The translations under genes and the position numbers were made by a program. The notes below the pieces were generated by a model. That model saw only the letters and a list, made by a program, of their open reading frames with translations. It was not told the DNA's origin and did no database searches. DNA of 64,000 nt from the NCBI GenBank assembly GCA_964654445.1, contig CAZZIS010000004.1, forward strand, positions 2,898 to 66,897, written 5' to 3'. Source of the stretch: an uncultured Thioalkalispiraceae bacterium (GTDB lineage Bacteria > Pseudomonadota > Gammaproteobacteria > UBA6429 > Thiohalophilaceae). Numbering within the stretch: the first letter of the stretch is position 1; each line of letters starts with the position of its first letter. Below are positions 1 to 64,000 of this stretch, in pieces.

Positions 1-625
1 CAACATTAACCTGCCAGACGCGTAGCATTAATTGTCGACCGGGCAGGTTCAGCGGGATATGTAGCCATTCACCGCTTGCTGTTCTCATCGGTTGAATAGG
101 CAAGGTAGACGGTTCGTTATAGGGGTAGATGGCGAGTTGCTTTCCAGCAGCATCGATCATTTGACGAAAATAGCCTTCCTGATAAAGCAAACCGACACCA
201 ATTGCAGGTAGCCCCAGGTCACTGGCAGTCTTGAGGTAATCACCCGCTAAAATACCTAAGCCACCGGCGTAAATGGGTAAGGCTTCGCCAAGACCAAATT
301 CCATACTGAAATAGGCGACCTTGCCGATGTTGAAATTTGTTTTGGCCTCGCCATACCAACCAAGATCATTCTGATAGGCTGCCCGTTCAGTAATTAGACG
401 TTCGAGTTCATTACAAAACAGTTCATCATCAGCGAGCTGCTGCAGACGTTGATGAGATACATTCTGTAACACCATCCATGGATTTTTGGTGCGTTCCCAA
501 CCTTGCTGATCCACCATTTTCCACAAGGCATCTGCACCATGACTCCATGTCCAGCGTAAATCCAGAGCAAGCTCGGTGAGTGATTCAAGTTGTTGCGGTA
601 GAGTACGGGGTGAAAAAGTGGACAT
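1..625 (-). CDS. glgP: alpha-glucan (glycogen/maltodextrin) phosphorylase, N-terminal part; the gene runs off the left edge
   Basis: Absent from the ORF track because it is open at the window edge. My translation from the ATG at 625 reads MSTFSPRTLPQQLESLTELALDLRWTWSHGADALWKMVD...YFSMEFGLGEALPIYAGGLGILAGDYLKTASDLGLPAIGVGLLYQEGYF. This is the typical N-terminus of bacterial GT35 alpha-glucan phosphorylases. Confidence 0.8.
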   Translation of the reverse strand, partial: MSTFSPRTLPQQLESLTELALDLRWTWSHGADALWKMVDQQGWERTKNPWMVLQNVSHQRLQQLADDELFCNELERLITERAAYQNDLGWYGEAKTNFNIGKVAYFSMEFGLGEALPIYAGGLGILAGDYLKTASDLGLPAIGVGLLYQEGYFRQMIDAAGKQLAIYPYNEPSTLPIQPMRTASGEWLHIPLNLPGRQLMLRVWQVNV

Positions 626-641
626 GGAATGAATCCTTTAT

Positions 642-2168
642 CTAAGCGCAGGGTTCGAGTTTCAACAACAGGCTGCGCCCCGTCATTTCTGGTGGTTGCG
701 GAAGGCCAAGTAACTCAAGAATAGTGGGGGCCACATCTGCAAGGGTGCGGCCACTACCCAAATTGATATCAGACTCTCCGATCAGTAACAAAGGTACCGG
801 GTAGGCAGTGTGTTGAGTGTGCGGTTCGCCTGTTTGTGGATCCACCATTTCATCACAATTGCCATGGTCGGCAGTTAATATAATTCGCCAGTTACGGCGT
901 AGTGCGGCATCGATAACTCGGCCGCTGTGCAGGTCGACCGTTTCGACAGCTTGAATGATTGCATGCTGGATAGCGGTATGTCCGACCATATCTGTGTTGG
1001 CAAAGTTGACTACGATAAAACTATATTGATCAGAGGCAACGGCGGCTATGACTCGATCAGCAACGGCTGCTGCGCTCATTTCCGGTTTCAGATCATACGT
1101 GGCAACCTGCGGTGATGGGATGATTTCACGGTCTTCACCGGGAAAGGCTGTTTCGATGCCACCGTTAAAAAAATAAGTAACGTGCGGATATTTTTCGGTT
1201 TCTGCGCAGTGATATTGTTTTAGTCCGGCCTGGCTAATTATTTCGGCGAGTACCTGTTTCGGGTTGTCAGGTGCGAATAGCACTGGGAAGGGAAAATGCG
1301 CATTGTACTCAGTCATGCAGACCAGAGCTGGAATCATTGCATTACCACGGTCAAACTCTTCGAAATCATCGAGACCAAAACCAGCGGCCAGTTGACGCGC
1401 GCGATCACTGCGGTAATTGAAAAACAGCACGGAATCTGAATGAGTTATACCGCTGTAGCGGCCAATAATGGTGGGTTTAATAAACTCATCACTTTCACCG
1501 CGTTGATACGCAGCTTCAATCGCCATAAGTGCGTTATCAGCATGCAGACCATCGCCGATTACCATCGCCGACCATGCTTGCTGGGTGCGTTCCCAGTGAC
1601 CGGCGCGATCCATAGCAAAATAACGTCCACTAACGCTTGCGATATAACCTTTGCCTAAAGTTTTCAATCGTTTTTCAATAATTGACAGGTAGATTAACGC
1701 TGAGCGTGGCGCGGTATCACGACCATCAGTGATCATATGAATCACCGGTTCTATCCCGGCGGCTACGACCAAAGTCAATATGCCGCAGAGATGATCGATG
1801 TGAGAATGGACACCGCCATCAGAGATCATACCGACAAGGTGCAGGGCGCTTTTTTTGTGTATCAGCTCGAGCCAGGCAGGGTGGTTTGAAAGCGTACCAT
1901 CAAAAATGGCTTCTTTAATGCGCAGCAGATCCTGCTCCAGTATCCGACCCGCGCCAAGAGTTAAATGTCCCACTTCGGAGTTACCGAACTGGCCGTCGGG
2001 TAATCCAACCGCTTCGCCGGAAGCCTGTAATGCGGTATGCGGCCAGCTTGCAAAGTAGTGATCAAGATGGGGAGTGCGAGCCAGAGCCCAACCATTGTAG
2101 GCACGGTTGGGGTTAAGACCTAAACCATCCAGTATGATCAGCAGAACAGGTGGATTCTTCATACTCAT
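642..2168 (-). CDS. gpmI: 2,3-bisphosphoglycerate-independent phosphoglycerate mutase
   Basis: 515-aa ORF with KNPPVLLIILDGLGLNP, GNSEVGHLTLGAGR and C-terminal TADHGNCDEM motifs. The ORF-track start (2189) overlaps ppsA, so the ATG at 2168 or 2162 is more likely. Confidence 0.93.
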   Translation of the reverse strand: MSMKNPPVLLIILDGLGLNPNRAYNGWALARTPHLDHYFASWPHTALQASGEAVGLPDGQFGNSEVGHLTLGAGRILEQDLLRIKEAIFDGTLSNHPAWLELIHKKSALHLVGMISDGGVHSHIDHLCGILTLVVAAGIEPVIHMITDGRDTAPRSALIYLSIIEKRLKTLGKGYIASVSGRYFAMDRAGHWERTQQAWSAMVIGDGLHADNALMAIEAAYQRGESDEFIKPTIIGRYSGITHSDSVLFFNYRSDRARQLAAGFGLDDFEEFDRGNAMIPALVCMTEYNAHFPFPVLFAPDNPKQVLAEIISQAGLKQYHCAETEKYPHVTYFFNGGIETAFPGEDREIIPSPQVATYDLKPEMSAAAVADRVIAAVASDQYSFIVVNFANTDMVGHTAIQHAIIQAVETVDLHSGRVIDAALRRNWRIILTADHGNCDEMVDPQTGEPHTQHTAYPVPLLLIGESDINLGSGRTLADVAPTILELLGLPQPPEMTGRSLLLKLEPCA

Positions 2169-2173
2169 AAACC

Positions 2174-4594
2174 TTATGTTTTTTTGCAACCCAGTGCTTT
2201 CTCAATTTCTAGAATATGTCTTGTTGTGCTGAGTACTGAATCCGGATTGAGACTGATGGAGTCAATGCCAAGATCAACAAGATATTCTGCCATTTCAGGA
2301 TAATCTGATGGTGCCTGTCCACATAAACCAGAATGACGTTTATTCCGTCGTGCGCCGTCGACTGCCAGACGAATCATTTCTTTAACGCCGGGGTCGCGCT
2401 CATCAAAATCAAAGGCGACGATTTCTGAATCACGATCAACCCCCAGGGTGAGTTGAGTCAGGTCGTTGGAGCCAATTGAAAAACCATCGAACAGTTTGGC
2501 AAAGGCATCAATCTGGATCACATTGTTGGGGATTTCGCACATGACGTAAACCTGTAAACCATTTTCACCGCGTTTAAGTCCATTGTCGCTCATTGCCTGC
2601 AATACCCGTTCGCCTTCTGTGACAGTTCGACAAAAAGGGATCATTAATATGACATTAGTTAGCCCCATGTCTTCGCGCACGCGTTTCATGGCAGCGCATT
2701 CCAGCGCAAAACCCTCGGCATAATTAGGGTGGGTATAACGCGACGCACCACGAAAACCGATCATGGGATTGGATTCGCTAGGTTCAAAATATTGTCCACC
2801 GAGCAGAGAGGCATATTCGTTGGATTTAAAATCAGACATGCGCACCACCACCGGTTTGGGCCAGAAGGCAGCGGCAATGGTGCCGACACCTTCCGACAGA
2901 TGTTTCACAAAAAAATCAACCGGACTGTCATAACCGAGACTTAAGCTTTCGAGTTGCTGACGCTGTGTCGAATCGCGCACCCGTTCCGGGTGTAACAAAG
3001 CCATCGGGTGCGCTTTGATGGATTCATTAATAATAAATTCCATACGCGCTAAGCCAACGCCGTCATTGGGCAGGAAGGATGTTTTAAAAGCCAGATCAGG
3101 ATTGCCCAGATTAATCATGATTTCGGTAACAGGGCGAGAGAGTTCGCACAAATCGGTGACCTCTTTTACGAAGGCCAACGCATCTTGATAAACACGACCC
3201 TTGTCACCTTGAGAACAATCCACAGTAATCATTTCGTTATCCGGTATGACTGCCGTGGCATTATCACAGCCGACAATGGCTGGAATACCTAGTTCACGGG
3301 CAATAATGGCGGCATGACAGGTACGACCACCGCGATTGGTCACAATGGCGGCGGCAATTTTCATCACCGGTTCCCAATCAGGAGTGGTGGTGTCTGCTAC
3401 CAGCACGTCGCCGGGCTGGAATTCATCGAGGTGGCTAACATTACGTATCAGTCGGGCGCGACCACTGGCAATTCGTGTGCCCACGGCATTGCCGTGAGTA
3501 AGGGTTTCACCGTTTTCCTTAAGATGAAAAATTTCAAGTGAGTTGCCTGAAATTTGTGACTCCACAGTTTCAGGACGTGCCTGCACCATGTAGAGTTCAC
3601 CATCAATCCCATCTTTTGCCCATTCCATATCCATAGGTTTGTTATGACCTATTTTATTACTGTAATGATTTTCAACTTTAATAGCATATTCGGCGAGGGT
3701 TAAAACATCCGCATCATTGATACAGAATTGTTGTCGGTATTCTTTAGGTGTCGGTACATTTCGCGTGGCTTCGCGGGTGCGGCCTGCGGAATATTGCATC
3801 TGTATTTTTTTTGAGCCCAGAGTGCGACGTAACACCGCTCGATGGCCCTGTTCGAAAGTTGGTTTGTGTACATAAAACTCATCAGGGTCTACCGCACCTT
3901 GCACGACATTTTCCCCTAGGCCGTAAGCGCCAGTGATAAACACCACATCACGAAAACCAGTTTCGGTGTCTAGCGAAAACATCACACCACTGGCAGAAAG
4001 ATCTGAACGTACCATTTTCATAACACCAATCGACAGTGCAACTTTAAAGTGTTCGAAGCCTTGATCAATACGGTAATGAATCGCACGATCGGTAAATAGG
4101 CTGGCAAAACAGCGGCGACAGGCATCGAGTAATTGTTCTTCGCTTTCGATATTAAGGTAGGTATCCTGCTGCCCAGCAAAACTGGCATTGGGTAAATCTT
4201 CTGCAGTAGCAGAGCTACGCACAGCGACACTGATGTCATCAGAATATTGTTTTTTTAATGCCTTAAATGCACTTAGAATTTGTTCACGCAAATCGTCTGG
4301 CAATGTTGCACCATAAATAATATCTCGAGCTTTAGCTCCGCGTCGCGCGAGGTCATTGATATCACTCGCATCAAGTCCATCTAATGCTTCATGCAGTGCA
4401 TCCCAGGCATTGGCGTGTTTGAGCATGTAGCGATAGGCATCAGCGATAATGGCAAACCCATTGGGAATCTTTACGCCCTGGGGTGTTAGCTCGCGATACA
4501 TTTCACCAAGAGAGGCATTCTTACCACCGACCAGCGGGATATCTTCTATACCAAGTTCTTCAAACCAACGAATATAATTTTTGATCTTAGTCAT
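2174..4594 (-). CDS. ppsA: phosphoenolpyruvate synthase (pyruvate, water dikinase)
   Basis: About 806 aa. It has an N-terminal ATP-grasp (VGGKNASLGEM), the phosphohistidine swivel motif GGRTCHAAIIARELGIPAIVG, and a C-terminal PEP-utilising TIM barrel. The track start at 4606 is TTG; I prefer the ATG at 4594 (MTKIKNY). Confidence 0.93.
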   Translation of the reverse strand: MTKIKNYIRWFEELGIEDIPLVGGKNASLGEMYRELTPQGVKIPNGFAIIADAYRYMLKHANAWDALHEALDGLDASDINDLARRGAKARDIIYGATLPDDLREQILSAFKALKKQYSDDISVAVRSSATAEDLPNASFAGQQDTYLNIESEEQLLDACRRCFASLFTDRAIHYRIDQGFEHFKVALSIGVMKMVRSDLSASGVMFSLDTETGFRDVVFITGAYGLGENVVQGAVDPDEFYVHKPTFEQGHRAVLRRTLGSKKIQMQYSAGRTREATRNVPTPKEYRQQFCINDADVLTLAEYAIKVENHYSNKIGHNKPMDMEWAKDGIDGELYMVQARPETVESQISGNSLEIFHLKENGETLTHGNAVGTRIASGRARLIRNVSHLDEFQPGDVLVADTTTPDWEPVMKIAAAIVTNRGGRTCHAAIIARELGIPAIVGCDNATAVIPDNEMITVDCSQGDKGRVYQDALAFVKEVTDLCELSRPVTEIMINLGNPDLAFKTSFLPNDGVGLARMEFIINESIKAHPMALLHPERVRDSTQRQQLESLSLGYDSPVDFFVKHLSEGVGTIAAAFWPKPVVVRMSDFKSNEYASLLGGQYFEPSESNPMIGFRGASRYTHPNYAEGFALECAAMKRVREDMGLTNVILMIPFCRTVTEGERVLQAMSDNGLKRGENGLQVYVMCEIPNNVIQIDAFAKLFDGFSIGSNDLTQLTLGVDRDSEIVAFDFDERDPGVKEMIRLAVDGARRNKRHSGLCGQAPSDYPEMAEYLVDLGIDSISLNPDSVLSTTRHILEIEKALGCKKT

Positions 4595-4774
4595 AGCCTG
4601 TTCCAATTAACGTGTTTAAATATAAAGTATTTATCGTCACACTATGTTGTTACATAGCGTGGCTCAAGATGTGATGAAGTGACACAACTTATTTAGATTA
4701 AATCGGGAATAGAAGGGAAGTAGTTGTTAAGGCACACTTCACAATTAAAGATACACAAAGTGTTGATAGCATGA

Positions 4775-4790
4775 TGTCACCTGTGTGACA
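4775..4790. promoter_or_regulatory. candidate operator palindrome TGTCAC-N4-GTGACA in the ppsA / Crp-family divergent intergenic region
   Basis: Perfect 6-bp arms read directly from the sequence. A second 6-4-6 palindrome, CTATGT-N4-ACATAG, lies at 4642-4657. The 5-4-5 core spacing resembles FNR-type sites. No regulator can be assigned from sequence alone. Confidence 0.25.
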
Positions 4791-4996
4791 CTCAAGGTGT
4801 TTTTCAGTTAGTAGCTAGAATCAATCCAATTAATATGTAAAAAATATTACTAAATGCCTGAGATATCGTTAAATGTAAAAACTTTTTTCACTTTAGTCTG
4901 TCAATGTTTATTGTTGCCTTATTAGTAAGCTTAAAAAATACAACGCAATAACTGTCTTGCACGAGAATAAGGATAACTGAAAAGGAATAATCAGAC

Positions 4997-5746
4997 ATGA
5001 AAAGAGATCCGGTTTATTACAAGCATTGTAAAAAAGTACTTTGTCAGACGGCATTATTTGAAGGATTGGCGGATAATGTGCTTGATGATATGTTGTCTTT
5101 GTTTCGGCGTGATACTTGGAGACGGGGTATACAACTCGACTCTGCCATCTTTCATGAGCGTTTTTATTTGCTGATCGAAGGACGCCTTGAAGTCATGCGA
5201 GTAAATCCTAAAACCGGCAGAAGCATTACGCTGTCATTGCTGGGGCCGGGTGACGGTATTGATGTGGTAACATTATTAAATAATGACCCTCATGATGTTC
5301 AACCGGTGGCCATTGATGATGTGGCCTTGATTTCAGTACCGATAAAAGATGCCCGAGACTGGATTGACAAACATCCTGAATTTAATCGTAATTTTCTGCC
5401 TTATCTGGGCGAACAAATGCGTAAACTGGAAGACCTCAGCACTGATCTGGCCTTATATGACACAATGACTCGACTCGCTCGCTTGATATTACGCCATGTT
5501 GCACCGCACCATCCACAGTCCGGTAATGGAAATCATTCACTAAAACTGATTCATGATTTACATGATGAATCGCTGGCACGTATGGTGGGTTCGGTGCGTC
5601 AAGTCGTTAACCGACACCTACAGCATTGGCGCAAGCAGGGAATCTTGCATAAGCAAAATTTTCACACTGAAGTCAAAGAACTGGAAACACTTCAGGACTA
5701 CGCCACTGAAGCTCACTTACCACCAGAGCAAAAAGATAAAGCTTAA
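4997..5746 (+). CDS. Crp/Fnr-family transcriptional regulator
   Basis: 249 aa. N-terminal cNMP-binding beta-roll (FHERFYLLIEGRLEVMRVNPKTGRSITLSLLGPGD) and C-terminal HTH (ESLARMVGSVRQVVNRHLQHWRKQGIL). An AAAGGAA ribosome-binding site lies 10 nt upstream of the ATG. Confidence 0.85.
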   Translation: MKRDPVYYKHCKKVLCQTALFEGLADNVLDDMLSLFRRDTWRRGIQLDSAIFHERFYLLIEGRLEVMRVNPKTGRSITLSLLGPGDGIDVVTLLNNDPHDVQPVAIDDVALISVPIKDARDWIDKHPEFNRNFLPYLGEQMRKLEDLSTDLALYDTMTRLARLILRHVAPHHPQSGNGNHSLKLIHDLHDESLARMVGSVRQVVNRHLQHWRKQGILHKQNFHTEVKELETLQDYATEAHLPPEQKDKA

Positions 5747-6105
5747 ATTACCTCCTACGCGCCAGTACGGATATTACCTTTATTTTCGCTCATTCAAGAC
5801 ATCTGTCACCTGGATGACAGTATGAACACTGTGTATCAAATAAAATAAAAAATAATTCAAAGATAATTTGTATGTCCGATTCTGAGGTATCCCCACATAA
5901 TTTCGATCTAAATCAATGACTTACATAGAAAATACAAACAGTACCCTCGACACTTATATTTTCAGAATAAGTGGTATGCATAATATTACTTATATAATGC
6001 ACCAAATGCCTTTATGCATGACTAAACTGTTTTTAAATATATTAGGTAAATTAAAAAACTTCATAACTTATTTTATTCTGATCACTTTTTTGTGGGGATC
6101 CCTTA

Positions 6106-6651
6106 ATGTCCGACTACAATTTCATCGAGCCTGAAGATATGACTAAAAAAAATACATGTGTTTCACTTTATTCAAGCGAGCAGACTGCTGAACAGGCTAT
6201 TGAAGAATTACTAGCACAAAATTTTGATCTGAAAATTGTATCAATGGTTGGTAAGGGTTTTCATAACGAAGAACACCCCATTGGTTTATATACTAGCGGT
6301 GAGCAACTTCGTTTTCGTGGTGTTCAGGCTGCATTCTGGAATAGTCTCTGGGGTCAGCTGAGTGGTGCATCATTTTTTTTGCTACCAGATTTTGGTCCAT
6401 TAGCCGCCGCCGGCCCCATCGTTAGTTTGCTGGTGAAAGAGCAAGAAGATATAGAGATTGGTAGCAGATTGAGTGTATTAGGTGCGGCACTCTTCAGCAT
6501 GGGGATTCCAAGAGATAGCATACGCCAATATGAAAAAGCGCTTAAGGAAGAAAAATTTCTGCTGATTGTTCATGCTGTACGAAGTGATGTTGAGCACGCT
6601 TGTCATATTCTACATAGCGATACACAACAAGTAGCTGTGCACATGGCTTAA
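6106..6651 (+). CDS. hypothetical protein, possibly a YflT/GSP17M-like general stress domain with a hydrophobic central segment
   Basis: 181 aa with a GGGGA ribosome-binding site 7 nt upstream. The C-terminal GIPRDSIRQYEKALKEEKFLLIVH resembles the G-[IV]-P-x6-YE-x-L-x3-x-LL-V motif of general-stress-protein 17M-type domains. The assignment is tentative. Confidence 0.4.
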   Translation: MSDYNFIEPEDMTKKNTCVSLYSSEQTAEQAIEELLAQNFDLKIVSMVGKGFHNEEHPIGLYTSGEQLRFRGVQAAFWNSLWGQLSGASFFLLPDFGPLAAAGPIVSLLVKEQEDIEIGSRLSVLGAALFSMGIPRDSIRQYEKALKEEKFLLIVHAVRSDVEHACHILHSDTQQVAVHMA

Positions 6652-6884
6652 TGAGAGTGGACTCCATGAAGGTTTGGTTTATGTTGTTCATTTTCATTTA
6701 TATCATATGATGAATGTGTGTATGTTTAATATTGAACATGTGCGTGGCAAATAGAAGTGTATAGTTGAAACAAAAATGTCCGTCATTTCTGTTGTAGTCT
6801 TCTATTTAATCTGTAGTGGCATAGTTAATTTGGCCACCTAACTAGAGGTGATATCATTCATCTCGTAACATGATAGGTGGAAAA

Positions 6885-7196
6885 ATGAGTAAGAAAAGCA
6901 GACCAAACTTTAAACCCGAGTTTCGTTTAGAAGTTGCAGAACTTGTTGTTAAACAAGGCTACTCCGTACGAGAAGCCGCTGAAGCAATGAATGTCGGCAA
7001 ATCAACGGTTGATAAATGGGTACGGCAACTTAAAGATGAACATAATGGCATTGCGAACAAACCTAATGCATTAACACCAGACCAACGAAAAATAAAAGAA
7101 CTTGAAAAGCGAATTAAACAAATCGAATTGGAGAAAGAAATCCTAAAAAAGGCTACGGCTCTCTTGATGTCGGACTCGATGAACAATTTGCGATGA
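6885..7196 (+). CDS. IS3-family transposase OrfA (HTH / leucine-zipper protein)
   Basis: MSKKSRPNFKPEFRLEVAELVVKQGYSVREAAEAMNVGKSTVDKWVRQLK... is a typical IS3/IS911 OrfA. An AGGTGG ribosome-binding site precedes the ATG at 6885; the track start at 6870 is less likely. Confidence 0.9.
   Translation: MSKKSRPNFKPEFRLEVAELVVKQGYSVREAAEAMNVGKSTVDKWVRQLKDEHNGIANKPNALTPDQRKIKELEKRIKQIELEKEILKKATALLMSDSMNNLR
7145..7151 (+). promoter_or_regulatory. programmed -1 ribosomal frameshift heptamer A-AAA-AAG (orfA to orfB)
   Basis: In the orfA frame the codons are cuA AAA AAG, which is the canonical IS3-family slippery motif in the correct phase. orfB (7193) is in the -1 frame relative to orfA (6885). Confidence 0.7.
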
Positions 7197-7804
7197 TGTC
7201 ACAACTCAAAGAGAGCTATGCTGTAACAGAACTTTGCCAGGCATTTGATGTTCATCGCAGCAGTTATAAATATTGGGTTAAACGTTCTCAAACAATTAAC
7301 CCTATAAAATTAAATGAACAGTTGTTGGTAAAAACAATATTTAGCGAGAGCAAAAATTCTGCCGGAGCGCGAACGATATCAGAAATAGCAACACAACGTG
7401 GAACACCATTAAGTCGTTATCGTGCTGGACGTTTAATGAAAGCCTGCCAACTTCATAGTTGTCAGCAACCGAAACACCGATATAGAAAAGCGAAACAAGA
7501 ACACGTAGCGATACCTAATCACTTAAACCGTGAGTTTGATGTCATGGAACCCAATAAAGTATGGTGCGGTGATGTAACGTATATTTGGGTGGGAAAACGC
7601 TGGGCTTATCTTGCCATTGTGATGGATTTGTTTTCACGTAAACCGATTGGTTGGGCGATGTCATTTTCTCCCGACAGTCAGTTAACAAGCGATGCTTTAG
7701 CAATGGCTTTTGAGTCACGAGGAAAACCGAAAGAAGTTATGTTTCATTCTGATCAAGGCTGCCACTATACGAGCAGAAAGTTTAGACAACAGCTGGAGAT
7801 GTAG
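7193..7804 (+). pseudogene. IS3-family transposase OrfB (DDE/rve integrase core), truncated
   Basis: 203 aa, versus about 280-290 expected. The first Asp (WCGDVTY) and second Asp (FHSDQGCHYTS) of the DDE triad are present. The region that should hold the Glu about 35 aa downstream is replaced by unrelated AT-rich DNA. Confidence 0.85.
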
Positions 7805-7939
7805 AGTATAAAATACATTCCGGATATCCTGCTGATAAGTCTTTAACGACAATTGATGGAGAAAAAATTATGACTCATGAGATCATGATGAATTCATTAG
7901 AGGCTGGTAAAGAGGCATATAATAATAGGAGGGGAGTCT

Positions 7940-8230
7940 ATGAGACTGTTGAAAATTAAAGATAATCAGGGGCAGTACTATGTTGGTCCTAATAATTATT
8001 TGACGCTAGATAAATTAACTAAGGAAGGTTTATTAATGCTTGTGAATTTGACATTAGAAAACGAAATAGAAATGGATGAATATAATGAAGAAACACTTAA
8101 GCATCAGGCGCATCAAGTTATCTATAAAAATGTATTCCAAAAGCTAAATGAACTTGATAAAAGAAAGCAAGAATTTACTGATGATTCTGAAACTTTATTT
8201 TTAGAAGATTATGAAAAATATAAAGGATAA
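7940..8230 (+). CDS. hypothetical acidic 96-aa protein (orphan)
   Basis: A strong AGGAGGGG ribosome-binding site lies 4-5 nt upstream of the ATG. I recognise no motif. It sits in AT-rich DNA immediately after the IS truncation point. Confidence 0.45.
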   Translation: MRLLKIKDNQGQYYVGPNNYLTLDKLTKEGLLMLVNLTLENEIEMDEYNEETLKHQAHQVIYKNVFQKLNELDKRKQEFTDDSETLFLEDYEKYKG

Positions 8231-8475
8231 TGATAATAGATATACTTATAACTATAGTTGAGATTGATATTAAATATTTTACTGTTGGTTTGAGTGTGCA
8301 CTATAATTTGTTTCATTTAAACCCACTTTCTTAATCCTTTTCTTTACCAGTGTATTGATAGCGCTTCCGCTAATGCTTTTATATAGTGTTAATTCAGACT
8401 TAATTCCTCTAAACAAGTTCCCTTCATGTATTCCACTTTTTAGTAAACATTGCTTTTATGCTCTTGTTCAAGCAA

Positions 8476-8534
8476 TTTAGTACTTTTTGTGGAAATTTAG
8501 TACTTTCCGTGGATAAGTTTAGTACTTACTGTGG
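8476..8534 (+). repeat. iteron module A: three direct copies of TTTAGTACTTnnnGTGG (starts 8476, 8496, 8518)
   Basis: Read directly: tttagtactttttgtgg / tttagtactttccgtgg / tttagtacttactgtgg. Spacing is 20 then 22 bp, and the module is followed by gtggttgaccaaa. Confidence 0.85.
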
Positions 8535-8738
8535 TTGACCAAACTCAATTGCCTCTACAGCAATTATTACTAATGATAATTGGAACTAAATCAAATTGGA
8601 TTGGGCTAAAAACAAAGAACCGCAAAATTAAGAATTTACCTGAGTTGGTATAAGCTAAATAAGCTATAAGTTCTAAATCACAAAAAATTCATCCATAATA
8701 AACGTTACGAATACTATCAATAAATGCTGGTTAAGTGC

Positions 8739-8806
8739 TTTAGTACTTGCTATGGAAATTTAGTACTTTTCGTGGGAAAGTTTAGTACTTTCTGTGGTCG
8801 ACCACA
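8739..8806 (+). repeat. iteron module B: second copy of the triple iteron (starts 8739, 8759, 8781), ending in the 14-bp perfect palindrome TGTGGTCGACCACA (8793-8806)
   Basis: tttagtacttgctatgg / tttagtacttttcgtgg / tttagtactttctgtgg, with the same 20/22-bp spacing as module A. The whole roughly 65-bp module is a direct repeat of A, offset by 263 bp. Confidence 0.85.
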
Positions 8807-8923
8807 TCGTGCTGGAATAACGATTATAGTATATACTCGCTATTTAACATAATATATATTATGCCGCTTTTAAATGTAAGTCAGATATAACAGAGAATAA
8901 TGTCGTATGATGATTCCGGTTTT

Positions 8924-10096
8924 TCAAAGAAAAGAAAAATTAAATGGAAATGAAACTGTTAATTGAAAGTCAGGAGAATCAGAAGTCAAACCAATACTAA
9001 GGTCGACATCAACAGCAGAAGATTCACCTTTTGCTTTGGATAATCCTATCGCAAAGGTGGATGTTGTCATCTCTGTACCGCTAAGTTTTTGTCCATTAAT
9101 TTCTGTTTTATCAGTATAGAGAAATTGGAAGTTAAAACTTAGTGATGTATCAAAATTTAGCGCCAGTGCCATACCAAGGTTGAGACCACTACTAATACCT
9201 GGTTTAACATACCCTACTTGCTTCCCCATACCCTCTGTATAATTTACGGAAAAACTGCCAAAAAGAACAATTGGATCTGCACTCGTCATTGAGGTTAGAG
9301 ATAAGCTATAGGTATTAAAACCACTTCCCAAAGCGAGTTCATTAGAACTTAACAGTCGATAAGGATCTTTTCCTGTTGCCGTTTTCCAGTTAAGCGCTAT
9401 TACTGAATCCGGCCAATCGCTGTGTGATTTAATGAGTTGATAACTTAGACCAAGAGAAATATCGCCAAGTCCAGATATTTTTTTTTCTTCATGCTTTCCA
9501 TCACCTCTGAATGATTCTTCTTTCTCATAACCCAAGGGAATAACAACATCCATTTGCATATCCTGGCCAAGTCCTAGCCTAAAAGAATGGTTATTTGTGA
9601 TAATATCACGACTTACTTTTTCTGAGACAATGTCTCCGACAACCAGAACTGGAAAAATTGTAAAACCATCAACCACAATATTGTCATAAGAGGAATGAGC
9701 ATATGACAAACTTGGTTCATAAATAAACTGGTATTTACCCAGCAGCATCCCCCCTTCTTTACTCAACCTTTGTTCAAAAGCAGTTTTAATCAGTTTAGAG
9801 TTTTCCTCACTTTCCTTCTCCAGCTTGGCCTTAACTTCCGGATCCACCTGTGGGTTGGTATGATCATTCTCATCTTTGATGATAACGGCTTTGTCACTAA
9901 CTGAATCCTCAAGGTGTTCTATACGCTGTATAAGATTCTTAATAACTTTCTCATATACCATGTTGCTTTGTTTAAGCTGAAGGATTTTCTGGTTTATCTC
10001 ACCACTTTGTGAAGTTATGCTGGCATAGTCATCAGCCACGCCTATGTGACTAATTAACAGCAGAGCAATAACAATTATAAAACGACTAAATTTCAT
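8924..10096 (-). CDS. outer-membrane beta-barrel protein with N-terminal coiled coil (FapF-like architecture); putative secretion pore of the cluster
   Basis: 390 aa. Signal peptide MKFSRFIIVIALLLISHIGVA. A heptad-like helix at about aa 30-70 (GEINQKILQLKQSNMVYEKVIKNLIQRIEHLEDSV), then a charged linker. The remaining roughly 280 aa have an alternating hydrophobic/polar beta-strand pattern ending ...TVSFPFNFSFL. The start codon is 1 nt after the peptidase stop. Confidence 0.7.
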   Translation of the reverse strand: MKFSRFIIVIALLLISHIGVADDYASITSQSGEINQKILQLKQSNMVYEKVIKNLIQRIEHLEDSVSDKAVIIKDENDHTNPQVDPEVKAKLEKESEENSKLIKTAFEQRLSKEGGMLLGKYQFIYEPSLSYAHSSYDNIVVDGFTIFPVLVVGDIVSEKVSRDIITNNHSFRLGLGQDMQMDVVIPLGYEKEESFRGDGKHEEKKISGLGDISLGLSYQLIKSHSDWPDSVIALNWKTATGKDPYRLLSSNELALGSGFNTYSLSLTSMTSADPIVLFGSFSVNYTEGMGKQVGYVKPGISSGLNLGMALALNFDTSLSFNFQFLYTDKTEINGQKLSGTEMTTSTFAIGLSKAKGESSAVDVDLSIGLTSDSPDFQLTVSFPFNFSFL

Positions 10097-10097
10097 A

Positions 10098-10844
10098 TTA
10101 AGGAGAATGTACCACCATTCGTCTAGTTAAAGGCACAGTAGGGATACGACTAAGAAGACGATATGCATAATGAGGATTTGGAATCGCAGCCTCCATAGTC
10201 TGTGGCGAAAGAATGCTTTTAGATGGTTTTTTTTTCTGTTTAGCCAATAGCTGTTTTTCTTCTGTGGTTACAACATAGAAAGCTATTTTACTTTTCCACA
10301 TTCTCATAAACCGATCTGCAGGCAAAGAAAGATTCCCAAATGCTGGATCACCAACGAGGATATGATTTCCAACACGTTTTTTAAATATAACAAAGTGATC
10401 TAGCTCTTTAATTCGTATCGGGAGTATTGCAGGTATAGAAAACGTTTCCAGATCATCAATCGTCATATCACCATAACCGAGACCTTGTAGACCAACAGCC
10501 CTGACAAAACGCTTAAGATCATATAATGAAAATCCACCTCGCTTCTTAACAACAACTGGGTCACTATTTTTTAAGATACTTAAAGTTATAGCCATTTCAG
10601 AATATGGTCGACCATTATGATAGGTTAAAATTGTTGAAAGAGCGGCAGCACCGCAACTGATGTCCCACCCTTGTCTTGTTAATTTATCCCAACGAAGTTC
10701 ATATAAGCTCTTAACATTACTTTTATATCGCATATTTCCAAAGTTTATTCCAACCGGGCTGGCGTAAAGTTGAAAAGAAAATATATTGAAAAAAATAAAA
10801 AGTAATAATAAAATCATATAAAGACTTGAGTTTTTATATGTCAC
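10098..10844 (-). CDS. stand-alone peptidase C39-like (bacteriocin-processing-type papain-fold cysteine peptidase) with its own N-terminal signal/anchor
   Basis: 248 aa. Hydrophobic N-terminus (LYMILLLLFIFFNIFSFQLYASP). Gln58-x5-Cys64 sits in RQGWDISCGAAALSTIL, His150 in LDHFVIFKK and Asp166 in VGDPAFG. The His-to-Asp spacing is 16 residues. It is not fused to an ABC transporter. The start is GTG at 10844, with an alternative ATG at 10817. Confidence 0.85.
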   Translation of the reverse strand: MTYKNSSLYMILLLLFIFFNIFSFQLYASPVGINFGNMRYKSNVKSLYELRWDKLTRQGWDISCGAAALSTILTYHNGRPYSEMAITLSILKNSDPVVVKKRGGFSLYDLKRFVRAVGLQGLGYGDMTIDDLETFSIPAILPIRIKELDHFVIFKKRVGNHILVGDPAFGNLSLPADRFMRMWKSKIAFYVVTTEEKQLLAKQKKKPSKSILSPQTMEAAIPNPHYAYRLLSRIPTVPLTRRMVVHSP

Positions 10845-10854
10845 TATTCCTGTC

Positions 10855-11250
10855 TCACCTGGCTAAAAGAGTATTCAACTGATTTATATTGCCAATTGTA
10901 GAATTCACATTGATATTCAAGTTCAACAAAATCTGAATAGGAGAATTAACTGCATTGATGTTAATTAGTGAGCTTAAGTTTGATTGAGCATTATCCATCA
11001 AATGTAAACTTGATGTCTGGTTATAGAGTGACATAGGGACAACGATAACTTCTCCATCTACACTTCCCTTTCTTCCACTATAGCGAAAAGGAATACGGGT
11101 TAACGCTTCCATGCTTTCATGGTCTGAGTTAGTGTTACCTGCGGTGATTGCATTGAGTTGCTGGTCGCTTAACTCCTCAAAGCCCCTCACCCCGGCTGAA
11201 AAAAGAATTATTAGAAAAAAGGAAATAAGGACCGTGTATTTTGTATTCAT
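10855..11250 (-). CDS. small secreted paralog (X4) of the cluster cargo family: signal peptide, AG-type leader motif and a single C-terminal N-rich motif
   Basis: MNTKYTVLISFFLIILFSAGVRG / FEELSDQQLNAITAG|N ... LSSLININAVNSPIQILLNLNINVNSTIGNINQL. A GGTGG ribosome-binding site lies 5 nt upstream of the ATG at 11250; the track start at 11262 is less likely. Confidence 0.7.
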   Translation of the reverse strand: MNTKYTVLISFFLIILFSAGVRGFEELSDQQLNAITAGNTNSDHESMEALTRIPFRYSGRKGSVDGEVIVVPMSLYNQTSSLHLMDNAQSNLSSLININAVNSPIQILLNLNINVNSTIGNINQLNTLLAR

Positions 11251-11270
11251 AATAACCACCATAAAGCAGC

Positions 11271-12557
11271 CTAACGCTGCTGGATAAAACGATTATGTTG
11301 CTGCATTGACAACCGAGACACAGTAGATGTTCCTGTAATGACTGGCAGTCTGCTTAAGTTAAATGCATTAGCCGCAACTGATGCAACAGCATTTACCCCA
11401 TTGAAGACCCGCATGTTTTTTTGCGCGCTCTCGCTTAGTAATACAGTGCTACTGTTATTTACCGAAAGGCTTCCATCGCTTAGTGCGAGCAACTCTGCCT
11501 CTGCACCTGTCATCTGGCCACCTGTAAAAATAGAGTGTTCATACGATTCTATAAATGAATTCTCAGCGACGTCTACCGCTTTGTATTCTTCTACAAGCTT
11601 GTCATCCTGAACGACTGGTTCAATCTGTGTATCACCCGAACTTTCGGGTCTAATAAAAGTGGAATCCATAACCCTTAATTTCTTATCTACATCAAATCGA
11701 GCGATGGTTACATCCCAACACCAAATAAAAAAACATAATTCGACATTTGCTTCTGCATCGAGCCTGAAGCGTGCATCGTTGGCAACAATTAATCCACTGC
11801 CCTTAATATCAACGCCAGCACCGTAGTTAAGCTCATCAACCTGAAAATCTAATAAATTTAACCACCCTAATTGATTTTTAGTAATAATTTCCGGTGGTTT
11901 TTCCTTCAGCTGTTCTAGTGAAGTATAACGTTTGCCTACTGTCACAGAATTGACACGCGTATTGCTGCTCACGTATTCGTTGATACGTGCCTGGTCGACA
12001 TAAGAATAGGCAACGTAGTTGTAGTTATTAGAACCGGAGCTGCGTAACTCGCTCTTTTCATAACGATGGTTTGCAATGGATGTGGTCAGGTTACCTTTTG
12101 TACGGTGACGCTGGCTAAGGTCATTGATTTGGTTAATCTCAATTTCAGATGTTACATCATCTACAGTGATGGAGTCGCCGTTAAAGATATTGTTAGTTGA
12201 TACTATGTCACTTGACAGTACATTTTCAAGATTAAGTGCAATTGCATTCTGTTGTGTTGTTCCATAAAGCAGAAGTTTTCTTTTGCGCTCTACATCAATT
12301 TTACTTTGTAAAATAACAAAAAGTTCAGGGTTCAATTCCATACCGTCGATGCTTTGTGGTTGTCGAAGTTTGGTATAACCGGAGTTCTTTTCTGGCTGTT
12401 GCTGCTCTTGAGGCAGGCTCTGGCCTTGAAGCTGTGGGTCGATTCCTCCTCCGCTAACACCGGCAAGTTCAGTATCAGAGAGTGTGGTTGCGGCAAATGA
12501 ACTCCCTGAAAATAAAAGTCCAAAGGTAACAAATAATGTAATGATAAAATATTTCAT
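11271..12557 (-). CDS. secreted cargo-family protein X3 (divergent paralog) with a perfect double-glycine leader motif after the signal peptide
   Basis: 428 aa. Signal peptide MKYFIITLFVTFGLLFSGSSFA, then ATTLSDTELAGVSGG|G. The N-terminal block is NAIALNLENVLSSDIVSTNNIFNGD. The C-terminal block LLSESAQKNMRVFNGVNAVASVAANAFNLSR is alignable with X1 and X2. Confidence 0.75.
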   Translation of the reverse strand: MKYFIITLFVTFGLLFSGSSFAATTLSDTELAGVSGGGIDPQLQGQSLPQEQQQPEKNSGYTKLRQPQSIDGMELNPELFVILQSKIDVERKRKLLLYGTTQQNAIALNLENVLSSDIVSTNNIFNGDSITVDDVTSEIEINQINDLSQRHRTKGNLTTSIANHRYEKSELRSSGSNNYNYVAYSYVDQARINEYVSSNTRVNSVTVGKRYTSLEQLKEKPPEIITKNQLGWLNLLDFQVDELNYGAGVDIKGSGLIVANDARFRLDAEANVELCFFIWCWDVTIARFDVDKKLRVMDSTFIRPESSGDTQIEPVVQDDKLVEEYKAVDVAENSFIESYEHSIFTGGQMTGAEAELLALSDGSLSVNNSSTVLLSESAQKNMRVFNGVNAVASVAANAFNLSRLPVITGTSTVSRLSMQQHNRFIQQR

Positions 12558-12615
12558 AATCCTTTACGCTTATAAATATATAATACCGAGTTGTGTGAAC
12601 CCCTGTTATAAAGTG

Positions 12616-13809
12616 TTAGTTGCCGTGATGCACTGTATTAAACTGGTTGAGTACTAATTTCGATCTGCTACCTTCAAAGCTTTTGGTACGAGTAATATTT
12701 GTGCCATTTGCCACGTTACTACCGATGGCATTAACGATATTCATTCCTTTTGCATCTTTTTGTGCTGAGTCTGAGAGTTCAAGCGTTACATCGGAGTTAA
12801 GGTCAAGAGTTGAGTCATCGATAACAATATATTCAGCTCTTGCATTTTTGAGTTCAAAGGGAGAACGGTAGATATTTGTTTGTACTTCTGAGTATGAGCT
12901 TTGTCCAGACTGATGATTTTCTATTATATCTAAAGTAGAGTTGTCTGTTTTAGTATTGGTTGTTTCGAAAAATACGCTATTTGCATTACACGAACCTATA
13001 GCTACTCCGCAACCAACGCCATTTATGATCAATCGCATATCTGGCAACTTCACCTGGGTAACTAGTACAAGACCCCCATCTGCTGTAAGGGGTTTACCAT
13101 CGCCGGCAGAGCTTATTTTTCCATCAAGTGCCACGGCAATATCAGCTGAGCCGCCTTCAAAGGTAATATCTGAGTAACCAGCTACAGCGGCACCCAGCCC
13201 GAGATGTCCTGAAAAGTCTATCTTATCGCCAAGTTTAAAGTTGAAATGTGTATTAACCCCGGCGTTGCTAAATGTAGTAGATTCATGAGTCTTTTCTAAG
13301 ATGTTTGTGACGCCATGATAGTCGATGATATTACTTGCGTAACTTACATTGCCGGAACGGTTCAGAGTCTCTGTATGGTCAGCTTCTGATCTTAGATAGC
13401 CAAAGATCATTGCAGTTCGAAGTTGTTCTTGAGTGATATTGTTTAACTGGTTAATCTTAACTTCGGAATTTGTATCACTGTTTTCTTTTGTTGCAGTAAC
13501 TCCGCTACCATCCCAAATATTAACAACATTGGCCACCGCGGACGCGGCACTATTTACAATGTTAAGCCCGGTTGTGTTTTGCTGAGCCTCTCCGTTTAGG
13601 TTGAGCTCTGATATACTGTTAGCGATAGCCTCTGAACTTTGTCCAACAACGACGCCGCCACCTTCGTTAGTATTACCGGCCGTTACCTGATCCATAACTC
13701 TATCTTCAAGTACAATAGGTGTGGAATATACAGCTTGGACCTGAAGCAATAAGCTACTCAAAAGTAGTATTGGTATACTTAATAATAATTTTTGATTCTT
13801 ATCTGACAT
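12616..13809 (-). CDS. secreted cargo-family protein X2 (paralog of X1)
   Basis: 397 aa. Signal peptide, then VLEDRVMDQVTAG|N. Shares with X1 the blocks GLNIVNSAASAVANVVNIWD, INQ..QEQ, GVGCGVAIGSC, YRSPFELKNARAEYIVIDDSTL and LELSDSAQKDAKGMNIVNAIGSNVANGTNITRT. Confidence 0.75.
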   Translation of the reverse strand: MSDKNQKLLLSIPILLLSSLLLQVQAVYSTPIVLEDRVMDQVTAGNTNEGGGVVVGQSSEAIANSISELNLNGEAQQNTTGLNIVNSAASAVANVVNIWDGSGVTATKENSDTNSEVKINQLNNITQEQLRTAMIFGYLRSEADHTETLNRSGNVSYASNIIDYHGVTNILEKTHESTTFSNAGVNTHFNFKLGDKIDFSGHLGLGAAVAGYSDITFEGGSADIAVALDGKISSAGDGKPLTADGGLVLVTQVKLPDMRLIINGVGCGVAIGSCNANSVFFETTNTKTDNSTLDIIENHQSGQSSYSEVQTNIYRSPFELKNARAEYIVIDDSTLDLNSDVTLELSDSAQKDAKGMNIVNAIGSNVANGTNITRTKSFEGSRSKLVLNQFNTVHHGN

Positions 13810-13894
13810 AACTGCTTTGCATCCCTATATATAGAGCCGATTAATAATTTAATCGGAAACTATTATAATGCTGCTAACGGTCGACTCTGCCAGT

Positions 13895-13921
13895 TTGCCT
13901 TGACCGTTACAGTCAAGGCAA
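13895..13921 (-). promoter_or_regulatory. intercistronic stem-loop after the first cargo gene (10-bp perfect stem TTGCCTTGAC / GTCAAGGCAA, 7-nt loop)
   Basis: Read directly from the sequence. A second 8-bp stem, CCGATTAA-TAAT-TTAATCGG, lies at 13837-13856. There is no clear U-tract, so it is more likely an attenuator or mRNA-stability element than a full terminator. Confidence 0.4.
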
Positions 13922-13937
13922 AAAGCAGATTACAGAT

Positions 13938-15188
13938 TTAACGGCTGTGACTAATTACATTGGACTGTTGCAGAGCCATTGCACCACCATTAGCTAGTCC
14001 ACTGGTGCGGGCAACGTTAACCCCGTTAGCCACTGCGCTTCCAGAAGCGTTGACTACATTCATAGCACTAACATTGCTTTGCGCACTACCTGAAAGTGTC
14101 AGATTGAATGAGGTAGTAACAGCAAGACTTGAGTCATCTACTACAATGTACTCGGCCTGTGCATTACTTAGTTCAAAGGGCGAGCGATATGTCTCAGTCA
14201 AATTGTCAGTAAACTCACTATCACCGATGCTGCTGACTTTCTCATTATCCATAATGGAATTGTCAGTGGTATTAGAAGTGGTCACAGTTGTTTTACCACC
14301 GGCACCACATGATCCCATTAAAACTCCACAACCTGCACCAGTTATATCGATCGTGATATCAGGTAGTATCAACCGACCGTATAGTGAGACATCATCACCG
14401 TTTACATCCATGCCACCGTAACTATCTTTGGTTTCAGTACCACCGCTTAGAATTGTAACTTCATCCTTATGAGCTATAACATTCCCACCAACAGCTAAAC
14501 CAAGATGTACTTCACCACCGTCGAGATCGAGACCTAATGTTCCAGCACCTGCGCCACCTTTACCAACGTTGGTATCAACACTTCCTCTGGGATCTGCTGT
14601 ACCACCAGAATTGAGATCTCCTTTAATAGTAGTATCAACCCAAGCTGTGCTCTCTGAAGTCTCCGAACCTGTAAGAGCCTGATAATCAATAATATTATTG
14701 TTACGATCCAGACTATCATTGTGAGTTTCGGAGCCAGTTCGTATCACTTCTATAAAAGTATCAGCCTCGGGTCGAGAATAGTTAGGCATGGATGCAGAGC
14801 GTCTCTGTTCCTGATTGATCATATTTGATTGATCGACCATCATCTCTCCACTATCTGCGTTTGCATCGTTTGCATTGACATCCCAGATGTTGACACCATT
14901 AGCAACGGTCGACTCGGCGCTATTGACAATGTTGAGCCCTTTAGCTCCACTTTGCACTTCACCGCTTAAATCAACACCGCCAGTTTGATTAATAGTTGCT
15001 TGAGAGCTGTTTCCGATAATGGCACCACCACTCCCTCCGGGACTCGTGTTTGCATCAGTACCAGCAGTGACTTGATTTAATGTCAAATCATCAAGCGTTA
15101 CAGGTTCTGAATAAGCATTAGGTAAATATAAGAGACAGAGTAATGGCAATCCAGCCGCCAGTCGAAAAGGTATGTTTTTGGTATACAT
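13938..15188 (-). CDS. secreted cargo-family protein X1 (first gene of the operon; candidate major subunit)
   Basis: 416 aa. A strong AAGGAGGG ribosome-binding site lies upstream. Signal peptide MYTKNIPFRLAAGLPLLCLLYLPNAYS, then EPVTLDDLTLNQVTAG|T. The N-terminal block is GLNIVNSAESTVANGVNIWD (14880-14963). There is a Cys pair in GAGCGVLMGSC. The C-terminal block is LTLSGSAQSNVSAMNVVNASGSAVANGVNVART (14013-14090). Composition is G/N/S/T/A-rich. Confidence 0.75.
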   Translation of the reverse strand: MYTKNIPFRLAAGLPLLCLLYLPNAYSEPVTLDDLTLNQVTAGTDANTSPGGSGGAIIGNSSQATINQTGGVDLSGEVQSGAKGLNIVNSAESTVANGVNIWDVNANDANADSGEMMVDQSNMINQEQRRSASMPNYSRPEADTFIEVIRTGSETHNDSLDRNNNIIDYQALTGSETSESTAWVDTTIKGDLNSGGTADPRGSVDTNVGKGGAGAGTLGLDLDGGEVHLGLAVGGNVIAHKDEVTILSGGTETKDSYGGMDVNGDDVSLYGRLILPDITIDITGAGCGVLMGSCGAGGKTTVTTSNTTDNSIMDNEKVSSIGDSEFTDNLTETYRSPFELSNAQAEYIVVDDSSLAVTTSFNLTLSGSAQSNVSAMNVVNASGSAVANGVNVARTSGLANGGAMALQQSNVISHSR

Positions 15189-15960
15189 GATGACTTCCCT
15201 CCTTGTGCATTAAGATTATTCTTTGTTCACTAATAAATAACCTACTCCTGTTAGTTGAAATTTACGTTGATCTGGATCATTTTCAATAATAATAGGAAGA
15301 ATAAATAAATTCAGATTTCTCTTATTTAATTCACTTATTTAATGTGTTACTAGTATTTCAAGCTTCTTTTATGTTTCATTAACAATTTATAATTCAACTT
15401 GAGATTTTTAATATGTATATTTTTTCTTTTCATGTTTTAAATTTATCTGATATTTAAAATATTAAATATTATTCTGTGACTATAAACAATAAAAACTACT
15501 ACTAAAGAAAACTCAATAATTTACTGCTAATAGTTGATACATAAAATGCCTAATAACAATACAGCCTGGATACCGTTAGTTGCTGCAATTATATTTAAGT
15601 TAATAATGGTTTAATATTGCGTTACTCATATTTATTAATATGTAATAAACGATTGGTACAACAAAACTCCAATTCACAAATCATACTAATGATAAATAAC
15701 TTATTCTAAATGTGTATTTAATGTATTGATAACTTTAATAAAAAAGATATTTATTATTAAAGTCATATACATAAGTAACCGATACTATTTGATAAATACT
15801 CTATAATGATAATAAGACATACCGCACACGTGCATTAATTTAAGGACAAAAACATGCGTGAGAAACAATATAATCTAGCCGTAATGATAAGGAACTATTC
15901 AATTATTCGAGTATCTAACCTTTACTCTTGCCTCAATTTAGTAATTCACAAGGATTAGTC
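15189..15960. promoter_or_regulatory. extremely AT-rich divergent control region of about 770 bp between the cargo operon (-) and fadE (+)
   Basis: No ORF of 60 aa or more in any frame. Long A/T runs are present (for example tttaaatttatctgatatttaaaatattaaatattatt). It must contain the promoters of both divergent operons, but I could not pinpoint -35/-10 boxes confidently. Confidence 0.4.
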
Positions 15961-18222
15961 ATGAATAATAAAAAAGATCACTGGCGCTTAAAATGGCTTA
16001 GCGCGCCATTAATGAAGCTATTCCGAAAAGTGACACCGACAATGTCACGCACTGAACAAGAAGCGCTGGAAGCGGGATCAGTCTGGTGGGATGGTGAACT
16101 TTTTAGTGGAAAGCCTCAATGGAATAAACTTCTCTCATTACCTGCTCCGTCTCTTAGTAAAGAAGAACAGGCCTTCATGGATGGCCCGGTAAATACTTTA
16201 TGTAATATGTTGGATGACTGGCAAATTACACAAGAAGATAAAGATCTACCTGAAGATGTTTGGCAGTATATTAAAGATAATGGCTTTTTTAGCATGATTA
16301 TACCCAAGCACTATGGCGGTAAAGATTTCTCTGCTTATGCACATTCACAAGTGGTTATGAAAATTTCAACCCGTAGTATATCGACTGCGGTTACAGTAAT
16401 GGTACCCAACTCACTGGGGCCCGGTAAATTATTACTGGAATATGGTACTGAAGAACAAAAAGATCATTACCTGCCTCGTTTAGCTAAAGGTGAAGAAGTC
16501 CCCTGCTTTGCTTTAACCAATCCACATGCTGGTAGTGATGCCGGCGCTATTCCTGATTTTGGTATTGTTTGCAAAGAAAAGTTTGATGGAAAAAAAGATG
16601 TGTTGGGTATTCGCTTAAATTGGGACAAACGTTATATAACACTTGGCCCTGTTGCAACATTGCTTGGGCTTGCTTTTAAACTTTATGATCCGGATCATCT
16701 TCTGGGTGAAGAAGAAGAGATTGGTATCACTCTGGCACTTATTCCGACAGATACTAAAGGTGTTGAAATTGGTAATCGTCACTTCCCATTAAATATGGTT
16801 TTCATGAATGGTCCAAATTATGGTAAAGATGTTTTTATCCCTATGGACTGGGTGATTGGTGGAATTAAGCAGACGGGCCAGGGCTGGCGTATGTTGATGG
16901 AATGTCTATCAGATGGACGTGCAATATCATTACCCGCCTTGAGTACCGGCGCAGGTAAGCTGGCAAGTTTATCTGTGGGTGCTTATTCCCGCGTACGTCA
17001 GCAATTCAAAATGCCGATTGGAAAATTTGAAGGCGTTGAAGAGGCCCTGGCACGTATTGGTGGTTTAACCTATATTATGGATGCATCACGTTCGTTAACA
17101 TTGGCTGCATTAGATAATGGTGAAAGTCCGTCGGTTATCTCTGCCGTAGTAAAATATCATTTAACGGAGAGTATGCGTAAAGTCGTTAATGATGCCATGG
17201 ATGTTTTAGGTGGAGCAGGAATTTGTCTTGGTCCTAAAAATATTATGGGTCGGGCTTATCAGGCTATTCCAATCAGCATTACTGTTGAAGGAGCAAATAT
17301 TCTCACTCGCTCGATGATTATTTTTGGCCAGGGTGCCATTCGTAGTCATCCTTTTATCTATAAGGAGCTGGAATCTTTATCAGAACATGACGAAAATAAA
17401 GCCCTGGAACAATTTGATCGAGCCTTGTTTGGTCATGCAAGTTTCTTTATAACAAATACAATTCGTTGTTTTTTTAATGGCGTGACGAATGCCTTGTTTA
17501 TTCGAGCTCCTTCTCGAGCTAACAGGAAAGTTAAACGCTATTATAAACAAGCAACAAGGATGAGCGCTTCATTTGCCCTGGTTACTGATATTTCTTTAAT
17601 GATCCTGGGTGGTTCACTAAAACGACGTGAAAAAATATCGGCCCGTTTAGGTGATATTCTCAGTCATCTTTATATGCTTTCTGCAGTGTTAAAACATTAC
17701 CAGGATCAGGGTGAACATGAGTCAGACTTACCGTTTGTTCATTGGGCTTGTCAGTATAATTTACAACGTATTCAAACTGCCTTTAATGGGTTTTTACATA
17801 ATTTTCCAAACCGGCCTATTGCATTGTTATTACGCTGGATTATTTTCCCCTGGGGACGTCTTTATGCACCACCCAATGACAAGTTAGGTCATGAGATTTC
17901 TAAATTATTGATTAACCCTTCCGAAATGCGTAACCGTTTAACTGCAGGTGTGTTTATTCCTGAAAATGAAAATGAAGCGATAACACAACTTGAAATCGCT
18001 TTCCTTAAAGTTGTTGATGCTGCACATTTAGAAAAAAAGATTCGTTCATTTCAAAAAGCATTTAAACCTGAATATGCAGGGTATGAAGTGATGCTAAAAG
18101 CCGCATTAGAAGAAGGTATCATTGATAAGGATGAAGAATCCATTCTGCAACAGGCTAACGAAGCCCGTACAAAAGTAATTGGTGTTGATGATTTTACTTT
18201 TGACTTATCGAGAAAAAAATAA
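15961..18222 (+). CDS. fadE: acyl-CoA dehydrogenase, FadE type
   Basis: MNNKKDHWRLKWLSAPLMKLFRKVTPTMSRTEQEALEAGSVWWDGELFSGKPQW aligns with the E. coli FadE region ...[29 protein letters not shown]. An ACAD core follows. The track start at 15928 is TTG; I prefer the ATG at 15961, which has an AAGGA ribosome-binding site. Confidence 0.9.
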   Translation: MNNKKDHWRLKWLSAPLMKLFRKVTPTMSRTEQEALEAGSVWWDGELFSGKPQWNKLLSLPAPSLSKEEQAFMDGPVNTLCNMLDDWQITQEDKDLPEDVWQYIKDNGFFSMIIPKHYGGKDFSAYAHSQVVMKISTRSISTAVTVMVPNSLGPGKLLLEYGTEEQKDHYLPRLAKGEEVPCFALTNPHAGSDAGAIPDFGIVCKEKFDGKKDVLGIRLNWDKRYITLGPVATLLGLAFKLYDPDHLLGEEEEIGITLALIPTDTKGVEIGNRHFPLNMVFMNGPNYGKDVFIPMDWVIGGIKQTGQGWRMLMECLSDGRAISLPALSTGAGKLASLSVGAYSRVRQQFKMPIGKFEGVEEALARIGGLTYIMDASRSLTLAALDNGESPSVISAVVKYHLTESMRKVVNDAMDVLGGAGICLGPKNIMGRAYQAIPISITVEGANILTRSMIIFGQGAIRSHPFIYKELESLSEHDENKALEQFDRALFGHASFFITNTIRCFFNGVTNALFIRAPSRANRKVKRYYKQATRMSASFALVTDISLMILGGSLKRREKISARLGDILSHLYMLSAVLKHYQDQGEHESDLPFVHWACQYNLQRIQTAFNGFLHNFPNRPIALLLRWIIFPWGRLYAPPNDKLGHEISKLLINPSEMRNRLTAGVFIPENENEAITQLEIAFLKVVDAAHLEKKIRSFQKAFKPEYAGYEVMLKAALEEGIIDKDEESILQQANEARTKVIGVDDFTFDLSRKK

Positions 18223-18255
18223 ATATCCGGAAAGATAAATATAAGAGAAAAAATA

Positions 18256-19566
18256 ATGGATAGTCCAGAACAAAGAAAAAGTTTACCGAAACCGATATAT
18301 ATTGTTGATGGCAGTCGAACGCCATTTTTAAAAGCAAAAGGAAAACCTGGTGAATTTGCCGCGGTTGATCTTGCTTTAGGTTGTTCTCGCCCTTTACTGG
18401 CACGACAGCCTTTTTCAGCAGATCAACTTGATGAAGTGATTGTTGGTTGTATGATGCCAGGTCCCGATGAAGCAAATATTGCACGAATAATAGCATTACG
18501 ACTGGGATGTGGTAAAAAAGTTCCGGCCTGGACGGTACAACGCAATTGCGCATCGGGCATGCAAGCTCTGGATTCAGCCGCGAAAGATATCTCTTTAGGA
18601 CGGGCAAACCTTGTTCTTACTGGCGGTGTTGAAGCCATGAGTCATGCACCGGTCTTATTAAATAATGAGATGGTTGGTTGGTTAGGTCGCTTGGCGATGT
18701 CTAAAAAGCCAATGGACAAATTAAAAACGTTTGCAGCATTACGCCCTCGTCACCTTAAACCCATTATCGGTTTACTACGAGGTTTAACTGATCCGGTTGT
18801 CGGCTTGTCTATGGGACAAACTGCAGAAAATATCGCGCATCGTTTTAATATTGATCGTCTGACTATGGATACTTTTGCAGTACAAAGTCATCAACGGCTG
18901 GCAGCGGCACAAGAAGCCGGATTTTTTGATGAAATTGAAGCCTTGTATGATCTAAAAGGACATTCATTTTTAAATGATGATGGTGTTCGAACGGACTCTT
19001 CAGTAGAACGTTTAGCAAAACTTCGTCCTGTCTTTGATCGACATTTTGGTAATGTTACCGCAGGTAACAGTGCACAAATTACTGATGGTGCGGCAATGCT
19101 TTTGCTTGCAAGTGAAGAAGCGGTTAAAGAATTCAAGCTTCCTGTTATGGGTAAACTGATTGATAGTCACTGGGCAGGACTTGAGCCTGCACAAATGGGG
19201 CTTGGTCCTGTTCATTCAATTACACCCATTTTATCACGTAATGAGTTATCAATTGCTGATATTGATTACTGGGAAATAAACGAAGCCTTTGCTGCTCAAG
19301 TATTAGGTTGCCTGGCTGCCTGGCAAGATGAAGCATATTGTAAAGAGGAACTTGGTCTGGAAGCCGCCCTGGGAAAAGTTGATCAGAGTAAACTCAACAT
19401 AGATGGTGGTGGCGTAAGTTTAGGTCATCCTGTAGGTGCAAGTGGAGCACGAATTGTTCTGCATCTTTTAAATGTACTCAAGCGTAAGAAAGCGAAACGT
19501 GGTATCGCCAGCCTTTGTATCGGTGGTGGTCAGGGTGGCGCTATGTTGATAGAGCGTGGTAAATAA
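18256..19566 (+). CDS. fadI: acetyl-CoA C-acyltransferase (3-ketoacyl-CoA thiolase), FadI-like
   Basis: 436 aa. Active-site Cys in VQRNCASGMQAL and C-terminal SLCIGGGQGGAMLIERG. The thiolase-before-hydratase gene order matches fadIJ. Confidence 0.85.
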   Translation: MDSPEQRKSLPKPIYIVDGSRTPFLKAKGKPGEFAAVDLALGCSRPLLARQPFSADQLDEVIVGCMMPGPDEANIARIIALRLGCGKKVPAWTVQRNCASGMQALDSAAKDISLGRANLVLTGGVEAMSHAPVLLNNEMVGWLGRLAMSKKPMDKLKTFAALRPRHLKPIIGLLRGLTDPVVGLSMGQTAENIAHRFNIDRLTMDTFAVQSHQRLAAAQEAGFFDEIEALYDLKGHSFLNDDGVRTDSSVERLAKLRPVFDRHFGNVTAGNSAQITDGAAMLLLASEEAVKEFKLPVMGKLIDSHWAGLEPAQMGLGPVHSITPILSRNELSIADIDYWEINEAFAAQVLGCLAAWQDEAYCKEELGLEAALGKVDQSKLNIDGGGVSLGHPVGASGARIVLHLLNVLKRKKAKRGIASLCIGGGQGGAMLIERGK

Positions 19567-19594
19567 AAAGCTGGCTTAATTTAGAGAATATATA

Positions 19595-21631
19595 ATGACT
19601 AAGAAAAAATATAAAAACTGGAAAGTAGAACATGATAATGATGATATTGCCTGGTTACATCTGGATGTGCCTAAAAGTAGTGCTAATGTTCTTAATGAAC
19701 AGGTCATTAGTGAGCTTGATTCTATAGTTAATGAGTTACTTGATAAAACACCAACCGGCGTCGTTATTCTGTCAGATAAGGAAAGTGGTTTTATTGCGGG
19801 TGCAGACATTAATGAATTTACAACGTTTGAATCTGAGGAAGCAGCGCTGGAAAATATTCAGCGTGCCCATACAATTTTCAATAATATAGAAAATCTAAGC
19901 TGCCCCACTGTTGCCCTGATTCATGGTTTTTGTTTGGGTGGTGGTATGGAACTCGCTCTTGCCTGTCGCTATCGAATTGCGGAAGAAGACTCATCACGTT
20001 TAGGTTTACCTGAAGTCAAATTAGGTATTCACCCCGGTTTTGGCGGTACAGTAAGAAGTATTGAAAGAATGGGAAGTTTTTCTGCGTTAGATTTAATTTT
20101 AACGGGTCGAACATTAAAAGCACGGCAGGCTAAAAAAGCACGCTTAATCAATTATGCAGTACCTGAACGTCATTTAATTACAGCAGCAAAACAAACGGTT
20201 CTTAAACCTCCAAAAATACCAGCATTACCCTGGTGGGAAAAAATTGTTAATCACCGTTTGGTTCGTCCTTTTGTTGCAAAAATGATGATTAAAAAAATCT
20301 CTGCGCGCGCTGCTCGATCTCATTACCCTGCTCCATACGCCATTATAGATTTATGGTTGAAACATTTAAATAATCGTACGCGAATGCTTGAAGAAGAAGC
20401 AAAATCTATTGCTCATTTGCTCGTTGGAAAAACAGCGCAAAATCTTATTCGTATCTATAAACTCACTGATCAACTTAAAGGTTTGGCCAAGGATAAATCG
20501 ATTGTCATTAATCACATTCATGTGATTGGTGGTGGCGTTATGGGCGGTGATATTGCTATCTGGTGTGCTTTACAGGGCTATAGCGTTACTTTGCAAGATC
20601 AACGTCACGATACCCTGGCGGCGGTGATAAAACGTGCTGCAAAACTGTATAAACGCCTGCTTAAACAAAAACGTCTGGTTAATAGTGCCTTAGACCGTTT
20701 AACACCGGATATTAAGGGTAACGGACTTGTAAATGCTGACGTTGTTATTGAAGCAATTTTTGAAGATGCAGAAGTTAAATGTAATTTATTTAAGGAGATA
20801 GAACCAAAATTAAAAAGAACCGCAATTATTGCAACAAACACATCAAGCATTCCTCTTGAACAATTATCGGGTTCATTAAAAAAACCTGATCGCCTGGTAG
20901 GATTACATTTTTTTAATCCGGTATCAAAAATGCCATTAGTTGAAATTGTTGTAGGTGAAAAAACCAGTAAAAAAGCACAACAAGTAGCTACTACTTTAAC
21001 GAAAAAAATTAAAAAACTACCCTTACCAGTTACAAGTACTCCTGGTTTTCTGGTTAATCGTATTCTCATGCCTTACCTGACAGAGGCCGTTACTTTATTT
21101 GAAGAAGGTGTCCCGATTACTGTAATTGATAAAATTGCCTTGCAGTTTGGAATGCCGATGGGACCAATAGAACTAGCAGATACCGTTGGTCTCGATATAT
21201 GTCTTCATGTGGCTGAAAATTTGGCAGAATCAATGCCTATAACCGTTTCTGAACATTTACGCGATCTGGTGAATAAAAAAATACTCGGTAAAAAAACAGG
21301 AAAAGGATTTTATGTTTTTAAAAAAGGAAAGTTGGTTAAACCAAAAATCAGAAGTAATTATACTCCACCAGGTGATGTTAAAGAACGGCTTATTCTAAGA
21401 ATGATTAATGAAACCATGGCTTGCCTACGTGAACATGTTGCAGATTCAAAAGATTTAATTGATGCAGGTATTATTTTTGGCACAGGTTTTGCGCCATTCC
21501 TCGGTGGTCCTCTGCAGTACGTTAAGGATCGTGGTCAGGAACAAGTGTTAATGGCGTTGGAGAATCTTGAGAAAGTTCATGGTCCTCGATTTAAACCTGA
21601 TGATGGTTGGAAAACAATTGTGATTGAGTAA
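19595..21631 (+). CDS. fadJ: multifunctional enoyl-CoA hydratase / 3-hydroxyacyl-CoA dehydrogenase, FadJ/FadB-like
   Basis: 678 aa. Crotonase domain (GFIAGADINEF, GFCLGGGMELALAC), then an NAD Rossmann fold (VIGGGVMGGDIA) and the 3HCDH C-terminal domain. Confidence 0.88.
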   Translation: MTKKKYKNWKVEHDNDDIAWLHLDVPKSSANVLNEQVISELDSIVNELLDKTPTGVVILSDKESGFIAGADINEFTTFESEEAALENIQRAHTIFNNIENLSCPTVALIHGFCLGGGMELALACRYRIAEEDSSRLGLPEVKLGIHPGFGGTVRSIERMGSFSALDLILTGRTLKARQAKKARLINYAVPERHLITAAKQTVLKPPKIPALPWWEKIVNHRLVRPFVAKMMIKKISARAARSHYPAPYAIIDLWLKHLNNRTRMLEEEAKSIAHLLVGKTAQNLIRIYKLTDQLKGLAKDKSIVINHIHVIGGGVMGGDIAIWCALQGYSVTLQDQRHDTLAAVIKRAAKLYKRLLKQKRLVNSALDRLTPDIKGNGLVNADVVIEAIFEDAEVKCNLFKEIEPKLKRTAIIATNTSSIPLEQLSGSLKKPDRLVGLHFFNPVSKMPLVEIVVGEKTSKKAQQVATTLTKKIKKLPLPVTSTPGFLVNRILMPYLTEAVTLFEEGVPITVIDKIALQFGMPMGPIELADTVGLDICLHVAENLAESMPITVSEHLRDLVNKKILGKKTGKGFYVFKKGKLVKPKIRSNYTPPGDVKERLILRMINETMACLREHVADSKDLIDAGIIFGTGFAPFLGGPLQYVKDRGQEQVLMALENLEKVHGPRFKPDDGWKTIVIE

Positions 21632-21634
21632 ATT

Positions 21635-23446
21635 ATGAAAAATAAGCAGGATTACATAACACCCGTTACAGCAAACAACCTTTCAGATTTATTCTACGAG
21701 CGGGTTAAACGATCAGCAAACAACGTTGCATATCGTTATTATGATGATAACGAGAAAATCTGGAAAGATTTAACCTGGCTTGATATGTCAAAAAAAGTTG
21801 AGCTCTGGCATACAGCATTTCGCCATGAAGGTTTGCTCAAAGGTGATCGTGTTGCCATTATGATGAGCAACTGCCCTGATTGGGTGGTGTTTGATCAAGC
21901 AGCGTATAGCCTTGGGCTTGTTGTTGTACCTGTTTATACCAATGATCGTACTGAAAATATTCGATTTATTCTGGAAAATGCTAACGTTAAATTGTTTTTT
22001 ATTGAAGATCCCACTCATTGTAAAGACTTATTAACAGATGCTGCATTGTTTGATAAGCCGGGGTTTAAAGAACTCTTACGAATCGTTACGCCAAAATCAA
22101 TTGATGGATATAATAATCCGCATTTAGTGAATGTTGAAAACTGGCTTCCCTCCTACACTGAAACTATAGAACGCGTAAGTATTAAAGCCGATGAACTAGC
22201 AACACTTGTGTATACCTCAGGTACAACAGGACGACCTAAAGGTGTCATGTTAAGCCATAATAATATTTTTTCTAATGCACATTCAGGTGCAATTTTTGAA
22301 TATTTTGACAGTGATGATGTTTTTCTTTCTTTCCTTCCCTTATCGCATATGTTTGAACGAACTGCAGGTTATTACATGCCGATGGTCATTGGTGCAAAAG
22401 TCGCATATGCCCGTTCTATAGAAAAACTGGGGGAAGATTTAATATCCATTAGTCCCACAATATTAGTTACTGTGCCACGTATTTTTGAACGTGTTTACAA
22501 CAAGATATATGATCAACTATCTAATAAGTCAGTCATTGCTCAGGGTTTGTTTAAACTTGCCGTTCAGGTTGGTTGGGCACGTTTTTTAGTGCAGCAAAAA
22601 CGACAGAACTGGCATCCAAAATTATTGTTATGGCCTATCCTGAATAAACTGGTTGCAGGTAAGATTTTAGCAAAACTTGGAGGAAAGCTTCGTATTGCTG
22701 TATCTGGTGGTGCAGCACTTGCTCCTGAAATTGCTAAAACATTTATTGGACTTGGTTTAACTATCTCACAGGGATATGGATTAACTGAAACCAGCCCAAT
22801 CGTTTGCACTAATAAATTGAGTAATAATGACCCGTTTAGTGTTGGTCAAACATTGGCTAATGTCGAAGTTAAGTTAGGAGAGAATGACGAGCTCCTGGTG
22901 AAGGGGCCAACGGTAATGTTAGGTTACTGGGACAATGAAGCAGCTACAAAAGAAGTAATTGATACTGAAGGCTGGTTCCATACGGGTGACAAAGCAAAAA
23001 TAGAAAAGGGTCATATTTATATTACTGGCCGCATAAAAGAAATTATTGTTTTATCTAATGGCGAGAAAGTCCCGCCTTCAGATATTGAACTGGCAATTGG
23101 CAGTGATCCCTTGTTTGAGCAAGTTATTGTTATTGGTGAAGCTAAACCTTTTCTTTCAGCGATTATTACAATGGAAAAAATTAACTGGTATAAGTTTGCA
23201 TCCGATCTGTCTGTGCCAGAAGATGAAGCTTCACTTAAGATCGATAAAGTTAAAGCTATTTTTATTGATCGAATTAACAAACAGCTGGCTGCTTTTCCCG
23301 GTTATGCAAAAATTATACAGGCTCACATTGTATTAGAACCATGGGTTATTGAAGATGGTTTAATTACACCGACCTTGAAATTAAAAAGAGAAAAAATTTG
23401 TGAGAAATATGAGAAAGAAATAGCCGAGTTTTATCATGGCCACTGA
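21635..23446 (+). CDS. long-chain fatty-acid--CoA ligase (AMP-forming)
   Basis: 603 aa. AMP-binding motifs LVYTSGTTGRPKGVMLSHNN, QGYGLTETSP and WFHTGDKA. Confidence 0.88.
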   Translation: MKNKQDYITPVTANNLSDLFYERVKRSANNVAYRYYDDNEKIWKDLTWLDMSKKVELWHTAFRHEGLLKGDRVAIMMSNCPDWVVFDQAAYSLGLVVVPVYTNDRTENIRFILENANVKLFFIEDPTHCKDLLTDAALFDKPGFKELLRIVTPKSIDGYNNPHLVNVENWLPSYTETIERVSIKADELATLVYTSGTTGRPKGVMLSHNNIFSNAHSGAIFEYFDSDDVFLSFLPLSHMFERTAGYYMPMVIGAKVAYARSIEKLGEDLISISPTILVTVPRIFERVYNKIYDQLSNKSVIAQGLFKLAVQVGWARFLVQQKRQNWHPKLLLWPILNKLVAGKILAKLGGKLRIAVSGGAALAPEIAKTFIGLGLTISQGYGLTETSPIVCTNKLSNNDPFSVGQTLANVEVKLGENDELLVKGPTVMLGYWDNEAATKEVIDTEGWFHTGDKAKIEKGHIYITGRIKEIIVLSNGEKVPPSDIELAIGSDPLFEQVIVIGEAKPFLSAIITMEKINWYKFASDLSVPEDEASLKIDKVKAIFIDRINKQLAAFPGYAKIIQAHIVLEPWVIEDGLITPTLKLKREKICEKYEKEIAEFYHGH

Positions 23447-23825
23447 AATTATTAAACAACCGGAAATTAGAGTTTTACCTATGCCCTCTGATACAAATGC
23501 ATCAGGTGACATTTTTGGTGGCTGGCTCATGTCTCAGGTTGATATTGCCGGTAGTATAGCTGCACACAGACGTGTTGGAAATCGAGTAGTCACTATTTCG
23601 GTAAACGAGTTTTTATTTATTAAACCGGTGTTAGTGGGTGATTTGGTCAGTATTTATGCAGATATTGTGCATATCGGAAATACATCAATACGCATTGCTC
23701 TCGAAGTTATGACCGAATCTGAACGAGGAAAAAATAAGGCTCAGAAAGTAGCTGAAGCTGTACTTACCTATGTTTCACTGGATGAAAACAAACAGCCGAA
23801 AAAAATTAAGCGTAACGTAAATTAA
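23436..23825 (+). CDS. yciA: acyl-CoA thioester hydrolase, YciA-type hot-dog fold
   Basis: The sequence LPMPSDTNASGDIFGGWLMSQVDIAGSIAA closely matches E. coli YciA (LAMPADTNANGDIFGGWLMSQMDIGG). It overlaps the ligase gene by 11 nt. Confidence 0.85.
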   Translation: MATEIIKQPEIRVLPMPSDTNASGDIFGGWLMSQVDIAGSIAAHRRVGNRVVTISVNEFLFIKPVLVGDLVSIYADIVHIGNTSIRIALEVMTESERGKNKAQKVAEAVLTYVSLDENKQPKKIKRNVN

Positions 23826-23878
23826 TAAAACTGGCCTTATAGGTAACAACAAAACTATATTTAAAATACTAATTATTT

Positions 23879-24949
23879 ATGAGCTTACCTTTTGACAGTA
23901 AAAAACTTCGCCACTTTATTCCTTTATCTGAAATATCACCGGATAATTTTAATGAGCTGGTAAAAAATATTTCAGTTAAAACATTACCTGCTGGAAAAAC
24001 ATTATTTAATCGAGGAGATCAGGATAGTTTCACCTACTACCTGTTAAATGGCGAGCTCGAACTTATTGATGCTGACGAAAATAAATCTACATTAACATCA
24101 AAATCAAAACAATGCCGATTCCCTTTAGAACATCATATACCACGACAAAAAACAGCCATAAGCAAAACAGACATACATTACTTTATAATAAATAATGACA
24201 TACTTGATGTCTTGTTAACGTGGGATCAAAATAAAAGCTACGTCGTGAATGAAATTGGTAGTGATACAGATTCTCCTGATGATAATGACTGGATGACTCA
24301 ATTATTACAGCTTGATATTTTTCATAAAATTCCTCCTGCTAATATTCAAACTATGTTTCAACGTATACAGTCTCTGCCCGTAAAAAAAGATGAGGTTATT
24401 ATAAATCAGGGGGATAAAGGTGATTTTTATTATATTATCAGGTCAGGTAGTTGCCGCGTAATATGTAATGCAGAAGAAACCGGTAATAAAGAACTTAAAA
24501 TCGCAGACATTGAGGCAGGAAAAGGTTTTGGAGAAGATGCATTGATTTCTGATGTTCCACGTAATGCAACTATTATTATGAATACGGATGGAATGCTTAT
24601 GCGCCTGGCAAAAGATGATTTTATTGAGTTGTTGAAAGAACCAGTACTTAAATCTGTATATTTTAAAGAAGCAGAAGCCATGATTAAAGATGGTGCGATC
24701 TGGCTGGATGTTCGTTTAAACAGTGAACATCAAAACAAAAAAATACCAGGTAGTATTAATATTCCCCTTTTTCTTTTACGTTTAAATGCTGACAAGTTGT
24801 CGGACAAACATAAATATATTGTCTATTGTGATACCGGTAGCCGTAGTGCTTCAGCCACTTATATTCTTAATGAGCGTGGTTATGATGCTTATTTACTGCA
24901 AGGTGGTTTAATCGAAACTTCAGCACAAACTGAAGAAAGTGTAGCTTAA
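23879..24949 (+). CDS. protein with two cyclic-nucleotide-binding domains and a C-terminal rhodanese domain
   Basis: 356 aa. Two cNMP beta-roll signatures (LFNRGDQDSFTYYLLNGELEL; INQGDKGDFYYIIRSGSCRV...GFGEDALISDVPRNATI). The C-terminal rhodanese has the active-site loop YIVYCDTGSRSA. Confidence 0.75.
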   Translation: MSLPFDSKKLRHFIPLSEISPDNFNELVKNISVKTLPAGKTLFNRGDQDSFTYYLLNGELELIDADENKSTLTSKSKQCRFPLEHHIPRQKTAISKTDIHYFIINNDILDVLLTWDQNKSYVVNEIGSDTDSPDDNDWMTQLLQLDIFHKIPPANIQTMFQRIQSLPVKKDEVIINQGDKGDFYYIIRSGSCRVICNAEETGNKELKIADIEAGKGFGEDALISDVPRNATIIMNTDGMLMRLAKDDFIELLKEPVLKSVYFKEAEAMIKDGAIWLDVRLNSEHQNKKIPGSINIPLFLLRLNADKLSDKHKYIVYCDTGSRSASATYILNERGYDAYLLQGGLIETSAQTEESVA

Positions 24950-25074
24950 ATACTAAATTTGCAGGTCGGTTTCAGGACGACGGGCGTAGTAAAACGAAAC
25001 TACACATTTAACTGTAAAACGGTAGGATATTCGATAACTACAGTTGTTTTTCTAATACGATGAAATCTATGTTG

Positions 25075-25854
25075 TTATGTTAACTCACCAAACAAACTGA
25101 AATAATTTTTTGTAGTTTGCTCGGCTACTTCTTCTATGGAAATATCACGCAATTCTGCAATTTTTTCTGCAACGTGTATGACATATGCTGGCTGGTTGCT
25201 TTTTCCACGAAAAGGAACGGGAGCAAGATAAGGAGAATCTGTTTCAATTAACATTTTATCTTGTGGAACATTTTTAGCAACAAGTTGTAAATCTTTAGCA
25301 TTTTTAAACGTCACGATACCCGAAAATGAAATAACAAAATTTAAATCCAGTGCTTTTTGCGCGATTTCCCAGTCTTCAACAAAACAATGCATCACACCAC
25401 CGACTTCATCTGCTTTTTCTTCTTTGAGTATACGTAAAGTATCTTCAGTTGCATCACGCATATGAATAATCAATGGTTTTTTTGTTTCTTTCGATGCGTG
25501 AATGTGACGACGAAATCGATCTTGTTGCCAGCTCAAGTCACCTTCACTGCGAAAGTAATCCAGGCCCGTTTCTCCAATTGCTACAATATTTTTGTCATCA
25601 GCCAAGGTGATTAGTTCATCTGCATCAGGATCATGTCCATCCGTTTCATTGGGATGGACTCCAACTGAAGCAGAAATAAAATCATATTTTTTTGCAGTAC
25701 CAATTACTGCATTAAAGTTTTCCATGTTTATCGAAACACATAACATATGACCTACACCTGCTTCATTAGCATAAGTCAGCGCATTTTCAAGTTTGTTATC
25801 GTAGTGTGTTAAATCAAGTCGATCGAGATGGCAATGGGAATCGATTAAAAACAT
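25075..25854 (-). CDS. tatD: TatD-family metal-dependent hydrolase (YcfH-type)
   Basis: MFLIDSHCHLD..., IGETGLDYF and an IHMRDA-type His motif. It sits downstream of holB/pilZ, as in Pseudomonas. Confidence 0.88.
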   Translation of the reverse strand: MFLIDSHCHLDRLDLTHYDNKLENALTYANEAGVGHMLCVSINMENFNAVIGTAKKYDFISASVGVHPNETDGHDPDADELITLADDKNIVAIGETGLDYFRSEGDLSWQQDRFRRHIHASKETKKPLIIHMRDATEDTLRILKEEKADEVGGVMHCFVEDWEIAQKALDLNFVISFSGIVTFKNAKDLQLVAKNVPQDKMLIETDSPYLAPVPFRGKSNQPAYVIHVAEKIAELRDISIEEVAEQTTKNYFSLFGELT

Positions 25855-25883
25855 TATTTTTCACTTTATTTAGTTAACAAATA

Positions 25884-25909
25884 AAAGTCGGGCTAAAAAG
25901 CCCGACTTT
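25884..25909 (-). terminator. rho-independent terminator after pilZ (stem AAAGTCGGGC / GCCCGACTTT)
   Basis: 10-bp perfect stem with a 6-nt loop, followed on the minus strand by TTTTATTTGTT. Confidence 0.65.
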
Positions 25910-25931
25910 ATAATTTATATAATCAGAAAAT

Positions 25932-26282
25932 TTACATCGTGTGTGTTTGACGATCAGATTTCAAAGCACCTGCCAGGTAAGTTTCAATTTTAGTCCGTGC
26001 AGCACCACCATCCTGATCGCTAAATTGAACGCCAATTCCGGCGGCACGATTACCTTGTGCGCCTTTTGGTGTGACCCAGATAATTTTACCGGCTACAGGG
26101 AGTTTTTCTGTTTCTTCCATTAAGGTTAAAAGCATAAAGACTTCATCGCCTAATCCATAACTTTTATTAGTAGGAATAAAAAGACCACCATTTTTTACAA
26201 AGGGCATATAAGCGGCGTAAAGTGCACTTTTGTCTTTAATAGTCAGGGATAGAATACCTTGTCTTCCCGCGGGTGCTGCCAT
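25932..26282 (-). CDS. pilZ: PilZ-domain protein (type IV pilus assembly PilZ-like)
   Basis: 116 aa. Size and position (between holB and tatD) match P. aeruginosa pilZ. The sequence ...LSLTIKDKSALYAAYMPFVKNGGLFIPT... is typical of that family. Confidence 0.75.
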   Translation of the reverse strand: MAAPAGRQGILSLTIKDKSALYAAYMPFVKNGGLFIPTNKSYGLGDEVFMLLTLMEETEKLPVAGKIIWVTPKGAQGNRAAGIGVQFSDQDGGAARTKIETYLAGALKSDRQTHTM

Positions 26283-26306
26283 ATTTATTATCCTGATTTA
26301 TTCTAT

Positions 26307-27284
26307 TTAGGAGCGTTTTAAACCCGCCCAATGAAGTAACAATCCTTCAACTAATATTTGCTGATTTGCGGATGTACCGCTTAATCGTATCGTATCATTT
26401 ACTCTGTCTAAAAGTCCGTATATTGATTTCAAGTCTACCTGTCCTGCTAAATTCTGCAAGGTTTGTTCATAATCCATATTTAACACACTTTCAGTATGTC
26501 CACCTTGCAGGATTCGTAGTATATCGAGTATCCAACTGCTTACCCAATTTAACGGCAGATTACCTACTATCTTGAATCCCTCTTTTATCCACATGGCTGC
26601 ACTTTCAAGAGCATCTGTGTCGGCATTTGCGAGTTCTTGCCAGTTATTAAAGAGTTTATCGCGTATCTGTAAGGCTTCAATTTCCGCCATGGTTGCTGCG
26701 GCCAATGGTGCTCCAGCACTTAACTTTAATAATAGCTCAGCTTTATCTATATTTTGATGTTTTAACCATTGCAAGCTTTGTTCTTCTTCAGGTAACTCAA
26801 AACGTATCATTTGTGTCCGACTGCGTATGGTTGCCATTAATTTAGAGGGCTTGTCAGATATAAGCATTAACACTGTATTTGCCGGTGGTTCTTCAAGAGT
26901 TTTTAACAGGCTATTACTGGCATTGATGTTTAAGGCATCAGCTGGTGATATGATAATAACTCGATAACCCTGTCCATGGCTGGTTAATGAGACTTTCTGG
27001 ATTAACTCACGAACCTGATCCACCTTAATTGCTTTGCCCTCTTCTTCCGGGTATATATTAAGAAGATCGGGGTGTGATTTGGCCTGAATTAACTGACAGG
27101 CTTTGCATTTACCACAGGCTTTATCAGCCAAAGGCTGCTCACAGAGTAACCAGTGAGCAAATTCAACTGCAAAGGCTTTTTTTCCTATTCCGGCGGCACC
27201 ATAAAATAATAATCCATGAGCAAGTCGTTTGCTTAAATGACTGCCTGTAAGATTTTTCCAGTTTGATGTCTGCCAGGGAAACAT
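26307..27284 (-). CDS. holB: DNA polymerase III subunit delta'
   Basis: 325 aa. HGLLFYGAAGIGK, zinc module CGKCKACQL and the sensor motif IRSRTQ. Confidence 0.88.
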   Translation of the reverse strand: MFPWQTSNWKNLTGSHLSKRLAHGLLFYGAAGIGKKAFAVEFAHWLLCEQPLADKACGKCKACQLIQAKSHPDLLNIYPEEEGKAIKVDQVRELIQKVSLTSHGQGYRVIIISPADALNINASNSLLKTLEEPPANTVLMLISDKPSKLMATIRSRTQMIRFELPEEEQSLQWLKHQNIDKAELLLKLSAGAPLAAATMAEIEALQIRDKLFNNWQELANADTDALESAAMWIKEGFKIVGNLPLNWVSSWILDILRILQGGHTESVLNMDYEQTLQNLAGQVDLKSIYGLLDRVNDTIRLSGTSANQQILVEGLLLHWAGLKRS

Positions 27285-27920
27285 TCAATTAACCATTTTT
27301 TCAAGAACGGTTTGAATTGACTGCTGCACATCGATAATTGATGGAGTGGCATCAATGATCTGATAGCGTTCAGGTTGAGCGACTGCACGAGATAAATAAG
27401 CATCACGTACTTTATTGAAAAAGTCGTGTTTCTCCATCTCAAAGCGATCAGGTGCGCTACGTTTCCCAGCGCGTTCTAATCCAATATCTACAGGTAAGTC
27501 TAAAATTAAGGTCATATCCGGCCTGAGGTCGCCTTGAACCCATTGTTCTAATTGAGCAATACGAGACATTTCAATACCCCGTCCACCGCCTTGATAGGCA
27601 TAAGTTGCATCAGTAAAGCGATCACAAAGTACCCATTTCCCCGCGTTTAAGGCGGGGAGAATAACTTCTTGCAAATGTTGTGCACGAGCGGCAAACATTA
27701 AAAGCAGTTCAGTATCATCACTCATGGATTGTTCTTTTGCATCTAATAAAACAGTACGCAATTTCTCGCCTAATTTAGTTCCACCAGGCTCACGTGTAAC
27801 TATAAGTTCTTTGCCCGCTTTTATAAGCCAGCTTTCGATAAAAGCCATATTGGTGCTTTTACCCACACCTTCGGTGCCTTCAATGGTAATGAACTGGCCT
27901 TTTGTTACGGAATTATTCAT
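27285..27920 (-). CDS. tmk: thymidylate kinase
   Basis: P-loop ITIEGTEGVGKST and DRFTDATYAYQGGGRG. It abuts holB. Confidence 0.93.
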   Translation of the reverse strand: MNNSVTKGQFITIEGTEGVGKSTNMAFIESWLIKAGKELIVTREPGGTKLGEKLRTVLLDAKEQSMSDDTELLLMFAARAQHLQEVILPALNAGKWVLCDRFTDATYAYQGGGRGIEMSRIAQLEQWVQGDLRPDMTLILDLPVDIGLERAGKRSAPDRFEMEKHDFFNKVRDAYLSRAVAQPERYQIIDATPSIIDVQQSIQTVLEKMVN

Positions 27921-27932
27921 GAATTTTTATCT

Positions 27933-28979
27933 TTATTTTGATTTCTTATGTTTATATGATGAAAAAGAACGTGCTCGACCTTTTAGCTGATATTTTATCA
28001 CTGCTTTGTTATGTTCTTTTAACGTCGCAGAAAATACATGGCTGCCATCACCACGCGCAACAAAGTATAAAGCATTCCCCTCTGCCGGGTGTAGTGCTGC
28101 ATAAATTGCTTTTCTACCAGGTAATGCAATAGGTGTTGGAGGCAAGCCACGTCGACGATAAGTGTTATAAGGTGTATCACGCAGTAAATCTCTTTTACGT
28201 ATATTACCTTTATATTTATCACCCATGCCGTAAATAACAGTAGGATCAGTTTGTAATCGCATACGTTTACTGAGCCGTCTTACAAATACTCCAGAGATCT
28301 GCTCACGCTCACTTGCCAGACCTGTTTCTTTTTCCACAATAGATGCCATGATTAACGCTTCATAAGAATTTTCATAAAGTAACCCAACAGCTCTATTATT
28401 CCATTCTTCTTTTAATACAGATTGCATAGATAAATAAGCACGTTTTAAAAATTCAATATCAGTAAGTTGTTTAGGAAAAAAATATGTGTCTGGTAGAAAC
28501 TGTCCTTCATAATGTGTTCCAGCTAAATTAAGTTTAAGCATGATATCTTCTTTTGATATTTCAGAAACAGTATGTTTGATATGTGGATGCTTGTTTAATG
28601 CATCAAGTAGTTGTTGGAATGACCAACCTTCAATGATAGTTAAAGAAAACTGAATGACTTTACCCGTAAAAATATCATCAAGAAATTGTTTCGTTGTTAG
28701 TTTGTTTGTTAAACGGAAATCTCCTGTTTTCATTTTATTGGAAAGACCATTTAAACGTGCATATAAAAGTAAATACCGAGGATGCTTAATTATCTTTTTA
28801 TTTGCCAAATCATAAATAACAGATGATAATGAGCTACCAGTCTTAATTGAGTAATCAACACTATCTGACTGAATGTTTAAAGTATCTTCTAAAGCATTTT
28901 GATACGAAGTCCATACCCAAACAGATAAAAGCAATACTGCTACGATGCTTGTAACGGTTATTTTTCTAATTACTGACAT
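27933..28979 (-). CDS. mltG: endolytic murein transglycosylase MltG (YceG family)
   Basis: 348 aa. N-terminal TM helix, the IMASIVEKE catalytic-Glu motif and the YNTYRRRGLPPTPI signature. Confidence 0.88.
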   Translation of the reverse strand: MSVIRKITVTSIVAVLLLSVWVWTSYQNALEDTLNIQSDSVDYSIKTGSSLSSVIYDLANKKIIKHPRYLLLYARLNGLSNKMKTGDFRLTNKLTTKQFLDDIFTGKVIQFSLTIIEGWSFQQLLDALNKHPHIKHTVSEISKEDIMLKLNLAGTHYEGQFLPDTYFFPKQLTDIEFLKRAYLSMQSVLKEEWNNRAVGLLYENSYEALIMASIVEKETGLASEREQISGVFVRRLSKRMRLQTDPTVIYGMGDKYKGNIRKRDLLRDTPYNTYRRRGLPPTPIALPGRKAIYAALHPAEGNALYFVARGDGSHVFSATLKEHNKAVIKYQLKGRARSFSSYKHKKSK

Positions 28980-29797
28980 ATTTTATCTACTTCTTCCTGA
29001 AGTTGTTTTGTAATTTCACCAATTTTAGTGAATCGGGTTTTGGCGATAACCTTAATTGGCCAAATACCAAACAAGCTATTGGTTAAAAATAGTTCATCTG
29101 CCATTTCAAGCTCACTTTTAGAGAATTCTTTTTCATATATAGCAAAACCTTTCTCTTTTGCTATATTAACAACAGTTTTGCGCATTACTCCAGTAACGCC
29201 ACATAAAGATAAACCGGGTGTGAAAATTTTACTATCCATTACTGCGAAAATATTACTCATGGTGCCATCAATAACATGTCCTTGTTTTGTTAACATCAAG
29301 CCTTCCTGAAACTCATCAGTATCCCATTCGTTTCTGGCTAAAATTTGTTCTAGTCTGTTAAGGTGTTTTATACCCGCAAGTTTTTCATTTTCTGATAACG
29401 TGGTTTCACAATAACGGACTGCAACCCCTTCGGTTTGATAATTTTCAGTATAATCTGGCCATGAATGACGACTTAAAATTCGTGTTATGTTTTGCTCACT
29501 TGTAAATCGATAACCACGCGATCCTTCTCCCCGTGTTATGATTAATTTAATAACAAATTGATTTGTATTTTTATTTTTACACAGTAACGCTATTTCTCTT
29601 TCCAGTATTTCTTTATCTGGAATAGTGATTGAGAGTTTTTTACAACCTGTGTTTAGTCGTTGCCAGTGTTCGTTCCATAAAGCTATCTTTCCATTGCGAA
29701 CAGCCATGGTTTCAAATAAACCATCTCCATACTGCAGGCCACGATCAAAAATACTGATCGTATCTTTTGTTTCGCCATTTATAAGTATGTCAGTCAT
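28970..29797 (-). CDS. pabC: aminodeoxychorismate lyase (class IV aminotransferase fold)
   Basis: 275 aa. DRGLQYGDGLFET N-terminus. The context is pabB upstream and mltG downstream. Confidence 0.8.
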   Translation of the reverse strand: MTDILINGETKDTISIFDRGLQYGDGLFETMAVRNGKIALWNEHWQRLNTGCKKLSITIPDKEILEREIALLCKNKNTNQFVIKLIITRGEGSRGYRFTSEQNITRILSRHSWPDYTENYQTEGVAVRYCETTLSENEKLAGIKHLNRLEQILARNEWDTDEFQEGLMLTKQGHVIDGTMSNIFAVMDSKIFTPGLSLCGVTGVMRKTVVNIAKEKGFAIYEKEFSKSELEMADELFLTNSLFGIWPIKVIAKTRFTKIGEITKQLQEEVDKICQ

Positions 29798-31200
29798 TAT
29801 ATTATTAAATCTGCTTCCTGCAATGCAAGCAATAAGCCACGTGCTTTATGCCGTGTTTCTTCCAGCTCAGACTGAGCAATTGAATCTGCCACCAATCCAG
29901 CGCCAGCTCGAAAAGACAGTGTATTATCTTCCAGTGTGATTGTTCTAATTAATATATTTATGTCCATATCACCATTATGATTTAAATAACCCATTGAGCC
30001 GGTGTAAGCACCCCTGGCTTCATTTTCGAGCTCAGAAATAATCTCCATACAGCGTACTTTCGGGCAGCCTGTAATCGTACCCCCTGGGAAAACGGCCTTA
30101 ATGACCTCTCCTGGTAATATACCTTTCTTTAACTGCCCGCAGACATTTGAAACGATATGGTGAACATGTGCATAAGATTCCAATATCATGAGCTCATCGA
30201 CCTTAATACTACCTGGTATACAAATTCGTCCTAAATCATTTCGCTCAAGATCAATCAGCATAATATGTTCTGCACGTTCCTTTGGGTGAGCAATAAGCTC
30301 TTCTTTTAATGCCTCATCTTTTACTTCATCCTGTTCTCGTTTACGGGTACCTGCTATTGGGCGTGTTTCAACTCGACCATTTTTAACACTAATTAAACGT
30401 TCGGGTGATGAACTTATAATTGAAAAATTGTTGTGTACGGCTAAACCAGAAAAGGGTGCGGGATTTGTATCTCGTAATTTTTGATATAGTTCTACCGCAT
30501 TAATATTGGAGTTTTCTGTTTCCCAAAGGCGAGAAAGATTTACTTGAAAAACATCACCATTAACTATATATTTTTTTACTTTTTCTATTGAACCAAGATA
30601 CTGCTTTTCATCTTCTTCCTGAATACTTACTTGTTCTAAAGAATGACGATTTGACAGTTTTTCTATTTTTGTTGCATCCGACTTTAGCTGTTCTAAATAA
30701 TCAAACTGTTGTTCGCAAACATAATATGTAATACCTTCCTTATGATCATAAAGGATAGCCGCAGGAATTCGTGTTGCGTATGAAATCGGGATTGATGGTA
30801 ATTTTAATTTCAGATGAGGTTCAACTTGTTTTGCTAATTCATAACCAAGATATAAGAACCAGCCTCCTGAAAAAGGTAACGTTTCACACTCAACCTTATT
30901 GTTACGTTTAGCCTGCCACCACTTACTTAAATTAGCTAGAAAGTCATTACCTTCAACATCACTATAACCACTGAGCTTTTCATTATTGGATAAGGTTAAT
31001 GTTTCTTGCGGGAAGGCAAAAAGAATATCAAAACGTGATGAGTCTGCATGTTTGATTGAAGTAACAACACTTTCAAGTAAAAAAGGATAACGTACAGGAT
31101 TTGATTGATGCAGGGCTAGCAAATTTTGCTGCCCTTTCTGCAGGTATATTTTTAGCCCTTCCGATTTAAAAGGGATAGAACTGGGATTGGAATGCTGCAT
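29797..31200 (-). CDS. pabB: aminodeoxychorismate synthase component I
   Basis: 467 aa with a chorismate-binding domain (FPGGTITGCPKVRCMEIISELE, GAYTGSMGYL). Assigned to pabB rather than trpE because it is translationally coupled to pabC (1-nt overlap). Confidence 0.75.
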   Translation of the reverse strand: MQHSNPSSIPFKSEGLKIYLQKGQQNLLALHQSNPVRYPFLLESVVTSIKHADSSRFDILFAFPQETLTLSNNEKLSGYSDVEGNDFLANLSKWWQAKRNNKVECETLPFSGGWFLYLGYELAKQVEPHLKLKLPSIPISYATRIPAAILYDHKEGITYYVCEQQFDYLEQLKSDATKIEKLSNRHSLEQVSIQEEDEKQYLGSIEKVKKYIVNGDVFQVNLSRLWETENSNINAVELYQKLRDTNPAPFSGLAVHNNFSIISSSPERLISVKNGRVETRPIAGTRKREQDEVKDEALKEELIAHPKERAEHIMLIDLERNDLGRICIPGSIKVDELMILESYAHVHHIVSNVCGQLKKGILPGEVIKAVFPGGTITGCPKVRCMEIISELENEARGAYTGSMGYLNHNGDMDINILIRTITLEDNTLSFRAGAGLVADSIAQSELEETRHKARGLLLALQEADLII

Positions 31201-31234
31201 AATTAGAACTGCTGCAGTTTTGTTTTAGCTCAAT

Positions 31235-32473
31235 TTAAATTTTACGGAAAACTAATGTGCCGTTTGTACCGCCAAAACCAAATGAATTTGATATTGCGAT
31301 ATCAATTTTTATTTCTTGTGGTGTATCGGGTACAAAGTTGAGATCACAACCTTCATCAACATTGAAAATATTAATTGTTGGTGGAGCAACTTGATCTTTA
31401 ATTGCAAGCACAGAGAATATTGCTTCAATACCACCTGCTGCACCAAGTAAATGCCCGGTCATTGATTTAGTTGAACTCATCGCTAACTTCTTGGCATGAT
31501 CACCAAAGGTTAATTTTGCTGCTTGTACTTCTACAATATCACCGGCAGGTGTTGAAGTACCATGTGCATTCACATAGTCAACATCTTCAGGATTAATAGC
31601 TGCATCATTTATTGCATTGATCATACAACGACTTGCACCTTCACCACCAACTGATGGTGTTGTCATATGATAAGCGTCACCACTCATACCAAAGCCTATA
31701 ACTTCAGCATAAATTTTAGCGCCGCGTTTTTTAGCATGTTCATATTCTTCGATAACCATAACACCTGCACCATCACCAAGAACAAAACCATCCCGGTCTT
31801 TGTCCCAGGGTCGACTTGCTGTTGCTGGATCATCATTACGTGATGACAATGCGCGTGCAGCTGCAAAGCCACCTAAACCTAATATTGATGTTGCATTCTC
31901 TGCACCACCGGTAATCATGACATCAGCATCACCATGTTCAATCATACGTGCTGCATCGCCAATACTGTGTGTTGCCGTTGCACATGCTGTTGTGATTGCG
32001 TAGTTAGGTCCTTTAAAACCATAACGAATTGATAAATTTCCTGAGATCATATTAATAATGGTCGCAGGAATAATAAAAGGTGAAATCTTACGTGGACCAC
32101 CTTTTAAATATTTTTCATAATTCGCTTCGATAGTATTTAAACCGCCGATACCTGAACCAATAGAAACACCAATACGATAAGCATTATCTTCAGTCGCTTC
32201 GATACCTGAATCTTCAATCGCTTCAATCGCTGCGGCAATACCGTAATGAATAAATGAATCCATTTTGCGAGCGTCTTTAGCAGACATAATACTGGTAACG
32301 TCAAAGTTTTTAACAGAAGCACTGAATGTAGTTGCAAATGCAGATGCATCAAAAGCGCTGATAGTTTCAACACCACTTTTACCGGCAAGAATATTCTTCC
32401 AGCTTTCTTCTACTGAATTGCCAACTGGAGAAAGCATCCCCATTCCTGTTACAACTACACGACGTTTAGACAT
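31235..32473 (-). CDS. fabF: beta-ketoacyl-ACP synthase II
   Basis: 412 aa. [19 protein letters not shown], active-site [15 protein letters not shown], plus HGTSTPAGD and GHLLGAAG. Confidence 0.95.
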
Positions 32474-32542
32474 GATTTGTTCTCAATATTATTTAGTTTA
32501 ATCTGGTACTTTTATTTACTGCTATTTTGTACTGGCAGAAAA

Positions 32543-32587
32543 TAAAAAACCGCTACCAAAATGCATTTCTGCATAATGGTGCGGTTT
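32543..32587 (-). terminator. stem-loop plus U-tract after acpP (attenuator/terminator between acpP and fabF)
   Basis: On the minus strand: ACCGCACCATTATGCAGAAATGCATTTTGGTAGCGGT followed by TTTTTTATTTT. Confidence 0.55.
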
Positions 32588-32607
32588 AATATCAGGATAC
32601 AGCGGAA

Positions 32608-32841
32608 TTAGCCGTTAGCGTTAATATAATTAACCGCTTCTGCAACCGTAGTAATCTTTTCTGCATCTTCATCAGGAATTTCTGTTTCAAACTCTTCTTC
32701 AAGAGCCATCACTAATTCAACTGTATCGAGTGAATCAGCACCCAAGTCGTCTACGAATGAAGCATCTTTCGTTACTTCTTCTTCCTTAACGCCCAATTGC
32801 TCAATTACGATTTTTTGTACACGTTCTTCAATGCTGCTCAT
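32608..32841 (-). CDS. acpP: acyl carrier protein
   Basis: [51 protein letters not shown]... (77 aa) with the DSLD phosphopantetheine site. The 112-aa track ORF is an upstream over-extension. Confidence 0.97.
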
Positions 32842-33012
32842 TTGGTCAATTCCTCCAATTTTTATTCGATTGACGCTGCGGGCGCTATTGTATTGGAAAC
32901 ACCCGCCAGATTCTACTTTCATGGCCATTTTAGCCAAATAAATCACACATTTAATTATTTATTAATCTTATCAATATATTAAAAGCTTTTCTGCAGTAGT
33001 GGAAAGCCAAAA

Positions 33013-33756
33013 TTAGCTCATATGCATGCCGCCATTGACGTGTAATGTCTCACCTGTGATGTATGCCGCGCCAGGAGAGGCTAAAAATGTGACTGCGTGA
33101 GCAATCTCTGCAGCACTTCCTAAGCGTCCAAGGGGAATTTGCCCTAATAAAGCGTCACGTTGTGCTTCTGGTAACGCACGTGTCATGTCCGTATCTATAA
33201 AACCAGGCGCAACCACATTAACAGTAATGCCTCGTGAGCCTACCTCACGTGCGAGAGACTTACTAAATCCGATAACACCCGCTTTAGCCGCAGAATAGTT
33301 GGCTTGTCCCGCATTACCTGTAACACCCACTACTGAAGCAATACTAATAATGCGGCCTTTTTTCGCTTTCATCATGCCTCGTAAACATGCTTTACTCACT
33401 CGGAATATCGAACTCAGATTAGTATTCATAATGTCATTCCATTCTGCATCTTTCATTCGCATAACGAGGTTGTCACGTGTGATGCCAGCATTATTAATCA
33501 ATATTGTTGGTGTACCATAATCATCAGCAATTGCTTTAACAGTTGCGGTAATACTATCTTGATTAGTCACATTCATGACCAACCCACCACCTTTAATATT
33601 GTTTTCTTTCAAATAGTTAGAGATGTTTTCTGCACCACTTTCTGAAGTAGCTGTTCCTATTACTGTTGCACCTTGAGCACCCAAAGCAAGTGCGATTTCC
33701 TTACCAATACCACGACTAGCGCCAGATACGAATGCAATTTCATTTTCTAAAGACAT
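33013..33756 (-). CDS. fabG: 3-oxoacyl-ACP reductase
   Basis: 247-aa SDR with VSGASRGIGKEIA and YSAAKAGVIGFSKSLA. Confidence 0.95.
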   Translation of the reverse strand: MSLENEIAFVSGASRGIGKEIALALGAQGATVIGTATSESGAENISNYLKENNIKGGGLVMNVTNQDSITATVKAIADDYGTPTILINNAGITRDNLVMRMKDAEWNDIMNTNLSSIFRVSKACLRGMMKAKKGRIISIASVVGVTGNAGQANYSAAKAGVIGFSKSLAREVGSRGITVNVVAPGFIDTDMTRALPEAQRDALLGQIPLGRLGSAAEIAHAVTFLASPGAAYITGETLHVNGGMHMS

Positions 33757-33785
33757 AGTGTGTTCCCTTTTGAATTCTTAATTAC

Positions 33786-33869
33786 GTAGGTTCGAATTCA
33801 TTCGAACGCCTAGGTTGAATCTAACCTAGAGGTTTAAATGATACCGCGTTCGAATGAATTCGAACCTAC
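33786..33869. repeat. 84-bp nested palindromic element in the fabD-fabG spacer
   Basis: The 24-bp perfect inverted arms are GTAGGTTCGAATTCATTCGAACGC (33786-33809) and GCGTTCGAATGAATTCGAACCTAC (33846-33869). They enclose a second palindrome, CTAGGTTGAATCTAACCTAG (33810-33829). Confidence 0.85.
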
Positions 33870-33885
33870 AAATAAATATAAACCC

Positions 33886-34812
33886 CTATAAATTTTGTGC
33901 AGCTTCAATTGAAGCAGTATCAAGTAATGCTGATGTGGCCAGAGCTTTATTAATTCTTTTATTGAGTCCTACTAAAACTTTACCCGGACCACATTCATTG
34001 AATTGGTCTGCTCCGTCAGCAGACATTTTTTCAATGATTTCAACCCAGCGTACCGGACTAAAAAGTTGACGTTTTAATGCATCACGTATATCCACTTCAG
34101 AGTCAGCTGCAATGACATCAACATTATTTATAACAGGAATTGATGGTGTATTAAATGTAATTGTATTAAGTACCTCAGCTAATTGCTCAGCTGCGGGTTT
34201 CATTAAGGCACAATGAGATGGGACACTAACAGGTAATTCCAGAGCACGTTTTGCACCCTTCTCTTTCGCTAACACCGTTACACGTTCGACTGCTGATTTA
34301 TTCCCTGCTACAACCACCTGACCAGGAGAATTGTAGTTAACGGCTTCAAGTACCTCACCTTGTGCGGCATCAAGACAAACTTGACGTACTGCTTCATCGT
34401 CCATTCCTAAAATCGCAGCCATAGCACCCGTACCCGCAGGTACTGCTTGCATCATAAACTTGCCACGTTGAGAAACGAGCTTAACAGCATCAATAAAATC
34501 CAGACTACCTGTACAAACTAGCGCAGTATATTCACCTAAACTATGGCCAGCCATCATAGATGGCATAGCACCACCTTTAGCTTGCCATACACGCCATGTT
34601 GCAACAGCAGAAACCAACATAGCTGGTTGAGTAATATCAGTACTGTTTAATTTTTCCGCTGGACCTTGCTGGATTAATGACCACAAGTCATAACCCAAAG
34701 CATCAGATGCTTCCTGAAACGTTGTAGTAACTTCTGAAAAATTTTCTCCAAGGTCTTTTAACATGCCCACAGACTGTGAACCCTGACCTGGAAATATAAA
34801 TGCTAAAGACAT
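33886..34812 (-). CDS. fabD: malonyl-CoA:ACP transacylase
   Basis: 308 aa with FIFPGQGSQSVGM and active-site GHSLGEYTAL. Confidence 0.95.
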   Translation of the reverse strand: MSLAFIFPGQGSQSVGMLKDLGENFSEVTTTFQEASDALGYDLWSLIQQGPAEKLNSTDITQPAMLVSAVATWRVWQAKGGAMPSMMAGHSLGEYTALVCTGSLDFIDAVKLVSQRGKFMMQAVPAGTGAMAAILGMDDEAVRQVCLDAAQGEVLEAVNYNSPGQVVVAGNKSAVERVTVLAKEKGAKRALELPVSVPSHCALMKPAAEQLAEVLNTITFNTPSIPVINNVDVIAADSEVDIRDALKRQLFSPVRWVEIIEKMSADGADQFNECGPGKVLVGLNKRINKALATSALLDTASIEAAQNL

Positions 34813-34834
34813 TTTTTATCCTTATATTTTAATT

Positions 34835-34947
34835 GCCACGAAGGACACAAAGAACACGAAGAAAAGAAAAGTTTTACAACAAAATCCCTGTGCCCCCAGT
34901 GTTCCCCGTTGTTTTTATATTAATATTTTCCAGGTGTTCTTCGTGGC
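34835..34947. repeat. MITE/REP-like element, copy 1 (113 bp), with terminal inverted repeats GCCACGAAGgACAC / GTGTtCTTCGTGGC
   Basis: It fills nearly the whole fabH-fabD spacer. It shares both ends and a GC-rich core (ccctgtgcccccagtg) with the element at 41298-41434, in opposite orientation. Confidence 0.8.
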
Positions 34948-34958
34948 TAAATTTATTT

Positions 34959-35927
34959 TTAGTATTTAATTAATGCCGAGCCCCAGGTGAAACCACCACC
35001 AAAGGCTTCAAGCAGTATTGTTTCACCGCGTTTAATTCTTCCATCGCGCACGGCTTCGTTTAATGCAAGTGGTACAGATGCCGCTGAGGTGTTGCCATGA
35101 TCATGCACGGTCACAACAACATTATCCATCGACATACCTAATTTTTTTGCAGTAGCATTAATGATTCGAATATTAGCTTGATGCGGCACTAACCAGTCAA
35201 TGTTGGATTTTTCCATATGATTGGCTGCAAGTGTTTCATCAACTATGCGGCCTAGTGTATTCACGGCCATTTTAAATACTTCATTGCCTTTCATTTGCAT
35301 GTAGGCTTCACCTGATTTAAATAAAGCAGGATTTTCAGATACGCCAGCTGGAACCGTTAATAATTCCTTATATTTTCCGTCTGCATGCAAGTGTGTTGAT
35401 AAAATGCCGGGTTCATTGCTCGCTTGTAAAATAACTGCACCTGCGCCATCACCAAATAAAACACAGGTAGTACGATCGGTCCAGTCAACAGTGCGTGACA
35501 TTGTTTCAGCACCTATCACTAAAGCTGTTTTATGTGTGCCAGATTTGATGAACTTATCAGCTATACCCAGGGCATAAACAAATCCTGTACACACGGCTTG
35601 TACATCAAAAGCAGTACAGCCATGTATGTCGAGACGGTCTTGTAATAAACATGCTGTACTTGGAAAAATACGATTAGGTGTAGTTGTTGCGACTATAATT
35701 AAATCGATATCATCTTTGGTTAAACCCGCTGCTTCCATTGCATTTAATGCTGCTTTTTCAGCTAAATCACAGGTTGTTTCACCTTCAACAACAAGGTGAC
35801 GTTTTTTAATGCCAGTACGTTCTGTAATCCAGTCATCTGTAGTATCAACAATTTTTTCCAGATCTGCATTGGTAACAACCTTCTCAGGTAAATATCCGCC
35901 TGTGCCTGTTATATTCGAATAGATCAA
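34959..35927 (-). CDS. fabH: beta-ketoacyl-ACP synthase III
   Basis: 322 aa. Active-site Cys in [15 protein letters not shown], plus HQANIRI and [12 protein letters not shown]. Confidence 0.95.
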
Positions 35928-36964
35928 ATTGTTTGCCTCGTGGCTAATTGGCTTTCTAATTTTTTACTGATTAATGCAGGAACATCTTTTTCTACTTCAA
36001 GCATTGCAACATGAATCGCGTTACAAAAAGAATACGCATCTGCTCCACCATGACTTTTAACAACGACACCCTTTAAACCAAGGAAACTGGCACCGTTATA
36101 TTCACGTGGATCGACACGACGTTTAAATCGTTTTAACGCAGGCATGGAAAGTAATGCGGATAGTTTGGAAAACAACGTTGCTTTATATTCTTCTTTAAGA
36201 AAACCAGTGAACATCTTAGCCGCACCTTCAACCGTTTTTAACATTACGTTACCGATGAAACCGTCACAAACAACAACGTCAACTGAACCAAGAAAAATGC
36301 CATCACCTTCAACATAACCAATATAATTAAGGTTACTGTCAGCAAGCAAACGTGATGCTTCTTTTACACGTTCATTACCTTTAATTTCTTCTTCACCAAT
36401 GTTTAATAAACCAATAGAGGGGCTTTCAAGATTAAATACGGCTTCCGCTAAAGCATCCCCCATAAAAGCAAACTCAAGTAATGATTCTGCAGAAGAATCA
36501 ACATTCGCTCCCAAGTCCAGTACATGGGTAAAACCTGTTGGGTTATTCAGGTTAGGTAAAGCACTACAAATAGCAGGACGATCAATACCGGGTAATGTTT
36601 TTAGAACAAAACGTGCAGTAGCCATCAATGCGCCTGTATTACCCGCACTTACAGAAGCTTGCGCTTTACCTTCTTTAACAAGATTAATAGCAACTCGCAT
36701 CGATGAATCTTTTTTACCACGAAGTGCAAGAGAAGGTGCTTCAGATGATCCAACAACTTGAGTAGCATGCTGGACAGTAATACGAGAAGAGAGTTTTGCC
36801 GCCTTATCACCTAATTCTTTTTTTATAACATCATGATCACCTACAAGAATTAAAGATAAATGCTTATACTTTAATAACGCATCAAGTGCAGCCGGTATCA
36901 CAATGGATACGCCGAAGTCGCCGCCCATACAATCGAGTGATATCGTTACCTGAGATTTACTCAT
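35924..36964 (-). CDS. plsX: phosphate acyltransferase PlsX
   Basis: 346 aa. [12 protein letters not shown]-terminus and GFIGNVMLK motif. It overlaps fabH by 4 nt. Confidence 0.93.
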
Positions 36965-36991
36965 TTATTATGATGTCCATTTTAAAGCAAA

Positions 36992-37059
36992 TACGGGATA
37001 TAGTCTCCCATATCCCGTAAATTCATGAGACCTTTGCACGAACCTTGCGAAGGGTCTCA
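36992..37059 (-). promoter_or_regulatory. two stem-loops in the rpmF-plsX spacer
   Basis: TACGGGATAT-N8-ATATCCCGTA (36992-37019; 10-bp stem) and TGAGACCTTT...AAGGGTCTCA (37026-37059). These are possible attenuator or processing structures. The function is not established. Confidence 0.35.
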
Positions 37060-37087
37060 AATAAGGTGAATTACTCGTTCGAGTATA

Positions 37088-37267
37088 TTATTCGCCTTTA
37101 GTTTCGATAACTTTTTTACCGCGGTAAAAACCATCAGCAGTAACGTGATGACGTAAGTGTGTTTCACCTGAAGTAGAATCAATTGACAATGTGCTACCAG
37201 TCAATGCGTCATGTGAACGACGCATACCGCGACGTGAAGGAGTTACTTTGTTTTTTTGTACAGCCAT
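37088..37267 (-). CDS. rpmF: 50S ribosomal protein L32
   Basis: Below the ORF-track size cut-off. My translation is [59 protein letters not shown] (59 aa). Confidence 0.95.
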
Positions 37268-37281
37268 GATAAAGCCTCGTA

Positions 37282-37827
37282 TTACTTATCTGTCTTTAAA
37301 CTTGCAAGAATATCAAACGGGTTTTCCTGTTTAACATCCTCAGTATTTGTTTCATTTACTTGCTGGCTGCTCCCGTCATCTACCAAATTATCTGAAGAAC
37401 AACTTTCATCCAGATGTTTAGGTATTGGTGGTAAAGCCAGGAGTATTTCATCCTCAATAATATCCGATAACATCATCGACGTATTATCTATCAGAGTTGC
37501 CTCATATCCTTCAGGTAACCTTTCCATTTCAGCTTCAGATCGAACAAAAGCAAGCTGAAAGTCGAGTGCAATGGGAAGATCCATTTCTCCCATACAGCGT
37601 TGGCAAATGAGTTTAGCGTCCGTTTTAATTTGCCCTGTTAAAATAACAACACGGTTCATATCAACTGAAAACTCTACATCAATAAATACATCACCCTCAT
37701 CGGAAGAAAGCGCATTAATAAGACGCTTCATCTGCTTAAGGGGAATTGCGCCCTGTAGGTGTTCTTCTCTCGTCGCAAGACGTAAAGGATCCACTTCCAG
37801 TGGTAGTCGTTGATGCTGCCCTGACAT
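37282..37827 (-). CDS. yceD: YceD (DUF177) large-ribosomal-RNA accumulation protein
   Basis: 181 aa. CQRC...(D/E)-rich C-terminus, and a conserved position immediately upstream of rpmF. Confidence 0.85.
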
Positions 37828-38043
37828 AGGCCGCGGATTGTATCGGGGTGATACTCTCCTGTCAAAAATATGTGTTAAAAAACCCTTAATAATCCGCCTG
37901 TTCCGTGATTTATGTCTAAATTTTAACCAGACTATAATTAATAGCTAACTTGACAGCGGGGCACGTTTTTCATACATAGGTATTAGGATTTAAACACGCA
38001 AAATTACAGCCAAATCCCACAATCATAGAAGGGCTAATTAATA

Positions 38044-39462
38044 ATGATAAAAAAGCTGCTAATCGCCAATCGAGGAGAAATTGCCGTTCGCATAGTACGT
38101 GCTTGTGCGGAAATGGGAATTAAATCGGTTGCAGTTTACGCAGAGGCTGATCGCTACGCTTTACATGTCAAAAAGGCTGATGAAGCCTATAGTTTAGGGC
38201 CAGATACGGTTGCGGGTTACCTTAATGCTCACCATTTAGTCAATATTGCAGTTGCTACTGGTTGTGATGCCGTACATCCAGGGTATGGATTTCTCTCTGA
38301 GAACCCGGAATTAGCAGAAACCTGTAAGCGGCGAGGTATTTACTTTGTTGGGCCTGATGCTGAAACAATTCATAAATTAGGTGACAAAACCATCGCTCGC
38401 CAGACCATGACTTCTGCTGGAATTCCCGTGACACCGGGTAGTAATGATAATGTCGCCAATCTTAACGAAGCAAAAGATATAGCGAGTCAAATTGGCTATC
38501 CAGTGATGCTTAAAGCGACGTCAGGTGGTGGTGGCCGTGGTATTCGGCGTTGTGATACAGAAATTGAATTGACCCGTAACTATCCTCGAGTCATCTCAGA
38601 AGCCGAAAAAGCCTTTGGCAGTGCTGAAGTTTTTATTGAAAAATTTATTGCTGATCCTCGTCATATTGAGGTTCAGGTACTTGCGGATCATCATGGTAAT
38701 GCCATTCACCTGTTTGAACGCGACTGCTCTATCCAGCGTCGCCACCAAAAACTGATTGAAATAGCCCCTTCTCCTCAATTAACTGACGAGCAACGTAATT
38801 ATATTGGTGAGCTTGCGGTTAAAGCTTGTATGGCATCCGGTTACAAAAATGCTGGCACAGTTGAGTTTTTACTCGACGAGAATGACAACTTCTTTTTTAT
38901 GGAAATGAACACCCGATTACAGGTTGAACACACCATTACTGAAGAAATTACCGGCATTGATATTGTGCAAGAACAAATTCGTATCGCATCCGGTTTAAAA
39001 CTGCGTTATCAGCAAACCGATATTACTTGCCGTGGTTTTGCCATGGAATTTCGCATTAATGCCGAAGATCCAAAAAATGATTTTCTCCCCAGCTTTGGCA
39101 AAATTACCCGTTACTTTGCCGCCGGCGGACCAGGTGTCCGTACCGATGGTGCTATTTATAGTGGTTATATTATTCCACCCTACTACGATTCCATGTGTGC
39201 CAAGTTAATAGTCTGGGCAATGGACTGGGATTCATTGATTGATCGTTCACGTCGCGCCCTGAGAGACATAACTCTTTACGGAGTGAAAACAACAATACCA
39301 TATTATATAGAAATTTTAGCCTCGGCTGATTTTCAAACAGGCAAGTTCAATACCAGTTTCGTTGAAAAACATCCTGAGCTTACCAACTATTCTGTTAAAC
39401 GTTCTTCACGAGAAGTAGCGGCAGCCATTGCCGCAGCACTTGCTGCAAACGCAGGCATATAA
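38044..39462 (+). CDS. pycA: biotin carboxylase subunit (pyruvate carboxylase subunit A / AccC-like)
   Basis: 472 aa. MIKKLLIANRGEIAVRIVRAC, ATP-grasp GGGGRGIR and EMNTRLQVEH. Paired with a carboxyltransferase-biotinyl subunit rather than accB. Confidence 0.8.
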   Translation: MIKKLLIANRGEIAVRIVRACAEMGIKSVAVYAEADRYALHVKKADEAYSLGPDTVAGYLNAHHLVNIAVATGCDAVHPGYGFLSENPELAETCKRRGIYFVGPDAETIHKLGDKTIARQTMTSAGIPVTPGSNDNVANLNEAKDIASQIGYPVMLKATSGGGGRGIRRCDTEIELTRNYPRVISEAEKAFGSAEVFIEKFIADPRHIEVQVLADHHGNAIHLFERDCSIQRRHQKLIEIAPSPQLTDEQRNYIGELAVKACMASGYKNAGTVEFLLDENDNFFFMEMNTRLQVEHTITEEITGIDIVQEQIRIASGLKLRYQQTDITCRGFAMEFRINAEDPKNDFLPSFGKITRYFAAGGPGVRTDGAIYSGYIIPPYYDSMCAKLIVWAMDWDSLIDRSRRALRDITLYGVKTTIPYYIEILASADFQTGKFNTSFVEKHPELTNYSVKRSSREVAAAIAAALAANAGI

Positions 39463-39480
39463 ACTTAAGGATTAGATTCG

Positions 39481-41298
39481 ATGTCAAAGGTCAATATAAC
39501 CGATACAATTTTACGAGATGCGCATCAGTCATTGATCGCAACACGTATGCGAACAGAAGATATGTTACCTGTTTGTGAACGGCTCGATAAAATTGGTTAC
39601 TGGTCGCTTGAAGTATGGGGTGGCGCGACATTTGATGCCTGTGTTCGATTTTTAAAAGAAGATCCATGGGAAAGGTTACGCTTACTTAGAGAAGCCTTGC
39701 CGAACACTCGTTTACAAATGTTACTAAGAGGACAAAATCTCTTAGGTTATCGTCACTATGCAGATGACGTTGTACGAGCTTTTGTCAAACAATCTGCAGA
39801 AAACGGTATTGATGTATTTCGTGTTTTTGATGCGATGAATGATTTGCGTAATTTACAAACATCAATTAAAGCGGTTAAAGATTCAAACAAACATGCACAA
39901 GGTGCGCTGTGTTATACCACCAGTCCTGATCACAACCTGCAATACTTTATTAGTTTAGGTCGTGAGTTGGAAAAAATGGGTTGTGACAGTATTGTAATTA
40001 AAGACATGGCTGGTTTACTCACACCCAACATTACTGCAGGGTTGGTTAAAGCACTGGTTGAACAAGTTAGCATTCCGGTTCACCTTCACTCACATGCAAC
40101 AGCCGGACTTGCCAGTATGTGTCAGTATAAAGCGGTCGAAAATGGTGCTTTTGGTATTGATACTGCGATATCGTCTTTTTCAGAAGGTACCAGTCATCCC
40201 CCCACAGAAAGTATGGTAGCCGCATTTAAAGATACCGAATTTGATAGTGGGCTGGATCTTGTTGCATTACAGGACATTGGTTTTTACTTTTATGACATCA
40301 GAAAAAAATATCATCAGTTTGAAAGTGAGTTCACCGGTTTAGATACCCGCGTACAGGTTAACCAGGTTCCTGGCGGTATGATTTCTAACTTATCCAACCA
40401 GCTTAAAGAACAAGGTGCCCTGTCGCGTATGAATGAAGTGTTAAAGGAAATTCCTGTAGTTCGTAAAGAATTAGGTTACCCTCCCCTTGTGACACCGACT
40501 TCACAGATTGTTGGCACACAAGCCGTATTAAATGTGCTTGGTGGTGAACGTTATAAAACCATTACCAATGAAGTTAAACTTTATTTACAGGGTAAGTACG
40601 GTAAAGCACCCGGTAAAATCAGCCCTCAGGTGCAACATATGGCAATAGGTAATGAAGACGTAATTGATTGTCGCCCGGCTGACTTATTAGAAGATGAAAT
40701 GGATAAATTACGTAAAGAAATTGGTTCACTCGCACATAATGAAAATGATGTTTTAACCTACGCCATGTTCCCTGATATTGGTCGAACATTCCTGGATGAG
40801 AGAGATAAAGGAAAATTAATTCCTGAAGCTCTTGAACCGGCAAACATGGATAGCGATGGTCATCAAGCTGCGACAGAATTTAATGTCACTATTCATGGTG
40901 AAACTTATCACATAGGCTTAACCGGTGCTGGTCATAGAACTCAGGATATGCGCCCTTATTATTTAAGTATTGATGGCGTTCCTGAAGAGATTATGGTTGA
41001 AACATTAACTGAACTTGAAGACACAGACGGCACTCCGAGAAAAACTTCAACAACAGGAAAACGCCCTCGTGCAACTGAGCCAGGCCATGTCACAACATCC
41101 ATGCCAGGTGTTATTGTTGAAGTATTGGTTAATATCGGTGATGAAATAAAAGCAGGTGATCCGGTATTAATTACTGAAGCCATGAAAATGGAAACTGAAA
41201 TACAGGCCGCAGTTTCAGGGACTGTAAAGGTAATTCATGTTGTTAAAGGTGATAGTGTCACACCCGATGAAACTTTAGTAGAAATTCAATCAGGTTAG
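39481..41298 (+). CDS. pycB: pyruvate carboxylase subunit B (carboxyltransferase plus biotinyl domain; OadA-like)
   Basis: 605 aa. ITDTILRDAHQSL HMGL-like TIM barrel and a C-terminal biotinyl-lysine motif ITEAMKMETEI. No oadB or oadG is adjacent, which favours pyruvate carboxylase over oxaloacetate decarboxylase. Confidence 0.78.
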   Translation: MSKVNITDTILRDAHQSLIATRMRTEDMLPVCERLDKIGYWSLEVWGGATFDACVRFLKEDPWERLRLLREALPNTRLQMLLRGQNLLGYRHYADDVVRAFVKQSAENGIDVFRVFDAMNDLRNLQTSIKAVKDSNKHAQGALCYTTSPDHNLQYFISLGRELEKMGCDSIVIKDMAGLLTPNITAGLVKALVEQVSIPVHLHSHATAGLASMCQYKAVENGAFGIDTAISSFSEGTSHPPTESMVAAFKDTEFDSGLDLVALQDIGFYFYDIRKKYHQFESEFTGLDTRVQVNQVPGGMISNLSNQLKEQGALSRMNEVLKEIPVVRKELGYPPLVTPTSQIVGTQAVLNVLGGERYKTITNEVKLYLQGKYGKAPGKISPQVQHMAIGNEDVIDCRPADLLEDEMDKLRKEIGSLAHNENDVLTYAMFPDIGRTFLDERDKGKLIPEALEPANMDSDGHQAATEFNVTIHGETYHIGLTGAGHRTQDMRPYYLSIDGVPEEIMVETLTELEDTDGTPRKTSTTGKRPRATEPGHVTTSMPGVIVEVLVNIGDEIKAGDPVLITEAMKMETEIQAAVSGTVKVIHVVKGDSVTPDETLVEIQSG

Positions 41299-41434
41299 CC
41301 ACGAAGAAAACCAAAAATATAAAATATTTAACCACTGGGGCATCGGGCTCGCTGGGAAAATAGTTTTCTTTCCCTGTGTCCCCGTGGTTTATTTTTACTT
41401 TTCTTTTCTTCGTATTTTTTGTGTCCTTGGTGGC
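41298..41434. repeat. MITE/REP-like element, copy 2 (137 bp), in inverted orientation relative to copy 1
   Basis: It starts at the G of the pycB TAG stop with GCCACGAAGAAAACC and ends GTGTCCTTGGTGGC. The reverse complement of its right end (GCCACCAAGGACACAAAAAATACGAAGAAAAGAAAAG) matches the left end of copy 1 (GCCACGAAGGACACAAAGAACACGAAGAAAAGAAAAG). It has an internal inverted pair ccactggggcatcggg / ccctgtgtccccgtgg. Confidence 0.8.
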
Positions 41435-41453
41435 TATTCTTTATAATACAGAT

Positions 41454-42029
41454 ATGAAAATTATTCTCGCCTCAACCTCTCCTTTTCGAAAGGCCATTTT
41501 AGATAAACTCGGCATCGATTTTGATATTGCTGCACCTGAAACTGATGAAACACCATTAGAAAATGAAACACCGCAACAGCTGGTTGAACGTTTATCGATC
41601 GCCAAAGCCAAAGCAATAGCGGACAAAACAGAGAATGCATTAGTGATTGGTTCTGATCAGGTTTCAGTAATAAATGGTGAAATTATTGGCAAACCCCATA
41701 CTCATGAGAAGGCTGTAAAACAATTACTAAATGCATCAGGAAAGACTGTCACTTTTTACACTGGACTTTGTTTGTATAATTCCTCAACTCATCAATATCA
41801 GTCCGAAGTTGTCCCCTTTAATGTTGTCTTTCGCTCACTTGAAGAAAAACAAATTGAAAATTATTTAAAAAAAGAAAAACCTTACAATTGCGCAGGGAGT
41901 TTTAAATCTGAAGCGCTGGGTATTGTTTTATTTGAAAAACTTGTGGGTGATGATCCAAATACATTAATGGGGCTTCCATTAATACGTTTAGTTAAGATGC
42001 TAGAACAAGAGGATTTTTCAATTTTGTAA
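41454..42029 (+). CDS. maf: Maf-family nucleoside-triphosphate pyrophosphatase (YceF-like)
   Basis: MKIILASTSPFRKAILDKLGIDFDIAAPETDETP matches the YceF N-terminus (..LILASTSPWRRALLEKL..). The 26 codons upstream in the track ORF lie inside the repeat element and are spurious. Confidence 0.88.
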   Translation: MKIILASTSPFRKAILDKLGIDFDIAAPETDETPLENETPQQLVERLSIAKAKAIADKTENALVIGSDQVSVINGEIIGKPHTHEKAVKQLLNASGKTVTFYTGLCLYNSSTHQYQSEVVPFNVVFRSLEEKQIENYLKKEKPYNCAGSFKSEALGIVLFEKLVGDDPNTLMGLPLIRLVKMLEQEDFSIL

Positions 42030-42195
42030 TTTTAATACTGTATTTTTTTCACGGATTTGCACAGATATCGCTTCTGTCTGATGATATACGTGACGTATCA
42101 CCCAGTTTATATAAATACTTATAAAACAAAGACAATAGCTTGTGCTTTGAGATAAGATACTAAGGTATTCATCATATTTATAAGAAAACCTGCAT

Positions 42196-45096
42196 ATGTT
42201 TAAGTGGCTTGTCACTACAATAATAATTTGTTCAATATCAGTCGTCTCTCATGCAAATGTTTTCCATGACAGTAACCTCAACTGGAAGACGATAGAAACT
42301 GAACATTATTACCTGCATTTTCATGATGGTGAAGAATCTATTGTACGTAAATTTCTTCCTGTGGCTAATCATATTCATAATCAGGTGACTGATTTTCTAC
42401 AATGGGTACCAAAAGACAAAACGCATGTTGTGTTTACCGATGAGTTTGATTTATCGAATGGTTTTGCAACAGTTTTTCCACGTACCAATACTCATATATT
42501 TTTATCCTCACCCGATGATATTAATTCTTTAGAAGATAATGACGGATGGCTTGAGCTGGTTTTTCGTCATGAATACTTACATATTGTACATTTAGACAAG
42601 GCACGTGGAGCGCCTTTAACCGTTCGTAAAATTTTAGGACGACATCCTTTTTATATACCCACAACATTCCCGAATGCTTATCAACCAAACTGGTACATTG
42701 AAGGTCTGGCAACTTATTATGAAACGGATAATGAGCGAGGAATCGGACGAGGACAAAGCTCTTATTACAACATGTTAATGCGCATGGAACTGCTTGGCGG
42801 ATTGAAGAAAGTCAGACAAATAAATCAACCGATTGGAACGTGGCCAGCTGGTGCAATACCCTATTTATATGGTGTAAATCATTATCAATTCATTCAGGAA
42901 AAGTATGGTGAAACTAAAATTCAGGCATTAGTAGAAGGTCTGTCTGACAACGTAATACCTTATCGTATTGATTCAAACACCCAGAATGTATTTAACAAAA
43001 ATCTCGATTTATTGTGGTTTGAATTTAAAAAATATTTGCATGAAAAACATGATCCTCTGATAGCTAAAATCAAGTCAGAAGGAGTGCGTGAAGGAAAGGC
43101 ATTAAGCAGACATGGTTATGAGGCAAAATCATTACAGGCAATTAATGATAAGGCATTTTACATTTCCTTTAATGGGCGTAGTCATCATGTCTTGATGCGC
43201 TCCCAGGCAGGAAAACCGGCCAAGGTACTTCGCGAGATTAATTTTGGTGCGAGGCTAAGTATCCATAAAGATAAAGGCATTTTAATTACTCAGCCCGAAC
43301 GATGTCGTAATGCACGAGTTTACTATGACATTTATAAAACAAATTTTGATGGTGGAGAATACACACGTCTGACTCATTGTGCTCGTTACCGCTTTGCAAC
43401 CTGGACAAATAATGCAGATACAATTGTTGCAGTACATAACGAGTTAGGTATAAATAGTCTGCATTTACTTGATGGGAATGCTAAGTTCATTAAAAAATTA
43501 TGGCAAGGTGATCGTGGTGAACAAATTAGTCATTTAACTTTTTCACCAACTGAAAATAATATTATTGCCAGTGTATGGCGTAAGGATCTCGGTTGGAATT
43601 TAGAAAAATTTGATTTGTCAGAAAATACCTGGACAGCAGTAACCCGCGATAATTTTATACAATCACAACCTCATTATTTAGATGACGGTAAGTCTATTGT
43701 CTATACATCAGACGATAATGGTATTTACAACATTTATAAGATGAATCTTAAAAGCAAAAAAAGAACAAAATTAACTAACGTCATTGGTGGTGCTTTTAGT
43801 CCGGCTTTAACCAGCAAAGGATTGTTCTATCTTGGTTATCGCTCGCAAGGCTATGATTTATTTTATATGCCGTCAGTTAAAGAGACTAAAGTTACACGAA
43901 TTAATAAAAGCCGGATAACAAAAAAAATAAAATCATCTTCACGTTATCTCAGGTTGAAAAAAGAAAAAAGAAAAACCTCGGAACTTAAACAGGATGAAAA
44001 TTTAGTCGCTCAGGATTATTCTCCATGGTCCAGCATGACACCAACATGGTGGTTACCTTCATTCATAATTGATGATCAACGTACTGAGCTTGGTTTCCAG
44101 ACTTTTAATAATGATGCTTTATACCGACATACCTATGCATTATCTCTACGTTATGACTTTAGTAAAAACTGGTTAAATGGCTCTGTTAATTATTTATATG
44201 ATGGGTTCTGGCCAATATTCCATTTAGGTATGTCACGTAATTCCAATATTTTCCTGAATTCGAATAACAAAACACAACGTATTCGTGCAGACGATCAAGC
44301 TATAATGGAAGTCATCACTCCATTCACGACACTAGATAGTGTTTTTACTATTAATGCTGCAGCATTAACAACAAGAGAAAGTGATCGTTGGTTGAAGACG
44401 GGTGTCTCGCCGGCATCAAGTAGCCGTGAAGATGTGGCTGCACTCGGTTTTAGATACTCATCTGCAGCACGATACCCTCTTTCGGTCAGTCGCAGTGGCG
44501 GACGCGCAGTAAGCATGGTTTATGAAGATAGTGATGCTATCGGTAACAGTGATCGTAAAGGTCAGGTCACAGTGGCTGAATGGCGTGAGTTTATTCATCT
44601 GGGTCGGGAACATGTATTGGCGTTTCGTGTAGTGAACGGTCTGGGAAAAAATAATCCTAAACCATTTCGTCTGGGTGGAATACAGGATTTTTATACTGAC
44701 TATAGTTTGTTAATTACATCACCTCGTCCGCTGTTTAATAAACGTAATTATTCCTTACGTGGTTATAATGAAGGTCAAAATCAGCTTGTTGGGAAAAATA
44801 TGCGTTTATTATCGCTGGAATACCGTTTCCCGATTGCACGAATAGAGCATGGCTGGATGGTTCCTCCTTTTGGTTTTAATCAAATTCATGGAACTGTATT
44901 TTATGATACAGGTGGTGTCTGGGATGATAATAGATCGAGTCCGAGCAAGTACTATGGCAGTCTTGGTACTGAAGTAAACACTGATCTGGATCTTTTTTAC
45001 AGTCTTCGTTTACACCTGACATTAGGTTTTGCCAAAGGACTTGATCCTGATATTGGGGAGAATAAAATCTATTTACGTATTGGTCACCAATTCTAA
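42196..45096 (+). CDS. large outer-membrane protein: signal peptide, HExxH metallopeptidase-like region, TolB/PD40-like beta-propeller repeats and a C-terminal Omp85/surface-antigen-like barrel
   Basis: 966 aa. Signal peptide MFKWLVTTIIICSISVVSHA. FRHEYLHIVH (H-E-x-x-H) lies at about aa 125. PD40-like repeats include PHYLDDGKSIVYTSDDNGIYNIYKMNL and GGAFSPALTSKGLFY. The C-terminal strands end ...YLRIGHQF. Domain calls are by eye only. Confidence 0.55.
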   Translation: MFKWLVTTIIICSISVVSHANVFHDSNLNWKTIETEHYYLHFHDGEESIVRKFLPVANHIHNQVTDFLQWVPKDKTHVVFTDEFDLSNGFATVFPRTNTHIFLSSPDDINSLEDNDGWLELVFRHEYLHIVHLDKARGAPLTVRKILGRHPFYIPTTFPNAYQPNWYIEGLATYYETDNERGIGRGQSSYYNMLMRMELLGGLKKVRQINQPIGTWPAGAIPYLYGVNHYQFIQEKYGETKIQALVEGLSDNVIPYRIDSNTQNVFNKNLDLLWFEFKKYLHEKHDPLIAKIKSEGVREGKALSRHGYEAKSLQAINDKAFYISFNGRSHHVLMRSQAGKPAKVLREINFGARLSIHKDKGILITQPERCRNARVYYDIYKTNFDGGEYTRLTHCARYRFATWTNNADTIVAVHNELGINSLHLLDGNAKFIKKLWQGDRGEQISHLTFSPTENNIIASVWRKDLGWNLEKFDLSENTWTAVTRDNFIQSQPHYLDDGKSIVYTSDDNGIYNIYKMNLKSKKRTKLTNVIGGAFSPALTSKGLFYLGYRSQGYDLFYMPSVKETKVTRINKSRITKKIKSSSRYLRLKKEKRKTSELKQDENLVAQDYSPWSSMTPTWWLPSFIIDDQRTELGFQTFNNDALYRHTYALSLRYDFSKNWLNGSVNYLYDGFWPIFHLGMSRNSNIFLNSNNKTQRIRADDQAIMEVITPFTTLDSVFTINAAALTTRESDRWLKTGVSPASSSREDVAALGFRYSSAARYPLSVSRSGGRAVSMVYEDSDAIGNSDRKGQVTVAEWREFIHLGREHVLAFRVVNGLGKNNPKPFRLGGIQDFYTDYSLLITSPRPLFNKRNYSLRGYNEGQNQLVGKNMRLLSLEYRFPIARIEHGWMVPPFGFNQIHGTVFYDTGGVWDDNRSSPSKYYGSLGTEVNTDLDLFYSLRLHLTLGFAKGLDPDIGENKIYLRIGHQF

Positions 45097-45117
45097 ATTA
45101 TATATTCTATATATATT

Positions 45118-45945
45118 TTAAAAAGTATAATTACCTGATAGTGATATATAGTTATTCTGATCTGCTGGTGTGTCAAGATACTCGCCGTATAAAACACTTA
45201 AACCCCAGGCATCAGAAATGTAATAATCAAGAACCGTGTAAACATAATTGCTTGATGAATTATCTATCGCAGAAATACTTTTGTTTTTACCTAAAGATAT
45301 AGAGAACGATTGAAAATCCAAACCTGTTTCCACATTGTATGATTTCTTAAGCAAACCTGATGAAAGTAATAATGTTGTTTCATTAAAATATCGAGTGCTG
45401 TCGATTCTAGCTAATGTACTTACATCATGTGAGTAAGCATAAGAATAAGCACTGCCACTTAAACGAAAGTGCTTACCTAAATATAATCCTGACTTAATAC
45501 CTAAAGCAGTACTTGAAATAATAATGTGCTCATTTGATAATTTGGTTAAATTAATTATTCTTAAACCAGGCACCAGAGCAATAAAATAGCTATTTTGACT
45601 GTATCGGATGGATGCGCTTGTTGAAAGCATGGTAAAAGCATCCCTTAAACCAGAAAATTCCAACATTCCTGTTAGCTTCCAGTCATCACTGTATTTTTTT
45701 GATAGTCCTACAAAAGACAAACTGTTTTCTATTATTTCTGAGCCCGAAGGTATTTTGCTTTTACCAAAACCAAAGAAAAGGTGTTTTGATTTACCCAGTT
45801 CCATATCAACGCTGAGCATGGAATTGGTATTATTTTGCTCATCTTTACCGAGATCAATACTGATGCTCGTATTTCGTGACTCAGCAAAAACACTCGAATG
45901 AATCAATGTATAACCAAGTACAATAAATATGAGCTTTTTTAACAC
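45118..45945 (-). CDS. hypothetical outer-membrane beta-barrel protein
   Basis: 275 aa. Signal peptide MLKKLIFIVLGYTLIHSSVFA, alternating-polarity strands throughout, and a C-terminal ...SLSGNYTF aromatic terminus. Confidence 0.6.
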   Translation of the reverse strand: MLKKLIFIVLGYTLIHSSVFAESRNTSISIDLGKDEQNNTNSMLSVDMELGKSKHLFFGFGKSKIPSGSEIIENSLSFVGLSKKYSDDWKLTGMLEFSGLRDAFTMLSTSASIRYSQNSYFIALVPGLRIINLTKLSNEHIIISSTALGIKSGLYLGKHFRLSGSAYSYAYSHDVSTLARIDSTRYFNETTLLLSSGLLKKSYNVETGLDFQSFSISLGKNKSISAIDNSSSNYVYTVLDYYISDAWGLSVLYGEYLDTPADQNNYISLSGNYTF

Positions 45946-46114
45946 TTTATTCTCCTGAAATCTTCATCCATTATTAAACATTTTATCGCAAATACAAAAT
46001 TTGTGTATGGATTGAAAAAGAATCTAACAATTATATTAATAAATTGAGAATGGATAGACATAACTCAGTCTATATAATTAAGGAAAATCAGAGAGTAAAC
46101 TAATTAGTTTGTTT

Positions 46115-46139
46115 AAAAGGGAGTTTCAAACTCCCTTTT
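46115..46139 (-). terminator. rho-independent terminator after sppA (AAAAGGGAGT-TTCAA-ACTCCCTTTT)
   Basis: 10-bp perfect stem flanked by A/T runs on both sides, 7 nt downstream of the sppA stop. Confidence 0.7.
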
Positions 46140-46145
46140 AATATT

Positions 46146-47090
46146 TTATTGAATATTGAATTTACGTTCAAAAATGCTGGCCATGGCAACGCCTAAACGA
46201 TCAGCAAAACGATCTAAATAGTTAGGACGTGGTGTGTAATCAATAATTTTTTCTGCTTCAATAATTTCCCGAGCAACAAAACTACTACTACCTAATCCAT
46301 CAGTTAAGCCCAATGCTACACTTTCTTCTCCAGTCCATATTAAACCGGTGAATAATTTATCATTATCAGCCAGACGTTTACCACGCCCTTCTTTAACAGT
46401 GTCAATGAACTGTTTATGTATAGTGCCTAATAATGACTGAATATGTTGTTGGTCAGACTTTTTAACTTCGGAAAAAGGATCCAGAAAACCTTTACTTGTT
46501 CCTGCAGTATATAAACGACGTTCTACACCCAGTTTTTTCATTGCTTTGGTGAAACCAAAACCGTTCATTAATACACCAATTGAGCCAACTATACTGGCTT
46601 TATCTGCATAAATTTCATCTGCCGCGACAGCGATATAATATCCACCTGATGCGCACATGTCAGAAATGACTGCATAAACCTTTTTCTCTTTATGTTTTTT
46701 ACGTAAGCGTTTGATTTCATCATAAACATAACCCGCCTGAACCGGACTGCCACCTGGACTATTGATGCGCAAAATAATAGCTTTAGCTTTCGGTTCTTTG
46801 AAAGCAGCACGTAAGCCCTGAATAATATTATCTGCGCTGGCATCTGCTCCATCAGCAATCACCCCTTGTATTTCGACCAGAGCGGTATGTTCAGTTGCTT
46901 TACCCAGCTTACTCGTACCATCGGATGATGAAGTCGCAGTAATAAACAGAACCAGTAAATAAATAAAGAAAAGCGCTTTAAAGAAAATGCTCCATTTACG
47001 AGTACGGCGCTGTTCGTTTACCGCAGCAAATGCAAGTTTGCTGATAACATCTGCCTGCCATTCTTCTTTATTTTTAATTTCATCAGTCAT
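46146..47090 (-). CDS. sppA: signal peptide peptidase SppA, 36K type (S49 family)
   Basis: 314 aa. N-terminal TM helix, INSPGGS, and the MCASGGYYIA Ser-nucleophile region. Confidence 0.85.
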   Translation of the reverse strand: MTDEIKNKEEWQADVISKLAFAAVNEQRRTRKWSIFFKALFFIYLLVLFITATSSSDGTSKLGKATEHTALVEIQGVIADGADASADNIIQGLRAAFKEPKAKAIILRINSPGGSPVQAGYVYDEIKRLRKKHKEKKVYAVISDMCASGGYYIAVAADEIYADKASIVGSIGVLMNGFGFTKAMKKLGVERRLYTAGTSKGFLDPFSEVKKSDQQHIQSLLGTIHKQFIDTVKEGRGKRLADNDKLFTGLIWTGEESVALGLTDGLGSSSFVAREIIEAEKIIDYTPRPNYLDRFADRLGVAMASIFERKFNIQ

Positions 47091-47114
47091 GATGGATTTC
47101 TTCCTTTAAAATTC

Positions 47115-47768
47115 TTAATTTAAAAGCCATTGATGTAAGTCTTTTATATTATCTACACAGGTTAATGGATTGCAATCGAGTAATCGCTCTTTTTCATGTA
47201 CGCCGTATGAAACAGCAATTGAATGTGTCGCTGCATTATTAGCCATCTGTAGATCGTAATCGGTATCACCCACCATAATTGTTTCATTTGCTTCAACACC
47301 ATACCAATCGATTATTTCCAGAAGCATTTGTGGATGAGGTTTGGAATGAGATTCGTCTGCGCAACGAGTAATGGGAAAAAACTCACCCAGACCTGTTTCT
47401 TTCAGTGATTTATCAAGACCATTTCGCCCCTTGCCTGTTGCAACAGCTAAAAAGTAATCTTGTGCGTGTAATGTTTCAATTAACTCACGAGCACCGGAAA
47501 ATAATTCACAGGGTTCTTTTTCCTGGTTAAAAAAATGTTCACGATATCGTGTCGTTAATACATTGAGTTCTTCATTATTAGCTTCCGGACATAAAACATG
47601 AAGAGCTTCACGTAAGCCTAGTCCTATAATGTTTTTTATTTCATCATCGCTTTTTTCTGGTAGTTCAAGATCTGTCAGTGCCGTTTGCAGACAAGCAACA
47701 ATGTGTGCAGCAGAATCCATCAGGGTTCCATCCCAGTCAAATACAATGAGTTTGGCTCTATGATTCAT
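47115..47768 (-). CDS. HAD-superfamily hydrolase (phosphoglycolate-phosphatase-like)
   Basis: 217 aa. Motif I is LIVFDWDGTLMDS and motif IV is VGDTDYD. Same position next to rluC as in Pseudomonas. Confidence 0.8.
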   Translation of the reverse strand: MNHRAKLIVFDWDGTLMDSAAHIVACLQTALTDLELPEKSDDEIKNIIGLGLREALHVLCPEANNEELNVLTTRYREHFFNQEKEPCELFSGARELIETLHAQDYFLAVATGKGRNGLDKSLKETGLGEFFPITRCADESHSKPHPQMLLEIIDWYGVEANETIMVGDTDYDLQMANNAATHSIAVSYGVHEKERLLDCNPLTCVDNIKDLHQWLLN

Positions 47769-48763
47769 AATTCTATTTGTAACCGCTTTAATACATTTAC
47801 AAGAGTTTCATCAAGTGGTGCTTCAACATATATAGGTATATCTTCACCCGTTTCAATATCGGGTAAGTGAAATTTTAATGAAAATGCATGCAAAAACAAG
47901 CGTTTTAGACCTTTGCTTTTTAAATAGCGATTAAATTCATCGTCACCATACTTATCATCACCCGCGATAGGGTAACCAATATGTTTTGCATGTACGCGAA
48001 TTTGATGAGTGCGGCCGGTATCAAGTTTTACGCTCATTAAACTGGCTTCATCACCCACAGAATATGGGATGAACTGGGTACGGGCGTGCTTGCCCCCTTT
48101 ATTACCTTCAGTATCAACAAAGACAAGACGCTCTCCGGAACAGACTACATTTTTTAATAAGGGGGCATCAACCCACTTACTCGTGCCCTTCCACTTACCT
48201 TTTAATAAGGTTAAGTAACGCTTATCCATCGTGCCTTCGCGCAACTGTTCATGTAAACGTCTTAATGCACTTCGTTTTTTAGCAATAATCAGGCAGCCTG
48301 AGGTATCTCGATCCAGCCGGTGCACCAGTTCAAGATTTTTATCATTTGGACGCAATTCACGAAGAGCTTCAATAAGACCATAACTGAGTCCACTACCACC
48401 ATGAACCGCAAGGCCTGCGGGTTTATTTAGCACCATAATTCGCTTGTCTTCAAATAATATACGTGACTCAATCTGTTTTAAGACCTTATCGGATGCTTTT
48501 CCGGGTGCTTTTTTCTCAGCTTGACGTACAGGTGGAATACGCACCATATCACCCTCTTTGAGACGATATTCAGGCTTTATCCGGCCTTTATTCACCCTTA
48601 CCTCACCTTTACGTACAATCCGGTAAACCAGGCTTTTTGGAACACCATTCAACTGACACATTAGGTAATTATCGATGCGCTGACCTGCATGATCAGCACT
48701 TATCTCGACAAATTGGACCTTAGGAGTTTGTGTGGGAGCTTGAGATTCATCTTTTGGCGACAT
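47765..48763 (-). CDS. rluC: 23S rRNA pseudouridine synthase RluC
   Basis: 332 aa. S4 domain followed by the RluA-family catalytic motif HRLDRDTSGCLIIAK. It is divergent from rne, as in enterobacteria and pseudomonads. Confidence 0.88.
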   Translation of the reverse strand: MSPKDESQAPTQTPKVQFVEISADHAGQRIDNYLMCQLNGVPKSLVYRIVRKGEVRVNKGRIKPEYRLKEGDMVRIPPVRQAEKKAPGKASDKVLKQIESRILFEDKRIMVLNKPAGLAVHGGSGLSYGLIEALRELRPNDKNLELVHRLDRDTSGCLIIAKKRSALRRLHEQLREGTMDKRYLTLLKGKWKGTSKWVDAPLLKNVVCSGERLVFVDTEGNKGGKHARTQFIPYSVGDEASLMSVKLDTGRTHQIRVHAKHIGYPIAGDDKYGDDEFNRYLKSKGLKRLFLHAFSLKFHLPDIETGEDIPIYVEAPLDETLVNVLKRLQIEL

Positions 48764-48803
48764 TTGCGCATTGTAGCAGTATTAATGCCTTATGAAACAA
48801 GCA

Positions 48804-48832
48804 TTGATGCTTCATGCTAACACTGGTATATT
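48804..48832 (+). promoter_or_regulatory. candidate sigma70 promoter of rne (TTGATG-N17-TATATT)
   Basis: Read directly: the -35 is at 48804-48809 and the -10 at 48827-48832 with a 17-nt spacer. This would give a leader of about 385 nt, close to the long E. coli rne leader. Confidence 0.45.
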
Positions 48833-48839
48833 GGTCACA

Positions 48840-49225
48840 AGTGTTTGGAATTACACACAAAATTTTTCCGGTCTGCACCTCGTTTTACCTGATTACCAGG
48901 TCGCGAAAACAGTAGATTTAACGACACTATATAGAGTTTAGCAACATGCGAATTATCGGATGTTGATAGAAGCAAGAGCCCCGCAATCTACATAAAAGCA
49001 TATTTGCTTATGTATAGCGGAGTAACTTAAAAAATTAACTGCGCTCCCACGGCCAGAATCGAAACAGGCCGGTGGAGACTGAAAGTAAATTAAAACCTGG
49101 CGGCTCCTTAGGGAGATTTAATTCAGGCGCTGAATTTTTCAGCAGCGGGTTTTAATTAACATACAGTCCAACTGATCGGCTATGCCGACTTACCCGGTGG
49201 TTGAGCGCCAGGTAAAGGTTTAATA
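48840..49225 (+). promoter_or_regulatory. long structured rne 5' untranslated leader (probable RNase E autoregulatory element)
   Basis: The rluC-rne spacer is 462 bp with several stem-loops, for example CTCCCACGGCC...GGCCGGTGGAG, GCGCTGAATTTTTCAGCAGCG and CTACATAAAAGCATATTTGCTTATGTATAG. E. coli rne is autoregulated through hairpins in its 5' UTR. Confidence 0.5.
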
Positions 49226-51640
49226 ATGAAGAGAATGCTATTTAATGCAACTCAGTCAGAAGAGTTGCGTGTAGCGTTGGTAGATGGCCAACGTTTATAT
49301 GATCTAGACATCGAAACCGCGATCCGCGAAACCAAAAAGTCTAATATCTACAAAGCTAAAATCACCCGGGTTGAGCCTAGTCTTGAAGCTGCCTTTGTAG
49401 ACTATGGAGCTGAACGTCATGGCTTTTTACCGCTAAAAGAAATTTCACGAATCTATTTTAAAGATGGTGTCGAAACTTCAGGTCGCGTTAACATTAAAGA
49501 AGTTGTTCGCGAAGGCCAGGAGATTGTTATCCAGGTTGCTAAAGAAGAACGTGGTAACAAAGGTGCAGCACTGACTACTTTTATCAGTCTTGCCGGTCGT
49601 TACTCAGTGTTAATGCCAAATAATCCTCGTGCAGGTGGTGTTTCACGTCGTATCGAGGGTGAAGCGCGCAGTGAAGCACGTGAAGCCTTGTCTGCTATCG
49701 AAATTCCTGCAGACATGGGTTTAATTATCCGCACAGCAGGTATTGGTAAAAGCGTTGAAGAGCTGCAATGGGATTTAGATTATTTAATGAATCTTTGGGG
49801 TTCAATAGATAATGCATCTAAAAATCGTTCAGCACCTTTTTTGATTTACCAGGAAAGCAGCCTTATCACTCGTACTATCCGTGATTACTTCCGTAATGAT
49901 ATTAATGAAGTCATTATCGATGAACCGGCTATTTATGAACAGGCTCGTCAGTTCATGGAACAGGTTATGCCGAATAACCTGCATAAAGTTAAACTTTATG
50001 ATGATCCTGTTCCGTTATTCACTCGTTATCAAATAGAAACACAAATAGAATCTGCATTCCAGCGTGAAGTACGTTTACCTTCTGGTGGTGCTTTGGTTAT
50101 CGATCATACTGAAGCGTTAATTTCTATCGATATTAACTCTGCTCGTGCGACTAAGGGCGGAGATATTGAAGAAACAGCATTAAATACCAACCTCGAAGCC
50201 GCAGACGAAATTGCGCGCCAGTTAAGACTGCGTGACTTAGGTGGATTAGTTGTTATTGATTTCATCGATATGTCACCGGCTAAAAATCAACGTGAAGTTG
50301 AAAACAGAATGCGTGATGCTTTAAAAGTTGATCGTGCCCGGGTTCAGGTTGGACGTATTTCCCGTTTTGGTTTACTCGAAATGTCACGCCAACGCTTACG
50401 TTCATCATTAGGTGAATCAAGTCAGTTGGTTTGTCCACGTTGCAGTGGCCAGGGTACCATTCGTGGTATTGAGTCGAGCGCACTTTCTATTCTTCGTATT
50501 GTAGAAGAAGAATCAATGAAAGAAAAAACTGCACGCATTATTGCGCAAGTTCCCGTTGATGTTGCTACATTTTTGCTAAATGAAAAACGTGAAATATTAT
50601 TTGATATTGAAAAACGCCAAAACATTAAAGTTTTACTGATACCAAATCGCGATATGGAAACTCCACACTATACGGTTAAGCGTATTCGTGACGATGAAAC
50701 CTCAGAAGATTCTTCGCAAAGTAGTTATAACCTGGTTGATATATCAACAGAATCAAATTTGGAAAATATCGTCACGCCTGAAACCAGGAAAGTGACTAAA
50801 GAAGAACCTGTTGTTAAGTCAGTTGCTCCTGTAACACCCCGCCCTGCTGCAAAATCAAATCAGCCTAATATTTTAGTTCGTATATGGCAATTATTGTTTG
50901 GAACAGGTCAAAGCAAGAAAACGAAAGCGACTAAGAAAGGTCAACAACGCCATCGTACTACTGGACGTAATCAAAGTCGTCGTACTGGACAGCAACAACG
51001 CCGTCCGGGAAAGACGCAACAACGAAAACCAGCTGAAAGTAAACAAAAGCAACAACAGAAAAAAGTGCCTGAAGCACGCGATAATAAGGGTACTCAAAAA
51101 GATAATAGCCAAAGCCAATCTCAACAAGCACAAAATCGGCGTGGTAAACGCGGTGGTCGTCGTCGTGGTGCTCGTAATCAAAATGAGAATGCGAATAAAA
51201 CTCAGACTGAAGAAAATATAAATACATCATCAGCACAATCACAGCCTCAAGCTCAAGTTAAAGCTAAAGATGTTGCAGAAAATAAACCAGCAACAGTGCC
51301 TTCAGCTCAAAAGCAAAGTCCACAAGCGAATGTTGTTAAAGAAAAACCTGCTTCAGTTAAAACTGAAGCACCTGTGTTTCATGAAACACCTAAACCACAG
51401 GCAAAAAAGGTAGAAACTGAAAAATCTGTTATGACGCAAATTGAAACAAAATTGCCTGTAGCTAAAATAAAGCCTGCTGAAAAAACAGTTATGAATAAGC
51501 CGGTAGTACAAAATACAGAAGCGAGTAAACAGAAAACAGCTAATGAAGAAACTAAGGTAACAACAAAAGAAACTTCTGCAGCAGTAGCGCCAGTCACTAA
51601 AGCAGAGTTAAAACAGGTCTTCACAAAGTCCAATGAATAA
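49226..51640 (+). CDS. rne: ribonuclease E
   Basis: 804 aa. [31 protein letters not shown]-terminus, the S1 / 5'-sensor / DNase I-like catalytic half including the CPRCSGQG zinc link, and an R/Q/K-rich low-complexity scaffold C-terminus. Confidence 0.95.
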
Positions 51641-51704
51641 ATATTAACCCCATAGCAATCAAACTATGAGGGTTTAGTTTATATATTGTTTTCTTAAGTC
51701 AAAT

Positions 51705-51736
51705 AAAAAATCCGTAGAATACTACGGATTTTTTTT
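51705..51736. terminator. bidirectional rho-independent terminator between rne and the DUF2802 gene
   Basis: AAAAAATCCGTAG-AATA-CTACGGATTTTTTTT. A second hairpin, GCGAGGGT-N8-ACCCTCGC, lies at 51737-51760. Confidence 0.75.
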
Positions 51737-51777
51737 GCGAGGGTGATAAAGAACCCTCGCTACTTTTTATATTTTTA

Positions 51778-52224
51778 TTAAGAAGCTTTATCCAGGCGAT
51801 GCATCATACTGACAAGCTCAGATTCTGATTTACTTAAGCCACAAACATTTACAATATCATCTACACTTGCTCCCGTTTGCGCCATACGAATAGCCTGTTC
51901 ATAGGGCTGATTAGATGTGTTGTATAATTCAACCGGTTTTGTAGTCATGTTATATGATGGGTGTTGTTGATCTTGAGTCGCCACAACAACAGGATGCTTA
52001 CGTTGATTTCTCTCTATTTCTAAAACACGTCCGCCAACGCCTACTGCTGCATTAGCTAAAGCGCGCAAATCACGTTGTAATGACTGCATAGAAAGCGACT
52101 GGAGTTCTTGCTGTTTTCTTTGGCGTTTAAAGGCAGCTAAACTCATTACAAGAACCACAGCAACTGAAATCATTAGCCATTCTGCAATAGTTAAAATATG
52201 TAGATATTGAGTAAATTGCTCCAT
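51778..52224 (-). CDS. DUF2802-type protein, last gene of the chemotaxis/flagellar cluster
   Basis: 148 aa. N-terminal TM helix, a coiled segment and a C-terminal ...DDIVNVCGLSKSESELVSMM helix-turn-helix-like tail. It sits after cheW, as in Pseudomonas and Vibrio clusters. Confidence 0.65.
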   Translation of the reverse strand: MEQFTQYLHILTIAEWLMISVAVVLVMSLAAFKRQRKQQELQSLSMQSLQRDLRALANAAVGVGGRVLEIERNQRKHPVVVATQDQQHPSYNMTTKPVELYNTSNQPYEQAIRMAQTGASVDDIVNVCGLSKSESELVSMMHRLDKAS

Positions 52225-52482
52225 TGACTTTCTCTCTGTGGTTAGTTTTGATTAATGAATATTGTTTAAGCATATTCATCAATATTTTTACCAGGTCCAT
52301 CTTCTTGCATTTCATTTTTATCTTTTTGCTTTTTATTGCGTTGCTGATTTTGTGATGGCTTATCTTTCAGAGCAGACTTTTCTATTGGCCGACCTGGAGG
52401 AGCTGGCCAAAGATTTGTGATTTTATCAGATCTACCTATGTCTACCATTTTACTCTATAACAGTTGATATGAATTGCCTCGC

Positions 52483-52959
52483 TTATAAAGAAGCAACCTC
52501 CTGCCATTCCTCATCAGATAGTAATTTATTTACATCTACTAATATTAATAATTCATCATCTCGACTTGAAACACCTTGTATATACTTAGAACTTTCATCA
52601 TTGCCTACATTAGGTGCGGTCTCAATCTCTGAAACTTTTAAGTCAACAACTTCAGCAACACTATCAACCAGAATGCCTACAACATTATTATTTGCTTCTA
52701 TAATAACAATTCTTGTCTCATCATCCGAATCTACGTCTGGCAAACCAAAGCGTCTGCGAGTATCTATTACGGTAACAACATTACCGCGTAAATTAATAAT
52801 GCCTAAAACATAGTGTGGCGCACCCGGAACAGGAGCAATCTCTGTCATGCGTAATACTTCTTGAACTTGCATAACTTTGATGCCGTATTTTTCACCCTCT
52901 AAATGGAACGTTACCCATTGGACAATCGTATCATCATTATCTTCAGCCACATCATTCAT
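52483..52959 (-). CDS. cheW: chemotaxis coupling protein CheW
   Basis: 158 aa. VTFHLEGEKYGIKVMQVQEVLR...GIINLRGNVVTVID is a typical CheW domain. Confidence 0.92.
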   Translation of the reverse strand: MNDVAEDNDDTIVQWVTFHLEGEKYGIKVMQVQEVLRMTEIAPVPGAPHYVLGIINLRGNVVTVIDTRRRFGLPDVDSDDETRIVIIEANNNVVGILVDSVAEVVDLKVSEIETAPNVGNDESSKYIQGVSSRDDELLILVDVNKLLSDEEWQEVASL

Positions 52960-53083
52960 TTATTACTCTCCTGTTTCATTAGGGACGGAGATAATAGTGT
53001 CAATTTTCTGACACGCACCTGTCCCTACTTACTAATACTGCATTAAATATGCCAAATATTTCTGAAATTTAAGAGACATTCTC

Positions 53084-53854
53084 TTAATCTGATTCTTCAT
53101 GGCCCTTGTCAAGCATTGCTGAAAAACCTTCACTGTTCAATAATGCACACATATGTTCAATAACCGTTCCCGCTAACCAATCACGACTGGTTTTAGACGT
53201 TCTCCAGCGCACCTCATCGGGTTGTAACGTAATAACTTCACCTATACTGTCACAAGCAAGCCCCCACCGATAATCATCAATTAAGACGATATGGTTGACT
53301 CTATCACGCGGGTTGTCTCCAGTAAGTTGTGCAAGTTTATTTGTGGGTAACACCATACAGGCTGTATCAATAACCGCTATTTTATAGTCCAAATGCTGCA
53401 ATATTCCCATGTAGAAATCAGCATGCCCCGGCATTTCTGTTACGGTATCTTTCCATTCAATTACACCGCATAAATCAATTAATGGTACTGCCAATTTTAA
53501 ACCGGCCACCTCAAATAACAGAATTTGAAAGGGTTCATTTGCCCATTCAGGAACAATAGCTGCAGTAGTTGCTTCTTCTTCATTTAAAGCAACTTCAGTT
53601 TGTACCTTGTTTTCTATAATCACATCTTGCTGAAGTTTAATTTCAGGTGTTGCTTTAATCACAGTCTGTTCTGGTATGTCCAGTTTTACTTCATGGGTTT
53701 TATCTTCTATGAGGGTGGTAACTGATGGTGTTTCTGTTACAGGTTTGGTTTCAGGAGTAGCAAGTTCGACTTCAGGTTCACGTAAGAGTGAATCTAAAAA
53801 TAAAGAAACAGCAAGTTTCTCATCAAGTAATGTATTGGAGTTATTCGAAGCCAT
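53084..53854 (-). CDS. CheW-domain protein (ParP-like partner of the ParA-like ATPase)
   Basis: 256 aa. T/E/V-rich N-terminal linker and a C-terminal CheW-like domain (FQILLFEVAGLKLAVPL...). It lies immediately downstream of the ParA-like gene. Confidence 0.7.
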   Translation of the reverse strand: MASNNSNTLLDEKLAVSLFLDSLLREPEVELATPETKPVTETPSVTTLIEDKTHEVKLDIPEQTVIKATPEIKLQQDVIIENKVQTEVALNEEEATTAAIVPEWANEPFQILLFEVAGLKLAVPLIDLCGVIEWKDTVTEMPGHADFYMGILQHLDYKIAVIDTACMVLPTNKLAQLTGDNPRDRVNHIVLIDDYRWGLACDSIGEVITLQPDEVRWRTSKTSRDWLAGTVIEHMCALLNSEGFSAMLDKGHEESD

Positions 53855-53855
53855 C

Positions 53856-54653
53856 CTATGAACTCACCAATTTTAAATGCCGTTCCTGTTCAGGCTGAAG
53901 TAAAAAATTCAACAATGCTTCGTAGGCCTTTGAGCCACGTGTTGATCTATTCATCAAAGAAATAGGTAATCCCTGCCGGCTAGCCTCACGAAATTGTGTA
54001 TCAACAGGGATAACAGATGGCCAAACTGACTCTCCGTATTTTTCACGTAGTGTACGTAAACTTTGTATTGATGCTCGTGTACGGCGATCGAACATAGTTG
54101 GCACTATTATCGATTGTAAAGGTGTTTTTCTTGATTTTGTAATCATCTCTAGTGTGTTCATCATTCGTTCTAATCCTTTTAGGGCCAAAAACTCCGTTTG
54201 TACTGGTAACAGCAAACTGTCACAAGCAGCCAACGCATTAACCATTAAAATACCTAACATCGGTAAACAATCGATCAATACGTAATCAAAATGCTCTTCT
54301 AATGCAACTAATGATTTTTTAAGTACTAATCCTTTACCTTCTTTTGTTCCGAGTTGACGATCCAGAGTTGCCATTGCCGTAGATGCAGGAAGTAGTTTTA
54401 AGTGATCTACTTTTGTCTCAGTCAACAAAGGTGAAACAGTTTGGTAGGAAAAATCATTAAGTTTAAATAAAGAATAAATACTTTGTGGCATATCATCCGG
54501 ATCAAAACCAAAATAAGAGGTCATTGAACCTTGAGGATCCATATCAATTAACAGTACACGAGAACCTTGTGTCGCCAAATGACCTGCTAGCGAGACAGCA
54601 GTCGTTGTTTTACCGACCCCGCCTTTTTGGTTGGCTATTGCCCAAATTTTCAC
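53856..54653 (-). CDS. ParA/MinD-family ATPase of the chemotaxis cluster (ParC-like array-positioning ATPase)
   Basis: 265 aa with the deviant Walker A motif NQKGGVGKTTTAVSLA. It lies between motB and the CheW-like gene, as in Vibrio and Pseudomonas. Confidence 0.8.
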   Translation of the reverse strand: MKIWAIANQKGGVGKTTTAVSLAGHLATQGSRVLLIDMDPQGSMTSYFGFDPDDMPQSIYSLFKLNDFSYQTVSPLLTETKVDHLKLLPASTAMATLDRQLGTKEGKGLVLKKSLVALEEHFDYVLIDCLPMLGILMVNALAACDSLLLPVQTEFLALKGLERMMNTLEMITKSRKTPLQSIIVPTMFDRRTRASIQSLRTLREKYGESVWPSVIPVDTQFREASRQGLPISLMNRSTRGSKAYEALLNFLLQPEQERHLKLVSS

Positions 54654-55498
54654 AATGCACCTTCCGATCTCACTTTTTTACTGTTTGTTGAAGGTATACC
54701 CTCTTTTTTAGATTGACCTGGACTACGATCAATTTCTACTATACGGCGTGCGTTTTTATCTGCCAAAATCACAACTTTGACCCGGCGATTACGTAACCTT
54801 CCGGCTGATGTTGCATTGCTTGAAATGGGCCGGAATTCTGCGTAACCAATGGAAGATAAACGTTTTGGATTAACACCATATCGTGAAAACAAATGTACTA
54901 CACTGGCTGCACGGGCAGCTGAGAGTTCCCAGTTTGAAGGAAATTGTTCATTATTAATGGGAACATTGTCTGTATGACCTTCAACATCAATTGAGTTCGG
55001 TAATTTTTTTAATACCTCAGCCAACGCCTTCAGAGCTGGAAAGGCCTCCTCTTCCAGTTCAGAATCAGCACTGGAAAATAAAATTTTGCTATTCATTTCA
55101 ATCTCAACCCAGAGTTTATGCTGAGTGACATTAATTAAACCTTTATCAATAAGTGGTTGAACAGATTTGCTGACTGTTTCAGCAATCTGTTTCATCTCCC
55201 GTTCATAAGTACGCTCTGATTTGGGTAATATTTTTATTGGTTTGATAATTTTAACCACATTAGAACTACTGACTACTTTATTTTCTTTGCCAATTTGAAT
55301 AGGCTCAGGAGATTTAGGGACAACTTTAAATGCTTCGTTCATAGTATCAGCAAGTACACGATACTTCCCTTCATTGACTGAAGACATTGCATACATCACA
55401 ACAAAGAAAGCAAATAGTAGTGTTACAAAATCAGCATATGACACCATCCAACGATCGGTGTTATCAGATTCATGTGGGATAGGTTTTCTTCTGGCCAT
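54650..55498 (-). CDS. motB: flagellar stator protein MotB/MotD (OmpA-like peptidoglycan-binding domain)
   Basis: 282 aa. RWMVSYADFVTLLFAFFVV plug/TM region with the conserved Asp, and a C-terminal OmpA-like domain (GHTDNVPI...NRRV). Confidence 0.9.
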   Translation of the reverse strand: MARRKPIPHESDNTDRWMVSYADFVTLLFAFFVVMYAMSSVNEGKYRVLADTMNEAFKVVPKSPEPIQIGKENKVVSSSNVVKIIKPIKILPKSERTYEREMKQIAETVSKSVQPLIDKGLINVTQHKLWVEIEMNSKILFSSADSELEEEAFPALKALAEVLKKLPNSIDVEGHTDNVPINNEQFPSNWELSAARAASVVHLFSRYGVNPKRLSSIGYAEFRPISSNATSAGRLRNRRVKVVILADKNARRIVEIDRSPGQSKKEGIPSTNSKKVRSEGAL

Positions 55499-55517
55499 AA
55501 TTCATACCTGATAATTA

Positions 55518-56264
55518 TCAGTGTAGAAAACCTAAAAGCTTTGTTTCAATATTGCGTGGATTTTCACCTTCAGCAATTGAGACTAAACCTTCAACAATCA
55601 TTTCATTGAAATGTGCATCACTAATAACAATACTTTTTAATTTATTTGCAACAGGTAATAAAACAAGGTTAGCTAAAGCAACACCATAGATAGTTGCAAC
55701 AAAAGCAACAGCAATGCCTCCACCTAACTTACTTGGATCAGACAAATTTCCCATCACCTGAATTAATCCTAAAACTGCACCAATAATACCGATCGTCGGG
55801 CTATATCCACCCATACTTTCAAAGACACGTGCAGCTTGAATATCAAAATTTTCACGGGTATGTATATCCACTTCCATAATCGTACGAATTGCTTCAGGTT
55901 CACTTCCATCAATTAATAATTGCAAACCTTTTTTTGAAAATGGATCACTTTCTACATCTTCAAGATTTTCCAGACCTAATAATCCTTCACGTCGAGCGAT
56001 ATTACTCCAGCTAATTATTTTTTGAATAACGACTTCACTATCAAATTGCGGGGTTCTTATTGTCCACCACAACATTTTGATTGCTCGCACAAAAACCATT
56101 ACTGGTGATTGCAGCATGACGGCACCTAATGTACCTCCAATAACAATGAGTGCTGCAGGGCCATTGATTAATGTCGACATTGCACCGCCTTCAAGCTGTT
56201 GTCCAATCAAAATGGCGGAAACACCTATAATCAGGCCTAAAATTGTTAAATAATCTATTCTCAT
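55518..56264 (-). CDS. motA: flagellar stator protein MotA/MotC
   Basis: 248 aa, a four-TM MotA/TolQ/ExbB-family protein. It overlaps cheB by 4 nt. Confidence 0.9.
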   Translation of the reverse strand: MRIDYLTILGLIIGVSAILIGQQLEGGAMSTLINGPAALIVIGGTLGAVMLQSPVMVFVRAIKMLWWTIRTPQFDSEVVIQKIISWSNIARREGLLGLENLEDVESDPFSKKGLQLLIDGSEPEAIRTIMEVDIHTRENFDIQAARVFESMGGYSPTIGIIGAVLGLIQVMGNLSDPSKLGGGIAVAFVATIYGVALANLVLLPVANKLKSIVISDAHFNEMIVEGLVSIAEGENPRNIETKLLGFLH

Positions 56265-57337
56265 ATACGTTTAATAATCGCTTGTGAAAAATCCTCTATA
56301 CTTAATACTTTATCTGCCAAACCAGCATCAACAATGGCGGCAGGCATTCCATAAACAACACAGCTTTCTTCATCTTGAGCCCATACTTCTGAACCTTGTG
56401 CTTTTAACATGCGAGCACCTTCACGTCCGTCTGCTCCCATGCCGGTTAATACAATCGCCAGTGTTTTTGCTGGATATATTTTATTAACAGAACGAAAAGT
56501 AACGTCTACTGAAGGTTTATATGTAAGGCTTGGTTCACTTTCTATAATTCGAATAACTGCATTACCAGCACGTCCTTCAATTAACATTTGCTTGCCACCG
56601 GGAGCCAGCAATGCAAGACCTGGCTTTAATTGATCACCATCTACGGCCTCTTTAACATTGATTCTACAAAGCTGATCCAATCTCTTGGCAAATGCGGGGG
56701 TAAAAGTTGCTGGCATATGTTGAATCATCACAATAGGTTTTGAAAAATTTGCGGGTAAATTAACGAGAATATTTTGTAATGCCAAAGGTCCACCTGTTGA
56801 TGTTCCTATGGCAACTAAATCAATACCACCTGACTTGCCGATTTTAACTGCCGGTCTTTTTACAAGCGAAACATCATCAATTGATTTGCTTGTTACTGGA
56901 GTTGTAGCACTCTTAGGCACAATTTTTCGTAGCGTATGTTTTTTTTGTGCAATTGCACGTACACGCTGACAAAGTAATTTTTTAGCTTCATCCCGATCCT
57001 TGGATATATCTTCAAAACGTTTAGGTAAGAAATCTAATGCACCCGCTTCAAGTGCATTAAATGTTGCTTTAGCACCTTCAGTAGTAAGAGAAGAAAACAT
57101 TATTATAGGAACAGGGTTTGATGCCATGATTTTTTTAGTTGCTTTAATACCATCCATGACAGGCATTTCTATATCCATTGTTATAACATCAGGTTTAAGT
57201 TCAATGGCTTTATCAATCGCTTCCTGACCATTTGCAGCATCGCCGACTACTGTTAGTAAAGGATCTTCTTCCAGAATTTCTTTTACCCGACGCCGAAAAA
57301 AACCGGAATCATCTACAACCAGGACACGGGTTGTCAT
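56261..57337 (-). CDS. cheB: chemotaxis response regulator protein-glutamate methylesterase
   Basis: 358 aa. REC domain (RVLVVDDSGFFRR...DVITMDIEMPVMDG) and the CheB methylesterase domain (AIGTSTGGP, HMP, GMGADG). Confidence 0.95.
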   Translation of the reverse strand: MTTRVLVVDDSGFFRRRVKEILEEDPLLTVVGDAANGQEAIDKAIELKPDVITMDIEMPVMDGIKATKKIMASNPVPIIMFSSLTTEGAKATFNALEAGALDFLPKRFEDISKDRDEAKKLLCQRVRAIAQKKHTLRKIVPKSATTPVTSKSIDDVSLVKRPAVKIGKSGGIDLVAIGTSTGGPLALQNILVNLPANFSKPIVMIQHMPATFTPAFAKRLDQLCRINVKEAVDGDQLKPGLALLAPGGKQMLIEGRAGNAVIRIIESEPSLTYKPSVDVTFRSVNKIYPAKTLAIVLTGMGADGREGARMLKAQGSEVWAQDEESCVVYGMPAAIVDAGLADKVLSIEDFSQAIIKRI

Positions 57338-57389
57338 TCACTTATCCTCTTTAAATTTTGTTATCATAAACGCAATTCAATCATCAGTA

Positions 57390-59567
57390 TTAAGCATACA
57401 TTTTCATCAGGCCTGGAATATCCAGAATGAGTGCAATACCCCCATCACCAGTAATAGTCGCACCTGCCAAACCTGAAATCCCATGTAACATTGCGCCTAG
57501 TGGTTTAATCACAACTTCCTCCTGCCCGATTAATTCATCAACAATGAAACCTACTTTTTGCGTACCAATATGCACAACGACAACATGACCTTGAGCGGGT
57601 ATAGGCGCATTGCTCTCACCATTGACAAGCCAGTTGTTCAGGTAATATAGAGGGAGCGTTTTACCACGAACAAGAACAACTCGTTTACCATCCATAATAT
57701 TTGTTTTTGTTAAATCAAGGTGGAAAATTTCATTTACATTCACCAATGGTAAAGAAAAAAGTTGATCTTTCAGTCTTACCATTAACGTTGACATTATAGC
57801 TAATGTTAAAGGAACTTTAATATTGATAATTGTTCCTTTACCTAATGCTGAGTCAATTTCTATCGAACCATTTAATGATGAAATGCCTGTTTTAACTACA
57901 TCCATCCCTACCCCACGACCGGAGATATCAGATATTTTTTCCTTTGTTGAAAATCCCGGGGCAAAAATTAAATTATAACAATCCACATCACTTAAACGTG
58001 ATGCTGATTCTTTATCATGTATTCCTTTTTTAATTGCAATGTTTCTTAATACATCTGCATCCATACCACCGCCATCATCTGCTATTGAAAGTAAAATATG
58101 ATCACCTTCCTGTGATGCTGACAAAGTTACTGTACCCTGACGGGTTTTACCTGATTTTTCACGATCATCAGGCATTTCAATACCATGATCGACTGAGTTG
58201 CGAACTAAATGAACTAAAGGATCGGCTAAAGCTTCAACCAGGTTTTTATCTAAATCAGTATCTTCTCCTATCATTTCCAAACGAATATCTTTTTTCAGGC
58301 TGCGTGCTAAATCACGTACTACACGGGGAAATCGACCAAACACTTTTTTAATGGGTTGCATACGAGTTTTCATTACAGACAATTGTAGATCCGCTGTTAC
58401 TATGTCCAGATTGGCAATTGCCTTTGTCATTTCTTCACCTGAAGCATCACCACCATCCGCGCCCAAACGTGAAATTCGATTACGTACCAGCACAAGTTCA
58501 CCAACCATATTCATAATCGCATCGAGACGACTGGTATCAACACGTACAGATGTTTCGGCCGCTGGTTTTTCTTTTACAGGTTTAGTTGTACTTTTATTGG
58601 ATGGAGAAGTTTGCTTCGCAGCGGTAATATTTTTTTCTTTGCTGTCTGGAGCTTTATTTTCAGCTACAGTTTTATTTTCTTCAGCTTTTTTAGTTTCTGA
58701 ATTAGATGAGAAGTTTCCTTTGCCATGTAGATCATCAAGTAATGATTCAAACTCATCTTCAGATATTTCATCGTTCTTCTTGTTTTCTTCGTAACTACCG
58801 GAAGTCTTTATATTATCTGTATCCGCTGAAACTGAGCTGTCACCAGAAAATGTGCCTTTACCATGAATGTCATCTAATAATGCTTCAAACTCATCTTCAG
58901 ATATTTCGTCGTTCTTTTTATTTTCTTCGTAACTGCCTGTAGTTGAATTGTCTGTTGTACCTTTAGATTCTTTTTCTTTGCCATGTAAATCATCTAATAA
59001 AGCTTCAAATTCTTCATCAGTTATTTCATCTGATGATGCTTCAGGTTTTTTATTAATTTGTTCAGAAGATGGATTTTCTAATGCATCAAGTAGTGAATCA
59101 AACTCATCATCTGATATATCATCTGAGCCAGGTGCTGCGGCACTACTTTCGTCTGATGTAGTTGTATCTGCAACTACCTCCGCTGTTGTATCACCGGAAA
59201 TAATACTTTCTAATGCGCTTAACAAAGATTGCTCAGCCCCTCCTGGTTCTTCACCATTTCGTAAAGCATCAAACTGGGCATTTAAAACATCAAGTACAGG
59301 TAGAACAGTGTCCATAAGATGATTATCAATTTTAAGCTCATCATTACGTAACATATTGAAAATGTCTTCTGTACGATGACAAATCGCAACCATGACATCA
59401 ATCGCAAGGAAACCAGCACCACCTTTTATGGTATGAAACCCACGAAAAACAGCATTCAATAAATCTGCATCGTCAGGACTATTCTCAAGTTCTACCAACT
59501 GTTCATTCAGCTGCTCAAGAATTTCACCTGCTTCAATAAGAAAGTCCTCAAGTAGTTCATCATCCAT
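57390..59567 (-). CDS. cheA: chemotaxis histidine kinase CheA with an expanded repeat-containing P1-P2 linker
   Basis: 725 aa. Hpt P1 domain (FRGFHTIKGGAGFL), dimerisation and HATPase domains (DDGGGMD, GRGVGMDVV), and a C-terminal CheW-like P5 domain. Confidence 0.95.
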   Translation of the reverse strand: MDDELLEDFLIEAGEILEQLNEQLVELENSPDDADLLNAVFRGFHTIKGGAGFLAIDVMVAICHRTEDIFNMLRNDELKIDNHLMDTVLPVLDVLNAQFDALRNGEEPGGAEQSLLSALESIISGDTTAEVVADTTTSDESSAAAPGSDDISDDEFDSLLDALENPSSEQINKKPEASSDEITDEEFEALLDDLHGKEKESKGTTDNSTTGSYEENKKNDEISEDEFEALLDDIHGKGTFSGDSSVSADTDNIKTSGSYEENKKNDEISEDEFESLLDDLHGKGNFSSNSETKKAEENKTVAENKAPDSKEKNITAAKQTSPSNKSTTKPVKEKPAAETSVRVDTSRLDAIMNMVGELVLVRNRISRLGADGGDASGEEMTKAIANLDIVTADLQLSVMKTRMQPIKKVFGRFPRVVRDLARSLKKDIRLEMIGEDTDLDKNLVEALADPLVHLVRNSVDHGIEMPDDREKSGKTRQGTVTLSASQEGDHILLSIADDGGGMDADVLRNIAIKKGIHDKESASRLSDVDCYNLIFAPGFSTKEKISDISGRGVGMDVVKTGISSLNGSIEIDSALGKGTIINIKVPLTLAIMSTLMVRLKDQLFSLPLVNVNEIFHLDLTKTNIMDGKRVVLVRGKTLPLYYLNNWLVNGESNAPIPAQGHVVVVHIGTQKVGFIVDELIGQEEVVIKPLGAMLHGISGLAGATITGDGGIALILDIPGLMKMYA

Positions 59568-59592
59568 AGTAACAAATTTCCAACGTTAATAT

Positions 59593-60324
59593 TTAAAAAC
59601 CTAAACTAGACAGTAAATCATCTACTTCATCCTGACCTGATACTGTATCTTTATGCGAAATTCCAGGAACGGGAGGACCATCAAGTGAAGTAGTTTCGTC
59701 CTCAATAATTGTAATTTGTGGAGCGCCGGTTATTTGAATTAATCCAATCAATTTGTCTTCCACTTCACCAACAAGGTTAATGACTTTTTTAATAATTTGC
59801 CCGGTTAAATCCTGATATTCCTGTGCCAGCAAAACTGCAGTTAAATGATCTTTAACTTTAGCTATTTCATAAGTGCTAACAAAAAAGTTATTAACATCTT
59901 TAGTTAATTTACGAAACTGATCTGCTGATAATTCACGGTTGGTGAATTTTTGCCATGTCGTATGTAGTTCTAATGCCTGTTTATTGAGGTTATTACAAAT
60001 AGGGATTGATTCTTCTACTGCTTCCAATGTTTGGTTTGCAGCTTCATCTGTTTTTGATATGACGTAATTCAACCGCTCTCTGGCATCTGGTATACTTTTC
60101 TCAGCCATGATATTAATAGAATCATCCATACCGAAATTAGATATGGCATCATGCAACTCTCGAGTTAATTTTCCCATGTCCTGATATAAGTCAGTTTCAC
60201 GAATTGAAGTTAACTCATCTATAATTTCAATCGCATCTTCTTCATGACCTTTTTCCATACAAACTAAAAGATCTCTTACACGAGCAATATTGTCATCTGT
60301 AATAAGTTCTTTATCTTCCACCAT
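59593..60324 (-). CDS. cheZ: CheY-P phosphatase CheZ
   Basis: 243 aa. Long helical hairpin with the catalytic-Gln region (AQEYQDLTGQIIKKV) and an acidic C-terminal CheY-binding tail (SGQDEVDDLLSSLGF). Confidence 0.9.
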   Translation of the reverse strand: MVEDKELITDDNIARVRDLLVCMEKGHEEDAIEIIDELTSIRETDLYQDMGKLTRELHDAISNFGMDDSINIMAEKSIPDARERLNYVISKTDEAANQTLEAVEESIPICNNLNKQALELHTTWQKFTNRELSADQFRKLTKDVNNFFVSTYEIAKVKDHLTAVLLAQEYQDLTGQIIKKVINLVGEVEDKLIGLIQITGAPQITIIEDETTSLDGPPVPGISHKDTVSGQDEVDDLLSSLGF

Positions 60325-60346
60325 GATTCAACAACTCCTTACGACA

Positions 60347-60736
60347 TTAGCCAATGCGTGCAAATATCTTTTCCAGCTTTTCTTTTAATATTAAAGCCGT
60401 AAAGGGTTTTACAATGTAACCATTGACACCAGCCTGGGCTGCTTCAACAATTTGCTCTTTTTTCTGCTCAGCTGTCACCATAAGTACAGGTATGTTTTTT
60501 AGCTTTTCATCTGCTTCAGAGCGAACTGCTTTTAGCAAATCAATACCCTGCATTCCCGGCATATTCCAGTCGGTTACTAACAAATCAAACTTACCTGTCT
60601 TTAGCATTGGCAAGGCTGTTAAACCGTCATCAGCTTCACTGGTATTATTAAAACCCAGATCTCGTAACAAGTTTTTTATAATTCGACGCATTGTAGAAAA
60701 ATCATCTACAACCAGAATTTTCATTTCCGTGTCCAC
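60347..60736 (-). CDS. cheY: chemotaxis response regulator CheY
   Basis: 129 aa. [26 protein letters not shown]...[17 protein letters not shown]...GYIVKPFTA is nearly colinear with E. coli CheY. Confidence 0.97.
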
Positions 60737-60827
60737 AAGTTATCCTCCGCAGTACACATTTAAATTGATTAACCCATTTTGTAAAAAAATACTCTTACAT
60801 ATAGGGATATCACTATTGTTAAATTAC

Positions 60828-60855
60828 TTATCGGCCAGTTTTATAAAATTCTTAA
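60828..60855 (-). promoter_or_regulatory. candidate sigma28 (FliA) promoter upstream of cheY
   Basis: The minus strand reads TAAGAATT-N11-GCCGATAA. The -10 is a perfect match to the sigma28 consensus GCCGATAA, and the -35 matches TAAAGTTT at 5 of 8 positions. It lies about 90 nt upstream of the cheY ATG. Confidence 0.5.
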
Positions 60856-60990
60856 GGAAAAGACGAGACAATCGTTAAAAAGAATTAAATCTTTTTAAAA
60901 TTTGCTGTTATAGAAAATTTTAGAAGGGTTTTAACATTTATTCGGCTGGAAGCATGAATAAAAGTATGGGTACTTTGTATAAATTATATT

Positions 60991-61719
60991 TTAATCAGAG
61001 CGGTTAGACATGCGTGCCTGTAAACGAATAATAGCCTGACTATGAATTTGACTAACACGCGATTCACTTACACCCATAACAGCTCCAATTTCACGTAAAT
61101 TAAGCTCTTCATCATAATAAAGTGCCATAACTAATCGTTCACGTTCAGGTAGTCCGGCGATGGCTTCTGATAATAAGCGTTGCATATCATCTTTATGCAT
61201 ACCATCAAGAATACCCGGTGCATTATCTGACATGCTATCCAGCATGGTCTCACCTGTATGAACGCTGGTATCATCAACACTAAGGACTTTATGATAACTA
61301 TTATCCTGAAGTATTTTATAATACTCACCTAAACTCATGTCCAACGTTTCAGCAATCTCAGTATCACGTGCATCACGACCATGTTCATTTTCGATTTCAC
61401 GAACTGCTTCAGCAACTTGTCTTGCTTTACGATGTACTGAACGAGGCGCCCAGTCATTTTTACGAATTTCATCTAACATTGAACCACGAATGCGAATGCC
61501 GGCATAAGTTTCAAAACTCGCACCCTGAGTTTCGTCGTATTTACTGGAAGCTTCCAATAAACCAATCATGCCTGCCTGAACCATGTCTTCAAGTTGAACA
61601 CATGCGGGTAAACGATTAATTAAATGACATGCAATTCTCTTTACCAGAGGCGCGTGACGTTCTACCATATCGTCAGTATAGTTGGGTTGTTGTGCTGCAT
61701 ATGCTGCTATGCCATTCAT
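60991..61719 (-). CDS. fliA: flagellar sigma factor FliA (sigma28)
   Basis: 242 aa. Region 2 (DMVQAGMIGLLEASSKYD) and the region 4 HTH (LNLREIGAVMGVSESRVSQIHSQAI). Confidence 0.95.
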   Translation of the reverse strand: MNGIAAYAAQQPNYTDDMVERHAPLVKRIACHLINRLPACVQLEDMVQAGMIGLLEASSKYDETQGASFETYAGIRIRGSMLDEIRKNDWAPRSVHRKARQVAEAVREIENEHGRDARDTEIAETLDMSLGEYYKILQDNSYHKVLSVDDTSVHTGETMLDSMSDNAPGILDGMHKDDMQRLLSEAIAGLPERERLVMALYYDEELNLREIGAVMGVSESRVSQIHSQAIIRLQARMSNRSD

Positions 61720-62627
61720 GGCAGAACCTCCAATGTTGATCCTGATAGTAACCTTTCCACAAAAAACTCAAGGTGTCCACCTGATGCACTAAGTATAGGC
61801 CAATTGTTTACCTTTTTTGACAATGTTTGGAATGCTTGTGCTGATCGACTGCGTGGAAAGACTTCAACGACGGATTTTTGACGCTTTACAGCCTTTTGCA
61901 AGTGCTCATCGTAAGGAATATGACCCAGGTAATCTAACGCTACATCAAGGAATCGATTAGAGACTTTTGATAATTTGTCATACACTTCCCGACCTTGTTG
62001 TGGACCGGAAACCATATTAGCCAGAATATGAAATTTAAAAATATTTTGTTCTTTGCTGAGCAGTTTAATTAAAGCATAAGCGTCTGTAATGGATGCAGGT
62101 TCATCACAAACCACGATCAATACTTCCTGAGCAGCACGAGAAAAGCTAACAACGCTGTCTGAAATTCCGGCAGCAGTATCAACTAATAATATATCAATAT
62201 CATGACTTAACTCACTAAAAGCACTCACCAGACCGGCATGTTGTGCAGGAGACATTTCGGCCATATTTTTTACGCCAGATGAAGCTGGGATGACTTTGAT
62301 ACCATTCGGGCCATCAAGCAAAATTTCTTCTAGTTCACATTCACCATTCATGACATTAGAGAGGTTTTTATCTGAATGAAGTCCAAGCATGACATCAATA
62401 TTTGCCAGACCTAAATCAGCATCTAATATAGTGACATTTTTTCCTTGGGCTGCAAGTGCAATTGCAAGGTTAACAGTTACATTGGTTTTACCCACGCCAC
62501 CTTTACCGCTAGCAATTGTAATAACTCGAACAGGTTTTGGTTTTGCCATACGTCTTAATCCTGAGGCTTGATCGGCATGACCGATTGGAGAAGAAAAATC
62601 TAAAATATCAGCCATGTCCATTAGCAA
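61716..62627 (-). CDS. flhG: flagellar number regulator FlhG/FleN (MinD-like ATPase)
   Basis: 303 aa with the deviant Walker A motif ASGKGGVGKTNVTVNLA. It lies between flhF and fliA. The true start may be a few codons downstream of the track start. Confidence 0.9.
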   Translation of the reverse strand: MLMDMADILDFSSPIGHADQASGLRRMAKPKPVRVITIASGKGGVGKTNVTVNLAIALAAQGKNVTILDADLGLANIDVMLGLHSDKNLSNVMNGECELEEILLDGPNGIKVIPASSGVKNMAEMSPAQHAGLVSAFSELSHDIDILLVDTAAGISDSVVSFSRAAQEVLIVVCDEPASITDAYALIKLLSKEQNIFKFHILANMVSGPQQGREVYDKLSKVSNRFLDVALDYLGHIPYDEHLQKAVKRQKSVVEVFPRSRSAQAFQTLSKKVNNWPILSASGGHLEFFVERLLSGSTLEVLP

Positions 62628-63942
62628 CCATACCCGCTATTGTTAATGAGCTCGCTTCATCATGTGTGTTCATTGCCACCATATGCTGCATAACAGAAAC
62701 ACTACGGCTAACAATGCTGTGTGCTCGGGCCAAATGTATATCTTCAGGTACTTGTTGCCCATCACAGAAATATGAAATCGGTAGTTTATTTTCAACAGCG
62801 ACTGTTATCGCCCCACCCATACTCGTTGTTTCATCTATTTTAGTTAAAATACAACCCGCTAATTTCATACCTTTGAATTTGTCACCTGTTTCACTTAATA
62901 CGCCACGCTGGCAGTTTGATGCTAAAGTCAGATAAGTTTTTATTACGGGCAAACCCTTAGCTTGCAACATGGCAAATTGTTTATTTAAAAGCATATCTCG
63001 TTGACTCATGCCAGCGGTATCAATAAGTATCAACTCCTTATCATGCAAACTATCTAATGCTTCACGTAAGCTGTCTGCATCACCCGTTATCCTCATAGGA
63101 ACACCCATAATACGTGCATAGCTACGTAATTGTTCATGTGCAGCTACGCGATAATTATCTGTCGTAATCAATGCAACTCGATGTGGCCCATGTTTTAAAG
63201 TGTAACGTGCAGCAAGTTTAGCGATAGTGGTTGTTTTACCAACACCAGTGGCACCAACAAGTGCAACAACCCCACCCTTTTCAATAATTTCATTTTCACC
63301 AACAGGAATACGATGTGCCAATTCACCCAGGGCAAGTCGCCAGTTATGCTCAAAGTCTTTTTCTTCATTGACTTGTGCTGCAATATCTTTTGAAAGTTTT
63401 GGGCTCAAACCTAATGACATTAAGCGTTGTAATAAACGTGCACGTAATGGATGGTACTGAACTTCTTTACCCCAGCTAAGACCTGATAATTGATTAACCA
63501 GCAATCCTCTTAATGATTTAAGTTCGGATTTCATTTCCATAAAAGCGGGTTCTTCAGTCCAGAGGTGTTTATTACTTTGAAGTTTAATTTCAGACTGATT
63601 AAATGTTTCATTTGCTTCAAACGGATTAGTTTTCAAACGAGGTGTGGCAACAGGAATATTTCTGGCGAAACGCACATCGTCTAATGCCGCTTCACGATTA
63701 CGTTGTTCAATATGGGAACGGGATAATGCTTCATCATCCTGAATAAAAGGATTTGGCTTTTTAGTTGCACTCTTTTTATCCGGCTCACTAATTAATGATT
63801 CATCATAATCAATCGCAGCAACAATCTCGACACCATCATCAATGCGATGGTTTGATAAAATAACAGCATCCGGTCCAAGTGTATCACTCACTTTGCGTAA
63901 AGCGGTTCGCATGTCATCAGCTAAAAAACGTTTTATCTTCAT
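62608..63942 (-). CDS. flhF: flagellar biosynthesis SRP-type GTPase FlhF
   Basis: 444 aa. MKIKRFLADDMRTALRKVSDTLGPDAVILS N-terminus and an NG domain with GATGVGKTTTIAKLA, DTAGMSQRD and TKIDET. Confidence 0.93.
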   Translation of the reverse strand: MKIKRFLADDMRTALRKVSDTLGPDAVILSNHRIDDGVEIVAAIDYDESLISEPDKKSATKKPNPFIQDDEALSRSHIEQRNREAALDDVRFARNIPVATPRLKTNPFEANETFNQSEIKLQSNKHLWTEEPAFMEMKSELKSLRGLLVNQLSGLSWGKEVQYHPLRARLLQRLMSLGLSPKLSKDIAAQVNEEKDFEHNWRLALGELAHRIPVGENEIIEKGGVVALVGATGVGKTTTIAKLAARYTLKHGPHRVALITTDNYRVAAHEQLRSYARIMGVPMRITGDADSLREALDSLHDKELILIDTAGMSQRDMLLNKQFAMLQAKGLPVIKTYLTLASNCQRGVLSETGDKFKGMKLAGCILTKIDETTSMGGAITVAVENKLPISYFCDGQQVPEDIHLARAHSIVSRSVSVMQHMVAMNTHDEASSLTIAGMVANGHG

Positions 63943-64000
63943 CTTACCCGGCCTCTGTTGTTATGACTAAGCCTGTGTCGCTTTAGTGATTCCCCCTGCT

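Follow-up and report, generated by a model that had tools for sequence, protein, structure and literature searches.

A six-gene operon that most likely secretes an uncharacterised surface-polymer family through a system related to the Pseudomonas Fap amyloid-export system

Gene organisation of the operon

We analysed a window of 64,000 nts from an uncultured Thioalkalispiraceae bacterium, in which positions 8924-15188 of the minus strand carry six genes in one direction. The features of the locus, in the order of transcription, are:

15189..15927, minus strand: upstream region, 739 bp, AT-rich (28% GC), between X1 and a divergent fadE-like gene
13938..15188, minus strand: X1, 416 aa, an open reading frame with an AAGGAGG ribosome-binding site
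13886..13929, minus strand: RNA hairpin, stable and GC-rich, starting 9 nt past the X1 stop
12616..13809, minus strand: X2, 397 aa, an X1 paralogue with Sec signal, N- and C-modules and a Cys267/Cys274 pair
11271..12557, minus strand: X3, 428 aa, a divergent cargo protein with Sec signal, Q/P-rich linker, two modules and a Cys275/Cys280 pair
10855..11262, minus strand: X4, 135 aa, or 131 aa from the ATG at 11250, with Sec signal and a single module
10098..10844, minus strand: C39 peptidase, 248 aa, with its own signal peptide and a GTG start after AGGA
8924..10096, minus strand: outer-membrane barrel, 390 aa, FapF type

All open reading frames are found at these coordinates, and the first-pass annotation, which had reported co-directional genes with short spacers, is borne out. 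The gaps are 128 nt (X1-X2), 58 nt (X2-X3), 8 or 20 nt depending on the X4 start (X3-X4), 10 nt (X4-peptidase) and 1 nt (peptidase-barrel). For X4, the ATG at 11250 (MNTKY..., 131 aa) is the more likely start, as it has a GGTGG Shine-Dalgarno-like site in front and agrees with the starts of the orthologues. Each of the six proteins has one N-terminal hydrophobic h-region, and no further transmembrane-like segment is found in any of them except for a beta-strand stretch in the barrel. Amongst related loci of sufficient length, 22/22 have the complete gene set and 20/22 have it in the gene order of the window; they come from Gamma- and Deltaproteobacteria and one Acidobacteria-like MAG. The six genes are a real operon, and spacing and synteny suggest that they are co-transcribed. 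As claimed before, neither positions 6000-19000 of the window nor the surroundings of the related operons contain a gene for an ABC transporter or a membrane-fusion protein.

The operon had also been placed in an AT-rich patch, which was seen as consistent with horizontal acquisition. The AT-rich sequence is confined to the two flanking spacers (GC 0.29 and 0.28); the operon itself has a GC content of 0.35-0.44 compared to about 0.39 for the window. The IS3 remnant and the repeat arrays are real, but they merely adjoin the operon. Because the GC content of the operon is not low and the repeats are only adjacent, the argument for horizontal acquisition is weak.

The upstream region at 15189..15927 presumably holds the promoter and regulatory sites. 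In a promoter scan of this region, sigma-70-like matches are no more common than in shuffled sequences, thus we assign no promoter. The hairpin after X1 has a 13-bp inner stem and a 6-bp outer stem, and the X1-X2 spacer has a minimum free energy of -46.3 kcal/mol (z = -4.7). Related loci show the same pattern: of the 15 whose spacer measures 35 nt or more, 14 have a comparable hairpin, different in sequence, after the first cargo gene. The hairpin is a candidate attenuator or mRNA stabiliser that would result in an excess of X1.

A rare cargo family with terminal modules

X1, the first and probably the major cargo subunit, consists of a Sec signal, a double-glycine (GG)-type leader (residues 32-43), an N-module (approximately 57-106), a middle region in which the pair Cys287/Cys294 is invariant, and a C-module (approximately 348-397). 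The N-module is homologous to the C-module (hhalign 98.6%, E 9e-16), and this module of about 50 aa appears at both ends of X1, X2 and X3, and once in X4. The mature cargo proteins are N/S/T/G-rich and predicted all-beta, with one conserved cysteine pair. The four proteins had been described as secreted paralogues. All four do have a Sec signal, but their kinship is graded. X2 is close to X1 (39% identity, E 1e-71), with module HMM matches of 4e-25 and 1e-39. X3 is related to X1 only distantly, in the C-terminal part (E 5e-7), with module matches of 8e-8 and 2e-15; its class is found in related loci, usually with a length of 520-625 aa. X4 shares with the others just one module (E 0.002 by BLASTP, 3e-5 with the module HMM). 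Its core, DNAQSNLxSLININAVNSPxQVLLNLNINxNS, is strongly conserved across 20 orthologues, and its gene lies immediately upstream of the peptidase in 21/22 complete loci. X4 is a candidate small cargo or accessory protein.

The proposal that X1-X4 form an uncharacterised cargo family holds. X1-X4 have no match in Pfam, NCBIfam or the PDB, and homology to the FapA/B/C/E, Fil or curli models is undetectable, so that profile searches place them in no characterised family. None of the 234 X1 homologues has an annotated function, and the cargo family is a rare one, with 294 clusters in a set of 1.84 billion representatives. The AF2 model of X1 is of low confidence (pLDDT 59.6, pTM 0.28) and consists of very long beta-hairpins with strands of up to 35 residues; a fold search with it reports no structural relative (all matches with E of at least 0.1 and TM below 0.1). 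Some natural relatives of the cargo are fusions of two or four whole units, such that a C-module is beside the next N-module, and another relative has 15 modules in tandem. A two-unit fusion lies within the same type of operon.

A double-glycine-type leader on all cargo proteins

Straight after the signal peptide, X1-X4 have a conserved double-glycine-type leader, L-x-D-x-x-L-D-x-V-T-A-G:

15060..15095, minus strand: X1 leader LDDLTLNQVTAG, predicted to be recognised by the C39 and cut after AG
13675-13710, minus strand: X2 leader LEDRVMDQVTAG, from the motif scan
12447-12482, minus strand: X3 leader LSDTELAGVSGG, a canonical GG
11137-11172, minus strand: X4 leader LSDQQLNAITAG, from the motif scan

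A scan of all six-frame open reading frames of the window finds the motif four times, all in the cargo genes, compared to 0.018 expected. The leader is near-universal among 120 homologues; across 72 homologues, the X1 residues A42 and G43 do not vary. The usual ending is A-G and not G-G, and some clades have TAAG. The X3-class leaders end in GG and match the L-S-x-x-E-L-x-x-V-x-G-G consensus, and the X4 leader has a weak match to a lantibiotic-leader Pfam model. A few second cargo genes among the relatives retain no more than a degenerate leader. In the low-confidence AF2 model of X1, residues 34-41, on the leader motif, form a helix.

Other loci with a periplasmic C39 peptidase follow the same leader logic, as judged from their motifs: FapE-like proteins have LTDDEMSSLRGG or LSEEVLARQRGG, FilA has MDDAALSAATGQ after its signal peptide, and small plasmid-borne peptides have LELSRQEMKDTQGA. 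The earlier sequence reading missed the leader on all four cargo proteins, which is the most informative feature. The leader, the terminal modules, the natural fusions and the hairpins of the post-X1 type are new in this analysis.

The peptidase and the barrel

The peptidase matches the C39 model PF03412 (E 3.4e-13) and aligns with the PCAT/ComA peptidase domains in the PDB. The catalytic set that had been reported as intact, Gln58/Cys64/His150/Asp166, is invariant in 23/23 orthologues. The best NCBIfam matches are FilB (5e-30) and FapD (5e-28), both below the equivalog cut-offs, and the peptidase is closest to the periplasmic FapD/FilB class. The FapD of Pseudomonas acts in the periplasm, and its catalytic cysteine is needed for secretion (PMC5557850). 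The substrates of FapD are themselves supposed ones, and the leader-bearing cargo is a clear candidate substrate for this peptidase class.

The barrel protein has a signal peptide, a coiled coil (31-67), a linker (68-83), a second helix at the position of the FapF plug (86-113), and the barrel (123-388). The coiled coil proposed after the signal peptide is recovered both as a clean heptad pattern over residues 31-66 (a positions S31, I38, N45, I52, I59 and V66; d positions I34, L41, Y48, L55 and L62) and as a helix at 31-67 in the AF2 model (pLDDT 81.5). By sequence, the barrel protein matches the NCBIfam FapF model over its full length (2e-36), and its best PDB match is FapF (5O65, E 1e-22). 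By fold, the best match of the model is also FapF (Foldseek E 2.5e-23, TM 0.77-0.85 normalised to FapF). Both its sequence and its predicted fold identify the barrel as a homologue of FapF. Since the peptidase and the barrel score far below the NCBI equivalog cut-offs, FapD and FapF are their relatives and not their orthologues.

Comparison with known systems

The operon is related to Pseudomonas fapABCDEF (Rouse et al. 2017, PMC5557850). The two share components exported by Sec, a soluble C39 peptidase in the periplasm whose catalytic set is intact, and a homologous barrel with a coiled coil at the N-terminus, followed by a linker and a second helix. Each operon starts with structural subunits and has the peptidase and the barrel side by side at its 3' end, and the Fap system has FapE-like proteins with a GG-type motif near the N-terminus. 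However, the operon has no homologue of FapA, FapB, FapC or FapE. Fap subunits have three imperfect amyloid repeats, whereas the X proteins have two terminal modules around a disulphide-containing middle of about 240 aa. The Fap motif is only in FapE and not in the major subunits, whereas here all cargo proteins have it, directly after the signal peptide. The linker between coiled coil and second helix has about 16 residues in the window barrel and about 40 in FapF.

Fap had been named as the one characterised comparator. It does provide the best match for the barrel, but the Acinetobacter baumannii filABCDEF cluster, annotated as a “putative pilus”, is equally close for the peptidase. Compared through the NCBIfam FilA-FilD models, FilB is the best curated peptidase match, FilC matches the barrel (9e-27), and FilA, encoded directly upstream of FilB, has a motif related to the leader and a similar C-terminal strand (ITISGH against NVISHSR). 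In contrast, FilA (DUF6160, Gly-rich, 289 aa) has no detectable homology to X1-X4, the Fil cluster has a single upstream cargo gene, the N-terminal region of FilC is Ser/Thr-rich where the window barrel has the coiled coil, and downstream are a FadL-type FilD, FilE and a lipoprotein FilF, none of which is in the operon. Our literature search found no mechanistic study of the Fil cluster.

The C39-ABC exporters (PCAT1, ComA, LahT and the colicin V type) have leaders of the same kind, predicted helical, in which positions -12, -7 and -4 are hydrophobic and a small residue plus Gly stand at -2/-1, and a peptidase of the same family with the same catalytic residues. In these systems the peptidase is cytoplasmic and fused to the ABC transporter, and the cargo is a small peptide that begins directly with the leader, whereas the operon has the leader after the Sec signal, a free periplasmic peptidase, cargo of 130-430 aa and a predicted exit by an outer-membrane barrel, and lacks an ABC or membrane-fusion partner. 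The overall scheme proposed for the operon is also that of curli (CsgA/B and CsgG, type VIII secretion): unfolded subunits rich in N/Q/G/S are exported by Sec, leave through an outer-membrane channel of their own and assemble outside the cell, and a single locus encodes both major and minor subunits. Curli differs in its nonameric CsgG channel, as opposed to a FapF-type barrel, and in having no peptidase step; the operon has no CsgG, CsgE or CsgF homologues and no sequence similarity to curli.

Proposed pathway and alternatives

The earlier proposal of a Fap-type pathway with a different cargo, from Sec to a periplasmic C39 to a coiled-coil barrel, is supported: the best curated matches are FapD/FilB and FapF/FilC, FapF is the best PDB match of the barrel in sequence and in fold, and the cargo falls outside the Fap, Fil and curli families. 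We think it fairly probable that the operon is a two-step secretion and assembly system of the Fap/Fil class with its own cargo family, which polymerises outside the cell. According to their signal peptides, all six products would cross the inner membrane by Sec. After the signal-peptidase cut, X1-X4 would begin with a propeptide of 15-17 residues with the core L(-12)-x-D-x-x-L(-7)-D-x-V/I(-4)-T-A(-2)-G(-1), spaced as in a double-glycine bacteriocin leader. Motif, conservation and catalytic residues suggest that the soluble periplasmic C39 recognises this leader and cuts after A/G-G. The unfolded cargo would then exit via the FapF-type, probably trimeric barrel, by a mechanism that we borrow from FapF, and the periplasmic coiled coil and second helix may recruit cargo and gate the pore. 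Outside the cell, subunits would polymerise by head-to-tail stacking of the N- and C-modules, as the tandem fusions suggest, with X1 as the major subunit, in excess through the hairpin, X2 and X3 as minor subunits, and the single-module X4 as a nucleator, cap or anchor. We would expect a fibre or a matrix polymer at the cell surface, possibly of a cross-beta or beta-solenoid type. The tandem-fusion relatives now back the fibre reading; against it, the cargo has no detectable homology to FapB/C/E, FilA or curli and, unlike classical repeat amyloids, only two modules per subunit.

Two alternatives seem unlikely to us in about equal measure. In one, the leader is a targeting or anti-folding signal that stays uncut, and the C39 binds it, hands the cargo to the barrel and cuts another target such as the barrel linker. 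The C39-like domains of some type 1 secretion systems are non-cleaving chaperones, FapD has been proposed to cut FapF itself, and most leaders end in A-G, some in TAAG, and not in the canonical G-G. Yet the full catalytic set is invariant in the 23 orthologues, the linker of the window barrel (68-83) has no GG or GA pair, and the small-Gly pair (A42/G43) is the best conserved part of the motif, as expected of a scissile site. In the other, the cargo is non-fibrous, either a surface layer or outer-membrane-associated or pore-forming beta-proteins, for instance adhesins or a sheet-like coat brought out by the barrel. The long beta-hairpins of the low-confidence X1 model, a large, non-repetitive, disulphide-bearing middle unlike that of classical amyloid subunits, and weak, non-significant fold matches, among them pore formers of the aerolysin and lysenin types and tail proteins of phages, would fit such a product. 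Those fold matches are noise, however, while the head-to-tail fusions of whole units and the 15-module tandem protein point to linear stacking, and related machinery exports fibre subunits.

We regard it as very improbable that X1-X4 are large, bacteriocin-like antibacterial toxins matured by the C39. Leaders of the GG type and C39 peptidases are characteristic of class II bacteriocins and microcins, and an unrelated locus on a plasmid combines a periplasmic C39 with small peptides that are Gly-rich and have GG leaders. But an immunity gene, an ABC exporter and a membrane-fusion protein are all absent, here and in every related locus, the four paralogous, compositionally biased all-beta proteins, with stackable modules and tandem-fusion relatives, look structural, and the closest relatives of the machinery export matrix fibres. 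Finally, it is barely conceivable that the barrel is a MetA/COG4313-type uptake channel in a chance neighbourhood. Several database homologues of the barrel are named “transporter”, and its match to PF13557 (MetA), at 26.9 bits, is above the gathering score of 22. This match is generic, because authentic FapF scores a near-identical 21.1 bits on the same model. In the fold search the COG4313/MetA channel (E 1e-13) trails FapF (E 2.5e-23) by ten orders of magnitude, FapF is also far closer by sequence, and a coiled coil at the N-terminus and a second helix are features of FapF. The MetA-type channel, set out earlier as a case in which the barrel would be unrelated to FapF, is effectively refuted together with the chance cluster by the FapF match and the recurrence of the gene set in 22/22 loci, across phyla.

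Operon organization

The first-pass annotation had described six co-directional genes, and an ORF listing of the window returns all six on the minus strand. In order of transcription they are:

X1: 13938-15188, minus strand, cargo protein of 416 aa
X2: 12616-13809, minus strand, cargo protein of 397 aa
X3: 11271-12557, minus strand, cargo protein of 428 aa
X4: 10855-11262, minus strand, cargo protein of 135 aa, or of 131 aa from the ATG at 11250
C39 peptidase: 10098-10844, minus strand, 248 aa
Barrel: 8924-10096, minus strand, 390 aa

The intergenic spacers from X1 to the barrel measure 128, 58, 8-20, 10 and 1 nt. For X4, the ATG at 11250 has the better ribosome-binding site and agrees with the starts of the orthologues. 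Near its N-terminus, each of the six products has a single hydrophobic h-region, and nothing resembling a transmembrane segment follows. Scans for promoter and terminator consensus sequences gave counts no different from shuffles. The paralogy claimed for the cargo proteins stands: X1 and X2, with 39% identity (E 1e-71), are clear paralogues, X3 is more distantly related (E 5e-7), and X4 has one module of ~50 aa in common with them.

Peptidase and barrel

Profile searches of all six proteins place the last two genes and leave X1-X4 without a match. The peptidase matches Pfam PF03412 (E 3.4e-13), and its nearest curated NCBIfam models are FilB (5e-30), from the Acinetobacter baumannii Fil cluster, and FapD (5e-28), from the Pseudomonas Fap amyloid system; against the PDB, it aligns with PCAT-type transporters over their peptidase domains. 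It carries a signal peptide and no other transmembrane segment, and Gln58, Cys64, His150 and Asp166 are invariant in 23 orthologues, so that it is predicted to be, as in Fap, a soluble periplasmic C39 enzyme with a catalytic Cys. Past the C39 domain there is a C-terminal extension of ~55 residues (residues ~190-248, window 10098-10280), absent from ABC-fused C39 domains, in which a few Pro and Arg positions are conserved across orthologues. It could serve to dock the barrel or the cargo.

The barrel matches the NCBIfam FapF model at 2e-36 over positions 6-420 of 420, the FilC model at 9e-27, and the sequence of the FapF crystal structure in the PDB at E 1e-22. An AlphaFold2 model built from 57 homologues is confident (pLDDT 81.5) and consists of a helix (31-67), a disordered linker (68-83), a second helix (86-113) and the barrel itself (123-388). 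Residues 31-66 show a clean a/d heptad pattern. The parts of a FapF-type barrel are thus all predicted in the model, a periplasmic coiled coil at the N-terminus as well as a plug helix. In a Foldseek search all 18 of the 18 FapF chains rank first (E 2.5e-23 to 1.5e-19, TM 0.77-0.85 normalised to FapF), followed by a COG4313/MetA-type channel (4rl8) at 1e-13.

The alternative that the barrel is a MetA-type uptake channel, placed next to the peptidase by chance, finds its support in Pfam, where the barrel scores 26.9 bits on PF13557 (Phenol_MetA_deg) for a gathering cut-off of 22. Authentic FapF scores alike on that model (21.1 bits) and 4rl8 ranks far below FapF; we therefore take the match as a sign of the shared barrel superfamily and not of specific membership. 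The first-pass annotation had named a MetA-type channel amongst the outcomes that would count against its proposal, and we regard that outcome as effectively excluded. The expected neighbourhood is also there in other genomes: the full set of an X1-like gene, in some cases X2, an X3-like gene, X4 (~130-150 aa), C39 peptidase and barrel is found in 22 of the 22 loci with enough flanking sequence.

Peptidase and barrel are homologues of FapD/FapF and FilB/FilC, and not orthologues or equivalogs, because their scores fall far under the equivalog cut-offs. The peptidase reaches 97.9 bits on FapD (cut-off 330) and 104.8 on FilB (475), and the barrel 125.7 on FapF (700) and 94.4 on FilC (630). X1-X4 in turn differ from the imperfect-repeat amyloid subunits FapB and FapC, and from FapA and FapE: they match none of these, nor any other NCBIfam or Pfam model, at E up to 1, whereas the FapC and FapE models do pick up an Aeromonas locus as a positive control. 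Nor do X1-X4 match FilA (DUF6160) or FilD, and no genes for a Fil-type FadL-class FilD, FilE or FilF flank the operon; as a control, the Fil models recognise the true Fil locus (FilA 332.8 bits, FilD 726 bits). PCAT systems share with X1-X4 the double-glycine-type leader on the substrate, but there the C39 domain is fused to or partnered with an ABC exporter and a membrane-fusion protein, while the window has a 248-aa stand-alone C39 with a signal peptide. No ABC or HlyD genes occur within window 6000-19000 or in the related loci. Judged by profile matches and by the barrel model, the secretion machinery is of the Fap/Fil class. Fap-type machinery with an uncharacterised cargo, the original proposal, agrees with these matches, and we consider the pathway class very probable.

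A double-glycine-type leader on every cargo protein

X1-X4 each carry a leader that begins 2-5 residues past the predicted signal-peptidase site:

X1 leader: LDDLTLNQVTAG
X2 leader: LEDRVMDQVTAG
X3 leader: LSDTELAGVSGG
X4 leader: LSDQQLNAITAG

Counting back from the predicted cut, the leaders are hydrophobic at -12, -7 and -4 and have A/G-G at -2/-1, the same spacing as in the class II bacteriocin leaders cut by C39 peptidases. The textbook double-glycine leader consensus is L-S-x-x-E-L-x-x-V-x-G-G, which X3 reproduces; the X4 leader weakly matches a lantibiotic-leader Pfam model. Amongst all six-frame ORFs of the window, the motif occurs 4 times where 0.018 are expected, in the cargo genes only. 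The leader is near-universal in 120 homologues. An alignment of 72 sequences shows no variation at A42 and G43, and conservation of at least 90% at L32, D34, L37 and T41. The logos are alike across the four cargo classes; GG is a frequent ending in the X3 class, and some clades have TAAG. At four loci, what is left on the X3-like, second cargo gene is a degenerate leader that lacks the small-Gly end. The otherwise poor AlphaFold2 model of X1 places a short helix on the motif.

Cargo architecture

X1 has two homologous segments, one behind the leader (57-106) and one near the C-terminus (348-397), which hhalign aligns with 98.6% probability (E 9e-16). X1, X2 and X3 have two such modules each and X4 has one. 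The region between modules is ~240 aa long and includes an invariant Cys pair in GxGCGVxxGSC. N, S, T and G are abundant in the mature proteins, for which an almost wholly beta structure is predicted. Of the two folds that the first-pass annotation had suggested modelling, the barrel came out FapF-like (pLDDT 81.5), while X1, modelled with 72 homologues, reached a pLDDT of 59.6 and a pTM of 0.28, and no fold could be assigned; in the PDB, a Foldseek search with this low-confidence model found nothing above noise (best E 0.1, TM below 0.1).

Natural fusions amongst the relatives, each with a single leader, bear on how the modules might meet. P0084 (657 aa), which is located in the same operon type as the window, and P0261 (714 aa) are two-unit fusions. 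P0258 (1401 aa) has four whole units, with each C-module 10-46 residues ahead of the next N-module. P0260 (1159 aa; L040 2313-5792, a contig of GCA_030157125.1) has one leader and 15 tandem modules, without whole units. By Rosetta-stone reasoning, these fusions suggest that modules touch head to tail, in which case two-module subunits would polymerise and the single-module X4 would be a nucleator, a cap or an anchor. Composition, stackable modules and tandem-module relatives are indirect hints of a functional amyloid. Two further relatives, P0259 and P0266, appear to be N-terminally cut versions of similar multi-unit proteins. Upstream of the P0260 gene, a weak-PilZ protein and a GerE-type response regulator are encoded, neighbours that hint at c-di-GMP or biofilm control.

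A stable GC-rich hairpin (13886-13929, z -4.7) starts 9 nt past the X1 stop. In 14 of the 15 related loci whose spacer measures at least 35 nt, the first cargo gene is likewise followed by a hairpin, though of different sequence. A hairpin after the gene for the major subunit is a pattern known from fimbrial operons, and by this analogy the hairpin suggests that X1 is made in excess.

Proposed secretion route and alternatives

We propose a route in four steps. The signal peptides indicate that all six products would be exported by Sec. The periplasmic C39 peptidase would then remove the double-glycine-type propeptide, as the motif, its conservation and the active site suggest. Unfolded cargo would pass the FapF-type barrel; here the homology is shown and the mechanism is borrowed from FapF. 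Outside the cell, the subunits would polymerise by module stacking, a step suggested by the internal repeat and the fusions. We hold the route as a whole to be somewhat probable. Its parts differ: cleavage of the leader by the periplasmic C39 is, from the sequences, a good deal more probable than not, and for the stacking polymer we put the chances at about even.

Three other readings compete with parts of this route. The leader could be a non-cleaved targeting signal; the strong conservation of its small-Gly pair and the invariant active site of the peptidase point to cleavage. X1-X4 could be large bacteriocins. The product could also be a non-filamentous surface or pore-forming protein. The paired terminal modules and the multi-unit and tandem-module relatives argue for the stacked polymer over both.

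Leader-like motifs in other loci with a periplasmic C39

Comparison loci were collected by tblastn with the peptidase against records annotated as plasmids, some of them mislabelled chromosomes or chromids. Among the loci retrieved is that of the true A. baumannii Fil system, and its FilA reads ...ANAMA followed by MQSMDDAALSAATGQ... past the signal peptide, with the leader-like MDDAALSAATGQ directly behind that peptide and inside the DUF6160 region. Fap-type loci were found in Cupriavidus, Aeromonas, Photobacterium and Croceicoccus, with a FapE-like protein encoded just 3' of the peptidase. The FapE-like motifs read LTDDEMSSLRGG followed by F, LSEEVLARQRGG followed by I, or ...RLEESRGG followed by F; they end in RGG in Photobacterium, Croceicoccus and Cupriavidus, and the Aeromonas stretch ends in RGR. 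The Photobacterium motif falls where the protein aligns to the N-terminus of the NCBI FapE model. The sequences concerned are:

L032, 5679-6548, FilA of the true Fil locus
L034, 7600-8109, leader-like motif locus
L036, 7606-8322, leader-like motif locus
L033, about 7900-8741, leader-like motif locus
L035, 7587-8234, leader-like motif locus

We regard the FilA and FapE-like motifs as candidate cleavage sites of FilB and FapD. FapD acts in the periplasm and secretion needs its catalytic Cys, its target being unknown; Fap proteins have no canonical leader sequences, except for GG/GA motifs in FapE (PMC5557850). A December 2025 review states that FapD "is thought to" process FapE and FapF (PMC12822426).

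These motifs allow a wider reading, which we offer tentatively and think somewhat less probable than not. A Sec signal with a double-glycine-type propeptide directly behind it would be the general recognition code of FapD/FilB-class peptidases, together with a dedicated outer-membrane barrel it would define a widespread, unrecognised two-step secretion class, and the X family would be a new extracellular fibre built by stacking of homologous N- and C-modules between subunits. Neighbouring subunits would then stack in the way that repeats do within one molecule of curli or FapC.

What is known of the "hybrid" secretion of Fap comes essentially from a single model, and for FapD, its essential peptidase, the substrate is still a guess. 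The operon is a sister branch to Fap in which every cargo protein has a highly conserved double-glycine-type propeptide behind the Sec signal. With a leader on all cargo, recognition by C39, the position of the cut and the coupling of cleavage to export through a FapF-type barrel become testable. If the recognition code holds, the operon would give the clean substrate missing since FapD was first described. The cargo architecture suggests a new way of building a surface polymer, and the leader motif plus the C39-barrel gene pair make a simple annotation signature for such systems.

Two candidate relationships to the cargo of these loci were rejected. The N- and C-module HMMs searched against ORFs of the Fil- and Fap-type loci gave a best E of 0.09, and comparison of the X4 family with the small N/Q-rich proteins upstream of the peptidase in fap-type loci gave an hhalign probability of 9.5%. 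Separately, the Acinetobacter sp. SAAs474 plasmid p12SAAs474 (L037: 3483-3809, 5376-5843, 6260-6673, 4421-5293, 6956-7579) encodes three small proteins with a Sec-type signal peptide, a canonical GG leader LELSRQEMKDTQGA ~35 residues later and a Gly-rich or basic tail. They adjoin a signal-bearing stand-alone C39 and a 290-aa outer-membrane-barrel-like protein ending in NYNFHF, and the locus looks like another, bacteriocin-like, system of Sec signal, GG leader and periplasmic C39.

Distribution of the cargo family

In a set of 5.8 billion proteins X1 has 234 homologues, nearly all metagenomic and unnamed or "hypothetical", none with a Pfam domain. An exhaustive profile search of 1.84 billion representatives yields 294 clusters at 50% identity. 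Neither Pfam nor NCBIfam has a model for the family, no structure of a member is solved, and its profile searched against PDB sequences retrieves only antibody heavy chains at E >= 0.03. Searches of the literature on periplasmic C39 peptidases, FilB/FilC and GG leaders behind signal peptides found no account of the family or of the combination of Sec signal and GG leader. Relative to the literature searched, three things are new: the cargo family itself, a leader carried by all cargo proteins, and the architecture of two terminal modules.

Amongst species-representative genomes, where the best match to the window has 70% identity, the carriers are Gammaproteobacteria (amongst them the cultured species Marinobacter iranensis 71-i and Ectothiorhodospira haloalkaliphila ATCC 51935), Desulfuromusa, Desulfobacteraceae, other "Deltaproteobacteria" and a Candidatus Acidiferrales MAG. 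The proteobacterial carriers come from marine, sediment and soda-lake habitats. One locus (L031) has an additional X1-like gene between X4 and the peptidase. In a "Deltaproteobacteria" MAG (L026, 5338-10893), X4, C39 and barrel form one unit, divergent from a second unit with an X1-like and a long X-like gene, which shows that the X4-peptidase-barrel block need not share a transcript with the cargo genes.

Flanking elements

The first-pass annotation had argued for horizontal acquisition from an AT-rich patch, an IS3 remnant and repeat arrays. The remnant and the arrays are real; the composition does not hold up. The GC content of the operon is 0.35-0.44, not below the window mean of ~0.39, and AT-rich sequence is confined to the two spacers that flank it. 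We reject the argument as stated, and consider what is left of it weak, because the remnant and the repeats merely adjoin an operon of ordinary composition. The patchy cross-phylum distribution is better, though indirect, evidence of mobility. The elements are:

6870-7804, IS3-family remnant, with an intact orfA (HTH_Tnp_1, 108 aa) and an orfB truncated to 203 aa
8465-8541 and 8728-8804, two repeat arrays, each of three ~21-bp direct repeats (TTTAGTACTTTCTGTGGrAA)

The rve domain of the IS3 orfB stops at profile position 87 of 102. The sole Rfam match in the whole window, isrC (6881-7003), lies within orfA and is thus probably IS sequence and not an independent sRNA. Between a Crp-family regulator (4997-5746) and the remnant there is a 181-aa ORF (6106-6651) with a hydrophobic central stretch and no Pfam match. 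The spacer that holds the repeat arrays has 29% GC and lies downstream of the barrel gene; the arrays come after an unannotated ORF of 96 aa (7940-8230) without a Pfam match. Their 77-nt blocks are 83% alike and 263 bp apart, and look like iterons or multiple protein-binding sites.

Follow-up and report, generated by a model that had tools for sequence, protein, structure and literature searches.

A stretch of 64,000 nucleotides from an uncultured Thioalkalispiraceae bacterium (contig CAZZIS010000004.1, hereafter the window) encodes four neighbouring secreted proteins, each of which carries, just after a predicted Sec signal peptide, a second short tag of the kind cut by double-glycine proteases. 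The question raised by this locus is whether the tag is real, and what it is for at that position. Analysis showed that the motif is real and not due to chance, and that the same tag sits next to the same exported protease and outer-membrane pore in several bacterial phyla, so it probably shows what this little-understood secretion route recognises.

Leader motifs and predicted signal peptides

The operon (8924-15188, minus strand) encodes four cargo proteins (X1-X4), a stand-alone C39 double-glycine peptidase with its own signal peptide, and a FapF-like outer-membrane barrel. The X1 gene (13938-15188) codes for 416 aa, X2 (12616-13809) for 397 aa, X3 (11271-12557) for 428 aa with a Gln-rich stretch after the leader, and X4 (10855-11262) for a small protein of 135 aa. 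X1 and X2 are paralogues with 41% identity. Translation of the minus strand gave the motifs LDDLTLNQVTAG followed by T for X1 (15060-15095, putative cleavage after G43), LEDRVMDQVTAG followed by N for X2 (13675-13710), LSDTELAGVSGG followed by G for X3 (12447-12482), and LSDQQLNAITAG followed by N for X4 (11137-11172), exactly as given in the preliminary description, whose observation is confirmed.

Each motif follows an N-terminal segment with the n/h/c layout of a Sec signal peptide and small residues at -3/-1, as judged by eye. The predicted signal peptides are at 15108-15188 for X1 (MYTKNIPFRLAAGLPLLCLLYLPNAYS, with A-x-S at -3/-1, read as PNAYS|EPVT), 13732-13809 for X2 (QVQA|VYSTPIV), 12492-12557 for X3 (SSFA|ATT), and 11182-11262 for X4 (GVRG|FEE). 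The spacer between signal peptide and leader was read as 3-7 residues, while 4-7 residues had been stated before. The earlier comparison with the GG consensus also needs correction for three proteins, since only X3 has Gly at -2, while X1, X2, and X4 have Ala(-2)-Gly(-1), which is not the canonical GG/GA/GS.

A regular expression for the motif has a per-position probability of 9e-6 with the amino-acid composition of the window, and 0.2 matches are expected in the 22,510 residues of all window ORFs of 80 aa or more. Four matches were found, and all four start at residues 26-34 of four adjacent genes. The probability of a match in a 20-residue N-terminal zone in four of four proteins is about 1e-15.

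The four cargo proteins share a further repeat, AQ...GLNxVNSxxSxVANxxN, with copies on the minus strand in X1 (14889-14957 and 14016-14084), X2 (13519-13587 and 12697-12765), and X3 (11358-11426), while an X4 copy is seen in alignment. The AlphaFold2 (AF2) model of X1 (pLDDT 65) is all-beta, with residues 34-39 of the leader helical.

Conservation and genomic context

Conservation at -12/-7/-4/-2/-1 in orthologues had been named beforehand as a condition on which the idea could fail, and the sequences satisfied it decisively. Among 234 X1 homologues, the motif is kept in essentially all full-length ones down to 37% identity, and in a 69-sequence alignment A42 and G43 are invariant while L32, D34, and T41 are at least 90% conserved. 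The X4 family has 149 representatives, of which 121 are full-length; the motif is kept in 92 of these 121, and most of the rest carry close variants. Some X4 relatives end in TA[RK]G or TGQG, and if the helix register is kept, Arg, Lys, or Gln would sit at P1, which is unlike known C39 specificity. Over 156 unique leaders, the residues were L at -12 (94%), D at -10 (87%), L at -7 (88%), V/I at -4 (93%), T at -3 (83%), A at -2 (94%), and G at -1 (91%). The region just after the motif is variable and of low confidence, as expected on the P' side of a cleavage site.

A total of 33 related loci (numbered with the prefix L) from Desulfobacterota, Gamma- and Alphaproteobacteria, and Acidobacteriota were compared. 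In 33 of 33 loci, at least one gene just upstream of the exported C39 peptidase and the FapF-like pore carries a signal peptide followed by the leader, of the form L-x-D-x-x-L-D-x-V-T-A-G. In these loci, 55 motif-bearing ORFs lie within 7 kb upstream of the peptidase on the same strand, while only 4 of 1388 other ORFs carry the motif (Fisher p = 1e-37). The cargo type most often found next to the peptidase is X4-like, with 21 leader-bearing cargo ORFs so classed among the related loci. X3 homologues occur in loci L002-L023, and the identical LSDTELAGVSGG is found in L003 and L009. The motif also precedes two kinds of cargo unrelated to X1-X4, a TIGR03118-family protein in Caulobacteraceae (L026 and L027) and small proteins of 110-119 aa in Acidobacteriota and Gammaproteobacteria MAGs including Porticoccaceae (L029-L034).

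The peptidase and the pore

The peptidase gene (10098-10844, minus strand) codes for 248 aa from a GTG start, with a predicted signal peptide at 10761-10844, Gln58 at 10671-10673, Cys64 at 10653-10655, His150 at 10395-10397, Asp166 at 10347-10349, and a conserved C-terminal tail at 10101-10259. The number Cys64, as used in the preliminary description, counts from the GTG start; the public database copy (P0121) is 239 aa, its start is presumably the Met at position 10, and this would make the residue Cys55. Profile searches gave Pfam C39 at 50 bits against a cut-off of 22, and NCBIfam FilB at 5e-30 and FapD at 5e-28, both below cut-off. The Gln/Cys/His/Asp set is intact and invariant in the family alignment, and the Q-C spacing of 6 and H-D spacing of 16 match LahT Gln21/Cys27/His101/Asp117 (PMC6363468). 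The PDB profile hits were LahT150 and PCAT1, with the double-glycine protease LahT150 as the best sequence hit, and the best fold matches were ComA, PCAT1, and leader-bound LahT150.

The pore gene (8924-10096, minus strand) codes for a FapF-like outer-membrane beta-barrel of 390 aa, with a predicted signal peptide at 10034-10096, a periplasmic coiled-coil-like region at 9767-10033, a barrel at about residues 111-387, and a C-terminal F-x-F. It matched NCBIfam FapF (2e-36) and FilC (9e-27), both below cut-offs, as well as Pfam Phenol_MetA_deg and PDB FapF 5o65 (1e-22 over residues 111-387). By NCBIfam cut-offs, the operon is not a Fap or Fil member. Nothing resembling an ABC exporter is among the ORFs of 60 aa or more in window positions 6000-24000.

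Interpretation

The preliminary description proposed two sequential N-terminal cleavages, the second in the periplasm, and this interpretation is supported, with a link to the peptidase much stronger than could be known for the preliminary description. In the best explanation (probability about 0.7), the operon is a Sec-dependent, two-step secretion system of the FapD/FapF type whose cargo carries two N-terminal signals in tandem. X1-X4, the peptidase, and the pore would each cross the inner membrane through Sec, and signal peptidase I would remove the signal peptide, leaving a propeptide of 15-19 residues such as EPVT-LDDLTLNQVTAG. The L(-12), L/M(-7), and V/I(-4) side chains of this propeptide would lie on one face of a short helix, which is the geometry with which double-glycine leaders dock into the hydrophobic groove of C39 peptidases such as LahT, ComA, and PCAT1; in GG leaders the -12/-7/-4 hydrophobics sit on a two-turn helix that packs into a groove (PMC6363468). 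The periplasmic peptidase (residues about 29-248) would bind this leader and most probably cleave after Gly(-1), that is after AG in X1, X2, and X4 and after GG in X3, so that a peptide such as EPVTLDDLTLNQVTAG-TDANTS would be bound and cut. Recognition and cleavage would be coupled to passage of the largely unfolded, beta-rich cargo through the FapF-like barrel with its periplasmic coiled coil. In this view, the leader is a portable, cargo-independent tag for this outer-membrane route.

The motif, its conservation, its genomic coupling to peptidase and pore, and the family and intact active site of the enzyme were established by the analysis, while Sec export, exposure of the leader, proteolysis, its position, and the order of the two cleavages are inferred from sequence alone, and coupling to export is drawn by analogy with Fap. 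Ala at -2 in three of the four motifs fits the helix part of the consensus but not the described endings Gly-Gly, Gly-Ala, and Gly-Ser (PMC6363468). Judging from the shared Asn-rich repeats, the all-beta predictions, and the relatives (Fap amyloid and FilA filaments), X1-X4 are probably subunits of an extracellular fibre or matrix, although this part is weakly supported.

Among the alternatives, an uncleaved secretion or targeting signal is the least unlikely, though still doubtful. The motif might recruit cargo to the peptidase, acting as a receptor or chaperone as C39-like domains do in RTX exporters, or to the periplasmic coiled coil of the pore, while the real cut lies elsewhere, for instance in one adaptor protein or in the linker of the pore. 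This would fit Pseudomonas Fap, where only FapE appears N-terminally processed and cleavage of FapF itself was considered (PMC5557850), so that cleavage of every cargo is not the rule in the best-studied relative, and it would fit Ala at -2 and the TA[RK]G and TGQG variants. However, the catalytic set is invariant across the family, whereas non-catalytic C39-like domains have lost the Cys (PMC6363468), the small residues at -2/-1 are the most conserved part of the motif (A42 and G43 are invariant in the X1 alignment), which is expected for a scissile site and not needed for helix docking alone, and the sequence right after the motif is variable. A single cleavage is somewhat less likely, with the hydrophobic segment as an uncleaved signal anchor and the C39 cut as the step that releases the cargo into the periplasm for export. 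The short spacer (3-7 residues in the window), which would let the peptidase act close to the membrane surface, is consistent with this, and signal peptidase I cleavage is itself predicted only. Against it, nearly all cargo proteins keep small residues at -3/-1 (AYS, VQA, SFA, and VRG in the window and AxA-like sites in most homologues), which suggests selection for signal peptidase I cleavage, and the hydrophobic cores are of signal-peptide length (about 12-15 residues), not transmembrane length.

It is very unlikely that the motif is a structural element of the mature proteins, such as an N-terminal helix or strand used in fibre polymerisation, with a coincidental resemblance to double-glycine leaders. 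X1-X4 share other repeats, so shared ancestry could explain a common N-terminus within this operon, but the motif also heads cargo with no detectable similarity to X1-X4, is always at the same place after the signal peptide, was essentially confined in the loci examined to genes next to a C39 peptidase and FapF-like pore, and is conserved at exactly the positions that C39 enzymes read (PMC6363468). Export from the cytoplasm by a peptidase-containing ABC transporter encoded elsewhere in the genome, with a hydrophobic N-terminus that is not a Sec signal, is the least likely of all. The leader resembles those of ABC-exported bacteriocins, and X4 residues 27-40 weakly match the leader part of a lantibiotic Pfam model (E = 0.18), but in known systems the leader is the extreme N-terminus, while here a hydrophobic, signal-like segment of 22-27 residues precedes it, the adjacent peptidase and pore both carry predicted signal peptides, no candidate ABC exporter was seen among the ORFs scanned nearby, and the partner outer-membrane protein is FapF-like, not TolC-like.

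Comparison with known systems

Periplasmic use of a C39 peptidase is less unusual than the preliminary description held, since such peptidases paired with FapF-type pores are known from Pseudomonas Fap, Acinetobacter Fil, and Neisseria Nap. What appears undescribed is the tandem architecture of a Sec signal peptide and then a canonical leader, for which no description was found, and its wide, cargo-independent distribution.

In the Pseudomonas Fap functional-amyloid system (PMC5557850, PMC6173800), all components are likewise exported by Sec, the stand-alone C39 peptidase FapD has a signal peptide and is periplasmic, the trimeric outer-membrane pore FapF is a homologous 12-stranded-type barrel with an N-terminal coiled coil, the cargo is beta-rich with Asn-rich repeats, and the catalytic Cys of FapD is required for secretion through FapF (PMC5557850). 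The peptidase and pore described here score far below the NCBIfam FapD and FapF cut-offs (98 against 330 bits and 126 against 700 bits, respectively), no FapA/B/C/E homologues were detected by Pfam and NCBIfam profile searches, and every cargo carries a near-canonical double-glycine-type leader right behind the signal peptide. For Fap, the substrate of FapD is still called unknown, and Fap proteins were reported not to possess canonical C39 sequences (PMC5557850). Proteins in the fapE position of Fap-like operons carry a leader-like L-x-x-x-RGG|(F/I).

The Acinetobacter Fil system (NCBIfam NF050077-81) has the same pair of peptidase (FilB) and pore (FilC), and its filament subunit FilA forms filaments seen by EM (PMC10980823, PMC11539960). 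FilA of A. baumannii has a signal peptide followed by a leader-like MDDAALSAATGQ|DG with the same -12/-7 spacing, but this motif ends in G-Q rather than A-G or G-G, the scores here are below the Fil cut-offs, and no FilA/DUF6160, FilD, FilE, or FilF equivalents were found. For the Neisseria nap island, the published model proposes that the GG-containing precursors NapA/B/C are cleaved in the periplasm by the C39 peptidase NapP, which has a signal peptide, and exported through the FapF homologue NapF (PMC11798529). The Nap cleavage is likewise predicted, and the Nap cargo are small cationic peptides (under 10 kDa) without a described Sec signal, for which a holin was suggested as the route across the inner membrane, while the cargo here are proteins of 135-428 aa with signal peptide and leader in tandem.

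Peptidase-containing ABC transporters (PCAT/AMS: ComA, PCAT1, LahT, and CvaB) have the same protease fold and catalytic set, and their double-glycine leaders have the same register, with hydrophobic residues at -12, -7, and -4 and small residues at -2/-1 (PMC6363468). The colicin V leader MRTLTLNELDSVSGG is very like the consensus found here (x-L-D-x-V-T-A-G). In those systems the peptidase is a cytoplasmic domain of an ABC exporter and the leader is the extreme N-terminus of a Sec-independent precursor, while here the peptidase is free and, from its predicted signal peptide, periplasmic, the leader follows a predicted Sec signal peptide, and Ala replaces Gly at -2 in most members. In LapG/LapA processing, a periplasmic transglutaminase-like Cys protease cuts a di-alanine site near the N-terminus of a giant adhesin and so controls the fate of a surface protein at the outer membrane, but it belongs to a different protease family, acts on a T1SS cargo, and its cleavage releases a retention module rather than licensing export.

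Leader motifs in the four cargo proteins

Translation of the minus strand gave a leader motif in all four cargo proteins (X1 to X4), and the motifs were exactly those listed in the preliminary description: LDDLTLNQVTAG followed by T in X1, LEDRVMDQVTAG followed by N in X2, LSDTELAGVSGG followed by G in X3, and LSDQQLNAITAG followed by N in X4. Read further on, the sequence is EPVTLDDLTLNQVTAG-TDANTS for the leader followed by T and ATTLSDTELAGVSGG-GIDPQ for the leader followed by G. The observation was thus confirmed. Each motif starts at residues 26-34 and is preceded by 22-27 residues which, as read from the sequence by eye, have the layout of a Sec signal peptide: basic residues, a hydrophobic core of 12-15 residues, and small residues at -3/-1. 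The predicted sites read AYS/EPVT, VQA/VYSTPIV, SFA/ATT, and VRG/FEE, and the spacer to L(-12) is 3-7 residues. The leader therefore does not form the extreme N-terminus of a Sec-independent precursor, as a double-glycine leader does.

The motif is not a chance pattern. A regex for it has a probability of 9e-6 per position with the amino-acid composition of the window, and 0.2 matches are expected in all window ORFs of 80 aa or more (22,510 residues), while four were found, all starting at residues 26-34 of four adjacent genes.

Gene content of the locus

The minus strand from 15188 to 8924 contained six tightly packed genes, coding for the cargo proteins X1 (416 aa), X2 (397 aa), X3 (428 aa), and X4 (135 aa), a C39 family peptidase (248 aa), and an outer-membrane pore (390 aa). 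A promoter and terminator scan of 8200-16000 gave counts equal to the shuffle expectation and was uninformative.

The peptidase matched the Pfam family Peptidase_C39 (PF03412; double-glycine / bacteriocin-processing peptidases) with 50.0 bits against a cut-off of 22, over residues 54-189. Among the NCBIfam models it was closest to FilB (5e-30) and FapD (5e-28), but far below both cut-offs. In an alignment of 20 diverse homologues, the oxyanion-hole Gln (Q58), the catalytic C64 and H150, and D166 were invariant, and the Gln-Cys spacing of 6 and the His-Asp spacing of 16 match Gln21/Cys27/His101/Asp117 of the double-glycine protease LahT (PMC6363468). A profile search of the PDB returned LahT150 and PCAT1 first. 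An AlphaFold2 model (pLDDT 77) searched with Foldseek gave as top hits the peptidase domains of PCAT1 and ComA (TM 0.77-0.78) and LahT150 with its leader (TM 0.72, rmsd 2.3), so that the predicted fold is the papain-like C39 fold. The peptidase is a free protein with its own signal peptide, and it has a conserved C-terminal tail of about 50 residues (residues 196-248; 10101-10259, minus strand), which reads SPLSPxAMExxIPxxNYxxRxxxRxPxxPxTRR and is absent from ABC-transporter C39 domains. The tail is of low confidence in the model and is a candidate contact with the pore.

The pore is homologous to FapF (NCBIfam 2e-36; PDB 5o65 at 1e-22 over the barrel) and has a coiled-coil-like N-terminal region.

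Nothing resembling an ABC exporter was found among the ORFs of 60 aa or more in 6000-24000. The flanks, named from their translations, are fatty-acid oxidation genes and an IS3-type transposase at 6870-7804 (plus strand), about 1 kb from the end of the operon. The transposase is split into two reading frames (108 aa, then a 203-aa second frame that looks truncated), and the Rfam sRNA family isrC matched 6881-7003 inside the first frame (45 bits, cut-off 39). GC is about 38%; the first 4.6 kb (1-4606), with ORFs carrying Pfam domains of PEP synthase / pyruvate phosphate dikinase type and of cofactor-independent phosphoglycerate mutase, has 48-49% GC, while most of the rest of the window has 34-43%.

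Distribution and conservation of the leader motif

Exact copies of X1 and the peptidase were found only on short Logan contigs of run SRR6439371 and on a 75-kb NCBI contig. X1 has 234 database relatives, and every full-length one that was read keeps L-x-D-x-x-L-(D/N)-x-(V/I)-T-A-G after its signal peptide, down to 37% identity. In a 69-sequence alignment, A42 and G43 were invariant, L32, D34, and T41 were at least 90% conserved, and the following residues were variable.

A scan of one genome per species with a peptidase profile gave 33 related loci, the genome of the window itself not being returned. They came from Desulfuromusa and Desulfobacteraceae, many Gammaproteobacteria (including the cultured Marinobacter iranensis 71-i, locus L011, and Ectothiorhodospira haloalkaliphila ATCC 51935, locus L014), Sphingomonas and Caulobacteraceae, and Acidobacteriota. 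The closest peptidase relatives among the named loci were Desulfobacterota MAGs (Desulfuromusa, Desulfobacteraceae, and "Deltaproteobacteria") at 60-68% identity, then Gammaproteobacteria MAGs at about 50%. In every one of the 33 loci, genes just upstream of the peptidase and pore start with a signal peptide and leader. A total of 55 motif-bearing ORFs lie within 7 kb upstream on the same strand, against 4 of 1388 other ORFs (Fisher p = 1e-37). One of the few matches away from the expected position is LSNPSLDEITAA, in a 597-aa ORF on the opposite strand, about 2 kb from the peptidase gene, of related locus L019 (6232-8025, minus strand of the locus), which may be a divergently encoded cargo or a chance match.

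The leader was independent of cargo type. Acidobacteriota and several Gammaproteobacteria MAGs (Porticoccaceae among them) use small proteins of 110-119 aa unrelated to X1-X4, while the two Caulobacteraceae loci use a TIGR03118-family protein (L026:8753-9871 and L027:8772-9890). The L026 copy matched NCBIfam PEPCTERM_chp_1 at 1e-96, and the L027 protein is placed with it by its equal length (372 aa) and near-identical N-terminus. By its name, that family is associated with PEP-CTERM sorting; here the protein carries this N-terminal leader.

Over 156 unique leaders, the frequencies were L(-12) 94%, D(-10) 87%, L(-7) 88%, D(-6) 63%, V/I(-4) 93%, T(-3) 83%, A(-2) 94%, and G(-1) 91%. The hydrophobic positions of a double-glycine leader were kept, with L/M at -12 in 97%, L/M at -7 in 97%, and V/I/L at -4 in 98%, and all four window proteins comply. 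At -2 and -1, X3 has G-G while X1, X2, and X4 have A-G, and -2 was Gly in 6% of the leaders; Ala-Gly is not among the endings listed in PMC6363468, which are Gly-Gly, Gly-Ala, and Gly-Ser.

The X4 family has 149 representatives in a library of 1.84 billion proteins. The motif was matched by 92 of 121 full-length members, and most others carry variants ending in TA[RK]G, TGQG, or HGG instead of TAG (among proteins P0407-P0505, the X4-family representatives). If the helix register is kept, the TA[RK]G and TGQG variants would put Arg, Lys, or Gln at P1, which hints at sub-specificities of the peptidases or at a different scissile bond.

Cargo proteins

Searches of X1-X4 against Pfam and NCBIfam at E up to 1 gave no significant match and no family. 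The only hits were two sub-threshold Pfam matches, DUF5724 for X2 (E = 0.094) and the lantibiotic model Mersacidin for the leader of X4 (E = 0.18).

X1-X4 share an Asn-rich repeat, AQ...G(L/M)NxVN(S/A)xxSxVANxxN, which occurs once near the leader and, in X1-X3, again near the C-terminus. The copies in X1-X3 are at 14889-14957, 14016-14084, 13519-13587, 12697-12765, and 11358-11426 (minus strand), and that of X4 was seen in an alignment. The repeat is reminiscent of, but not detectably homologous to, the C-terminal VIQNSGNNVLIQN motif of Fap-like small proteins. X1 and X2 keep a Cys pair in GxGCGVxxGSC (about 14307-14330, minus strand; X1 residues 287-294), invariant across 69 X1/X2 homologues, which probably forms a disulfide, consistent with a periplasmic or extracellular protein.

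The AlphaFold2 model of X1, made with 69 sequences, was all-beta but of low confidence (pLDDT 65, pTM 0.28). Foldseek against the PDB gave nothing significant (TM about 0.1, long beta-hairpin proteins only), and no conclusion on the fold is drawn. By analogy with FapC amyloid and with FilA filaments, which are extracellular thin curved filaments seen by EM (PMC10980823, PMC11539960), a fibre or matrix role is plausible but weakly supported.

Inferred mechanism and significance

C39 peptidases recognise double-glycine leaders through a two-turn helix, which places the -12, -7, and -4 hydrophobic side chains in a groove about 20 A from the active site, while the small residues at -2/-1 lie in the narrow subsites (PMC6363468). 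The conserved positions here are exactly those, and residues 34-39 are helical in the X1 model. The most likely sequence of events is Sec export and cleavage by signal peptidase I, docking of the remaining 15-19-residue propeptide on the periplasmic peptidase, cleavage after Gly(-1), and passage of the cargo through the FapF-like pore. The last coupling rests on analogy with Pseudomonas, in which FapD is periplasmic and its catalytic Cys is required for FapC secretion through FapF, a requirement shown only for FapD C38A (PMC5557850). The analysis itself established the motif, its conservation, its coupling to the peptidase and pore genes, and the identity of the enzyme, while the cleavage, its position, and its role in export are inferred. 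The interpretation in the preliminary description, of two sequential N-terminal cleavages with the second in the periplasm, is supported as far as sequence evidence can go.

The substrate and recognition code of FapD-type periplasmic C39 peptidases have been an open question since 2017. This operon and its 33 relatives give a clear, testable answer for a sister branch, that is a near-canonical double-glycine-type leader immediately after the Sec signal peptide, on every cargo and independent of cargo family, and with it a portable tag for an outer-membrane secretion route. The system may also serve as a compact module of leader, peptidase, and pore for outer-membrane secretion of recombinant proteins. 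Double-glycine leader recognition would not be restricted to cytoplasmic ABC-transporter domains, and genome-mining tools that look for such leaders only at the extreme N-terminus will miss this class.

A wider reading is tentative but not excluded. In this view, a short periplasmic double-glycine leader directly behind a Sec signal peptide would be the universal, portable address tag of a widespread and so far unclassified outer-membrane secretion route (Sec, then an exported C39 peptidase, then a FapF-type pore), found in at least Desulfobacterota, Gamma-, Beta-, and Alphaproteobacteria, and Acidobacteriota, with the Pseudomonas Fap amyloid and Acinetobacter Fil filament systems as specialised branches. 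The tag would be both the export signal and the cleavage site, which would answer what FapD-family peptidases recognise and would give a minimal two-gene module for secreting arbitrary unfolded proteins across the outer membrane.

Leader-like motifs in sister systems

The findings point to candidate sites in medically relevant relatives, namely FilA filaments of Acinetobacter baumannii, proteins in the fapE position of Fap-like operons, and possibly the Neisseria Nap system. At the A. baumannii locus (L035), with filA at 6700-7548, filB at 7842-8681, and filC at 8711-9907, FilA, the subunit of real extracellular filaments, reads MKMFTKLALVSSLAISANAMA-MQS-MDDAALSAATGQ-DG. The leader-like segment MDDAALSAATGQ-DG comes right after the signal peptide, within Pfam DUF6160, and has the same -12/-7 spacing, but G-Q where the window has A-G or G-G. 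It could be the FilB cleavage or recognition site.

In Fap-like operons of Croceicoccus, Polymorphobacter, Vibrio, and Cupriavidus, the protein encoded between the C39 peptidase and the FapF-like pore (L039:7606-8322, L040:7576-8259, L038:7650-8216, and L036:8602-9741) carries L-x-x-x-R-G-G followed by I or F, as one of LSEEVLARQRGG followed by IRL, ITDYELATMRGG followed by IRL, LSNSSLEEYRGG followed by FQI, or ARLEESRGG followed by FDV. With NCBIfam, only the Croceicoccus peptidase and pore were recognised in these operons (as FapD and FapF relatives, below cut-off), and the fapE position is therefore a positional label and not a family assignment. A homologue search with the Cupriavidus protein, meant to reach Pseudomonas FapE, returned only Cupriavidus proteins, of which 118 of 120 keep L(D/E)(D/E)xRGG(F/M) at 100-170 residues from the N-terminus. 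This fits the published hint that only FapE loses its first 70 or so residues (PMC5557850), and the motif may be the long-sought FapD site in FapE, on evidence from these four genera and not from Pseudomonas FapE itself. It suggests that leader-type recognition is general in the family.

Comparison with known systems

The peptidase is not the N-terminal cytoplasmic domain of an ABC exporter, as in the peptidase-containing ABC transporters (PCAT/AMS), but a stand-alone protein of 248 aa with its own signal peptide. In the plasmid collection, 47 Campylobacter records, many of them conjugative, encode a stand-alone C39-domain protein distantly similar to it (about 29% identity, E = 1e-5), for which no FapF-like partner was found.

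The operon is not a Fap system by membership. The peptidase scored 97.9 bits against the NCBIfam FapD cut-off of 330 and the pore 125.7 bits against the FapF cut-off of 700, so that homology is clear but the subfamily is not the same, and none of FapA, FapB, FapC, and FapE was detected. It is also not a Fil system, with FilB at 104.8 bits against 475, FilC at 94.4 bits against 630, and no FilA, FilD, FilE, or FilF matches. The true A. baumannii locus passed the FilA, FilB, FilC, FilE, and FilF cut-offs, while its FilD scored 726 against 970 on an ORF that appears split.

For Neisseria, a paper of 2025 on the nap island proposes periplasmic cleavage of GG peptides by NapP and export through NapF (PMC11798529). 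Those peptides, read from the supplement of the paper, have no described Sec signal and no known inner-membrane route, and the cleavage is likewise only predicted. A Neisseria locus (L037) that was retrieved was a different C39 locus, next to a bacteriocin ABC exporter, and not the nap island. Literature searches on FilB and C39, on DUF6160, and on periplasmic C39 peptidases with Sec signals found no paper describing a canonical leader directly behind a Sec signal peptide or its cargo-independent distribution, although only open-access papers and bioRxiv were covered and a prior description cannot be excluded. The novelty of this arrangement is tempered by the Fap, Fil, and Nap precedents.

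The operon belongs to the broader class of exported C39 peptidase and FapF-like pore pairs, with adjacent genes for a signal-peptide-bearing C39 peptidase and a FapF-homologous barrel, and cargo genes bearing predicted Sec signals in the same operon, a layout also found in the 33 related loci. A 2018 review already noted such pairs in five further phyla, without cargo analysis (PMC6173800).

Follow-up and report, generated by a model that had tools for sequence, protein, structure and literature searches.

A Fap-like locus with a candidate new family of repeat-bearing cargo proteins in an uncultured Thioalkalispiraceae bacterium

A 64,000-nucleotide stretch of DNA from an uncultured Thioalkalispiraceae bacterium (GCA_964654445.1 CAZZIS010000004.1:2898-66897; hereafter the window) encodes a group of proteins in which the same N-rich motif recurs near both termini, which raises the question of what such proteins build and by which route they leave the cell. 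The answer modestly favoured here is that three of these proteins, X1, X2 and X3, together with the smaller S4, are secreted subunits of a fibre or matrix and belong to a Fap-like system equipped with a new cargo family.

The locus comprises six genes on the minus strand in the order X1-X2-X3-S4, followed by a C39 peptidase and an outer-membrane channel. X1 (416 aa; 13938..15188) is an A-type cargo whose open reading frame specifies a Sec signal, a double-glycine leader, an N-terminal (N) block, a zipper with a Cys pair, and a C-terminal (C) block. It is preceded by a strong ribosome-binding site (AAGGAGG), and every one of its 234 homologues is unnamed. X2 (397 aa; 12616..13809) is a second A-type paralogue with 37-38 % identity to X1. 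X3 (428 aa; 11271..12557) represents the B type, with a leader, both blocks, another central domain and no Cys pair. Although the earlier note had described X3 as degenerate, X3-type proteins (430-625 aa) are found in every complete locus and form a second conserved paralogue class, for which reason the notion of a degenerate copy was rejected. S4 (135 aa; 10855..11262) is a mini-cargo with a Sec signal, a leader and a single block. The mature cargo proteins are acidic and contain 12-15 % N+Q, few aromatics and 27-43 % G/S/T/A (36-43 % in X1 and X2). A scan for promoters and terminators gave no signal above shuffled expectation.

The recurring motif was located near both termini of X1 (residues 84-103 and 375-394), X2 (81-100 and 355-374) and X3 (107-126 and 383-402), just as the earlier note had described; only its length needs revision, as the N-rich segment of about 20 aa lies at the heart of a longer module of 56-63 aa. 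Block profiles and HMMs place the N and C blocks, all on the minus strand, at 14805..14993 (residues 66-128) and 13941..14120 (residues 357-416) in X1, at 13435..13623 and 12619..12801 in X2, and at 12105..12293 and 11274..11465 in X3. The residues L, Q, N, N, S, N ... Q-x-N are invariant and identically spaced at both ends of the three proteins, as exemplified in X1 by Q79-N86-N89-S93-N100...Q120-x-N122 and Q370-N377-N380-S384-N391...Q408-x-N410, and the N-block profile matches the C-block profile with an E value of 2.7e-17. Such an invariant Q/N/S ladder, combined with the strand-turn-strand prediction obtained for the block, is typical of structural cross-beta repeats. An HMM trained only on blocks of homologues from outside the window, and run against a six-frame translation of the whole 64 kb, matched the six sites in X1, X2 and X3 (domain E 1e-12 to 3e-25) and weakly S4 (0.039), with no other match in the window. 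The single block of S4 (10858..11031, minus strand; from block profiles) constitutes a seventh copy; the S4 family profile aligns with that of the N block at 94.6 % probability (E 7e-8) and with that of the C block at 93.5 % (E 2e-7).

Further elements that had been read from the translations are preserved among homologues as well. The Q of the G-x-x-Q / SAQ element ahead of the block is invariant, the shared INQ..QEQ segment is conserved and corresponds to the final strand of the N block, and the YRSPFEL..NAQAEYIVVDDSSL segment is near-invariant. The Cys pair, GC-x-V-x-x-G-x-C, occurs in at least 90 % of X1/X2-type proteins and is absent from X3-type proteins in the homologue alignments; on the minus strand it reads GCGVLMGSC in X1 (C287 and C294; 14307..14333) and GCGVAIGSC in X2 (12988..13014). 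The centre of X1 and X2 is indeed variable, with insertions and deletions among homologues.

Judged by sequence comparison, the cargo constitutes a new family, the block being absent from Pfam and NCBIfam and the cargo unmatched in the PDB. No Pfam or NCBIfam model, curlin and FapC included, matches the block at E <= 1, which agrees with the proposal that it is a self-similar beta-forming unit outside known repeat families and unlike the repeats of curli or FapC. X1, X2, X3 and S4 show no detectable homology to FapB, FapC, FapE, CsgA or other NCBIfam families. Neither the cargo nor its multi-block relatives match haemagglutinin/FhaB-type or autotransporter beta-helix models in Pfam or NCBIfam, and the multi-block relatives match neither Fap repeats nor Curlin_rpt there. 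Searches of the PDB with the cargo family profile returned antibody matches only, which were considered spurious. A DUF4830 match on one multi-block protein, P0241, summed to 37 bits over a 22-residue piece with no individually significant stretch and was dismissed as not meaningful.

The block HMM search that the earlier note had suggested for defining the family and its range retrieved 290 representative proteins among 1.84 billion, with no corresponding Pfam or NCBIfam family. These proteins carry from 1 to 18 blocks, two in most cases and one in proteins of ~130 aa. Behind the same leader, tandem arrays of 4-18 blocks are found (15 in P0241, 18 in P0245, 12 in P0287 and 4 in P0247), and complete modules are naturally fused in twos or in sets of at least four (P0084, P0242), where only ~10 residues separate one C block from the next N block. 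The copy range argues for a stackable structural unit, and tandem arrays are the behaviour expected of a stackable solenoid or cross-beta layer. The order cargo-cargo-S4-C39-OMP is kept in ~20 loci from three or four phyla, including those of Ectothiorhodospira haloalkaliphila ATCC 51935, Marinobacter iranensis, Desulfuromusa, Desulfobacteraceae and Acidiferrales; S4 is strictly conserved in the operon across loci, and in one locus (L035) a tandem-array cargo is accompanied by the same partner genes.

The arrangement of the two blocks within a subunit can be approached through structure prediction and covariation. The monomer prediction that had been proposed as a check, carried out for X1 with AlphaFold2, yielded an all-beta model of moderate confidence (pLDDT 67, pTM 0.36), which consists of long antiparallel hairpins, not a solenoid, and in which N-side strands pair with C-side strands throughout. 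In an alignment with a Neff of only ~100, mean-field DCA detects two antiparallel ladders, one at i+j = 478 (mean 0.288 vs 0.011 +/- 0.049) and one at i+j = 500, both coinciding exactly with AlphaFold2 strand pairs. From one block to the other, coupling is highest at 291 and 288, the offsets that join equivalent positions, and corrected mutual information is 0.066 on the N/C diagonal vs -0.001 +/- 0.042 off it; such covariation at equivalent positions could stem from gene conversion between the two blocks, not contact. Within the block, DCA gives weak and mixed signals (parallel offsets of ~30 as well as hairpin signals) that do not separate a hairpin from a solenoid. DCA and the AlphaFold2 strand pattern point alike to an antiparallel zipper (i+j = 478) in the central domain, which would bring the N and C blocks to the same end, coupled in register. 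Of the stackable, beta-prone motif postulated in the earlier note, the self-similar beta unit is borne out, and tandem arrays accord with it; head-to-tail stacking of subunits with the motif at opposite ends is probably not, because the zipper supported by DCA and AlphaFold2 probably holds the termini together, contrary to a simple N-to-C daisy chain. For the 15-block P0241, a single-sequence AlphaFold2 run with no alignment gave a poor model (pLDDT 38), whose Foldseek matches to a beta-helix fold were not significant.

The same topology would also suit a monomeric secreted surface or matrix protein, in which the blocks clasp each other intramolecularly and seal off the long hairpin domain at its base, so that a non-polymerising adhesin or matrix component leaves via the Fap-like machine. 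Covariation couples both blocks and sets them at the same monomer end, the AlphaFold2 monomer pairs its N-side with its C-side strands throughout, and the central domain is conserved and folded-looking. This explanation is nevertheless rather unlikely, as arrays of 4-18 blocks and module fusions imply association beyond one N/C pair, S4 is strictly conserved in the operon with a single block that has no partner block, and the presence of several cargo paralogues per operon is reminiscent of the subunit sets of fibre systems.

The leaders and the two downstream genes are informative about the route of export. Every cargo contains a canonical double-glycine leader, L-x-D-x-x-L-x-x-V-T-A/G-G, immediately after its predicted Sec signal, namely LDDLTLNQVTAG in X1 (15060..15095), LEDRVMDQVTAG in X2 (13675..13710), LSDTELAGVSGG in X3 (12447..12482) and LSDQQLNAITAG in S4 (11137..11172), all on the minus strand. 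Written more broadly, the leader is a 12-residue double-glycine-type propeptide, L-x-D-x-x-L-x-x-V/I-T/S-A/G-G. All four cargo proteins conform to the PCAT leader consensus L-x-x-x-E/x-L-x-x-I/V-x-G/A-G, and across all three cargo classes most homologues possess a PCAT-type leader as well.

The C39 (double-glycine) cysteine peptidase (10098..10844, minus strand) is a stand-alone protein with its own signal peptide and is predicted to be periplasmic. It matches Pfam Peptidase_C39 (3.4e-13), PDB 6mpz (8.9e-5) and, far below the respective cut-offs, NCBIfam FilB (5.1e-30; 104.8 bits, cut-off 475) and FapD (4.9e-28; 97.9 bits, cut-off 330). The Cys motif is retained in 24 of 25 homologues and the His motif in all 25, and a homologue search starting from this protein found in-family relatives only, reaching neither FapD nor FilB. 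One nucleotide away, with no gene between, lies the gene for the FapF-like outer-membrane channel (8924..10096, minus strand), composed of a signal peptide, an N-terminal coiled coil, a linker and a beta-barrel. Its residues 111-387 match the structure of FapF, a 12-strand barrel with a plug, in the PDB (5o65; E 1e-22), and it also matches NCBIfam FilC (8.8e-27; 94.4 bits, cut-off 630) and FapF (2e-36); because the latter score, 125.7 bits, is far under the equivalog cut-off of 700, the channel is to be classed as a FapF homologue, not an orthologue. The coiled coil includes the R-h-x-x-h-E trimerisation motif defined for FapF (PMC6173795), here RIEHLE, which recurs in 23 of 25 homologues. Neither FapA nor FapE was detected with NCBIfam among the six operon genes, and inspection of ORFs together with Pfam and NCBIfam revealed neither an immunity gene nor an ABC transporter in the operon. 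By homology, this export machinery is akin to that of the Fap amyloid of Pseudomonas, a type known for carrying amyloid fibre subunits out of the cell.

Given this machinery, the blocks may be viewed mainly as export signals, which would serve recognition or threading by the FapF-like channel, its coiled coil, or S4 as a chaperone, and would play no structural part in the final product. This role is improbable: the double-glycine leader is already a dedicated targeting element, proteins with 15-18 blocks would be all signal and no passenger, and the ladder and strand-turn-strand pattern have the character of structural repeats, even though the blocks are the sole feature common to X1/X2, X3, S4 and the tandem proteins, strictly co-occur with the C39/FapF-like pair, and would meet the need of FapF-type export, as it is thought to operate, for unfolded Q/N-rich substrates and coiled-coil guidance (PMC6173795). 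It is very improbable that the cargo proteins are secreted toxins or bacteriocin-like effectors (e.g. beta-pore-formers) that the C39 peptidase matures and the outer-membrane channel lets out, since, for all that a double-glycine leader with a C39 protease is a hallmark of bacteriocin maturation, the weak Foldseek matches of the X1 model to the long-hairpin pore formers aerolysin, lysenin and anthrax PA are meaningless (TM ~0.05, E > 0.01), the operon has neither an immunity gene nor an ABC transporter, the proteins are large, acidic and repeat-bearing, and related loci adjoin polysaccharide-export or regulatory genes.

Among characterized systems, Fap (fapABCDEF of Pseudomonas) offers the closest parallel in overall layout; its product is defined as a cross-beta, ThT-positive amyloid fibre that withstands SDS and formic acid. 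Both systems combine Sec-dependent substrates with a stand-alone periplasmic FapD-like C39 peptidase and a FapF-type barrel bearing an N-terminal coiled coil with the trimerisation motif, a likeness that holds at the level of homology only, and both encode several Q/N-rich, repeat-bearing substrates per operon (major, minor and small) whose repeats are set apart by long variable linkers. Unlike Fap, however, the present cargo has no detectable relation to FapB, FapC or FapE; its repeat is ~60 aa long, follows another consensus and flanks, in two copies, a conserved beta-zipper domain with a Cys pair; the operon lacks FapA and any gene between peptidase and channel; and the machinery scores far under the NCBIfam equivalog cut-offs (FapF 126 vs 700 bits, FapD 98 vs 330). 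A canonical double-glycine leader is present on every cargo here, whereas Fap proteins are without one (PMC5557850). Fap secretion requires catalytically active FapD, which resides in the periplasm and whose substrate has remained unidentified since 2017 (PMC5557850). The literature search returned no paper that pairs FapD with double-glycine leaders or FapF-like systems with other cargo.

The Fil 'putative pilus' of Acinetobacter, a poorly characterised surface-appendage locus, invites comparison with the present operon, whose peptidase fits FilB slightly better than FapD and whose outer-membrane protein matches FilC; up-regulation of FilF has been seen in pellicles and biofilms (PMC3203104, PMC7273844). 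The scores are nonetheless far under the cut-offs (FilB 105 vs 475 bits, FilC 94 vs 630), and with NCBIfam, the comparison made for the Fil cargo (FilA, FilD, FilE and FilF), no model under whatever name matched the present cargo at E <= 1. Curli likewise feature strand-turn-strand repeats with invariant Ser/Gln/Asn ladders and a short nucleator paralogue beside the major subunit, but Curlin_rpt finds no match here, repeat length and consensus differ, the CsgG nonamer channel is unrelated to the FapF-type barrel, and curli possess neither a C39 peptidase nor a leader. The leaders themselves are similar to those of PCAT/AMS substrates (class II bacteriocins and lanthipeptides), in that positions -12, -7 and -4 are hydrophobic and positions -2 and -1 read G/A-G (as in LSDTELAGVSGG of X3), and the C39 domains have the protease fold and catalytic residues in common (6mpz, 4ry2). 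In contrast, a Sec signal peptide precedes the leader here, whereas the PCAT leader sits at the very N-terminus; the protease is periplasmic and free-standing instead of a cytoplasmic domain of an ABC transporter; and the substrates are beta-repeat proteins of 130-1300 aa instead of small peptides.

For X1, X2, X3 and S4 as subunits of a Fap-like system, the following pathway may be proposed. The signal peptides suggest that the substrates would cross the inner membrane via Sec, after which the 12-residue propeptide would be exposed on each of them. The periplasmic C39 peptidase would then recognise this propeptide and most likely cut after A/G-G, a site predicted because the leader fits the PCAT consensus and the peptidase has kept its catalytic residues, Cys and His. 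By homology, the unfolded substrate would subsequently be threaded through the FapF-like trimeric outer-membrane channel. Outside the cell, the ~60-aa Q/N/S-ladder block may act as a stackable beta unit. The central domain of X1-X3 would fold back as a long antiparallel zipper that holds the N and C blocks together in register, and the paired blocks would make up a short stack of two layers, open on its free faces to blocks of neighbouring subunits. Two stacked layers, with a long excursion from one to the other, would describe the subunit better than a simple N-to-C daisy chain. The resulting fibre would have a core of stacked blocks from which variable central domains project sideways, comparable to the repeats and linkers of FapC, in which linkers stick out from the core of a beta-solenoid of three layers (PMC12459412). 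X1 is the putative major subunit, since it is the first gene and has a strong ribosome-binding site; X3 may be a conserved minor or specialised subunit, and S4, with its one block, a nucleator, cap or anchor. A folded-looking, conserved central domain with a Cys pair counts against this fibre model, being unusual for unfolded passage through a narrow 12-stranded barrel.

A bolder proposal, possible yet tentative, is that the locus adds to curli and Fap a third class of extracellular cross-beta fibre system in bacteria, one not recognised before, with fibres built from subunits with 1-18 copies of a new stackable ~60-aa block and exported under the control of periplasmic double-glycine processing, with substrates that, unlike those of FapD, are readable from sequence. 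Were the product a functional amyloid, it would enlarge the bacterial amyloid repertoire and supply a new engineerable scaffold; the modular block architectures suggest a general way to build fibres with displayed domains. Since every cargo has a textbook double-glycine leader between Sec signal and mature protein, recognition and cleavage by FapD-type C39 peptidases are directly testable, and experiments are within reach in two hosts available in culture, Ectothiorhodospira haloalkaliphila ATCC 51935 and Marinobacter iranensis.

The block family extends over Gammaproteobacteria, Desulfuromonadota, Desulfobacterota and Acidobacteriota, in sediments and saline habitats. One of the related loci adjoins polysaccharide-export genes, and another adjoins a response regulator gene (Response_reg and GerE), the preceding gene having a weak PilZ match.

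Six genes, all on the minus strand and transcribed in the same direction, span 8924-15188 of the window. Four encode putative secreted cargo proteins, X1 (13938-15188, 416 aa), X2 (12616-13809, 397 aa), X3 (11271-12557, 428 aa) and S4 (10855-11262, 135 aa), and are followed by genes for a C39 peptidase (10098-10844, 248 aa) and a FapF-like outer-membrane protein (OMP; 8924-10096, 390 aa). The region singled out in the earlier note corresponds to X1 and X2, with X3 also named there. X1 has a strong AAGGAGG ribosome-binding site, and the gaps between the last four genes are 8, 10, and 1 nt. The annotated start of S4 (MVVIMNTKY...) is possibly four codons too far upstream, the 90 % cluster representative having 131 aa. 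Divergent fatty-acid beta-oxidation genes (15928-21631, plus strand), encoding a large acyl-CoA dehydrogenase, a thiolase, and an enoyl-CoA hydratase/3-hydroxyacyl-CoA dehydrogenase, flank the upstream side, and the acyl-CoA dehydrogenase groups with one from a Gammaproteobacteria MAG. About 1.1 kb past the 3' end, overlapping ORFs of 108 and 203 aa (6870-7804, plus strand) resemble, from their translations, an IS3-family transposase orfA and a truncated orfB. At 0.34-0.40 G+C, the operon shows no contrast with the rest of the window.

The defining feature of the cargo is a repeated block. A motif of about 20 aa had been reported at both ends of X1, X2, and X3; the repeat is confirmed and all six of its positions are correct, but it is longer than 20 aa, at about 60 aa. 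When 28 or 113 family members are aligned, the N-terminal columns Q79, N86, N89, S93, N100, Q120, and N122 are invariant and return at identical spacing near the C-terminus as Q370, N377, N380, S384, N391, Q408, and N410, and the profiles of the two regions match each other over 56 columns (hhalign probability 98.9 %, E 2.7e-17). A hidden Markov model (HMM) built only from blocks of homologues outside the window was run on the whole 64 kb translated in six frames; it gave exactly six strong matches, at both ends of X1, X2, and X3 (E 1e-12 to 3e-25), a weak match in S4, and nothing else. S4 carries the seventh copy, its family profile matching the N and C block profiles with probabilities of 94.6 % and 93.5 %, respectively, and L, Q, N, S, N, Q, and N are invariant among the seven window blocks. 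The same family alignments bear out the YRSPFEL...AEYIVVDDSSL segment as conserved family-wide and the middle as variable, with insertions and deletions; the Cys pair is likewise conserved, though limited to X1/X2-type proteins.

The AlphaFold2 model of X1 (113-sequence alignment) is all-beta, with about 27 strands and moderate confidence (pLDDT 67, pTM 0.36), and matches no fold in the PDB. Mean-field direct coupling analysis (DCA) of 170 A-type (X1/X2-class) sequences (Neff about 101) gave as its top long-range signal an antiparallel ladder at i+j = 478 (mean 0.288 versus 0.011 +/- 0.049 for all anti-diagonals), with a second at i+j = 500. The modelled strand pairs 143-163/315-335, 175-185/293-303, and 211-222/278-289 fall exactly on these ladders, so the central domain is predicted to form a long zipper whose chain goes out and then returns, which would put both blocks at one end. 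Among parallel offsets from one block to the other, coupling is strongest at 291 (0.148) and 288 (0.141), against 0.018 +/- 0.044, and these are the offsets linking equivalent N and C positions. A separate mutual-information analysis of 172 non-redundant proteins gave 0.066 for equivalent positions versus -0.001 +/- 0.042 for all non-equivalent pairs, with a sharp diagonal peak (<=0.025 at offsets of 1-6 residues). The two blocks of one protein are also more similar to each other (0.328) than blocks of different proteins (0.312 +/- 0.002). These signals fit an in-register association of the N and C blocks. Gene conversion between the two could also give rise to the covariation. A monomeric protein with its blocks clasped together is another reading of the paired blocks, one that we regard as rather unlikely. 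A third parallel offset in the DCA between X1 residues 62-128 and 353-416 (window 13941-15005), j-i = 321 (mean 0.144, n = 34), equals the equivalence offset plus 30 residues and might stem from a shorter period of about 30 residues inside the block or from a C-to-N contact between subunits.

When 1.84 billion representative proteins were searched with the seven-block profile, 290 matched at E <= 1e-3, of which 118 reached E <= 1e-10. Most carry two copies, and proteins of about 130 aa carry one. Proteins composed almost entirely of blocks, with 4-18 tandem copies preceded by the same double-glycine leader, are P0241, P0245, P0287, P0303, P0345, P0247, and P0254. There are 15 copies in the 1159-aa P0241, repeating about every 70 aa, 18 in P0245, 12 in P0287, and 9 in P0303; P0247, at 281 aa, lacks the central domain and alternates N, C, N, C in its four copies. 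Whole X modules are fused in P0084 (two) and P0242 (at least four), with only about 10 residues from a C block to the next N block. With copy numbers from 1 to 18, and standing alone or flanking inserts, the block acts as a stackable structural repeat would, rather than as a terminal tag; that the blocks are export signals is improbable. The multi-block proteins have no meaningful match in Pfam or NCBIfam. DUF4830 reached a summed 37.3 bits on P0241 (cut-off 23.5) with no individually significant stretch; the match spans 22 residues of the block (351-372 and their repeats) and is probably an artefact of repetition.

X1, X2, X3, and S4 each open with a Sec-type signal peptide, followed within a few residues by a 12-residue motif: LDDLTLNQVTAG in X1, LEDRVMDQVTAG in X2, LSDTELAGVSGG in X3, and LSDQQLNAITAG in S4. 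Judged by sequence, this motif corresponds to the classical double-glycine leader consensus (hydrophobic at -12, -7, and -4; G/A-G at -2 and -1), and it is kept in all three cargo classes over related loci. None of the four proteins matches a Pfam or NCBIfam model at E <= 1, in line with the earlier view that the motif resembles neither curli nor FapC repeats, and a PDB search with the cargo family profile gave no genuine match. Their composition (acidic, 27-43 % G/S/T/A, 12-15 % N+Q, few aromatics) fits a secreted beta-fibre protein; a toxin is a very remote prospect.

The C39 peptidase is a double-glycine peptidase (Peptidase_C39, 3.4e-13) with its own signal peptide. It matches FilB (5.1e-30) and FapD (4.9e-28) in NCBIfam, each under the family cut-off, and in the PDB it scores best against the PCAT protease domain 6mpz (8.9e-5). 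Of 25 homologues, 24 retain the catalytic Cys motif SCGAAAL and all retain the His motif DHFV. In Pseudomonas, secretion requires the catalytic Cys of FapD, a C39 protease of the periplasm (PMC5557850). Residues 111-387 of the OMP align with the crystallised FapF barrel 5o65 (E 1e-22), and the helical segment upstream contains the R-h-x-x-h-E motif (RIEHLE) known as the trimerisation motif of the FapF coiled coil (PMC6173795) and found in 23 of 25 homologues. Pseudomonas FapF is the channel for unfolded amyloid subunits.

These elements suggest a pathway in which Sec would carry X1-X3 and S4 across the inner membrane, the periplasmic C39 peptidase would recognise and probably cleave the double-glycine propeptide, and the cargo would pass through the FapF-like channel and assemble extracellularly by stacking of its blocks. 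Each X subunit would form a two-block stack with the zipper domain sticking out sideways, X1 likely being the major subunit, and the single-block S4 may nucleate, cap, or anchor the fibre. This arrangement parallels FapC, a three-layer solenoid with linkers protruding from the core (PMC12459412).

The machinery is homologous to FapD/FapF and FilB/FilC, with scores far under the family cut-offs. FapD and FapF HMMs match many non-Fap proteins and therefore describe larger families (PMC3792158). Unlike the Fap system, the operon lacks FapA and FapE and has canonical double-glycine leaders; its cargo shows no detectable relationship to FapB, FapC, FapE, or CsgA, and appears unrelated to any described repeat. 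A literature search found no description of a Fap/Fil-type system with such cargo. The operon is thus best classed as a putative Fap/Fil-type secretion system whose modular cargo family is new as judged against Pfam and NCBIfam models.

X1 has 234 detectable homologues in a metagenome-scale database, all unnamed and without Pfam domains. Species-representative genomes contain 26 loci, among whose hosts are Ectothiorhodospira haloalkaliphila ATCC 51935, Marinobacter iranensis, and other Gammaproteobacteria, as well as Desulfuromusa, Desulfobacteraceae, and one Acidiferrales MAG. On contigs that extend far enough, one or two A-type cargo genes come first, then one longer B-type gene (X3-class; 430-625 aa), followed by S4, C39, and the FapF-like OMP. 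In a Deltaproteobacteria MAG (L025, 5338-10893), S4-C39-OMP is divergent from two cargo genes instead of downstream. In L032 (699-1861), the P0241 gene is preceded by a Response_reg and GerE (LuxR-type) response regulator, with a weak PilZ match one gene earlier, an arrangement reminiscent of biofilm and matrix regulation. The tandem-array locus L035 also encodes an S4-like protein, a C39 peptidase, and a FapF-like OMP, and adjoins polysaccharide-export genes, which hints at a link to exopolysaccharide matrix production. P0245 and a 1000-aa L035 protein carry a divergent, S4-like block version (AQ..L.ALSN.N.VDSA.AVQSNIT). Within L035 (8001-19852), the OMP is either split or joined to a Pur_ac_phosph_N-like domain at its N-terminus (genes 16450-17352 and 17367-17930); next come a BBP2_2 barrel and a polysaccharide-export gene of the Poly_export/SLBB type.
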